A DNA stretch of 32,000 bases from an uncultured Solirubrobacterales bacterium (GTDB lineage Bacteria; Actinomycetota; Thermoleophilia; Solirubrobacterales; Solirubrobacteraceae): NCBI GenBank assembly GCA_963710725.1, contig CAVQBJ010000008.1:1-32000 (forward strand), in the 5' to 3' direction. The position numbers and the translations under genes are program-made. Shown piece by piece: positions 1 to 32,000 of this stretch. The notes beneath the pieces are model-generated. The model did no database searches. It saw only the letters and a list, made by a program, of their open reading frames with translations, and was not told where the DNA came from. Position 1 is the first letter of the stretch. Each line of letters opens with the position of its first letter.

Positions 1-172
1 TTCGCCCTAACGCCGCCGCAGCACGCTCGCGGACGAGCTCGGCGCGGATAACGTGCCTGTCGCCAACGAGAAGCAGGACTGCCGCGGCTCGTTGCCGGGC
101 GCAGGCTGCGGCCTTCTCGAGGTAGACCCTCTGCGATGCGAGTGTCTGAGAGGGTGGCGACGAGAGCCTCAT
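1..172 (-). CDS. hypothetical protein, first 57 codons only (runs off left edge)
   Basis: ATG at 172-170 on the minus strand; the frame stays open to base 1. The translation MRLSSPPSQTLASQRVYLEKAAACARQRAAAVLLLVGDRHVIRAELV... looks protein-like, unlike the Arg/Ala-rich alternative frames. No family recognised and the SD is weak. Confidence 0.25.
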   Translation of the reverse strand, partial: MRLSSPPSQTLASQRVYLEKAAACARQRAAAVLLLVGDRHVIRAELVRERAAAALGR

Positions 173-209
173 GGCCCCGCACCACGGCTCGGGATCGCCG
201 CGTGCTTGT

Positions 210-1031
210 CTAGTTCAGTTCGCCGGCGGGGCCGGGCGCCGCGCTCTCACGCATCAGCAAGATGACGCTGCTCACCAGAACAAAGACCAGGAGGAGCAAG
301 AACCCGATGAGGTCGAGCACCAGCCCGAACGAGGCGATGACGCCGCCGAGGCCGAAGCCCTGCAGGAAGAGCATGCTTCCGGCGAGGATCGACACCCAGC
401 CGAGCCATCGCGGCAAGACCCCGCTCCTCAGCACAAGCGCGCCGGTTGCGAAAGCAAACAGACTGCCGAAGACATCGCCAACGCTCTCCAGCGCGAACGT
501 CGTCAGATACAGCGTGTAAGACACGCCCGGGTCGTGATGAGCACCGTATGAGGCGAGCTTTGCTCCAACCAATCCAGTGATACCGATGTCGCTGACGGCG
601 TGCAAGGTAACGAAGAGCACCCCGCCAACCAGCACCAACGAACCAAGGGCCCGCGTGCGATCGCTGTCCCCGCGCAGCAGGTCGTGCAGCGTGCTCAGGT
701 AGATCACGAACATGACCGCATAAACGATGGACAGGCATGCGATCACGATCAGCCGGGTTTCGTGGGCGCGAAGACCGTTCGCGATCTTTGCCGCCGAGTC
801 GTTCTGGCTCAGTTCGACCCCAACGGCGACGACGATCTCGGCCACCAGCGCAACTACGAAAAGGATCCCGGCGACCCAGGCGTACCGCTCCCATGCCGTC
901 CTCCCACCCGCGCCATCTCCCACGCTGGTGAGGCTACAGGCGATGTCCCCGTACCTCACACTGCCCGAACCACTAGGCGCGGGATCCTCTTCGCCTCCGT
1001 CGCGTCGACTCCTAGCCTGCGTCGAGCTCAA
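210..1031 (-). CDS. multi-pass integral membrane protein, DUF4386-like
   Basis: 273-aa ORF with about 6 hydrophobic segments (AGILFVVALVAEIVVAVGV, LIVIACLSIVYAVMFVIYL, LVLVGGVLFVTLHAV, ...). This layout recalls DUF4386 proteins. The track start at 1031 is a TTG; in-frame GTGs downstream are alternative starts, so the 5' end is uncertain. T/A-ending codons are visibly more frequent than in the core genes. Confidence 0.6.
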   Translation of the reverse strand: MSSTQARSRRDGGEEDPAPSGSGSVRYGDIACSLTSVGDGAGGRTAWERYAWVAGILFVVALVAEIVVAVGVELSQNDSAAKIANGLRAHETRLIVIACLSIVYAVMFVIYLSTLHDLLRGDSDRTRALGSLVLVGGVLFVTLHAVSDIGITGLVGAKLASYGAHHDPGVSYTLYLTTFALESVGDVFGSLFAFATGALVLRSGVLPRWLGWVSILAGSMLFLQGFGLGGVIASFGLVLDLIGFLLLLVFVLVSSVILLMRESAAPGPAGELN

Positions 1032-1190
1032 GACCGAGAGCGATGGCCGTACTCAAGGGGTTGGACGCTCCGCCGCCCACCTCGGCGCATTGCTCCATCC
1101 GCGACGGCGCAGTCATGCTTTCTTCGGTCGCCGGGCGACGCTTTCTTCGCGGCAACCGAGCGACGGCCCTCGTGCAGCTGCGCAGAAACC

Positions 1191-1340
1191 CCATGGGCCG
1201 GGCAGGACTCGAACCTGCGCGCGACGGATTATGAGTTGCCCACATACAGGGCCTAATGGCTCTAACGAGCCGTTCTAGGTGCGCTGAACTGTCCTTGGAT
1301 CACGTCAGAATTGCGGAGGTTGGGACAAAGTTCGGGATAA
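1191..1340 (-). repeat. tRNA-Met 3'-end copy A (att-like core 1194-1236) plus about 100-nt conserved arm
   Basis: 1194-1236 matches the 3'-terminal 43 nt of the tRNA-Met gene (9403-9445) at all but one base. 1237-1340 is similar to 3212-3318, including the exact 27-mer TCAGAATTGCGGAGGTTGGGACAAAGT at 1305-1331. Confidence 0.85.
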
Positions 1341-1455
1341 GGTTCGAGTCACGGGTCCCGTCACGGACCGGACGCGAGGCCCGCGCTCGCGACCACAATC
1401 TCGATTTCGCCGGCGCGGTTCTCATCGGTCCGAGGACGGCCGTACTGTCGATGGT

Positions 1456-1806
1456 GTGACCGACGCGCCCCGCCTGCCGCGGGCTGACCTGGCGGCGATA
1501 CCGACCGAGAAACTCGTGGGCTATGCGCTTGACCCCAGCCACCCGCGAGGTCGTCACAAGGCGCGAGTGTTCTCGGCGGCACTGGCGATCCATCGGGCCG
1601 ACTGGCGCTACCTGCACGAACAGCTGACGAGAGGCGTGGTCGATGCACCCGTGCGAGGAACGCGCATCACGTCGTTCGGCGTGCTTTACGACGTCGTCGT
1701 GCTCGTTGACGGGCTCAACGGCGCCACGGCGCCGGTCGCGACCATATGGCTCGTCGAGGCTGAGCATCCGCCGCGACTCGTCTCGCTTTGGGTGGATATC
1801 CCCTGA
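1456..1806 (+). CDS. DUF6883 domain protein
   Basis: 116 aa with a GTG start. The N-terminal signature KLVGYALDPSHPRGRHKARVFSAALAI matches my recollection of the DUF6883 consensus (KL..YLL...H..G..KA..F). The stop lies 4 nt before the next ORF. Confidence 0.65.
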   Translation: MTDAPRLPRADLAAIPTEKLVGYALDPSHPRGRHKARVFSAALAIHRADWRYLHEQLTRGVVDAPVRGTRITSFGVLYDVVVLVDGLNGATAPVATIWLVEAEHPPRLVSLWVDIP

Positions 1807-1810
1807 ACGA

Positions 1811-2047
1811 ATGGCAGAATGCACCGTGATGCCGACCGATGACACGCATCCCATTCTGGACGTTGTCGAGCTCCTGACTGCGTCGGGCCGCTGGCCTGCT
1901 GGAACGGTCGGAACGGTCGTCGAGGCTGACGGCGAACGCGTCCTGGTCGAAATCGCCGACGATCGCGGTCACGGCCTCGACTTCATCAGCCTGCCGCGTG
2001 ACGCCGTCGCCGCGCAGCAGTCCGGCGAATCGCGCGCGGCCTCGTAG
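1811..2047 (+). CDS. DUF4926 domain protein
   Basis: 78 aa from ATG 1811 (alternative ATG 1829). A small beta-rich protein, ILDVVELLTASGRWPAGTVGTVVEADGERVLVEIADDRGHGLDFISLPRDAV, typical of DUF4926. It is tightly coupled to the DUF6883 gene. Confidence 0.6.
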   Translation: MAECTVMPTDDTHPILDVVELLTASGRWPAGTVGTVVEADGERVLVEIADDRGHGLDFISLPRDAVAAQQSGESRAAS

Positions 2048-2188
2048 AAGAGAAGCGCCTCGCCGCCCCCGCCCCAGGGCGGAATACGAACGGGCAGTGG
2101 CGATGAGCGAGAGCGTGGCAGCCTCCGGGAGGAGACCTCCTGTGCTGTCGACTGCCGAATTCTCGATCCATCGCAAAGCCGAGGAGGA

Positions 2189-3133
2189 GTGTTCACATCT
2201 TCCGGCGGCCGGGGCGCCCACGATCCGTCAATGCCAGACGCGAAGCACCGCGGTCTCTCAGAGCTGGCGACGCGTATCCACGAGATCACCGCGCCTATCG
2301 TGGAGCAGGATGGCGAGTGCCCCGCGATGCTCTTCCTTCGACAGCCGGACGGCGAGGTCCAACTGCACGAATTCGAGGCGACTCGCGATCCACCCAGCGA
2401 AGCGCGTGAGCGCGAGATAGCCGACGCGGTCAGCGCCTCGGCGGCCGACGCCGTCGTCCTCGTTTCGGAGGCTTGGGCGGCGCGGCCCGACAGGGTGCCC
2501 GAAGGCGGCCGGGCACGTGACGCGCATGATGCCGAGGACGTCCTGCTTGTTGCAGCGCTCGATCGCTGGGGAAATCAGGTCGTGCTCGAGAGCCTGGTGG
2601 CCAAAACAGCTGACGGCGCGGTCCGGGTCGTCCCCCGCGTGGCATTCGGCGAGGAGTACGTCGTCCACACGTTCTATGCCGTCCGCTCCGCGTGGGGCTT
2701 GCCGACGAGGATCATGCTTCGGGGCGTCCTCTCCGTGGAAATCCCCGCCGACTGGACGACGATCGACGAGCCGCAAGCCGTGGGTGTCGAGCCGCCCAGC
2801 CGGGTGGGCGCCGCGCAGTTCTCGGTCTACCGACGTGACGCACACGCGGCACGCCCGGGGAAGGCGTCAGATCACGTGCGCCAGCTCGCCGCAGCCCACG
2901 GTCTGACGCCTCAGGAGTTGATCGAGCATCCGACCGAGGATGGATATGTGTCGACCGCTCAGTTCGCCGACGGCGTCCGCGGCTTGCCGGCCCTAACGAT
3001 CGCCGGTGTCCGACTCTCCCCGACTCATCTCATCCTGTTCACGTACACCGAGGCTGAGGTAGACGGAGACTGCCGGTCTCAGGCACGGCGCATCTTTGAC
3101 AGCGTCGCGGTTGTCGACGCGGGACGGGGCTGA
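2189..3133 (+). CDS. hypothetical protein (orphan, apparently two domains)
   Basis: 314-aa ORF with coding-like composition. GTG 2189 sits directly behind GAGGAGGA, which is probably too close a spacing; the alternative start is ATG 2231. No family recognised. Confidence 0.55.
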   Translation: MFTSSGGRGAHDPSMPDAKHRGLSELATRIHEITAPIVEQDGECPAMLFLRQPDGEVQLHEFEATRDPPSEAREREIADAVSASAADAVVLVSEAWAARPDRVPEGGRARDAHDAEDVLLVAALDRWGNQVVLESLVAKTADGAVRVVPRVAFGEEYVVHTFYAVRSAWGLPTRIMLRGVLSVEIPADWTTIDEPQAVGVEPPSRVGAAQFSVYRRDAHAARPGKASDHVRQLAAAHGLTPQELIEHPTEDGYVSTAQFADGVRGLPALTIAGVRLSPTHLILFTYTEAEVDGDCRSQARRIFDSVAVVDAGRG

Positions 3134-3165
3134 AACGCTTCGGCCCTGCAGCCGCAGCTCCTGCG

Positions 3166-3318
3166 CCATGGGCCGGGCAGGACTCGAACCTGCGCGCGAC
3201 GGATTATGAGTTGCCCAAATGCAGGGCCTTTCGGCTCTACCAAGCCATCTTACACGCGCCCAACTGCGCTCAACTGACCTCAGAATTGCGGAGGTTGGGA
3301 CAAAGTCTGGGACAAAAC
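3166..3318 (-). repeat. tRNA-Met 3'-end copy B (att-like core 3169-3211) plus about 100-nt conserved arm
   Basis: 3169-3211 is identical to copy A and differs from the tRNA gene at one base. The arm 3212-3318 is similar to 1237-1340, with the exact 27-mer at 3280-3306. Confidence 0.85.
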
Positions 3319-3474
3319 TGATCTGAGACGGCTCGACGCCGGCGGGGTCCGCTCTTCGCACTCGCCACGTTCGCCGACCCACTCGCGCGCCCCACGCCGA
3401 GCTGGAGGATGCAAGGGATCGTTCCCTCCGGTCCGCGCGGCGGTCTACCGGATGCGCGCTACTGAGGGGCGATT

Positions 3475-3495
3475 GCGTAGTCGGCTACGCAGGAC
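3475..3495 (+). promoter_or_regulatory. candidate operator box 1: GCGTAG-TCGG-CTACGC followed by AGGAC
   Basis: Inverted repeat with 6-bp arms and a 4-nt spacer, 67 nt upstream of ATG 3563. 17 of 20 positions are identical to the box at 8015-8034. An extra CTACG half-site lies at 3518-3522. Confidence 0.4.
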
Positions 3496-3562
3496 GAGGA
3501 GGCGGCCGGGCGCGAGGCTACGGCGTGTCGATCAGACGCACGTCAACCGGAAGGAGACCCTC

Positions 3563-4171
3563 ATGTCATCTAACCAGAGTAAGAATGCCGAGTCGAGCAC
3601 GGGTGGTAAGGGCATCTTCATCGCGCTGATCCCGTGGATCGCCTTCACGGTGCTCGTTTCGCATTCGACGCTGAAGCTCGGTTCGCTGGCTGCGCTTGCA
3701 GTCGCGATCGTGATCGCGGTGCCGGGGATTCGCTCCGGGCGTCCGAAGCTGCTGGAGCTCGGTGCGGTCGTGACGTTCATCGGGTTCGTCGCAGTGGCGT
3801 TCCTCGCGGACGCTTCGACGGCCAGTTGGGTCGCTCGGTACGCGCGCGGGATCGCGGCGCTGATCCTGTCGGCGATCTCGTTCGCGTCGTTGCTCTTCAC
3901 GCCGTTTACCGAGCAGTACGCGCGCGAGCACGTCCCCGAGCGGTATTGGGGATCGCCGACCTTCAAGGCGGTCAACCGCAAGCTGACCACGATGTGGGCG
4001 TGCATTTTCGCCGCGATGGTGCCGTTCCACGTGATCGCGGGCACGCTCGACACCAGGCTCGGAAACCTGATCTTCAACTGGGCAATCCCGCTCGGGCTGG
4101 TGTTCTGGGGCATCAAGCGGTCCTCCGCCCCCAGCGAGAGCGACACGGCCACGGTCCAGCCGGTGGCGTAG
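3563..4171 (+). CDS. integral membrane protein (about 5-6 TM), unknown function
   Basis: ATG 3563 is preceded by the strong SD GGAAGGAG. The 202-aa product is hydrophobic (IFIALIPWIAFTVLVS, LAALAVAIVIAV, VVTFIGFVAVAFLA, IAALILSAISFASLLF, MWACIFAAMVPFHVIAG, FNWAIPLGLVFWGI). The upstream part of the track ORF (3452-3562) is Arg-rich leader, not coding. Confidence 0.75.
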   Translation: MSSNQSKNAESSTGGKGIFIALIPWIAFTVLVSHSTLKLGSLAALAVAIVIAVPGIRSGRPKLLELGAVVTFIGFVAVAFLADASTASWVARYARGIAALILSAISFASLLFTPFTEQYAREHVPERYWGSPTFKAVNRKLTTMWACIFAAMVPFHVIAGTLDTRLGNLIFNWAIPLGLVFWGIKRSSAPSESDTATVQPVA

Positions 4172-4197
4172 TGGACGACGTGGCTGTCCGATCGGTT

Positions 4198-5307
4198 ATG
4201 GATTCGGCGAGCGGCCGGTGCGAGCACGAGTTGCGAGCACTGGTCGCCGCCGCGCGTTGGGGGGCCGCTGACCCCGAAGTCATGAATACGATCGCCGCTC
4301 GCCTGGTGGGCGGCGATGGCGGCGCGTGGGTGCAGGAGTGGACGGCGGGAGGCGGCGCAGCCTGGTCGGCGGCCAACCGCGAGGGGAGCCCATGGCTCTA
4401 TCTGCATGCCGCCTCGTACTACGCGGCCGCGCTCGCTGTGATCGACCAGAGCGACGGACTGGTCCAGGAGGAACGGCTGTGGGGGCGACAGCGCGAGTGT
4501 TGGGACCGCGCCGTCGGACTGGTCGGCGGCGAGCCGCTCGTGATCCCGTACGGGCAGACGTCGCTGCCGGGGTATTTCTTCTCCGCGGGCTCGGGCGTGA
4601 GGCCGTTGGTGGTCATCGATCACGGGGGCCGCGCGGCCACGTCTTCGGCCTGGGCGGCCGGCGGCGCCGCGGCTCATGCGCGCGGCTATCACTGGATGAC
4701 GTTCGACGGGCCGGGCCGACAGGCAGCACTGCGCCGCCAGGGACTGGTCCTGCGACCCGATTGGGAAGCGGTGCTCGCTCCGGTCGTCGATGCGATGATC
4801 GCCCGGGCGGATGTCGACGCCTCGCGACTCGCGGTCATCGGGATCGACCATGCCGGATACGGCGTCGCGCGGGCGCTGACGTTCGAGCCGCGCTTCGCCG
4901 CGGCCGTGCTGGCGCCGGGAATCATCGATGCGTCCCGTCCGTGGCTGGCCGCGCTTCCAGCGCCGGCCCGTGCGGCACTGCTGGACGAGGACCGCGACCG
5001 GTTTGATCGCGAGGTCCATCTGGCGACGCTGTTCGCGCCGGAGATCCCTGACCGCCTGCGATTCCTGGGGCGCGGGTACGACTTGTCGGGGCTTCCGCTG
5101 TACGACCTCGCGCGGCGGATCGGCGAGTTCCGGCTCGGCGAGGAGCTCTGGCGGATCGCTGCGCCGGTGCTGGTGTGCTCGACGGCGGTCGAGCCGCTTT
5201 GGGCCGTCCAGGCCGCGGAGCTGTGCTCGCGACTGCCGGGCTCCGATCTGGCCTGCGCCGCGCCGGGCGAAGACGCCGTCTCGGACTGGCTCGACCGGCT
5301 GATCTAA
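4198..5307 (+). CDS. alpha/beta-hydrolase-fold paralog lacking the Ser-Asp-His triad (probable pseudoenzyme)
   Basis: Colinear with the 8125-9336 protein (shared blocks RGYHWMTFDGPG.QAAL, DWEAVL.PV.DA, RFAAAV, DRD.FDRE). The nucleophile elbow reads GIDHAG instead of GVSQAG, and the acid and His regions are not conserved. ATG 4198 aligns best with the paralog N-terminus. In-frame GTG 4171 would overlap the upstream stop (TAGTG). Confidence 0.75.
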   Translation: MDSASGRCEHELRALVAAARWGAADPEVMNTIAARLVGGDGGAWVQEWTAGGGAAWSAANREGSPWLYLHAASYYAAALAVIDQSDGLVQEERLWGRQRECWDRAVGLVGGEPLVIPYGQTSLPGYFFSAGSGVRPLVVIDHGGRAATSSAWAAGGAAAHARGYHWMTFDGPGRQAALRRQGLVLRPDWEAVLAPVVDAMIARADVDASRLAVIGIDHAGYGVARALTFEPRFAAAVLAPGIIDASRPWLAALPAPARAALLDEDRDRFDREVHLATLFAPEIPDRLRFLGRGYDLSGLPLYDLARRIGEFRLGEELWRIAAPVLVCSTAVEPLWAVQAAELCSRLPGSDLACAAPGEDAVSDWLDRLI

Positions 5308-5361
5308 TCCCGACTACCTCAGGTTCGTGAGAGCGCTCTTGTCGAGGGCGTAACCTTCGCG

Positions 5362-7974
5362 GTGGCCATGCCTGGGGAGCTGGGGCTCTCGTCCCCTTTA
5401 GAAGGCACGTGGCCCCTCGTGGGCCGCGATCGCGAACTCGAAGCGATCGCGTCGGCGCGCGCCAGCCCGGGGTGCAATGGGGTAGTCCTTGTTGCTGACG
5501 CCGGGGTCGGCAAGTCGCGTCTGGCCAGGGAGGCACAGGACGCGGCGCACCGCGACGGTGCGTTCGTCGATTGGGTGCACGCGACGCGCAGCGCCTCGGC
5601 CGTCCCGCTCGCGGCCGTAGCCGATCTGGTGCCCGAGGAGGTCCGCTCCGACGACATCGTCGCGCTGATGAGACGCTGCGGTGAGCAGCTGCTAGCCCGG
5701 GCCGGGAGCCGTCGGGTGGTCATCGGCGTCGACGATGCGCAGTTGCTTGACCCGGTCTCGGCCGCGCTGGTCCTGCATCTCGCGACCTCGGGAGCGGCGT
5801 TCGTGCTCGCGACCGTGCGCGCCGGGGAGCCGTGCCCCGACGCGATCGTGTCGTTGTGGAAGGAGGACACCGCGCGGCGAATGGAGCTCGCCTACCTCGG
5901 CGACGACGCGGTCCGGTCCCTGGTCGAGGCCGCGCTTGGTGACCCGGTGGAGGAGGCCGCCCTGGACTGGGTGGCCGAGGTCAGCCGGGGAAACGTGCTG
6001 TACGTGCGCGAGCTCGTCCGCGGCGCGGTCGAGGCGGAAGCGCTCGTCCGGTCAGGCGGGTTCTGGCGACTCGAGGGCCGCCCCACCGTCAGTCCATCGC
6101 TGGTCGATCTGGTCGGCCAGCGGATGGACGGTCTCACGGGCGATCAGCGACACGCGGTCGAGCTGCTCGCGCTCGGTGAGCCGCTCGCACTGCAGGAGAT
6201 CGCTGCGTTGACGTCCGAGGACACGCTGCTCGAGGCCGAGTCTCACGGGGTGATTGCCACAGACGGCCAGGAGGTCAGGCTGGCGCACCCGCTGTACGGC
6301 GAGGTGGTGCGCGCGCGGCTGGCGCCACTGCGGGCGCGCAGCCTGTGCATGCGGGTCGTAGAGGTCCTCGAGCGTCGGGATGCATTCGGCGCCGACGACG
6401 CCATGAGGGTGGCTCGGCTTCGTCTGGATGCCGGTGTGGCTCTGTCGGCGGACCTCGCGCTGCAAGGAGCACGAGCGGCAAACCGTGCCGGCGATCCCGA
6501 TCTCGGCGCGGAGCTCGCCACGCTCGCGGGCGCGGACACCGACCTGGTCGCCGCGATGCTCCTGGCCCAGTCGCACGCGATGCGCAGCCGTTACGAGGAG
6601 TCAGAGGCGGCGCTGGCCGCCGTTGAGGCGCTGGCCCCGGGAGATCCAAACGCCCGCGACTATGTCCGCCAGCGGCTGTCGCTGTACCACTGGGGGCTGC
6701 GGCGCGCGCGCGACACCGGCGCGCTGCTCGATCGCGCCGAGAGCTGGTCGCAGGACCGCGGTTGGCAGCGGTTCACCGGCCGGATCCGCGTCACCTACGA
6801 TGCGCTGAGCGACGGGTTCGAGTCACCGCTGGACCCCAGCGACAGCGTCGGCGACCCCGGCGTCACGGATGAAGCGCGCCGCGGGCTGGCGGCGATGCAG
6901 ACGGTGTCGTCGTTCCTGTCCGGGCAGGGCGACGCGGCAGCGGCGATGGCATTCGCGGCGCGGCCATCGGTGCCGCTGCGCGACTTCGCCGACGCCGGAG
7001 CGCTGGCCGCCCTGAGCCTGATCGCACTGGAGACGGGCCAGCGCTGGGATGAGGTCGAGCAGTACATGAGCGCCGTCGTGCACGACGCCGTGCGAGCCCA
7101 CGACCACGCCGCCGGCGGACTGGCGGCCTTTACGCTCGCGCGCCTGCACTTCCTCCGGGCGCGGTACCGCGACGCGTCCCGTTGGCTTGCCGAAGCCGAG
7201 ATCCACCTCCAGCAGCAGGATCCCTTCAACGTGATGCTGTCCGTCCGTGCGCTCCACGTGGGGATCGCGTGCTTCACCGGCGAGTTTGACGGCACGATGA
7301 CCGCGGTGGAGCGGCTGCGCGCGTTTTGCCAGAAGCACGAGCCGCTGCCCGTCCAACGCGCACCGCTGCGCCGGGCAGAAGGCTGGGCATCACGGGTACG
7401 CGACGCCGTCAGCGCGGGTGATCAACTGCTCGTCGACGCGGCGTCGATGGAGGATGACATGGTGGGTTTGGCGGCCCAGCTGGCGTACGACGCGCTGCGA
7501 GTCGGAGCGCCGGCGGCGCCGCAGCTTGAGCGGATGGCCGCCCGCTGCCGGTCCCGCCTCGTGACGGCGTATGCGCAGCACGGCACTGCGAAGGCAGCGC
7601 GTGACGGCGCTGCGCTGATGCAGGCCGCAGAGGAGATGGCGGCGATCGGCGCGCTCCGCTACGCCGTCGAGGCCGCGGGCGACGCCGCCGCGGCGTTGCT
7701 CTCGCAGGGACGCCAGGACTCGGCCCGCCGCGCCGCCGCTCGTGCCCGTCAGCTCCACGTTCCCGACCAGGGCGCGGAGCTGCCGCCGATCGACGGTCTC
7801 GACGCCGCCGCGGTCGACCTCACGCGGCGCGAGGCGCAGCTCGTTGACCTCGCGCGCGAGGGGTTGAGCAACGCCGAGATCGCGGACCGTCTCGTGCTCT
7901 CGGTGCGGACCGTCGAGACGCACCTGTACCGCGGCATGCAGAAGCTCGGCATCAACGATCGTCGGGACCTCTGA
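5362..7974 (+). CDS. LAL-type transcriptional regulator (N-terminal AAA+/STAND ATPase, helical repeat middle, C-terminal LuxR HTH)
   Basis: 870 aa. Walker A is VADAGVGKSRLA and Walker B is VVIGVDDAQLLD. The C-terminus LTRREAQLVDLAREGLSNAEIADRLVLSVRTVETHLYRGMQKLGI is a classic LuxR/GerE HTH. The start is GTG 5362 or ATG 5368. Confidence 0.9.
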   Translation: MAMPGELGLSSPLEGTWPLVGRDRELEAIASARASPGCNGVVLVADAGVGKSRLAREAQDAAHRDGAFVDWVHATRSASAVPLAAVADLVPEEVRSDDIVALMRRCGEQLLARAGSRRVVIGVDDAQLLDPVSAALVLHLATSGAAFVLATVRAGEPCPDAIVSLWKEDTARRMELAYLGDDAVRSLVEAALGDPVEEAALDWVAEVSRGNVLYVRELVRGAVEAEALVRSGGFWRLEGRPTVSPSLVDLVGQRMDGLTGDQRHAVELLALGEPLALQEIAALTSEDTLLEAESHGVIATDGQEVRLAHPLYGEVVRARLAPLRARSLCMRVVEVLERRDAFGADDAMRVARLRLDAGVALSADLALQGARAANRAGDPDLGAELATLAGADTDLVAAMLLAQSHAMRSRYEESEAALAAVEALAPGDPNARDYVRQRLSLYHWGLRRARDTGALLDRAESWSQDRGWQRFTGRIRVTYDALSDGFESPLDPSDSVGDPGVTDEARRGLAAMQTVSSFLSGQGDAAAAMAFAARPSVPLRDFADAGALAALSLIALETGQRWDEVEQYMSAVVHDAVRAHDHAAGGLAAFTLARLHFLRARYRDASRWLAEAEIHLQQQDPFNVMLSVRALHVGIACFTGEFDGTMTAVERLRAFCQKHEPLPVQRAPLRRAEGWASRVRDAVSAGDQLLVDAASMEDDMVGLAAQLAYDALRVGAPAAPQLERMAARCRSRLVTAYAQHGTAKAARDGAALMQAAEEMAAIGALRYAVEAAGDAAAALLSQGRQDSARRAAARARQLHVPDQGAELPPIDGLDAAAVDLTRREAQLVDLAREGLSNAEIADRLVLSVRTVETHLYRGMQKLGINDRRDL

Positions 7975-8013
7975 GCCGGAGCTCGTCTCACGGCGCGAAA
8001 ACCACCCTCGAAT

Positions 8014-8034
8014 ACGTAGCGCGCTACGCAGGAC
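8014..8034 (+). promoter_or_regulatory. candidate operator box 2: CGTAGCG/CGCTACG palindrome followed by CAGGAC
   Basis: Perfect 14-bp palindrome at 8015-8028, then CAGGAC, ending 90 nt upstream of ATG 8125. It matches box 1 at 17 of 20 positions. A further GTAGCG half-site lies at 8077-8082. Confidence 0.4.
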
Positions 8035-8124
8035 AGGCGATCTCTGCGCCGACACGCTTTCGTCAGACAGCGAGTTGTAGCGCCGCCGCAAAGAGTGAGC
8101 GCGACCTGAGACGAAGGGGACAAC

Positions 8125-9336
8125 ATGAACGAGCAGTTTGCGGACGCCGAATTTCAATTCGGCCTCGAGATCACATTGGGCGCCGCCTACCGTCAGGCGT
8201 CCGACGTAGGCGAGGCGCTCGCCACCGCCAGCCGGATCACCGACGGCGACGCCGATTCGTGGCTCAACGAGTGGACCGCCACGGCCGAGCTGTGCCAGGC
8301 CGCCGGCGCCGAAGCGCAGTCAGCTGATCGGCGCGTCAGCGCCCTGTCCTACTATCGACGCGCCGCAACCTACTACGCGACCGCGCTCTACCGCTTCTCC
8401 GGCGCCACCGACCACTCGCCCGAGCGCGAGCACGAGCTGTGGCGCCGCCAGCGGGCCTGCTGGGAGCGAGTCGTCGACTTGCAGGCGGTGCCCGGCCAGC
8501 GCATCTCGATCCCCTACGAGGACACGACTCTGGCGGGTTTCTTCTTCCGCGCCCCGGACGCCACGCCGGGCGAGCGCCGCCCGCTCGTCGTCATGAACAA
8601 CGGCAGCGACGGCGCCACCTCGGCGATGTGGTTGGAGGGCGGTGCGGCCGCGGCCGAACGCGGCTATCACTGGATGACGTTCGACGGTCCCGGGCAGCAG
8701 GCGGCGCTCTATGAGCAGAATATCCCCTTCCGCCACGACTGGGAAGCCGTCCTCACTCCCGTCCTCGATGCGATCCTCCCGCGCCCCGACGTCGACGAGC
8801 ACCACGTCGCGCTGATCGGCGTCAGCCAAGCCGGCTACTGGGTGCCACGGGCGATCGCGTTCGAGCATCGCTTCGCCGCCGCCGTGGCCGACGGGGGCGT
8901 CGTCGACGTCTCGGCCGGATGGCTGAACCATCTGCCGGACACCATGCGCAAGCAGCTCGGCGACGGCGATCGCGACGCGTTCGATCGCGAGATGCAAGTC
9001 GCGGAAAGCAGATCGCCGGCGGCCAAGGCGACGCTCGACTTCCGTGGCAAGCCCTATGGGTTCAACGGTGGCTCCCGCTTCGATCTCTACCAGGAGATCT
9101 CGTCCTATCGACTCGGCGACGAGGTGAGCGACATCACCACCCCGCTGCTCATCACAGACCCCGACGACGAGCAGTTCTTCCCCGGACAGCCCCAACAGCT
9201 CTACGACCTCCTGTCCGGCACCAAGAAGCTCATCCGGTTCACCGCGCACGAAGGGGCCAACGGCCACTGCGAACCGATGGCCCGGTCACTGCGAGACACC
9301 CGCATCTTCGACTGGCTCGAGGGCTACCTACAGTGA
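8125..9336 (+). CDS. alpha/beta hydrolase family protein (serine hydrolase with N-terminal helical domain)
   Basis: 403 aa with the SD GAAGGGGA before ATG 8125. It has the nucleophile elbow GVSQAG, an acid region LLITDPDDEQF and a C-terminal His region HEGANGHCE. It is a paralog of 4198-5307. Confidence 0.85.
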   Translation: MNEQFADAEFQFGLEITLGAAYRQASDVGEALATASRITDGDADSWLNEWTATAELCQAAGAEAQSADRRVSALSYYRRAATYYATALYRFSGATDHSPEREHELWRRQRACWERVVDLQAVPGQRISIPYEDTTLAGFFFRAPDATPGERRPLVVMNNGSDGATSAMWLEGGAAAAERGYHWMTFDGPGQQAALYEQNIPFRHDWEAVLTPVLDAILPRPDVDEHHVALIGVSQAGYWVPRAIAFEHRFAAAVADGGVVDVSAGWLNHLPDTMRKQLGDGDRDAFDREMQVAESRSPAAKATLDFRGKPYGFNGGSRFDLYQEISSYRLGDEVSDITTPLLITDPDDEQFFPGQPQQLYDLLSGTKKLIRFTAHEGANGHCEPMARSLRDTRIFDWLEGYLQ

Positions 9337-9377
9337 CCACGCGTACACCCAACCTGCACGTGCGCGCGTCGCAGGAG

Positions 9378-9399
9378 AGGCCCATTTTGCAGGCCTTTT
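9378..9399 (+). terminator. weak hairpin plus T-run downstream of the hydrolase gene
   Basis: AGGCC (9378-9382) pairs with GGCCT (9392-9396) across a 9-nt loop, followed by TTT. It lies 42 nt after the stop and directly abuts the tRNA 3' end. Confidence 0.3.
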
Positions 9400-9402
9400 C
9401 GA

Positions 9403-9475
9403 TGGGCCGGGCAGGACTCGAACCTGCGCACGACGGATTATGAGTCCGCTGCTCTAACCACTGAGCTACCGGCCC
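9403..9475 (-). tRNA. tRNA-Met (anticodon CAT); elongator-type, tRNA-Ile2 (lysidine) not excluded
   Basis: The reverse complement folds as a 73-nt cloverleaf: GGGCCGG TA GCTC AGTGGTTA GAGC A GCGGA CTCATAA TCCGT CGTGC GCAGG TTCGAGT CCTGC CCGGCCC A. G1-C72 is paired, so it is not an initiator. No CCA is encoded. Confidence 0.9.
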
Positions 9476-9555
9476 TTGCAAGCGCGGAGCTTATTCGGCC
9501 CGGCGGCTCACGCCGCGCGACGCGGCGGACGTCCCCACGTCGCGTGCGGCGGGGC

Positions 9556-9651
9556 TCACAGCACGGCAAACGCCGCGACGATGACGGCGCCCACCACGAC
9601 CAGGGCGCTGACCAGCAGCGATGCGAAGGTGACGGTGACGATCGTCTTCAC
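9556..9651 (-). CDS. candidate 31-aa single-TM hydrophobic micropeptide
   Basis: GTG 9651-9649 to TGA 9558-9556 translates to (M)KTIVTVTFASLLVSALVVVGAVIVAAFAVL. 29 of 31 codons end in G/C, matching host coding bias. An in-frame stop lies 15 nt upstream. It is below the track's size cutoff and has no clear SD. Confidence 0.3.
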   Translation of the reverse strand: MKTIVTVTFASLLVSALVVVGAVIVAAFAVL

Positions 9652-9778
9652 GCCAGCAACACGCTAGGAGCCGCTCCGAAGCAATTCATAAAGGCGGGCC
9701 CCGCGCGCCCCGCCGGCCGACGCTCGCCGTCGCGGTGGTTTGATACCGCGGCACCGTATCCCCGAACGGAGGAGCACC

Positions 9779-10522
9779 ATGGCTGAGCGCGCGGCGATCG
9801 TGACCGGAGCATCGAGTGGCATCGGCCTCGCGATCGCTCGAATGCTGGGCGAGGAGGGCTACGCGGTGACGATGGCGGCTCGCCAGCCCGAGAAGCTGGA
9901 GGCCGCACGGGCCGAGCTCGCCGATGCGGGCCTGGAGGTCCAGGCCGTCGCCGGCAACGTGAGCCACGAGGACACGGCGAGCCGCGTGATCACCGCCCAC
10001 CGCGAGGCCTACGGTCGCCTCGATGTCCTCGTCAATAATGCCGGCCTCGGCATCGGCTCGCTCGTCGGCGAGATCCAGACGAAGCACCTGGACCTGCAGC
10101 TCGCGGTGAACCTGCGCCAGGTGATCCTCTTCTACCGCGAGGCCTTGGATCTGCTCAAGGCAGCGGGGGCCGAGCATCGAAACGCGCTCGTCGTGAACAC
10201 GTCGTCGATCTCGGGCAAGCGCGGCGAGCCGTGGCTGTCGGTGTACTCGGCGGCCAAGCACGGCGTCGTGGGCTGGACCCAGGCGATGAACAAGGAGCTG
10301 TCCTCCCTCGGCATCAAGTCGACGGCGCTCTGTCCCGCCTTCGTCGACACGCCGATGACCGAGTGGGTCAAGGGCCACGTCAACGCCCAGGACATGATCC
10401 GCTCGCAGGACATCGCCGAATCCGTGCGCTTCCTGCTGCGCACCTCACCCGGGTGCGTCGTGCCCGAGGTCATGTTCGAGATGCCCGGCGGTGAGCTCGA
10501 CTTCAGCGCCGCGGCGACGTGA
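9779..10522 (+). CDS. SDR family oxidoreductase
   Basis: ATG 9779 follows GGAGGAG. TGASSGIG Rossmann motif, NNAG, and the catalytic YSAAK. 247 aa. Confidence 0.9.
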   Translation: MAERAAIVTGASSGIGLAIARMLGEEGYAVTMAARQPEKLEAARAELADAGLEVQAVAGNVSHEDTASRVITAHREAYGRLDVLVNNAGLGIGSLVGEIQTKHLDLQLAVNLRQVILFYREALDLLKAAGAEHRNALVVNTSSISGKRGEPWLSVYSAAKHGVVGWTQAMNKELSSLGIKSTALCPAFVDTPMTEWVKGHVNAQDMIRSQDIAESVRFLLRTSPGCVVPEVMFEMPGGELDFSAAAT

Positions 10523-10658
10523 GCGCGTCCCACTTGATGACGCCCGCGTCACGATCTCGCATAGGCTTCCGGGGCGCGGAAGGCGGCGCGGCGCGGCGCC
10601 CGTCCGCATCCGGCGTCGCGCCTGTCCCGCGACGGCATCCCCGTGAAAGGAACCGCAC

Positions 10659-11693
10659 ATGAAGCTCGGCGTCCATATCGGTTACTGGGGACTGGGGCTC
10701 ACCTCCGAGGACCAGCTGCACATCGTCCAGGAGGCCGAGCGGCTCGGCTACGACTCCGTGTGGGCCGCCGAGGCGTACGGCTCGGATGCGGCGACGGTGC
10801 TCGGCTGGCTCGCCGGTCAGACGTCGAAGATCCGTCTCGGATCGGGGATCTTCCAGATGCCGGCACGCAGCGCCGCGATGACCGCGATGACCGCCGCGAC
10901 GATCGACCAGCTCTCGAACGGGCGCATGATCCTCGGCATCGGCTCCTCCGGGCCGCAGGTCGCCGAGGGCTGGCACGGCCAGCGCTTCGCCAAGCAGCTG
11001 CAGCGCACTCGCGAGTACGTCGCGGTCGTGCGGATGGCGCTCGCGCGCGAGCGCGTCGAGTTCGACGGCGAGACGCTCACGCTGCCGCTCCCCGACGGCC
11101 CGGGCAAGGCGCTCAAGCTGACGATCGGCACCGTCCAGGACCAGATCCCGATCTACCTGGCCGCCATCGGCCCCAAGAACACGACGCTCGCCGGCGAGAT
11201 CGCCGACGGCTGGATCCCGACGCTGTTCTCCCCCGAGCACGTGGCGGACTTCCGCCCGCTGCTGGAGGAGGGCGCTGCGCGCACCGGCAGGTCGCTCGAG
11301 GGCTTCGACATCGCCCCGACCGTGCAGGTGTTCGTCACCGACGATCTGGAGAAGGGCCGCGACGCCATGCGCCCCTTCATCGCGCTCTACGTCGGCGGGA
11401 TGGGCTCGCGCAAGCAGAACTTCTACAACCAGATCGTGCAGCGCTACGGCTTCGAGGTCGAGGCGGCGAAGGTTCAAGACCTCTACCTGGAGGGCAAGCG
11501 CGAGGAGGCGATGGCCGCACTCCCGGACACGCTCATCGACATGGTGAGCATCTGCGGCCCGCCCGACGTCGTGCGCGAGCGCCTCGCCGTCTACCGCGAC
11601 GCCGGCGTCGGGACGCTCGGTGTGACGCCGCTGGCCTTCACCGCGGAGGATCGCCTCACGCAGCTGCGCCTGATCGCCGAGCTCGCGGCCTAG
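10659..11693 (+). CDS. LLM-class (luciferase-like) F420-dependent oxidoreductase
   Basis: 344 aa. MKLGVHIGYWG..., LGYDSVWAAEAYGSDA, GRMILGIGSSGPQVAEGWHG and IAGEIADGWIP are typical of this family. The SD AAAGGA lies upstream. Confidence 0.85.
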   Translation: MKLGVHIGYWGLGLTSEDQLHIVQEAERLGYDSVWAAEAYGSDAATVLGWLAGQTSKIRLGSGIFQMPARSAAMTAMTAATIDQLSNGRMILGIGSSGPQVAEGWHGQRFAKQLQRTREYVAVVRMALARERVEFDGETLTLPLPDGPGKALKLTIGTVQDQIPIYLAAIGPKNTTLAGEIADGWIPTLFSPEHVADFRPLLEEGAARTGRSLEGFDIAPTVQVFVTDDLEKGRDAMRPFIALYVGGMGSRKQNFYNQIVQRYGFEVEAAKVQDLYLEGKREEAMAALPDTLIDMVSICGPPDVVRERLAVYRDAGVGTLGVTPLAFTAEDRLTQLRLIAELAA

Positions 11694-11707
11694 CGGTCGG
11701 AAGACGG

Positions 11708-12997
11708 ATGCCGGGCAGCGTTCACGTGGCCGACCGGCGGCTGCGTCTGGTCCTCGGCGCCTTCGGGGACGCGGGACACGCATTCCCGATCATTGCCCTC
11801 GGCCGAGGGCTCGCGGCGCGTGGGCACGACGTGACCGTGCAGACCTGGAAGCGCTGGCGCGAGGCGATCGAGCGGGAGGGGCTCGGGTTCGCGCCGGCGC
11901 CCGAGTACCAGGTCTTTCCGACCGAGAATCGACCGCTGAAACCCTACGAGGCGGTCGTCCGGGCGGCCCGCGCGGCCGTGCCGGTGCTCGAGCAGCTGCG
12001 GCCCGACGTGGTCGTCTCCGACATCCTCACGCTCGCGCCGGCACTGGCCGCCGAGATGGCCGGCATCCCGGTGGCCACGCTCGTCCCGCACGTCTACCCG
12101 GTCGGGGAGGCCGGCCTGCCGACGTACTCGATCGGCGCCCGAATGCCGCGCACACCGCTCGGGCGGGCGTTCTGGCGACGACTGGAGTTCATCACCGATC
12201 ACGGCCTCCAGCAGGGTCGCGCCGAGCTGAACGGCACGCGCGAGCGCCTCGGCCTGCCGACGCTGCCCTACGTCCATGGCGGCATGAGCCGCGAGCTGAC
12301 GCTCGTGGCCACCTTCCCGCAGCTCGAATACCCGCGCCGATGGCCGGCGCACGTGTCGGTCGTCGGCCCGCTGATGTGGGAGCCGCCGAGCGAGGACGTC
12401 GAGCTGCCGCCCGGCGACGCGCCACTCGTGCTCATCGCGCCCTCGACCGCCCAGGACCCCGACCACCGCATGCTCGCCGCGGCGTTGCGCGGCCTCGCCG
12501 ACCTGCCCGTGCGGGTCCTCGCCACGTGGAACCGCCGACCGCCCCCGCGCCCGCTGCCGGTGCCCGACAACGCGCGGCTCGTGGAGTGGGTCTCCTACTC
12601 GCGCACGATGCCGCGCTGCGACGTCGTCGTCTGCCACGCCGGGCACGGCACGCTCGTGCGCGCGCTCAGCAGCGGCTGCGTCGTCGTCGCCTGCCCGGCC
12701 GTCGGGGACATGAACGAGAACGCGGCGCGCCTGGACTGGGCCGGCCTGGGCGTGCGCGTCCCCCGGCGGTTCGTCGGCGCACGCCCGTTGCGACTCGCCG
12801 TCGAGCGTGCGCTCGCCGACGAACAGATGCGCCAGCGGGTACGAGAGCTGGCGGCATGGAGCGCCACGCACGACGCCGCCGAGCGCGCCGCGCGACTCAT
12901 CGAGCGGCTTGCCGGTCGCGGCGAGGCCGCGCGAGCCGAGACCGCGGCGGAGGGAGAGCTCCGGGGGTGGGACTCGAACCCACAACATCGCGGTTAA
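11708..12997 (+). CDS. GT1-family (MGT/UDP-glycosyltransferase-like) glycosyltransferase
   Basis: ATG 11708 lies 15 nt after the LLM stop. The N-terminus is LVLGAFGDAGHAFPIIALGRGLAARGHDV and the C-terminal donor-binding region is VVVCHAGHGTLVRALSSGCVVVACPAVGDMNENAARL. The first 355 codons of the track ORF (10643-) are a shadow frame over the LLM gene. The 3' tail overlaps tRNA-Asn. Confidence 0.8.
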   Translation: MPGSVHVADRRLRLVLGAFGDAGHAFPIIALGRGLAARGHDVTVQTWKRWREAIEREGLGFAPAPEYQVFPTENRPLKPYEAVVRAARAAVPVLEQLRPDVVVSDILTLAPALAAEMAGIPVATLVPHVYPVGEAGLPTYSIGARMPRTPLGRAFWRRLEFITDHGLQQGRAELNGTRERLGLPTLPYVHGGMSRELTLVATFPQLEYPRRWPAHVSVVGPLMWEPPSEDVELPPGDAPLVLIAPSTAQDPDHRMLAAALRGLADLPVRVLATWNRRPPPRPLPVPDNARLVEWVSYSRTMPRCDVVVCHAGHGTLVRALSSGCVVVACPAVGDMNENAARLDWAGLGVRVPRRFVGARPLRLAVERALADEQMRQRVRELAAWSATHDAAERAARLIERLAGRGEAARAETAAEGELRGWDSNPQHRG

Positions 12998-13031
12998 CAG
13001 CCGCGCACTCTGCCAATTGAGTTACCCCGGA
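12959..13031 (-). tRNA. tRNA-Asn (anticodon GTT)
   Basis: The reverse complement folds as a 73-nt cloverleaf: TCCGGGG TA ACTC AATTGGCA GAGT G CGCGG CTGTTAA CCGCG ATGTT GTGGG TTCGAGT CCCAC CCCCGGA G. Confidence 0.9.
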
Positions 13032-13040
13032 TCGGGTCTG

Positions 13041-13706
13041 CTACGAGCCGGCCGGAGGCCCGACTCGTGGCACCGTGGCCATGCCGTCCTCGACCTCAGC
13101 GTGGCAATTAGAGCACAACAACACGCACTTACGAGCCTCCACCCTCAATGTATCGATCGAGAGCGACACGCCTTTAGCGTTGATCTCGAAGCGCTTGCTC
13201 GCCGGGTCGAGATGATGGAAATGAAGGGCACGTGGGCTTCGCGCATAGCCGCACAGGCAGCAGGCGCCACCGGCCTCCGCGACAAGGAGCGCCTTCACGC
13301 GGCGCCGGCGTCGACTCACCGCCTCGGCTCGGCACCGGCGGCAGCGGTAGCAGCCGCGCCCGTCGCGTACGAACTCGGTCGGGCCATGACGAACGCAGCT
13401 CATCACCGTCGCCGACCGCCCGTCGCGCTGGGCCGCCTGGACCTCCGCCGCCGAGCGCCGACCCGCACCGCGCCCAGTGCGCAGCCCGTAGCGCCGCAAC
13501 CAATGCCGAACGGTCGCCTTGCTGCAGCCCTCGCGTTGCGCGATCTCGGCGATCGTGCGCCCGGCCGCGACATGTGCGGCGAGCGCATCACCGGCTCGTG
13601 CAACGCGACGGTGACGATTCTTACGCCTGCTCCAGCACCCGATCGTAGGCCCGATCGACGGCCGCCTTGATCTCCCCCCGGCGCACCGCGAGGTCGGACA
13701 CGTCAC
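13041..13706 (-). CDS. HTH plus zinc-ribbon plus HNH-motif protein (putative HNH nuclease)
   Basis: The HTH is GRTIAEIAQREGCSKATVRHWLRRYGL. A Cys cluster reads CVRHG...CYRCRRC. The HNH core is CCLCGY..ALHFHHLDP....N....CVLLCSNCH. The only canonical in-frame start before the HTH is GTG 13706, which overlaps the dnaG 3' end by 86 nt. The stop is 9 nt from tRNA-Asn. Confidence 0.65.
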   Translation of the reverse strand: MTCPTSRCAGGRSRRPSIGPTIGCWSRRKNRHRRVARAGDALAAHVAAGRTIAEIAQREGCSKATVRHWLRRYGLRTGRGAGRRSAAEVQAAQRDGRSATVMSCVRHGPTEFVRDGRGCYRCRRCRAEAVSRRRRRVKALLVAEAGGACCLCGYARSPRALHFHHLDPASKRFEINAKGVSLSIDTLRVEARKCVLLCSNCHAEVEDGMATVPRVGPPAGS

Positions 13707-15435
13707 CGCGACCGTCCGTCCGCGCGACCTGGATCTGGCGATCGATGCGCGCGAGCTCGAGCTGGAGCTCCTCGACCTCGAGCGTGGCCGGGTCGGCCGC
13801 CTCGCTCCCCGCCCGCACGGCGAGATCGGCGATCAGCGCCGCGAACTGCGGGTCGTCCTCGGGCAGCTCGGCCCCCGGCGAGCGCAGGTGCTCGCGCAGG
13901 TGCTGCGCCGCACGGCGCAGGAGCTCGGTCGAGAAGTGCTCCGCGGGATCCACGCGCGCGAGCGCGGCCTCTCCCTCGTCGGGCATCGCCACGCACAGCG
14001 CCAGGAAGGTCCGCTCGGTCTCCTCGCGGCGGTCGAGCGCCACGATCCGCCGCCCCGTCTCCCCCGCCCGCGCCGTCGGTTCGCCCACCGGACCGCTCCG
14101 CGCCGCGCGCGGCGCGGCGCCGCGGCCGCCGCCCGCCGGCGCGGCGAGCAGCGTCTCGGTCACCCCCTCGCGCAGCCCCATCCGCCCGGAGACGATCCGC
14201 AGCAGCTCCTCGCGCATCGCGCCCGGCCCAATCGTCGCGAACACCGGGCGCAGCTGCTCGAGCGTGTGGTCGCGCCCCTCCGGCGAGGAGTCATCGCCGG
14301 CGGCGAGCACCCGCTCGACGCGAAACCGCACAAAGGGCACCGAGGCGCCCACCGCGGCGCCGAGCGCCTCCGACCCGTCGCGCTGCACGAGCTCGGCCGG
14401 GTCGGCGCCGGCCGGCAGCGGCACGACGCGCAGCTCGAGTCGCTGGCGGGCGGCGAGCGTGGCCGCCCGCAGCATCGCCTCCTGCCCGGCGCTGTCGGCA
14501 TCAAGGGCGAGCAGCACCGTCGAGGCAAGGCGGGCGAGCTCGCTCACCTGCTCGGCGGTGAGCGCGGTGCCCATCAACCCGACGGTCTCGCGCAGCCCCG
14601 CCTGGTGCAGCGCGATGACATCGGTGTAGCCCTCGCACAGGATCACCCGCCCGGCGCGCGTGGCGTGCGCGCGCGCGACGTCGGCGCCATAGAGGTGCTG
14701 ACCCTTGTGGTAGATGTCGTTGTCGGAGGTGTTGAGGTACTTCGGCTGCTGGTTGTCGCGCATCGCACGCGCGCCGAAGCCGAGCACGCGGCCGCGGACG
14801 TCGCAGAGCGGGAACATGATCCGCTCGCGGAAGCGGTCGTAGGCCTGGCCGTTCTGGCGCGAGCGCTGCGCGAGCCCGGTCGCGTACAGCTCGGCCTCGC
14901 TGTAACCGGCCCGCCGCGAGGCGAGCAGCACGCGGTCCCACGGGCTCGGCGCGTAGCCGACGCGAAAGGCGCGCAGCATCTCCTCGCCGAGCCCGCGTCC
15001 GGCCAGGTAGTCACGCGCGCGCGCCGCCTCGGGCGAGTCCCACAGCACGCGCTGGTAGTAGTCGCTCGTGCGGGCCAGCAGCTCGAGCAGGCGTTCGCGA
15101 GCGCGGCGACGCTCGGCCTCGCGGGGATCCTCGGCCTCGCGCTCGAGCTGCACGTTGTAGCGATCGGCGAGCAGCTCCAGGGCGCCCTTGAAGTCGACCC
15201 CCTCGGTCTCCTGCACGAATCGGAACACGTCGCCGGAGGCCTGGCAGCCGAAGCAGTGGTAGAGCTTCTCGCTCGGGTTGATCCCGAACGACGGCGTGCG
15301 CTCGTCGTGGAACGGGCACAGCCCCTCGTAGCGGTTCGGGCCGGCGCGACGCAGGTCGGTGCGGGCGCCGACCAGCGCCACGAAGTCGACGGCATCGCGC
15401 ACCCGCTCGCGCGACTCGGTTGTGTAAAGGGCCAT
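13621..15435 (-). CDS. dnaG: DNA primase
   Basis: 604 aa. Zinc-finger region GLCPFHDERTPSFGINPSEKLYHCFGCQASGD, a TOPRIM region (ILCEGYTDVIALHQAG ... LALDADSAG) and a C-terminal helical domain. Confidence 0.95.
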   Translation of the reverse strand: MALYTTESRERVRDAVDFVALVGARTDLRRAGPNRYEGLCPFHDERTPSFGINPSEKLYHCFGCQASGDVFRFVQETEGVDFKGALELLADRYNVQLEREAEDPREAERRRARERLLELLARTSDYYQRVLWDSPEAARARDYLAGRGLGEEMLRAFRVGYAPSPWDRVLLASRRAGYSEAELYATGLAQRSRQNGQAYDRFRERIMFPLCDVRGRVLGFGARAMRDNQQPKYLNTSDNDIYHKGQHLYGADVARAHATRAGRVILCEGYTDVIALHQAGLRETVGLMGTALTAEQVSELARLASTVLLALDADSAGQEAMLRAATLAARQRLELRVVPLPAGADPAELVQRDGSEALGAAVGASVPFVRFRVERVLAAGDDSSPEGRDHTLEQLRPVFATIGPGAMREELLRIVSGRMGLREGVTETLLAAPAGGGRGAAPRAARSGPVGEPTARAGETGRRIVALDRREETERTFLALCVAMPDEGEAALARVDPAEHFSTELLRRAAQHLREHLRSPGAELPEDDPQFAALIADLAVRAGSEAADPATLEVEELQLELARIDRQIQVARTDGRGDVSDLAVRRGEIKAAVDRAYDRVLEQA

Positions 15436-15532
15436 CGCGCCCGTACGCTAGCTCACCGGCTCCGGCGGCCCGCGACCGCGTGGCACGAGCGCCCCGGTAC
15501 GGCCTCGCGGACGCGGTGCGCGCTCATCACGG

Positions 15533-16573
15533 CTAGCGGGCGAACTCCCGCGGCACCGCCAGCTCGGTGTAGGCGCGGATGCAGTAGCGGTCGGTCATCC
15601 CGGCGATGTAGTCGGTGACCCGCTGGGGCAGATCGGCGCCGACCGCGCCGCCCCCGTCGGGCAGCGCCCCGGGGTGCTCGACGTAGAACTCGAACAGGGT
15701 GCGCACCACGTTGGCGATCCGCTCGTGCTCGGCGCGCACCGCCGGCCCGAGGTAGACGTGGGCGAACATGAAGTCGCGCAGCGCGCTCATCGCCGCTCCG
15801 GCGCGCTCGCCCTGCACTATGTCCCCGGCGGCGTGAGAATGCTCGACCATGTCGTGGACGAGCGCATCGATGCGCTGCGAGCCGGTCGTGCCGAGCACGG
15901 CGATCGGCGCGGCCGGCAACGCCTGCTCGTCGAGCACCCCGGCGCGTACGGCATCGTCGATGTCGTGGTTGATGTAGGCGACGCGGTCGATGATCCGCAC
16001 GATGCGCCCCTCGAGCGTCGCCGGCATCTCCGCGCGGCTGGAGTGGCGCACGATCCCCTCGCGCACCGGCTCGGTCAGGTTGAGCCCGGCACCGTCGCGC
16101 TCGAGCTCGTCGACCACGCGCAGCGAGTGCTCGTAATGGCGAAAGTGGCGGCCGAAGCGCTCGGCCAGGCAGCGGTCGAGCACGTCCTCGCCGATGTGCC
16201 CGAACGGCGGGTGGCCGAGATCGTGCCCGACGCCGATCGCCTCGACGAGATCCTCGTTGAGCGACAGCGCGCGCGCGACGGCCCGCGAGATGGTCGTCAC
16301 CTCGAGCGTGTGGGTCAGCCGCGTGCGGTAGTGGTCGCCCTCGGGCGCGACGAAGACCTGCGTCTTGTGCTTCAGGCGGCGAAACGCCTTACAGTGCACG
16401 ATCCGATCGCGATCGCGCTGGAACGGCGTTCGCAGCGAGCAGTCTGCCTCGGCGACGCGCCGCGACGCCGGGTAGGAGCGCGCGGCGAGCGGCGACAGCA
16501 GCCGCTCCTCGCGCTCACGCCAGTCGGCGGCGAACCGCGCGGCCACCGCACCGGTCTGCGCGACATCGGTCAT
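15533..16573 (-). CDS. dgt: dGTPase-like HD-domain triphosphohydrolase
   Basis: Start at ATG 16573 (MTDVAQTG...). Motifs RTPFQRDRDRIVHCKAFRRLKHKTQVF, RLTHTLEV and GHDLGHPPFGH. The classical dgt-dnaG synteny is present. Confidence 0.85.
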   Translation of the reverse strand: MTDVAQTGAVAARFAADWREREERLLSPLAARSYPASRRVAEADCSLRTPFQRDRDRIVHCKAFRRLKHKTQVFVAPEGDHYRTRLTHTLEVTTISRAVARALSLNEDLVEAIGVGHDLGHPPFGHIGEDVLDRCLAERFGRHFRHYEHSLRVVDELERDGAGLNLTEPVREGIVRHSSRAEMPATLEGRIVRIIDRVAYINHDIDDAVRAGVLDEQALPAAPIAVLGTTGSQRIDALVHDMVEHSHAAGDIVQGERAGAAMSALRDFMFAHVYLGPAVRAEHERIANVVRTLFEFYVEHPGALPDGGGAVGADLPQRVTDYIAGMTDRYCIRAYTELAVPREFAR

Positions 16574-16626
16574 CGAGGCGATTGTCGCACCGAGCGGCGA
16601 TGCGCTCGCGCCGCGACGCCCGGCCG

Positions 16627-16986
16627 CTACTCGTTGGGCTCCTGCTTCCAGTCGGAGCGCAACGTGATCCGGTGCCACCAGTGGTGCCATCGGTCCTGGC
16701 GCAGCGGGTCCTCGTCGTATACCGGCGCCTTGTGCTCGGGGCCGGGAAGGCCGGCGGCGGCGGCGGAGTCGATCTTCAGGTCGACGCCGTGCTCGTGCAG
16801 CTGCGCGATCTCCTCGGCCTCCACGAAGCGGATGCCGTGCTCGGTCTTGATGAGCAGCCCGTGGAAGATGTCCTCGCTCTCGGCGGCCAGCACGCTGGCC
16901 ACGGTGCCGACCTGCACGCCGTCGGAGGCGAGCACCGGTACGCCGCTGTCGAGCAGCTCATAGGCGATCGGGGGTCCCTCATCCAT
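16627..16986 (-). CDS. small PRC-barrel/DUF2171-like protein with Trp/His-rich tail
   Basis: MDEGPPIAYELLDSGVPVLASDGVQVGTVASVLAAESEDIFHGLLIKTEHGIRFVEAEEI... The alternative ATG 17007 would overlap the ppdK stop. The upstream part of the track ORF is a shadow of ppdK. Confidence 0.5.
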   Translation of the reverse strand: MDEGPPIAYELLDSGVPVLASDGVQVGTVASVLAAESEDIFHGLLIKTEHGIRFVEAEEIAQLHEHGVDLKIDSAAAAGLPGPEHKAPVYDEDPLRQDRWHHWWHRITLRSDWKQEPNE

Positions 16987-16996
16987 GCGCGGCAGG

Positions 16997-19669
<2,673 letters not shown>

Positions 19670-19701
19670 CCGGAGGTGAGCAGACTACCGCGACGGCAGG
19701 G

Positions 19702-20442
19702 TCAGACCGTCTGCGCCACCGCGCTCGACCGCCCACGCGCCGCTGCGGGCATCAGGCGCAGGTGGGCGTGGTGCTCGAGCGTCTCGGCGACCGCGCGCTC
19801 GACCTGGCCGAGGACGACGTCCTCGGCCACCGGGGCCTCGGCGAGCGAGCGGCCGAGCGCGTCGACCATGAAGGCGTGCGCCGGCTCGCCGAGGCGGAAC
19901 GATCCCGCCTCGCACGCCGCACACACGACGCCCCCGGCGGCGCCCGAGAAGCCGACGAGATGCTCGCGCTCGCCGCAGGTCGCGCAGGCGCCGAGCGCCG
20001 GGGCGAGGCCCGCGGCGAGCAGGAGCTTCAGGCGGAACGCGAGCCCGTTGGCGCGCGTCGCCAGCCCCGGATCGGCGTCGAGCAGGGCGAGCTCGTGACA
20101 GAGCAGGTTGAACACCCCGGGATGCGGCTCGGAGGTCTCGAACAGCCGCCCGACGGCGTCGCAGGCGCGGGCGGCGGCATCGAGCGCTCCCCCATCCTCG
20201 CGCAGGCGGCGGTAGCCGTCGACGGTGTCCGCCGCCGTGACGGTGAACAGCTCGCCGCGACCCTCGTGGAGGATGAGGCGCAGGCGGAAGAACGGCTCCA
20301 GGCGCCCGCCGAAGCGGCTTCGCGCGCGGCGCACACCCTTGGCGATCGCCCCCACGCGCCCGTGCTGCGGGGTGTACAGATGCAGGATGCGATCGGCCTC
20401 GCCGTAGCGCATCGAGCGCAGGACGACCGCTTCGGTGCGCAT
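19702..20442 (-). CDS. recO: DNA repair protein RecO
   Basis: Start at ATG 20442 (MRTEAVVLRSMRYGEADRILHLYTPQHGRVGAIAKGVRR...), with the C-terminal Cys motif CATCG...CAAC. Confidence 0.9.
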   Translation of the reverse strand: MRTEAVVLRSMRYGEADRILHLYTPQHGRVGAIAKGVRRARSRFGGRLEPFFRLRLILHEGRGELFTVTAADTVDGYRRLREDGGALDAAARACDAVGRLFETSEPHPGVFNLLCHELALLDADPGLATRANGLAFRLKLLLAAGLAPALGACATCGEREHLVGFSGAAGGVVCAACEAGSFRLGEPAHAFMVDALGRSLAEAPVAEDVVLGQVERAVAETLEHHAHLRLMPAAARGRSSAVAQTV

Positions 20443-20615
20443 CGGGCCGGGCATGGATGGGAGTCTAGGCCCGGGTCGGGACGACCTCGCCGGGTGCCAG
20501 CCCGACACGACGCGTAATGCTCGGACCTGATCCGAGTCTCTTCCATATGGCCTTCACATCCGAGTCCTCAGATCCTCCGGTTCACCTCCAACCCCTGGCT
20601 ATCCTTTCTGCAGCA

Positions 20616-20870
20616 ATGAAGGAGATCACGGTCTACACGACGGATTTCTGCTCGTACTGCGAGCGCACGAAGGCGCTGCTGCGCAAGCGTGGGCTCAGCT
20701 ACACCGAGGTCAACCTCTCGCGCGACCACGAGACCCGGGCCGAGCTCGCGGCCCGCACCGGGATGATGACCTTCCCGCAGGTGCTCATCGAGGGCGAGTT
20801 GATCGGCGGCTACGCCGAGACGGCCGCGGCCTCCGACAGCGGTCGGCTCGACGAGCTGCTCGCCGCCTGA
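20616..20870 (+). CDS. glutaredoxin (GrxC-like, CSYC active site)
   Basis: 84 aa: MKEITVYTTDFCSYCERTKALLRKRGLSYTEVNL...TFPQVLIEGELIGGY. The upstream part of the track ORF is a low-GC leader. Confidence 0.85.
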   Translation: MKEITVYTTDFCSYCERTKALLRKRGLSYTEVNLSRDHETRAELAARTGMMTFPQVLIEGELIGGYAETAAASDSGRLDELLAA

Positions 20871-21715
20871 CGCGCTCGCCGGCTCAGCGGCTGGCACGAC
20901 TCGCACAGATAGGTTCCGCGTCCGGCCGCGACGATCTTCACGATCGCCCGCCCGCACGTCGGGCAGGGCTCGCCGGCGCGGCGGTGCACGAGGAACTCGT
21001 CCTGGAACGATCCGTACACGCCGTCGACGTGGCGGAAGTCGTCGATCGTCGCGCCCCGGGCGGCGATGCCGGCCTGCAGCGCGGCGACGACCGCGTCGTG
21101 CAGGCGCTGCCACTCGGGCCCGGTGAGCGACCCGGCCGGGCGCAGCGGGTGGATCGCGGCGCGGTGCAGCGCCTCGTCGGCGTAGATGTTGCCGACGCCG
21201 GCGATCCGCCGCTGGTCGAGGAGGAACGCCTTGATCGGCGCGCGGCGCCCGCGCGCGAGCCCGCGCAGGTGCGCGGAGGTGAAGGCCGGGTCGAGCGGCT
21301 CGAGGCCGAGGCGCGCCGCGAAGAACGCCTCCATCGCGTCGGCGCCGAGCAGGAGCTCGCCGGTCCCGAAGCGCCGTGGGTCCACGAGGCACAGCCGCCG
21401 CTCGGCGGCGCCGGCGCCGGCGAGCGTCAGGCGCACCCGCGTGTGCGGCGGCTCGGGGTCGGGATCGCACAGGACCGTGCCGGTCATGCGCAGGTGCTGG
21501 GCGAGGAACACCTCGCCGGCCAGCTCCCAGAGCAGGTACTTGCCGCGACGGCCGAGGCGCTCGACGCGTCGCCCGCGCAGCGCGGCGGCCAGCTCGCTCG
21601 GCTCCAACGGCCGTGACCAGCGCGCGTCGAGGATCTCCACGCGCGCGAGCGTCCGGCCCTCGAGGATCGGGGCGAGCTGTCGGCGGATCGTCTCGACCTC
21701 GGGAAGCTCGGGCAT
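20810..21715 (-). CDS. mutM: formamidopyrimidine-DNA glycosylase
   Basis: MPELPEVETIRRQL N-terminus, catalytic-Lys region RRGKYL, an H2TH region, and the zinc finger CPTCG...YLCESCQ. A 29-aa tail after the finger runs antisense into the grx 3' end. Confidence 0.9.
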   Translation of the reverse strand: MPELPEVETIRRQLAPILEGRTLARVEILDARWSRPLEPSELAAALRGRRVERLGRRGKYLLWELAGEVFLAQHLRMTGTVLCDPDPEPPHTRVRLTLAGAGAAERRLCLVDPRRFGTGELLLGADAMEAFFAARLGLEPLDPAFTSAHLRGLARGRRAPIKAFLLDQRRIAGVGNIYADEALHRAAIHPLRPAGSLTGPEWQRLHDAVVAALQAGIAARGATIDDFRHVDGVYGSFQDEFLVHRRAGEPCPTCGRAIVKIVAAGRGTYLCESCQPLSRRARQAASSSSSRPLSEAAAVSA

Positions 21716-21727
21716 GCAGGCCCGATG

Positions 21728-22981
21728 CTAGGCGTTACGCGGCGCCGTCCCGACGGTCAGCGCGCCGAACGGTCGGCCCGGAAGCGCGTCGGTGACCCGT
21801 CCGGTGAGCCACCACAGCGCGGTCGCGCCAACGTCCGCCATCGGCCCATCGTGGCGGCTGCCGACCCCGCGCGTCGTGTCGGGGATCGCCGGCGCGCCGC
21901 CGCCCGGCACGGCGAGCAGCGGCACGTACTCGCGCGTGTGGTCGGTGCCCGGCGACTGCGGGTCGACGCCGTGGTCGGCGGTGATGATGAGCACATCGTT
22001 GTCGCCGAGCAGCTCGAGCCAGACCGCGATCTCGGCGTCGATCCGCTGTAGGGCGTGGTGGAAGCCGTCGGTGTCCTTGCGGTGGCCGTAGACCTGGTCG
22101 GTGTCGATCAGGTTCGTGAAGACGAGTCCCGCGGGCAGTGTGCGCAGCAGCTCGGTGGTCGCCGGCAGCGCGAGCTCGTTCGTCGCCGCCGGGTGGGCCT
22201 CGCTGATCCCGACCCCGGCGAAGAGATCGTTGACCTTACCGACGGCGTGCACGGCGGCGCCCGCGTCCGAGAGCTCTTCGAGGTAGCTGCGCCGCGGGGG
22301 TGCGAGCGCGAAGTCGCGGCGCCCCTCGGTGCGCTCGAAGCGACCAGGGCGCCCGGAGAACGGGCGCGCAATGACGCGCCCGACCGCGTCCTCGCCCTGC
22401 ATGACGGTGCGCGCCACACTGCAGGCCGCGTACAGCGCCTCGGGCGCCATGCGGTCGGTGTGCGCGGCCAGTTGCAGGACCGAGTCCGCCGACGTGTAGA
22501 GGATGAGGCGGCCGCTGCGCAGGTGCTCCTCGCCGTAGTCGTCGATCGCGGCAATGCCGTTATAGGGGCGGTTGCACACGAACTGCTGGCCGATGGCCGA
22601 TTCGAGGCGACCGATGAGCTCGGCCGAGAGGCCCTCCGGGTAGGTCGGCGGCGCGTGATCGACGGCGACGCCCATCAATTCCCAGTGCCCGGCGGTCGAG
22701 TCCTTGCCCGGCCCGAGCGGGTGCAGACGCCCGTGCAGAGCCGGGTGACGGGCCGGCGGCGCGCCCTGGAGCGTCAGGATCGAGCCGAGCCCGAGGCGCT
22801 GCAGCGTCGGCAGCCGCAGCCCGCCGACGGCCGCGGCCACGTGCGCGAGCGTGTTGCACCCGGCGTCGCCGTAGCGGTCGGCGTCGGGGAGCGCGCCGAC
22901 CCCGCACGCGTCGATGACCACCACCACCGCGCGCCGGCCGTCGCCCTCCGGACGCGCCTTACTGAAGCGCGGGCTCCCCAC
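21728..22981 (-). CDS. deoB: phosphopentomutase
   Basis: GTG 22981 lies 11 nt after the xerD stop. Motifs VVVIDACGVGALPDADRYGD, GKDSTAGHWELMG and IITADHGVDP. The track ORF's first 168 codons are a shadow of xerD. Confidence 0.85.
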   Translation of the reverse strand: MGSPRFSKARPEGDGRRAVVVVIDACGVGALPDADRYGDAGCNTLAHVAAAVGGLRLPTLQRLGLGSILTLQGAPPARHPALHGRLHPLGPGKDSTAGHWELMGVAVDHAPPTYPEGLSAELIGRLESAIGQQFVCNRPYNGIAAIDDYGEEHLRSGRLILYTSADSVLQLAAHTDRMAPEALYAACSVARTVMQGEDAVGRVIARPFSGRPGRFERTEGRRDFALAPPRRSYLEELSDAGAAVHAVGKVNDLFAGVGISEAHPAATNELALPATTELLRTLPAGLVFTNLIDTDQVYGHRKDTDGFHHALQRIDAEIAVWLELLGDNDVLIITADHGVDPQSPGTDHTREYVPLLAVPGGGAPAIPDTTRGVGSRHDGPMADVGATALWWLTGRVTDALPGRPFGALTVGTAPRNA

Positions 22982-22992
22982 GCGTGCGAAGG

Positions 22993-23955
22993 CTAACGAT
23001 CCGCAGCGATCGCGGGGGATCGCGTGGCCCGCGGATGCGCGCGGAAGTAGGCGTCCTTCAGCCGCTCGGCCGACAGATGCGTGTACATCTGGGTCGTGGC
23101 GAGGTCGGCGTGGCCGAGCATCTCCTGCAGCGATCGTAGGTCGCAGCCGCCGGCGAGCAGGTGCGTGGCGAACGTGTGCCGCAGCGTGTGCGGGCTCATC
23201 TTGCCGTCGAGCCCCGCGCGACGGGCGTGGCCCTGAACGATCTTGTACAGGCCCTGACGGGTGAGCCCTCCGCCTCGCTGATTGACGAACAGGTGCCCCT
23301 CGCTGCGCGCGCCGACGAGCACCGGACGCCCACGCTGCAGATAGGTGCGCAGTGCGCCGACCGCCTGGCGCCCGACGGGAACGAGGCGCTCCTTGGAGCC
23401 CTTGCCGCGCGCGGCCAGCAGCCCGCTGTCGAGGTCGACGTCGGAGACGAGCAGCCCGATCGCCTCCGACGCTCGCAGACCGCACGCGTACATCAGCTCG
23501 AGCAGCGCCCGATCGCGCAGCGTCCGCGGCTCCGAGCCCCGCGGCTCGGCGAGGAGCTTGGCCACCTCATCGCGCGAGAGCACGTGCGGCAGCTTGGCGA
23601 CCTTGCGCGGACCGCGCAGGTCGGCCGTGGGGTCGTGGTCGATCACCTCCTCGCGGCGCAGGAAGCGGTAGAAGGAGCGCAGGCAGGCGAGCTTGCGCTG
23701 CAGCGTGGCGACGGCGACGGGCGGTCGCTCCTCGGTCCCGGCCGCGAGCTCCTCGAGGAACTCGGACAGGTCGCCGTGCCCGGCGGACAGCGGATCGAGG
23801 TCGCGCCGGGCGAGGAAGGCGCCGAACTGCAGCAGGTCCGAGCGGTAGGCCTCGAGCGTGTTACGCGACAGGCCGCGCTCGAGCTCGAGATAGGCGAGGA
23901 AGTCGAGCGCCAGCGTCTCCAGGGCAGGGCTCGGCGCGGCCACCACGGTCGTCAC
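22993..23955 (-). CDS. xerD: site-specific tyrosine recombinase XerD
   Basis: 320 aa. N-terminal SAM-like domain (FLAYLELERGLSRNTLEAYRSDL) and catalytic residues in GLRASE ... HTLRHTFATHLL ... LGHADLATTQMYTH. Conserved pyrG-NUDIX-xerD context. Confidence 0.85.
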   Translation of the reverse strand: MTTVVAAPSPALETLALDFLAYLELERGLSRNTLEAYRSDLLQFGAFLARRDLDPLSAGHGDLSEFLEELAAGTEERPPVAVATLQRKLACLRSFYRFLRREEVIDHDPTADLRGPRKVAKLPHVLSRDEVAKLLAEPRGSEPRTLRDRALLELMYACGLRASEAIGLLVSDVDLDSGLLAARGKGSKERLVPVGRQAVGALRTYLQRGRPVLVGARSEGHLFVNQRGGGLTRQGLYKIVQGHARRAGLDGKMSPHTLRHTFATHLLAGGCDLRSLQEMLGHADLATTQMYTHLSAERLKDAYFRAHPRATRSPAIAADR

Positions 23956-24037
23956 GCGAGCTCTATTCCGCGGCGTTGCAGCGGTTCCTGCGTATGCAAG
24001 GGAGCGGCCGCCGCGGGCGGCACACGCGCCGGCTCCG

Positions 24038-24598
24038 TTACGTCGCCGCGGTCCGTCCCAGCCGGTCGCGCAGCCACATGAGCGCGATGAGGGTCTTGGC
24101 GTCGACGAGCTCTGCGATCGTGCGATCGAGGTCGCTCAGCGGCACGGCGACGAGCTCGATGCGCTCGTTCTCGCCGCTCTCGGCGGTCTGCTCGTAGAGG
24201 TCGGTGGCGGCGAACAGGTGCACGACCTCGTTGCTGAACCCCACCGTCGAGTAGAAGCTCGTGATCTTCTCCCAGCGGCGGGCGCCGCGTCCGATCTCCT
24301 CGGCGAGCTCGCGCTCGGCGGCCGCGAGCGGCGCCTCGCCGGCGACGTCGAGCCGTCCGGCGGGAATCTCGAGTACGTCGGGATCGCCGACCGCCTCGCG
24401 GGGCTGGAGCACGAGCCATACGTGCTCGTCGTCGTAGGCGACCGTGGCGACGGCGCCGCCGTGACGCACGATCTCGCGCTCGACCTCCTCGCCGTCGGCG
24501 TGGCGGAAGCGTTCGACGCGCACCTCGATGATCCGCCCGCGGTAGACGGTCTCGCCGTCGATCGGCGTGAAGGCGCGCGGCGACTGGTCGTTCGTCAT
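24038..24598 (-). CDS. NUDIX hydrolase (ADP-ribose pyrophosphatase-like)
   Basis: 186 aa with the Nudix box GRLDVAGEAPLAAAERELAEEIG. The ATG overlaps the upstream stop (ATGA). Confidence 0.85.
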   Translation of the reverse strand: MTNDQSPRAFTPIDGETVYRGRIIEVRVERFRHADGEEVEREIVRHGGAVATVAYDDEHVWLVLQPREAVGDPDVLEIPAGRLDVAGEAPLAAAERELAEEIGRGARRWEKITSFYSTVGFSNEVVHLFAATDLYEQTAESGENERIELVAVPLSDLDRTIAELVDAKTLIALMWLRDRLGRTAAT

Positions 24599-25752
24599 GT
24601 CTCCTCCGGGTCGTCGTCGATGAGCTCAGCGAGCACCGTGCCGCCGGCGAGCGCCGCGGCGAAGAACAGCGGGTCGGCGGCGAGCTGGCGCCCCATCGTC
24701 TCGGCCGGCAGGCCGCTACTCGCGTAGCCGGGCAGATCCACCGCCGTGCGCCGCCAATCGTGTCGCGCGATCCGCGCCGGCCGCGCGTCGCGCAGATCGA
24801 AGTCGAGCGCGGCGCGACCGGTCTGCGAACCGCCGAAGGCCGCTCGCAGGCCGGCACCGAGCTCGCGCCCGGCGGGCGACCGGACGCCCTGGGGCAGCGC
24901 CACGGTGACCTCGCCGAGGAGGAGGTCGAGGACGGTCAGGGAGTGATGAGACATGCCTCGATGCCGCGGCCGCGGGTCCCCGGAGGACATCCGCGCGACG
25001 ACGAGCGCCCGACAGCCGAGCGCGAGAGCGGCATGCGCGGCGTCGAGCGCCGCCAGCCCGCCGTGACCGAGGGCGCTGCCGGAGCCGACGACGCCGGGGC
25101 CGGGCCCACAGACGGCGGTGTCCCAGCCGAGCTCGACCAGGCCGTGGTGCAGCGCGCCGATCGTCGTGATCGCCTCTCCCTCGCCGCCGAAGGCGCTCCC
25201 CGCGGTCAGATGTCCCGCGAGCAGGCCGTCGTCGCGCAGGCGGCGCACGAGCGTTGCGTGGGCGCCGGGCAGCGCACCGCCCCCGTCCTGGACATATCCA
25301 AGGCGTGCCCCCGGGCGGGCCTGGGCGAACGCCCACGCGACCGGCGCGAGCTGCCCGTGTACGGCGAGCACGCCGACCGGACGGTCGAGCGGGTGCGACG
25401 CGAGCTCACCCTCGACGGGGATGACCGCGTGCTGCAGGCTCGTGTAGTTGAGCTTCATGACGTGCGCGTGCGCGACGCCCGCACCGTGCAGCCCCCGAGT
25501 CAGGTTCGCGTGGACGATGTCCTGACCGCCCGAACCGAGGCCGAGCACGACCGCCTGCACGTTCACGATCAGCTCGTCACCGACCTCGCTCGGGCCGACA
25601 AGGCCGGTGTGCGCGATCGCCTCCCGGGGCCCGGCGTCTTCGCCCTCGGGCCCGGTGACGAGCGCGACCCGCAGCCGCTGGGCCCCCGCCTCGGGGCCGT
25701 CGAGGACCTCGACGACCTTCGCGCGCCGCAGCATCAGCGCCTGGGCGCTCAT
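24595..25752 (-). CDS. DUF3866 family protein (uncharacterised)
   Basis: 385 aa from ATG 25752 ([19 protein letters not shown]...). Overall length and motifs (VMKLNYTSLQH, GPGPGVVGSGSALGHGG, RHRGMSHHS) fit my recollection of DUF3866. The track ORF's upstream 401 codons are a shadow of the M20 gene. Confidence 0.6.
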   Translation of the reverse strand: MSAQALMLRRAKVVEVLDGPEAGAQRLRVALVTGPEGEDAGPREAIAHTGLVGPSEVGDELIVNVQAVVLGLGSGGQDIVHANLTRGLHGAGVAHAHVMKLNYTSLQHAVIPVEGELASHPLDRPVGVLAVHGQLAPVAWAFAQARPGARLGYVQDGGGALPGAHATLVRRLRDDGLLAGHLTAGSAFGGEGEAITTIGALHHGLVELGWDTAVCGPGPGVVGSGSALGHGGLAALDAAHAALALGCRALVVARMSSGDPRPRHRGMSHHSLTVLDLLLGEVTVALPQGVRSPAGRELGAGLRAAFGGSQTGRAALDFDLRDARPARIARHDWRRTAVDLPGYASSGLPAETMGRQLAADPLFFAAALAGGTVLAELIDDDPEET

Positions 25753-26899
25753 GGCGCGGCGGACCCCTTCACCGCATGCTCGAGGACCGACAGCGTGACG
25801 TCGAGCATCCCCTCCAGCGCCGCGCTGCTCACGCGCTCGGTCGGCTCGTGGTTGCGTTCGGTGCCGTTCGCGAGGTTGACGATCGGCAGGCCGAGGGACT
25901 GGAAGACGTTCGCGTCCGACGCGCCGCCGCTCGCGACCCGTTGCGGGAGGTAGCCGCAATCGCGCAGGGCCGCCTCGGCCACGGCGAGCGCCGGGGCGGT
26001 CGGGGTGATGCGGTAGCCGCTGAACATGCGAGCGACGTCGACGTCGACATCGCACTCGCAGTCGGGCCGGTTGGCGGCGTCGTGGATGCGGTCCACGAGC
26101 TCGGCGACGAGTGACTCGACCCGGTCCGCGTCCAGGCCACGCGCCTCGGCGACGATCTCGCAGTGCTCGGGGACGACGTTCCATGCCGTTCCCCCTCGGA
26201 TCTCGCCGACATTCGCCGTCGTCTCCTCGTCGATGCGTCCGTGCGGCATCGCGGCGATCGCATGTGCCGCCGCGAGCACCGCCGAGCGCCCGCGCTCGGG
26301 CGCGATGCCCGCGTGGGCCGCGGCACCATGGAAGGCGGCGATGATCCGGTAGTGGGTCGGCGAGGCGACGATGACCTCGCCGATCGGCGAGGCGTGGTCG
26401 AACACGTAGCCGAAGTCGCAGCGCAGCCGCGAGGCGTCGAACGCCGTGGCGCCGGCGAGCGCGGTCTCCTCGCCGACCGTGAACAGGAGCTGCAGGCCGA
26501 CGGGAGCGCCATCGCGAACGACGCGCCGCGCGACGGCGAGGATCATCGCGACGGCCGCCTTGTTGTCGGCGCCGAGGATCCCGGCGCCCTCGTTCTCCCA
26601 GCCACCGTCGATGAGCACCGGGCGCACGGGCGCGGTGAGCGGAACGGTGTCGAGGTGGGCGCAGAGCAGGAGGGTCGGCCTCCCCGCCTCGGCGGCTGGG
26701 ATCTCCGCGAGCAGGTTTCCGCAGTCGCCGCCGAGCTCGCTGGCGGCGTCGTCCTCGCTCACCTCCAGCCCGAGCGCGCGCAGCTCCCCGGTGACGAGGT
26801 CCGCGCAGCGCCGCTCGTGGCGCGAGGGGCTCTCGATCCGGCACAGCGCGGCGAACAGGTCGTTGAGCGCGCGCCGCTCGACCTCGCTCGCGCGAATCG

Positions 26900-26903
<4 letters not shown>
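25749..26903 (-). CDS. M20-family metallopeptidase (tripeptidase/PepT-like)
   Basis: 384 aa with a GTG start. Metal-ligand regions [19 protein letters not shown] and [11 protein letters not shown], plus a dimerisation-domain insert and a C-terminal NHEPTERV. Confidence 0.85.
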
Positions 26904-28662
<1,759 letters not shown>

Positions 28663-28666
<4 letters not shown>

Positions 28667-29484
28667 GGCCTGCCCCAGGAGTCTAGGGCTCTCAGCCCCG
28701 GAGTCCGCTCCACGAGCGCCGAGATCGAGCGAATTTCCCCATAGAGCGTGATGATCGCGAGCACGGCGGCCGCGATCAGCTGGCCGGTGCTCGACAGCGC
28801 GTACACGAGCCACAGGCCCGCGAGCCCCCCGACGAGCCCCGCGCCGGTGTCGCCGAGCATTCCGCGCTCGCCCAGGTCGTAGACCCCGGCCACGAGCACC
28901 GGCGCGGCGAAGACGCCGAGCGGCCACAGCGCCCCGGCGCTCATCGTCCCGATCGTCAGGCCCGCGGCGAGGAGCACGAACGCCTTCACCGCGCGTCCGG
29001 GGCGCAGATCGAGCAGGTTGAACAGGTGCGTGGCGAGCACGAGCACGAGCGCGGCGAGCAGGTAGCGCCCGGTGGTCAGTCCGCGGCCGCTCAGCACCAG
29101 CAGCGCGAGGCCGGCCGAGCCGACCGCCTTGACGACCCCGGCGGAGGGCTGACCGCGGAGCACGGTCGCGCCGTGGGCGCGCAGGCCGCGCGCCGGACCG
29201 CCGAGCTCGTCGTCGAGGAGGCCGAGCAGCGCGACGCCGAGCACATAGAGCGCGACCGTCGCCTGATCGGGGGCCAGCACGGTGGTCGATCCGAGCTGCT
29301 GCGCGAGCGCGAGCGGGATGAAGGCGACGCACGCGGCCGCGACTATCAGGACCCCGAGCGGAAAGGCGACCTCGCGGCCGCGGTAATTGGGTCGGGTGTG
29401 ACCGGCCGCGACGAGGCCTCGCACCGTCGCCGGCGCCAGGACCGCGGCGGCGATCAGGGCGACGATGAAGGGGAGCGAGTGCAC
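28663..29484 (-). CDS. divergent MraY/WecA (PNPT) superfamily-like membrane protein
   Basis: 273 aa with a GTG start and many TM segments. Motif-level resemblance only: [11 protein letters not shown] (DD), [13 protein letters not shown] (in place of N..N..DG.DGL) and [12 protein letters not shown] (GDxGS-like). Confidence 0.5.
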
Positions 29485-29545
29485 CCGCTGACCGTAGCGG
29501 GGTGGGCGGACGCGGGCCGCCGCCCGGCGAGGCGTCGCGCGACGC

Positions 29546-30802
29546 TCAGCCGGCGCGGAGGACGATCTGCGTTGCGAGCAGGACCGCGATCAGCGCCAGG
29601 AGCCCCATCAGGAGGATCGGCAGCGGCTGTCTGAGGTCCCGCGCGGGACGGTAGAGGCGACTCACGCCCTTTGCGTCGACGAGGATGTCGCCGATCCGCA
29701 GGCGGGTCAGGAAGGTCGACGACATCCCGCCGCGGTGGCGATCGAGGAACTCCACGAGGTTGAACTGCGAGCCGACCGAGATGATCAGCGACGCCCCCTC
29801 CTCGGCGGCGATCAGCATCGCCACATCCTGGCTCGTCCCCGGCGCCGGGACGAGCAGGTATGGGAGCCCGAGCGACTCGACGTGGTGGCGGCCCGGCGCC
29901 CGGCCGTCGGGGTAGGAGTGCACGACCAGCTCGGCGCCGCTGCGCAGCGCGCCCGGCCCCGCGGAGTCCATGTCGCCGACGATCATGTCCGGCACCAGGC
30001 CGGCCTCCAGCAGTGCGTCGGCGCCGCCGTCCACGGCGATCAGCAGGGGGTGCAGGTCGCGGATGTAGGGCCGCAGGGCGCGGAGGTCACGCTGGTGGTC
30101 GACGCCACGCGCGACGATGAGCGCGTGCCGGTCGCGGAAGTCGGTACGAAAGCGCGGCAGCTCGATCTTGCCGGCGAGCAGCTCGCGCTCCTCGCGCATG
30201 TGCGTGATCGTGTTCTCGACGAAGCGTTCGAGCGCCTCCCCGATCTCGAGCTTGCGCTGCTCGGTGTCGGCCCGCACGCGGGCGCGATCGAGTGCGACCC
30301 CGCGGGACAGCAGCTCCTCGCCGCGATACACGTCACCGCCGCGCACGGTGAGGCCGGCGCCGTCATCGACGAGCGAGAACAGTCGGTCGTCGTCGAGGTC
30401 GACGAGCTGGACGCCGGCGTCGGTGAGCAGCTGCGGACCGAGGTTCGGGTAGGTGCCGCTCGACGACGGCGCGCAGTTGAGGACCGCCACGACGCCGGCG
30501 GCGATGAGCTCCTCGGCCGACACCCGGTCGAGATCGCGATGGTCAAGAATCGCGATCTCCCCGCGACGCAGGTGGCGGGTGAGCACCTTCGTCCGCCGGC
30601 CGCTGCGCGCCGGACCGCTGACGACACGGCTGAGGGTGGCTGGGCGGGCCGGCGGTGTGGCTGCCGGCCCGGCGCTCGAGAGCGACGCGTCCTCCGGTGC
30701 CGCCGTCGCCGCCACGGGGCCGGAGAGCGGTTCGTCGAGGGCGACGGAGGGCGAGGTGCGATCGTACGCTCGTGTGCCGTGCGTGCGAGGCGTCACCGCC
30801 AT
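29546..30802 (-). CDS. steA: SteA-like putative cytokinetic ring protein (Rv1697 family)
   Basis: 418 aa. RRTKVLTRHLRRGEIAILDHRDLDRVSAEEL and the thiamine-pyrophosphokinase-like core IAVDGGADALLEAGLVPDMIVGDMDS, with a C-terminal TM helix. It sits between recN and pyrG, as in other Actinomycetota. Confidence 0.75.
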   Translation of the reverse strand: MAVTPRTHGTRAYDRTSPSVALDEPLSGPVAATAAPEDASLSSAGPAATPPARPATLSRVVSGPARSGRRTKVLTRHLRRGEIAILDHRDLDRVSAEELIAAGVVAVLNCAPSSSGTYPNLGPQLLTDAGVQLVDLDDDRLFSLVDDGAGLTVRGGDVYRGEELLSRGVALDRARVRADTEQRKLEIGEALERFVENTITHMREERELLAGKIELPRFRTDFRDRHALIVARGVDHQRDLRALRPYIRDLHPLLIAVDGGADALLEAGLVPDMIVGDMDSAGPGALRSGAELVVHSYPDGRAPGRHHVESLGLPYLLVPAPGTSQDVAMLIAAEEGASLIISVGSQFNLVEFLDRHRGGMSSTFLTRLRIGDILVDAKGVSRLYRPARDLRQPLPILLMGLLALIAVLLATQIVLRAG

Positions 30803-30858
30803 GCGGCGAGACTACCCTTCGGCTCCGGCACCGCCGTTAGCCCTCCGCGCAGCTTCGG

Positions 30859-32000
30859 TTAAGCCGCACGGCGCAGTTCGCGCGCGTGGCGGCGGGCGGC
30901 GGCATCGTCCTCGCCGGCGCCGAGCATGCGCACGAGCTCCGGCACGACCTCGTTCTCGGCGAGCTCGAGCACGACGGTGCGAGTGGGCACGACGCTGGTG
31001 TCCTTCGAGACCGAGAAGTGCCGCGCGCCCAGCGAGGCGATCTGCGGGAGATGGGTGATACAGAGCACCTGGTGGGCCTCACCGAGCGCGCGCAACTGCT
31101 CGCCGACGGCGCGGGCGGTGTGGCCACCGATGCCGGCGTCGACCTCGTCGAACACGAGCGTGGCCTCGTTACCGGCGTTGGCCACGCTCATCAGCGCGAG
31201 CATGACGCGCGACAACTCACCACCGGAGGCGATCTCGCGCAGCGGGCCGGCGGGGACACCCGGGTTGGGGGCGAGCACGAACTCGACGCTGTCGCCGCCC
31301 TGCGGGCCGGGCGGGCCGTCGGCGAGCTCGATCGTGAACGTCGCCTCGCTCATGGCGAGCTCGGACAGACGCTCGCGGACCGCCGCCGCGAGCGGCTTCG
31401 CGGCGCCGCGGCGGGCACGCCGGAGCGCCGCCACGCTCGCATCGAGCTCGCCGCGCGCCGTCTGCAGACGGGCGAGCGTCGTCTCCCGCGCCACCTCGGC
31501 CCCGAGCAGCTCGTCCCGCCGCGCGCGGCAGCGCTCGCCGTGCTCGAGCACCGCGGCGATCGTGCCGCCGTGCTTGCGCATCAGGCGGTCGAGGACGGAG
31601 AGCCGCTCTTCGACGGCCTCCAGGCCACCGGGCTCCGCTTCGAGCGTCTCGGCATACGCGAGCAGCTCACTGCGGACGTCCTGCGCCTCGAGCGCGAGCG
31701 CGCGCAGGCGATCGGTCAGGCCATCGAGCGCCGCGTCGGCGCCGGCGCAGGCCGCGAGGGCGTCCTCGCCGCGCGCGAGCAGGTCGGTGGCGCCGGGCGC
31801 CTCGCCCCCGTCGCCGCTCAACACGTCGACCGCCGTGCCCGAGGCCGCGCGCAGCGCGTCGAGGTGGCGCAGCCGCTCGCGCCTGGTCAGCAGCTCGGCG
31901 TGCTCGGCCTCGTCGGGCGCCGCTCCTTCGATCTCCTGCAACTCGTAATCGAGCAGGTCGAGCTCGCGCGCCCGCGCCGCGTCGAGCTCGTCGAGCTCGG
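30859..32000 (-). CDS. recN: DNA repair protein RecN (C-terminal about 380 codons; 5' end beyond right edge)
   Basis: The frame stays open to base 32000 (the track's start is an internal TTG). A coiled-coil region is followed by the signature and Walker B region LVFDEVDAGIGGHTARAVGEQL...VLCITHLPQIA. Confidence 0.9.
   Translation of the reverse strand, partial: ELDELDAARARELDLLDYELQEIEGAAPDEAEHAELLTRRERLRHLDALRAASGTAVDVLSGDGGEAPGATDLLARGEDALAACAGADAALDGLTDRLRALALEAQDVRSELLAYAETLEAEPGGLEAVEERLSVLDRLMRKHGGTIAAVLEHGERCRARRDELLGAEVARETTLARLQTARGELDASVAALRRARRGAAKPLAAAVRERLSELAMSEATFTIELADGPPGPQGGDSVEFVLAPNPGVPAGPLREIASGGELSRVMLALMSVANAGNEATLVFDEVDAGIGGHTARAVGEQLRALGEAHQVLCITHLPQIASLGARHFSVSKDTSVVPTRTVVLELAENEVVPELVRMLGAGEDDAAARRHARELRRAA

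Follow-up and report, generated by a model that had tools for sequence, protein, structure and literature searches.

The window, by which the whole stretch of 32,000 nucleotides analysed here is meant, comes from an uncultured Solirubrobacterales bacterium (GCA_963710725.1). It contains an intact tRNA-Met(CAT) gene and, downstream of it and in the same orientation, two further copies of the gene's 3' part (Table 1). The 43-mer TGGGCCGGGCAGGACTCGAACCTGCGCGCGACGGATTATGAGT is exact in both displaced copies, and has a single mismatch (A9430) at 9403-9445 in the gene itself, at a position in the variable loop of the tRNA. The block of identity spans the tRNA from its discriminator back to position 31/32, which is part of the anticodon loop. 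Shuffling (n = 100) indicates that no copy of such a 43-mer is expected by chance. Positions 9403-9445 are the att core on the attL/attB side of the array.

These copies, their coordinates and the single mismatch had been pointed out in an initial annotation, and are confirmed. The same goes for its claims that the tRNA-proximal flanks of the copies are similar (1191-1340 and 3166-3315 are 83% identical) and that both flanks hold an exact 27-mer.

Table 1 Features of the tRNA-Met array and its flank.
Feature	Position	Strand	Remarks
DUF4386 membrane-protein gene	210..1031	-	flank past the outermost core; Pfam
Core 1, displaced tRNA-Met 3' part	1194..1236	-	outermost attR seen in the window's array
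P arm 1, ~110 nt	1237..1349	-	27-mer at 1305-1331; 12-nt periodic repeats GGGACAAAGTTC / GGGATAAGGTTC at 1322-1345
Islet 1, 1.9 kb	1237..3168	+	DUF6883 1456-1806, DUF4926 1811-2047, uncharacterised 314-aa ORF 2189-3133; Pfam
Core 2, displaced tRNA-Met 3' part	3169..3211	-	marks the islet 2/islet 1 junction
P arm 2, attR-side arm of islet 2	3212..3321	-	27-mer at 3280-3306; GCAATTCTGA box; GGGACAAAG-TCT-GGGACAAAA at 3297-3315
Islet 2, 6.2 kb	3212..9402	+	four genes, without integrase; Pfam, composition
Membrane protein, islet 2	3563-4171		
hydE, hydrolase-like paralogue, islet 2	4198-5307		
AAA_16/LuxR regulator, islet 2	5362-7974		
hydG, S9/FrsA-like hydrolase, islet 2	8125-9336		
Segment Z, hairpin-like, directly downstream of tRNA-Met	9380..9402	-	sense strand TCGAAAAGGCCTGCAAAATGGGCC
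Intact tRNA-Met(CAT)	9403..9475	-	ARAGORN; Rfam tRNA 75.8 bits

Islet contents

The GC content of islet 1 is 0.65-0.69, and its DUF6883 and DUF4926 genes look like a toxin-antitoxin pair. Together with core and arm these two genes (1191-2033) recur at 93% identity in L004, which belongs to another species and has them in other surroundings. A decayed copy of this module is present at 14841-15331 in L009, a strain nearly identical to the window. The core 1 junction itself is also found in L001, L002 and L009, and in L009 there is no further core within 3 kb leftward.

Islet 2 has a host-like GC content of 0.70-0.73. The block 3468-9337 is found coreless in L010, L012 and L053, where its flanks differ from one occurrence to the next; no att sites accompany the four genes in four other genomes (these three and relatives). 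Because of this att-less occurrence and the host-like composition, the block may be captured chromosomal DNA and not typical cargo.

No integrase, transposase, replication or transfer gene is found by Pfam in 1-10500, which agrees with what the initial annotation said of 1194-9403. A tblastn search with the cognate integrase of a relative detects no pseudogene remnant either. XerD is the window's sole recombinase and scores 335 bits against an NCBIfam XerD equivalog cut-off of 329.6. This housekeeping gene lies 13.5 kb from the array, inside a conserved core-gene cluster, and integron-integrase models score far under their cut-offs on it.

Arms and repeats

Each displaced core continues into a P arm. 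An nhmmer profile built from the arms finds arm 2 with E=7.6e-34. The two arms of the window are 72% identical overall, yet 27/27 in the motif block, and this block is identical or one base off in all 6 closely related units. Outside the block the arms have diverged into two sequence types. Positions 3297-3315 of arm 2 read as TGTCCC repeats on the tRNA-sense strand. Between species, identity over the arm only is 89%, a little higher than that of third codon positions (82-85%) and intergenic DNA (80-88%), which is too small a margin to demonstrate selection on the entire arm.

Every full unit found abuts a tRNA 3' fragment that begins in the anticodon loop, and two different tRNAs are involved: in L005 the arm type is paired with a 3' fragment of tRNA-Leu(TAA), three times in tandem. 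Cores and arms also occur in shuffled combinations, with core type B next to arm type 1 in L009 and next to a diverged arm in L004.

It is highly improbable that the unit of about 150 nt has nothing to do with recombination, and is a dispersed repeat, a tRNA-derived small RNA gene, a portable promoter or a segmental duplication. The units are non-coding and conserved, as such an element would be, and part of the arm weakly resembles a tRNA D-arm region (GGCTCTAAC-GAGCC versus GCTCTAACCACTGAGC). However, Rfam reports just the two real tRNAs, and the alignment fold has a covariation term of 0.08 (RNAalifold) in which only the inherited T-arm helix is supported. This speaks against a structured non-coding RNA or tRNA-derived repeat. 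There is no promoter-like site in 1000-3700, and the flanks of the units are unrelated, which excludes segmental duplication. The initial annotation had considered a dispersed repeat with no relation to tRNA-Met loci; the linkage of every full copy to a tRNA 3' fragment speaks against that too, so that this group of explanations is largely refuted.

Integrases in related genomes

In L016 the orthologous tRNA-Met gene is followed by a 407-aa tyrosine integrase (Phage_int_SAM_3 + Phage_integrase). An integrase of the same family is found behind tRNA-Met in L017, L018, L019, L020, L023, L026, L027 and L038. L016, L017 and L023 each have ~120 nt between tRNA and integrase; in L028, L044 and L045 the integrase match begins at most about 35 nt from the tRNA. 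Other clades of this integrase sit at tRNA-Gly(CCC) and tRNA-SeC.

It had been suggested that elements with an integrase might share the arm motif, and this is the case at the orthologous tRNA-Met of L016, L017 and L023. There, AACTTTGTCCCAACTTTGTCCC precedes the integrase, and it is the same repeat as in the arms of the window. The spacers of L016 and L023 also read the 14-mer AACTTTGTCCCAAC, identical to the window's arms. Two TGTCCC repeats are present in every tRNA-to-integrase spacer that could be read (L016-L020, L023, L026, L027, L029, L032, L036, L038 and L041). In the 416,684 nt of DNA fetched, tandem TGTCCC occurs only upstream of these integrase genes, at about 20 loci, and in the integrase-less arms, all of which have it. 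This distribution marks the repeats as candidate arm-type binding sites of the integrase.

A metagenome contig, L047, has a P arm and core fused to integrase codons 292-384, which are the last 93 codons. This is a decay intermediate. None of the fetched loci is a complete element that carries the integrase at one end and exactly this P arm at its other end, so that what ties the arm to the integrase is the shared repeat and L047. No conjugation or phage module is seen in any member of the family.

The arms of the window are the integrase-distal (P, attR-side) arms, and islet 1 and islet 2 both have an intact attR side made up of P arm and core. On the attL side the core is present, while the P' arm is a stump of ~23 nt for islet 2 and absent for islet 1. 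No conserved sequence is common to the tRNA-proximal islet ends, which have neither TGTCCC repeats nor a conserved P' arm. The stump is segment Z, which is homologous to the first ~25 nt after the tRNA in integrase-bearing elements. Z-like sequence lies behind tRNA-Met in L015, L016, L018, L020 and L023, and behind a core in L006 and L009. It looks like what remains of a P' arm, without the expected TGTCCC repeats and integrase.

Since the integrase is absent here and present at the same tRNA-Met in relatives, the islets of the window are derivatives of integrase islands, and not complete members.

Occupancy of the site

In four related Solirubrobacterales genomes the gene order xerD…dnaG–tRNA-Asn–SDR–tRNA-Met is conserved, and this synteny stops exactly at the tRNA-Met 3' end. 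The alignments of the window, L014, L015 and L016 all end there, with different DNA beyond in each. An integration hot spot of this kind at a tRNA is well known already.

Occupancy polymorphism, which the initial annotation proposed to look for, is found twice. L009 is 99.35% identical to the window over 1-9445 and diverges exactly at 9445. Beyond this point the window has the 5' half of the tRNA; in L009 there follow an arm with 97% identity to arm 2, an Xre/RES pair and more units. The second case is between two other species. L015 (tRNA-Met, Z, abhydrolase/TetR) is the empty form of L006 (arm, core, Z, abhydrolase/TetR), at 94% identity over 1.9 kb. L006 shares one contig of 350,374 nt with L014, and L015 is the empty form of their combined site.

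The difference between the window and L009 need not involve an integrase. It could be ordinary homologous recombination, a deletion or an insertion, between direct repeats of 44-150 bp. This belongs to an explanation that is less probable than the reading preferred below, although a plausible one: the islets have an integrative origin, and are now fixed, inert fossils. In its favour, there is no recombinase but XerD in the window, neither the window's 32 kb nor L009 (21 kb) nor L004-L006 yield a family integrase, and P' arms are missing. Conservation of the whole arm is near neutral levels, the one-base difference between the window and L009 in the core adjoining Z is compatible with drift, and elsewhere some tandem islands may be fixed (PMC3146451). 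Against this, conservation is perfect in the motif block, and the remainder of the arm has split into two types. The arm-plus-DUF6883/DUF4926 module stands in other surroundings in another species, with a second copy within L009, and cores and arms are shuffled in L009 and L004. These three observations argue for repeated recombination at the cores.

Origin of the array

The tRNA-Met gene is an integration hot spot, quite probably for tyrosine-integrase islands, and 1194-9445 is quite probably a stack of two integrase-less islets that arose through serial integration there. On this reading each repeat is what a decayed island has left of its attR, a half-site composed of P arm and core.

An intact element would read, in order: tRNA, 43-nt core, short hairpin, a pair of TGTCCC repeats separated by 11 nt, integrase, cargo, distal P arm and second core. 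Its attP would carry tRNA positions 31-73. Strand exchange, predicted in the anticodon loop, would rebuild the whole tRNA and displace the old 3' part outward. Every new integration at the rebuilt tRNA would then shift older elements further away. In both islets of the window the integrase and the arm next to it (P') are gone. What both retain is the distal attR, namely the core, the GCAATTCTGA box and a P arm of ~110 nt in which 2-4 TGTCCC repeats recur every 12 nt. The islets should be unable to recombine alone.

Reshuffling would most likely follow one of two routes. An integrase-bearing relative at the tRNA could recombine through its own attL and whichever attR lies downstream, and so take the islets with it in cis, an accretion as in CIMEs (cis-mobilizable elements of the kind described below). 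Alternatively, units could be lost through core-by-core recombination. The islets may be mobile to this day.

The initial annotation had left a choice between decayed remnants and islets mobilised in trans. Decay, with possible mobilisation in cis, fits better; free mobilisation in trans fits less well, as P' arm and integrase were lost on the tRNA-proximal side. It is improbable that each excised islet is a complete attP circle served by an integrase encoded elsewhere, much like an integron cassette. The units are indeed small (about 1-2.3 kb), with toxin-antitoxin-like or single-operon cargo, and stand in arrays of 3-5 in L009, L004 and L005; all cargo genes read beside an arm point away from it. 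The right-hand, tRNA-proximal islet ends have no conserved sequence or TGTCCC, however, so that an excised islet has half the arm set found around an integrase-bearing attL. There is no adjacent integron-type integrase, and attC-like palindromes and a promoter were not found. The exact arm motif has no match in viral and JGI metagenome collections, so that nothing points to a free or abundant form.

The integrase-less units could be more than debris. They might be evolved hitchhikers: small cassettes with a toxin-antitoxin pair or a single operon, which retain the distal half-site alone (P arm with TGTCCC repeats, and tRNA core), gather in tRNA-Met/tRNA-Leu arrays across Solirubrobacterales and are redistributed in cis by any integrase island landing there. 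This is unlikely. If true, such cassettes would be a tRNA-based analogue of the integron cassette pool.

Relation to known systems

Integron arrays have a similar layout, with ordered small cargo units that are mostly promoter-less and include toxin-antitoxin pairs, recombination sites in between, and growth at one anchored end. The likeness is in layout only. Unlike integrons, the array has no adjacent IntI-type integrase or attI, no attC hairpins and no common promoter, and its recombination sites are tRNA fragments with arm sites. With XerD as sole recombinase, no promoter found and repeats that are tRNA fragments, integron identity is ruled out.

The attP of lambda-type tyrosine integrases consists of a core and arm-type sites. 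The family described here is similar: an identity block from anticodon loop to 3' end would restore the tRNA, the core is flanked on either side by short direct repeats at a distance of 60-110 nt, and the integrase gene abuts attL. Unlike in the lambda type, the TGTCCC repeats are putative integrase sites only, known from sequence, and those beside the integrase gene could equally be an operator of that gene. The anticodon loop is reportedly among the sublocations in the classification of tRNA-gene integration by Williams (2002).

CIMEs are integrase-less islands in tandem att arrays; examples of such elements and of tandem accretion at the att sites of integrative elements are ICESt1/CIME of Streptococcus thermophilus and Streptomyces pathogenicity islands (PMC5704250). 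Like CIMEs, which have lost integration and transfer genes, the islets have neither integrase nor transfer gene; both have att repeats at the 3' end of the target gene and stack in tandem by successive site-specific integration. CIMEs are co-transported when a functional relative integrates alongside, which for these islets is a proposal by analogy. By definition CIMEs retain both attL and attR (PMC5704250), whereas the islets conserve the attR-side arm only, the attL-side arm being a hairpin stump or gone. The host also differs, being an uncultured actinobacterium of the Solirubrobacterales.

The ssrA islands of Dehalococcoides, 15 of which have no integration module and are proposed to be cis-mobilizable (PMC3146451), are likewise tandem islands, many of them, downstream of one small-RNA gene, bordered by direct repeats of its 3' end. 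They share the extra conserved nucleotides beside the repeat and the high strain-to-strain variation. The ssrA system uses the serine recombinase DsiB and a 20-bp repeat at the T-loop (PMC3146451); here the integrase family is of the tyrosine type, the target is tRNA-Met, and a 43-nt repeat from the anticodon loop is joined to a TGTCCC arm of ~110 nt.

Repeats beside tRNA-Met

The 43 nt that the intact tRNA-Met gene shares with two displaced copies, core 1 and core 2, correspond to tRNA-Met positions 31/32-73, from the discriminator to the anticodon loop. Zero matches to such a 43-mer are expected by chance. Both cores have the orientation of the gene and are the same in sequence, and A9430, a variable-loop position, is their only difference from it. 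To the right of each core lie about 110 nt of related sequence, called arm 1 and arm 2. The 150-nt units are 83% identical, the arms alone 72%. An exact 27-mer common to the arms ends in GGGACAAAG, with GGGAYAA 12 nt further on. On the tRNA-sense strand the arms read …AACCTTATCCCGAACTTTGTCCCAACCTCCGCAATTCTGA…, then about 60 nt, then the core.

The initial annotation had reported the two 43-nt copies, and also some 100 nt of mutual similarity with the 27-mer beside them; both descriptions are borne out. Its statement that integrase, replication and transfer genes are absent holds for positions 1-10500, where searches with Pfam, NCBIfam and tblastn (using the cognate integrase described below) found no recombinase, replication or transfer genes.

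The A9430 mismatch is uninformative as a crossover marker, since in any anticodon-loop exchange the variable-loop base is linked to the downstream flank. With strain divergence at 0.65%, point mutation explains it.

Several other readings of the arms were rejected. They are not a known RNA family, as Rfam matches only the tRNAs. A structured RNA is rejected on an RNAalifold covariation term of 0.08, with support only for the inherited T-arm. There is no promoter-like site in 1000-3700. A dispersed repeat does not fit, given that every full unit adjoins a tRNA 3' fragment. For an integron, no IntI, attI or attC was found.

The outer flanks of the displaced cores are weakly alike (CGGCCCT..GCAGC.GC.GC). 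Each contains GGCCCT(GCA), and the adjacent arm has (TGC)AGGGCC in inverse orientation, so that the pair brackets the core. This likeness may be chance or a remnant of a P' hairpin.

Positions of features in the window and in the loci compared with it
Sequence	Feature	Position	Strand	Remarks
Window	Outer flanks of cores 1 and 2	1150-1193, 3125-3168		
Window	Cores 1 and 2	1194-1236, 3169-3211		
Window	Arm ends touching cores 1 and 2	1237-1257, 3212-3232		21 nt; sense strand GAAAGGCCCTGCATTTGGGCA
Window	Exact 27-mer	1305-1331, 3280-3306		One per arm
Window	Islet 1	1237-3168		DUF6883, DUF4926, 314-aa ORF without assignment
Window	Islet 2	3212-9402		Membrane protein, two paralogous hydrolase-like proteins, AAA_16/LuxR regulator
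Window	Four-gene block of islet 2	3468-9337		
Window	Palindromic box, first copy	3468-3495		GCGATTGCGTAGTCGGCTACGCAGGAC; upstream of membrane-protein gene
Window	Palindromic box, second copy	8009-8034		CGAATACGTAGCGCGCTACGCAGGAC; upstream of hydG
Window	Hydrolase-like genes	4198-5307, 8125-9336		The second is hydG
Window	Hairpin-like segment Z	9380-9402		
Window	tRNA-Met(CAT), intact	9403-9475	minus	
Window	Conserved core chromosome			Right of tRNA-Met: SDR, luciferase-like monooxygenase, tRNA-Asn, dnaG, dgt, ppdK, recO, fpg, then xerD-NUDIX-pyrG-steA-recN
Window	Tyrosine recombinase	22996-24135	minus	
L005	Tandem integrase-less units	1995-2125, 4320-4482, 6205-6335		Same arm motif plus tRNA-Leu(TAA)-like 3' fragment; third fragment truncated
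L009	Features after the arm, in order			Xre/RES toxin-antitoxin pair, core-less arm motif, TIG-domain gene, unit with variant core and arm-1-type arm
L009	Lone arm motif without tRNA core	12745-12790		GCAATTGCGACGTTGGGACGAAGTCTGGGACAAG; between RES toxin gene and TIG-domain gene
L016	Integrase-side hairpin	15539-15565		GAAAGGCCTGCAAATCGGGCA
L016	Cargo of integrase-bearing island	17362-21839		
L016	tRNA fragment	20935-20975		GGTCGCAGGTTCAAGTCCTGTCTCCCCGA
L047	Arm-plus-core unit fused to integrase codons	1400-1870		

tRNA-Met as a hot spot

Loci from related genomes and metagenome contigs carry handles of the form L001. Three orthologous loci (L014, L015 and L016) were obtained via their DnaG orthologues, which are 93%, 88% and 84% identical. 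All three retain xerD…dnaG–tRNA-Asn–glycosyltransferase–LLM–SDR–tRNA-Met. Every pairwise alignment ends exactly at the tRNA-Met 3' end, and beyond that point each genome has different DNA.

In L015, tRNA-Met is followed by hairpin Z and then an abhydrolase/TetR pair. Locus L006 reads arm-core-Z-abhydrolase/TetR and is 94% identical to L015 over 1.9 kb. L006 and L014 lie on one contig of 350,374 nt, and L014 has other genes beyond tRNA-Met. L015 and L006/L014 form a classic empty/occupied pair.

A strain-level difference is seen in L009, which matches window 1-9445 at 99.35% identity and departs from it at precisely 9445. Where the window continues into the tRNA 5' half, L009 has an arm that is 97% identical to arm 2. 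Variation in the array thus falls at the tRNA-proximal end, the expected place of new integrations. Alternatively, this strain difference may stem from homologous recombination between the repeats. The lone arm motif further along L009 is probably a unit minus its core.

The alignment of related genomes that the initial annotation had suggested thus revealed occupancy polymorphism at tRNA-Met, both in the L015 pair and in L009.

In L001, L002 and L013, metagenome contigs assembled from short reads of the same strain or sister strains, the sequence starts or stops exactly at the cores (window 1191 and 9402). Repeats break assemblies, and such arrays will therefore be under-represented in short-read MAGs.

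The integrase family and its motif

L016 has a 407-aa tyrosine integrase (Phage_int_SAM_3 plus Phage_integrase) that starts about 120 nt past tRNA-Met. The spacer reads tRNA–TCGGAAAGGCCTGCAAATCGGGCA…–GAACTTTGTCCCAACTTTGTCCCAG–int. A scan of metagenome contigs gave 35 loci with relatives of this integrase, 12 of which have tRNA-Met(CAT) directly upstream. L017 and L023 are the same chromosomal site, because the tRNA-Asn neighbour is present too. Other upstream tRNAs are tRNA-Gly(CCC) in L029 and L032, and tRNA-SeC in L036 and L041.

The readable spacers contain a hairpin and then two TGTCCC repeats 11 nt apart, just ahead of the integrase gene. In L028, L044 and L045 no TGTCCC repeat was found; there the integrase match starts within about 35 nt of the tRNA. 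The repeat comes in flavours by clade: CTTTGTCCC in L016 and L023, ATCTGTCCC in L017-L020, and RYGTGTCCC elsewhere. The window arms share the 14-mer AACTTTGTCCCAAC with the integrase-side arm of L016 and L023, so integrase-bearing elements with the arm motif, of the kind that the initial annotation had proposed to look for, do exist. Within the 416,684 nt fetched, tandem TGTCCC is confined to integrase-less arms and to the DNA upstream of these integrases.

With moderate confidence, the TGTCCC repeats are candidate arm-type integrase sites. Alternatively, they may act as an operator for the integrase gene, one that the P arm carries as well.

The metagenome locus L047 supplies a physical link between arm-plus-core units and the integrase family. 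It has two such units, with the repeat flavour of another integrase clade, and its first core is fused directly to integrase codons 292-384. These last 93 codons are 77% identical to those of L016. L047 is a decay intermediate that has lost the P' arm and about 290 integrase codons.

A second tRNA 3' copy was sought downstream of each integrase, and only the distant tRNA-Gly element L029 was positive. Its repeat is 20 nt long, lies 3.7 kb away, and has no recognisable arm.

The arm ends that touch the cores closely resemble the integrase-side hairpin of L016. It therefore seems that the core in attP is flanked on either side by one short element, present as two copies in direct orientation. 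This could be a core-type site, a host-factor site or a terminator.

The tyrosine recombinase within the window was rejected as the integrase of the array. It is above the NCBIfam XerD equivalog cut-off, and the recN-steA-pyrG-NUDIX-xerD cluster is syntenic in L014, L015 and L016, so that it is a housekeeping XerD.

Architecture and spread of the units

Orientation shows what a unit is: a P arm joined to a displaced core, i.e. an attR. On the tRNA-sense strand each arm occupies the place of the tRNA 5' half and so represents an element's inner, distal end. The order in the window is tRNA5'–core–Z–[islet 2]–P2–core–[islet 1]–P1–core–flank, with P1 and P2 being arms 1 and 2. The integrase-proximal ends are degraded: islet 2 retains just the Z hairpin, and islet 1 nothing recognisable.

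Arms and cores are modular. In L009 and L004 one arm type accompanies two tRNA-Met-type cores, and in L005 it is joined to tRNA-Leu(TAA) fragments. The arm family thus has two or more tRNA targets. Genes for an AMP-binding enzyme and an AAA_16 protein separate the L005 units. With Pfam, no integrase was found near the units of L004, L005 and L006.

In GTDB genomes, an exact arm 19-mer occurs in three Solirubrobacterales MAGs only, plus one chance match. It has no match in IMG/VR, where the degenerate motif gave two chance matches (52-56% GC, no tRNA fragment). An exact 22-mer has no match in JGI metagenomes.

Origin of the arrays

Very probably, this tyrosine-integrase family left the repeats behind through serial, site-specific integration at the anticodon-loop sublocation of tRNA-Met, with the arms as its P arms. 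The initial annotation had likewise claimed tandem site-specific integration into the tRNA 3' end. The synteny break at the hot spot, the occupancy polymorphism and the motif shared with the integrase family all support this.

That the islets are still being recombined is a tentative proposition, somewhat less probable than its opposite. The motif block is invariant and the remaining arm is split into two types, which counts for ongoing constraint. Whole-arm identity between species is 89%, versus 80-88% at third codon positions and in intergenic DNA; being barely above neutral-site levels, this counts against constraint and recombination. So do the failure to see an integrase in any integrase-less array and the alternative explanation of the L009 difference by homologous recombination.

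Any such recombination would most plausibly proceed in cis. A related element arriving with an integrase would supply an attL with the P' arm, and any downstream attR could then partner with it. This is the accretion/CIME (cis-mobilizable element) model (PMC5704250); a close precedent is found in the ssrA arrays of Dehalococcoides (PMC3146451).

Significance

tRNA hot spots, tandem accretion and CIME-like integrase-less islets are already well known, and no new mechanism is revealed. New here are the lineage, the integrase family and the TGTCCC arm motif. A tRNA-Met and tRNA-Leu integration hot spot is documented in Solirubrobacterales, a poorly studied, uncultured actinobacterial order. Its cognate integrase family is identified, and the TGTCCC repeats are a clear candidate for the arm-site motif. 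Together these offer a practical way to delimit both islands and integrase-less islets in Solirubrobacterales MAGs. One more lineage also joins the evidence that island cargo, like toxin-antitoxin pairs, defence genes and metabolic operons, is generally fixed or reshuffled through tandem accretion and loss of the integrase.

Cargo of the islets

GC content is 0.63-0.69 up to about position 4000 and 0.70-0.73 across the remainder of islet 2, close to core-chromosome values. The module of core, arm 1, DUF6883 and DUF4926 is also found in L004 between unrelated flanks (93% nucleotide, 97-99% protein identity). A decayed second copy is in L009.

The four-gene block of islet 2 occurs without a core in L010, L012 and L053, with different neighbours each time. 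This suggests that it is a portable or captured operon, not element backbone. Its two hydrolase-like genes match at about 67% of nucleotides across some 450 nt (repeat families D3 and D4), and the pair is retained in every copy of the block. L010, L012 and L053 all keep the first palindromic box at the block's left edge. The box is probably an operator for the block's own AAA_16/LuxR regulator.

The integrase-bearing island of L016, at tRNA-Met, encodes Multi_ubiq, a ThiF/E1-like protein with DUF6791, and BubE, as well as an HTH/ImmA-like (Peptidase_M78) pair and a DUF4365 protein. This cargo looks like ubiquitin-like anti-phage defence. A fragment 5.4 kb into the island resembles a different tRNA in its T-arm and acceptor end, and may be an att remnant of another element.

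Follow-up and report, generated by a model that had tools for sequence, protein, structure and literature searches.

Two copies of a palindromic box, CGTAG-N4-CTACGCAGGAC, bracket the gene for a LAL regulator in an uncultured Solirubrobacterales bacterium. Their sequence, position, and distribution suggest that they are most likely binding sites for this regulator, which probably activates the promoter attached to each of them. The box is rare across the genome, conserved at orthologous loci, and associated with one LAL subfamily; these comparative data support the original prediction of an island regulon under LAL control. Coordinates below refer to the window, that is, the whole 32,000-nucleotide stretch of DNA analyzed.

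Sequence and rarity of the boxes

The 4.52-Mb genome has just two copies of the box, one at 3476-3495 and the other at 8015-8034. The region of box 1 (3475-3495) reads GCGTAGTCGGCTACGCAGGAC and that of box 2 (8014-8034) reads ACGTAGCGCGCTACGCAGGAC. As originally described, 3476-3495 and 8015-8034 match at 17 of 20 positions, and the boxes end 67 nt upstream of ATG 3563 and 90 nt upstream of ATG 8125, respectively; none of the mismatches falls on the 16 specified bases. The box had also not been seen in the rest of the window, and a scan allowing up to three mismatches indeed returned these two matches only (mean of 0.33 in shuffled sequence). Nor is the motif frequent genome-wide: a search of all 4.52 Mb at zero or one mismatch recovered boxes 1 and 2 alone, and the shorter pattern GTAG-N4-CTAC is likewise confined to them. 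A single two-mismatch match, on contig C1, is taken as chance. Given the base composition of the genome (71.5% GC), the 16 specified bases are estimated to occur by chance at about 3e-10 per position, which amounts to some 0.003 copies per genome.

The full conserved block of box 1, cRRWTR-CGTAG-N4-CTACGCAGGAC-R, spans 3470-3496 on the forward strand; no conserved element of the cassette lies further 5′, and none of the DNA upstream of it aligns. The corresponding block of box 2 (8009-8035, forward strand) starts 35 nt past the LAL stop codon. Within these blocks, the sequences and the site logo delimit an 18-bp palindrome, TGCGTAG-TCGG-CTACGCA at 3474-3491 in box 1 and TACGTAG-CGCG-CTACGCA at 8013-8030 in box 2, which is the predicted site for a dimer of the LAL helix-turn-helix (HTH) domain. 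In the logo, built from 65 non-redundant sites, the GTA-N6-TAC core is invariant and both arms are equally conserved, as in a dyad-symmetric operator of approximately 18-20 bp. The additional half-sites proposed nearby (CTACG at 3518-3522 and GTAGCG at 8077-8082) are present but not conserved, the orthologs having GAGAGTTCC and GTCGCG; the former overlaps the predicted -10 hexamer of the box 1 promoter.

Gene content of the cassette

The segment 3563-5307, originally taken as one gene, contains two genes in different frames, both on the forward strand. The first gene of unit 1, memb (3563-4171), encodes a 202-aa multi-pass membrane protein with 68-87% identity across orthologous loci and no match to a Pfam or NCBIfam family. 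The second, hyd1 (about 4171-5307; the start may be GTG 4171, GTG 4180, or ATG 4198), encodes an alpha/beta-hydrolase paralog that has lost the catalytic triad: in all orthologs, the nucleophile motif is G-I/V-D/E-H-A-G in place of G-V-S-Q-A/G-G, and the His-bearing loop is deleted. By contrast with this loss, the 403-aa alpha/beta hydrolase encoded by hyd2 (8125-9336, forward strand) has intact Ser (GVSQAG) and His (GHCEP) motifs, and groups with FrsA, DHPON hydrolase, Ayg1, and SMU_737. Hyd1 and Hyd2 are only 43% identical at the protein level. The proposal of two paralogous hydrolase loci holds as regards paralogy but needs amending for unit 1, where a membrane protein is paired with a pseudo-hydrolase that lacks the triad. 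The second target varies by lineage, being either hyd2 or a gene for a DUF3533 membrane protein. A hairpin predicted in the hyd2 5′ UTR lacked covariation support.

The LAL gene (5362-7974, forward strand) encodes the sole DNA-binding protein of the cassette, 868-870 aa in length, with a conserved start probably at ATG 5368. Its N-terminal region is a P-loop NTPase (Pfam AAA_16, E = 4e-11, and AAA_22; residues 18-143), with Walker A (GVGKS) and Walker B (VVIGVDD) motifs visible in the translation, and its C-terminus is a LuxR-type HTH (Pfam GerE, E = 1.4e-12; residues 820-870). The long middle part, presumed to be helical, matched no Pfam family. The gene is preceded by a promoter of its own (TGAGAG, 17 bp, TAACCT; 5328-5356, forward strand), in which a canonical TAnnnT -10 element is found in 10/10 aligned loci.

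Predicted promoter architecture and probable mode of action

Alignment of the sites indicates that the box is the upstream, or operator, half of a promoter. The predicted order of elements is the 18-bp palindrome T(A/G)CGTAG-N4-CTACGCA, an abutting weak -35 element (AGGACR), 17 bp, and a -10 element of the form (G/C)AnnnT. In box 1, the -35-like hexamer AGGACG at the tail of the box (3491-3496, forward strand) stands 17 bp ahead of the predicted -10 hexamer GAGGCT (3514-3519, forward strand; GAGAGT in orthologs), with a predicted start at about 3525-3527. In box 2, sequence and logo place the -35-like hexamer AGGACA at 8030-8035 and the predicted -10 hexamer CACGCT, conserved in orthologs, at 8053-8058 (both forward strand); with a start at about A8065, hyd2 transcripts would have about 60 nt of 5′ UTR. 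A consensus promoter and terminator scan gave no match; these promoters are visible solely through comparative alignment.

The spacing of these elements is fixed in the metagenome contigs that carry homologs of the island genes. Eighty metagenome contigs with an exact box were analyzed, and nAnnnT falls exactly 17 bp past AGGACN in 23/23 of those with memb, hyd, or LAL homologs, as compared with only 6/57 of those without. Most of the 57 homolog-free contigs look like chance matches to the box, though one of the six in register (L054) has a clearly orthologous context. Additionally, an ATG or GTG opening an ORF of at least 100 aa occurs 6-8 nt past the -10 element in 12/28 independent promoter groups; in the box 1 orthologs, an ATG 6-7 nt past this element opens the memb ORF. 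Such start codons imply leaderless mRNA and thereby fix the predicted start, placing the palindrome at about -52 to -35, its center at about -43.5, and AGGACR at -35 to -30.

LuxR-type class II activators have operators centered at about -41.5 to -43.5, next to or over the -35 element, and the operator of the predicted promoter falls within this range. The -10 element (A at position 2, T at position 6) and the 17-bp spacer are, as judged from sequence, of the housekeeping type and not of the ECF type. The box promoters also look weak, since the -35 element shares three of six bases with TTGACA and 62/65 sites have G or C as the first base of the -10 element; this weakness, set against the canonical promoter of the LAL gene, fits activator dependence. 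The GAC of the -35-like hexamer is unchanged across all box variants. GCAGGAC is conserved strictly and on one side only, more so than is usual for a -35 element alone, a feature for which the promoter reading accounts only in part. Two variants of this segment, GCAGGAC and TGACGAC, occur together on one contig (L117), which suggests that the difference between them is not a specificity determinant.

Under the favored model, each box would be the operator half of an activator-dependent promoter of the housekeeping-sigma type. The LAL protein would be produced from its own canonical promoter, and a ligand would switch on its ATPase/sensor part; a dimer of the C-terminal LuxR-type HTH would then bind the palindrome, and the bound protein would recruit RNA polymerase as a class II activator. 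At box 1, this would turn on memb-hyd1, from which transcription would probably run on into the LAL gene, and at box 2 it would turn on hyd2.

Repression, in which the LAL protein would sit on the box and block the -35 region until freed by its ligand, seems unlikely. The palindrome does touch the -35-like hexamer, a site over -35 could equally serve a repressor, and the LAL-type protein SCO6993 has been reported to repress via promoter palindromes (PMC9628970). However, a repressor would have no need for one rigid register across 28 independent promoter groups, whereas a constant center near -43.5, phased strictly at 17 bp, is what class II activation typically shows; the apparent intrinsic weakness of both box promoters, beside a canonical promoter for the LAL gene, also argues for activation.

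Conservation and association with the LAL subfamily

Conservation upstream of orthologous genes, an expectation of the original prediction, is observed. Box 1 is exact in 10/10 orthologous Solirubrobacterales loci carrying memb-hyd1-LAL (LAL 69-84% identical), and box 2 is found in 8/8 loci with hyd2 (exact in six, with one mismatch in two) as well as in L029, ahead of a different gene. The exact box is kept in more distant orthologs (LAL 48-66% identical), and the box occurs in about 23 soil-metagenome contigs bearing homologs of island genes. The four-gene cassette is found in differing genomic contexts, always with both boxes and the LAL gene. Three genomes of the same genus (G018, G065, and G102), which were expected to carry orthologous loci, have neither box nor LAL and gave no information on the box.

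Across the family, a relaxed pattern (CGTA-N6-TAC-NNA-NGAC-N19-A-NNN-T) produced 22 matches, distributed over 10/17 genomes with a LAL homolog (E <= 1e-120) and 0/17 genomes without one; reversed-pattern controls produced none. The box thus travels with the LAL subfamily. A LAL gene is found no more than 3 kb away from 15/22 of these matches. In G121, a match lies 34 nt past the LAL stop codon; in G072, G075, G140, and G177, it is divergent and 71-103 nt upstream of the LAL gene; and in G017, all three matches in the genome fall inside a 30-kb stretch that holds its three LAL genes. The relaxed pattern is absent from 7/17 LAL-positive genomes, most of which carry LALs only 38-49% identical. 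Matches with one mismatch in the family scan, which were followed up only where the palindrome was intact, were mostly at the level of the reversed-pattern control and are attributed to chance.

A few exceptions to this association could be taken to mean that some trans-acting factor encoded elsewhere, be it another regulator or an alternative sigma factor, reads the box and that the proximity of the LAL gene is incidental. G001 (97% complete) has no LAL homolog at E <= 1e-30 but does have an exact box followed by the expected -10 element, and box-like promoters in two genomes from another Actinomycetota family (G436 and G448) do not adjoin LAL genes; moreover, conservation extends over all 27 bp of the block, the -35 region among them, as in a sigma-type promoter element. 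This reading is quite improbable given the presence of the box family in LAL genomes alone (10/17 against 0/17), its clustering near LAL genes, and the retention of both boxes and the LAL gene by cassettes in varied contexts; the -10 and spacer features do not suit an ECF factor. The G001 box may be a relic, as the ORF downstream of it looks truncated.

It is very unlikely that the inverted repeat acts as a nucleic-acid hairpin (leader RNA, attenuator or terminator, or recombination site) in place of a protein operator. Though it could form a stem of 5-7 bp with a 4-nt loop, and a 26-nt perfect palindrome with the right arm lies 3′ of a gene end in L026, the box is upstream of the predicted start, as pinned by the leaderless start codons; 8/8 inner-pair variants break the pair (G/G in four, A/C in three, and A/G in one), with no compensatory changes; and both copies precede genes in the same orientation and lack a T-tract or terminator. 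A cis-regulatory RNA (riboswitch or leader) was rejected given the position of the box upstream of the predicted start, the lack of compensatory changes, and the lack of an Rfam match: the sole hit in 3300-8300 at E <= 10 was to ALIL, lies inside hyd1, and is attributed to chance. Finally, the idea that the likeness of the boxes reflects chance or a neutral remnant of hydrolase duplication, to which the paralogs in both downstream units might point, is refuted by the uniqueness of the box in a genome where even one copy would hardly be expected and by its conservation in orthologs and metagenomes, as it is exact across loci with LALs 48-84% identical while neighboring DNA is not conserved, and neutral upstream DNA would have diverged at the 43% identity of the hydrolases.

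Implications

To our knowledge, MalT apart, the DNA sites bound by LAL/STAND regulators are ill-defined. Comparison of about 28 independent promoter groups points to a precise operator for one LAL subfamily in the uncultured soil lineage Solirubrobacterales, and this operator allows regulon prediction for these LALs from sequence alone. The regulatory logic itself is known and the concepts are unchanged; what the cassette provides is a clean and unusually well-defined example of it. It also raises the question of what role is played by a conserved, triad-less hydrolase that is predicted to be co-expressed with the regulator. Some alpha/beta-hydrolase-fold proteins work as receptors, and this is the model for a role that we propose for Hyd1 as a speculation with the odds clearly against it: the cassette may be a portable, self-contained switch in which the pseudo-hydrolase and Memb gate the STAND regulator as ligand receptor or co-sensor, hyd2 or the DUF3533 transporter is a swappable output, and the 27-bp operator-promoter code is common to the LAL subfamily across Solirubrobacterales and sporadic in other Actinomycetota. 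If true, this would amount to a predictable promoter grammar for STAND regulators.

Comparison with known systems

The lux box of V. fischeri has the core spacing GTA-N6-TAC, which is also that of the boxes described here. Further likenesses to the luxI promoter and to LuxR/TraR-type systems are a dyad of about 18-20 bp for a GerE/LuxR-type HTH dimer (binding here being predicted), a local regulon beside the regulator gene, and possible positive feedback. The lux box is a 20-bp dyad centered at -42.5 (PMC7585371), and the center here is predicted at -43.5, in both cases next to or over the -35 element. LuxR is an acyl-homoserine-lactone receptor of 250 aa, whereas the present regulator is a STAND/AAA+ LAL of 870 aa; unlike the lux system, the cassette resides in a Thermoleophilia bacterium of high GC content, with transcripts predicted to be partly leaderless; and unlike the lux box, the dyad is fused to a strictly conserved, one-sided GCAGGAC extension.

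MalT, the regulator of the E. coli maltose regulon, is the LAL/STAND prototype, and activates catabolic genes when switched by a small-molecule inducer. Its boxes, which are short and asymmetric, sit in direct or inverted arrays, and it often works with CRP. The LAL protein resembles MalT in its N-terminal ATP-binding STAND module, C-terminal LuxR-type HTH, and length of about 870-900 aa, and its middle part may correspond to the helical sensor region of MalT, though the MalT profile NF003420 matches it over the HTH only (E = 6e-7, far below the cut-off). The MalT box is given as GGA[TG]GA (PMC9628970). Unlike the several boxes used by MalT, a single 18-bp palindrome in fixed register is found at each promoter here.

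The Streptomyces LALs, among them PikD, RapH, AbsR2, and SCO6993, have the same domain architecture and are encoded beside the genes that they control. They regulate antibiotic gene clusters, and the operators involved are poorly defined. Among NCBIfam families, AbsR2 matches the LAL protein best, though below the cut-off and over no more than the N-terminal 320 aa. SCO6993 binds short promoter palindromes, including one in its own promoter, though a consensus could not be predicted in the footprinting study (PMC9628970). Unlike the operators of these Streptomyces proteins, the predicted operator here is sharply defined by comparative genomics, and its targets are hydrolase and membrane-protein genes.

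Results

Genes and boxes of the cassette

The two boxes, matching 20-base palindromic elements upstream of the hydrolase loci (box 1 at 3475-3495, GCGTAGTCGGCTACGCAGGAC; box 2 at 8014-8034, ACGTAGCGCGCTACGCAGGAC), read as originally predicted, and the two do not differ at any of the 16 specified bases of CGTAG-N4-CTACGCAGGAC. The claim that the box occurs nowhere else in the window also stands, as no third copy was found there at up to three mismatches. Within the corresponding assembly (4.52 Mb in 8 contigs, 71.5% GC) the motif is rare: box 1 and box 2 are the only copies at zero to one mismatch, one extra copy at two mismatches is taken as chance, and no bare GTAG-N4-CTAC occurs in the genome beyond the two boxes. 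Because hyd1 and hyd2, the paralogous alpha/beta-hydrolase genes downstream of the boxes, are only 43% identical in protein, the shared 20-mer is not a neutral relic of hydrolase duplication.

The interval 3563-5307 upstream of the regulator gene had been described as a single unit; it does contain a hydrolase paralog, but spans two genes whose frames differ: memb (3563-4171), for a 202-aa multi-pass membrane protein without a family match, and hyd1 (about 4171-5307), which overlaps the memb stop codon. The gene for LAL, a large STAND/AAA+ LuxR-type regulator, lies at 5362/5368-7974; its product, the only DNA-binding protein in the cassette, contains AAA_16, Walker A (GVGKS), Walker B (VIGVDD), and a C-terminal GerE HTH. 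Downstream of box 2, hyd2 (8125-9336) encodes a Ser/His alpha/beta hydrolase with both residues intact, with SMU_737 (3fnb), DHPON hydrolase (2jbw), Ayg1/Yg1, and FrsA as structurally solved relatives; a tRNA-Met gene follows on the minus strand (9403-9475).

The nucleophile motif of hyd1 reads GIDHAG, as compared with GVSQAG in hyd2; in addition, hyd1 has an altered acidic DPDDE stretch and lacks the catalytic-His loop (GANGHCEP). Though the triad is missing in every ortholog and in a homolog from genome G017, with Ser replaced by Asp or Glu, the protein is well conserved (66-83%). It therefore may bind instead of catalyze, as a binding protein rather than an enzyme; hyd1 is a putative maintained pseudo-enzyme, predicted to be co-transcribed with memb.

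Orthologous loci

In MAGs of Solirubrobacterales or Solirubrobacteraceae, querying with the LAL protein identified 11 loci (LAL identity 69-84%). The memb-hyd1-LAL order is present in 10 of these, and the boxes are conserved upstream of the orthologous genes: box 1 is exact in 10/10, about 90 nt 5' of the annotated memb ATG, and box 2 is found in all eight hyd2-bearing loci (six exact, two with one mismatch). One locus (L028) has LAL only, without a box; another (L032) has box 1 only, without hyd2; and in L029 box 2 is present with a different gene after it. The extra half-sites near the boxes, part of the original prediction, proved unique to the window, the orthologs having GAGAGTTCC and GTCGCG at those places.

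No alignable DNA was recovered upstream of box 1 in alignments of the orthologous loci; conservation begins 6 nt 5' of CGTAG and is then patchy up to the start codon. Whereas tRNA-Met adjoins the cassette in the window, no tRNA gene lies within 10 kb in any of 10 orthologous loci, and the cassette therefore occupies differing genomic contexts, with the boxes carried along. It appears that the four-gene unit moves or inserts as a block, with the putative operator as its 5' edge.

Predicted promoter architecture

Each independent context shows, downstream of the tail AGGAC(A/G) and with a spacer of exactly 17 bp, an nAnnnT hexamer in the −10 position: GAGGCT/GAGAGT at box 1; CACGCT at box 2; CAGGAT, GAAGCT, and GAGACT at boxes from three other genera; and TAGCTT at a third box in locus L026. 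As an unbiased test of this rule, metagenomes were scanned for exact copies of the 16-base pattern and 80 contigs were analyzed; the rule is kept in 23/23 contigs encoding memb, hyd, or LAL homologs and in only six of 57 homolog-free box contigs. Most of the latter 57 look like low-GC chance matches; one of the six that keep the rule (L054) has a clearly orthologous context. In a logo of 65 non-redundant sites, the block cRRWTR-CGTAG-YNNG-CTACGCAGGAC-R is conserved, the −10 begins with G or C instead of T at 62/65 sites, and A is enriched 7 nt downstream of it. Among 28 promoter groups, set at most 60% identical downstream, 12 have an ATG or GTG 6-8 nt after the −10 as the first codon of an ORF no shorter than 100 aa. 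This is the layout of leaderless mRNAs, a configuration common in Actinomycetota, and it fixes the predicted transcription start: the −10 then covers −12 to −7 and AGGACR −35 to −30, and the palindrome of 18 bp, T(A/G)CGTAG-N4-CTACGCA, spans a predicted −52 to −35, with its center near −43.5. In the window, transcription is predicted to begin at about 3525-3527 for the box 1 promoter and about 8065 for the box 2 promoter, and at about 5363 for the LAL gene.

The LAL gene has a promoter of its own in the 55-nt hyd1-LAL gap, consisting of a conserved TGAGAG, 17 bp, and a TAnnnT −10 that is canonical in 10/10 aligned loci (TAACCT in the window, 5351-5356). From the end of TAACCT it is 5 nt to GTG 5362 and 11 nt to the conserved ATG 5368 (12 in two orthologs checked); the latter is probably the LAL start, and the leader would therefore be very short or absent. 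Given this canonical promoter, LAL could be made constitutively, and since no terminator-like site was found in 3200-8300, transcripts reading through from box 1 would provide positive feedback in addition. The canonical −10 of LAL, as compared with the T-less −10 at the box promoters, supports activator dependence of the latter. Repression by LAL is possible, as the palindrome touches the −35, but is the less likely direction given weak core elements and a rigid class II register.

Leader regions

In most orthologs the memb ORF is 13 codons longer at its 5' end (M-x-I-S-x-H-V-N-R-K-E...), beginning with an ATG located 6-7 nt past the −10; a leaderless mRNA would result. The equivalent window codon, GTG 3525, is out of frame with ATG 3563 owing to a 1-nt gap relative to the orthologs, which may be a true indel or stem from misassembly; in the closest relative (L073) the earlier start stays in frame. 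The internal memb ATG, with Shine-Dalgarno GGAAGGAG, is conserved in all loci. For hyd2, the predicted 5' UTR of ~60 nt contains a conserved GC-rich hairpin (8077-8106) just 5' of the Shine-Dalgarno, formed in orthologs by GTCGCGCCGC...GCGGACGCGAC and carrying a mismatch in the window (GTAGCG); RNAalifold found no compensatory changes in it.

Linkage of box and regulator

LAL homologs (E ≤ 1e-120) were found in 20 of 301 genomes, comprising 300 sampled from the same family and the window genome. A relaxed pattern (dyad core, GAC, spacer, −10) gave 22 matches in 10/17 other LAL-positive genomes and none in 17 LAL-negative genomes, the reversed control also giving none; as kin genomes are not independent, these counts are descriptive rather than a formal test. 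For 15 of the 22 matches, a LAL gene is no more than 3 kb away. The G121 match is 34 nt past a LAL stop codon, an arrangement like that of box 2 in the window; those in G072, G075, G140, and G177 precede LAL starts by 71-103 nt in divergent orientation; and in G017 (7.1 Mb) all three genome-wide matches fall inside a 30-kb stretch with three LAL genes and a hyd homolog. Variant boxes read CGTAG-N4-(C/G)TAC-TGA-N-GAC, leaving CGTA, TAC, one A, and GAC as the invariant parts.

This linkage is hard to square with recognition of the box by a trans factor other than LAL, which we consider improbable despite two sets of observations in its favor. An exact box followed by a correct −10 (CAGGAT) occurs in genome G001 (C7:1024-1067, minus strand; L012/L024), in which no LAL homolog was found at E ≤ 1e-30; the downstream ORF resembles LtrA and looks truncated, ending after 65 aa, and the locus may therefore be decaying. 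Box-like promoters in the same register also occur in other Actinomycetota families (L168, L173, and L170), two of them at leaderless ATGs of homologous 169-178 aa membrane proteins (RRYLPxEIAG...). Those in G448 and G436 (L168 and L173, respectively), from one such family, do not adjoin LAL genes; the one in G308 (L170) precedes a 34%-identical LAL by 62 nt, in divergent orientation. The operator code may reach past Solirubrobacterales. Action of the box as a nucleic-acid hairpin is disfavored by its position upstream of the predicted transcription start, by an inner pair broken in 8/8 sites varying there, and by the lack of an Rfam match.

Predicted output genes

Two promoters make up the predicted box regulon of the window genome. 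Across lineages, memb-hyd1 invariably follows box 1, and box 2 precedes hyd2 or else a gene for a ~470 aa DUF3533/ABC-2-type (ABC2_membrane_3) membrane protein (L029:8851, L054, L055, L066, and L106). These arrangements suggest an exchangeable output gene, with box and −10 staying put. The gene after the third box of L026 encodes a secreted PKD-domain protein of 1089 aa. Thirteen nt past the stop of this gene lies a perfect 26-nt palindrome, GTCCTGCGTGGCTTGCCACGCAGGAC (L026:6596-6621), in which both strands carry ACGCAGGAC; a terminator-like hairpin and a fully symmetric operator are possible readings, as is coincidence.

Discussion

Judged from sequence comparison, the boxes are a real, sharply defined operator-promoter module of the LAL regulator, with binding and direction of control predicted. 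The original prediction that LAL controls both hydrolase loci through the boxes is supported overall, with corrections to its gene map and half-sites. The module is valuable for the consensus site it provides in a class of regulators with mostly undefined binding sites (PMC9628970). Its kind is already known, the predicted arrangement being that of a LuxR-type dyad operator in class II position. The lux box sequence has the same GTA-N6-TAC core spacing as the box described here. Like the LuxR lux box, a 20-nt dyad at −42.5 (PMC7585371), the box is a dyad operator, with its predicted center near −43.5.
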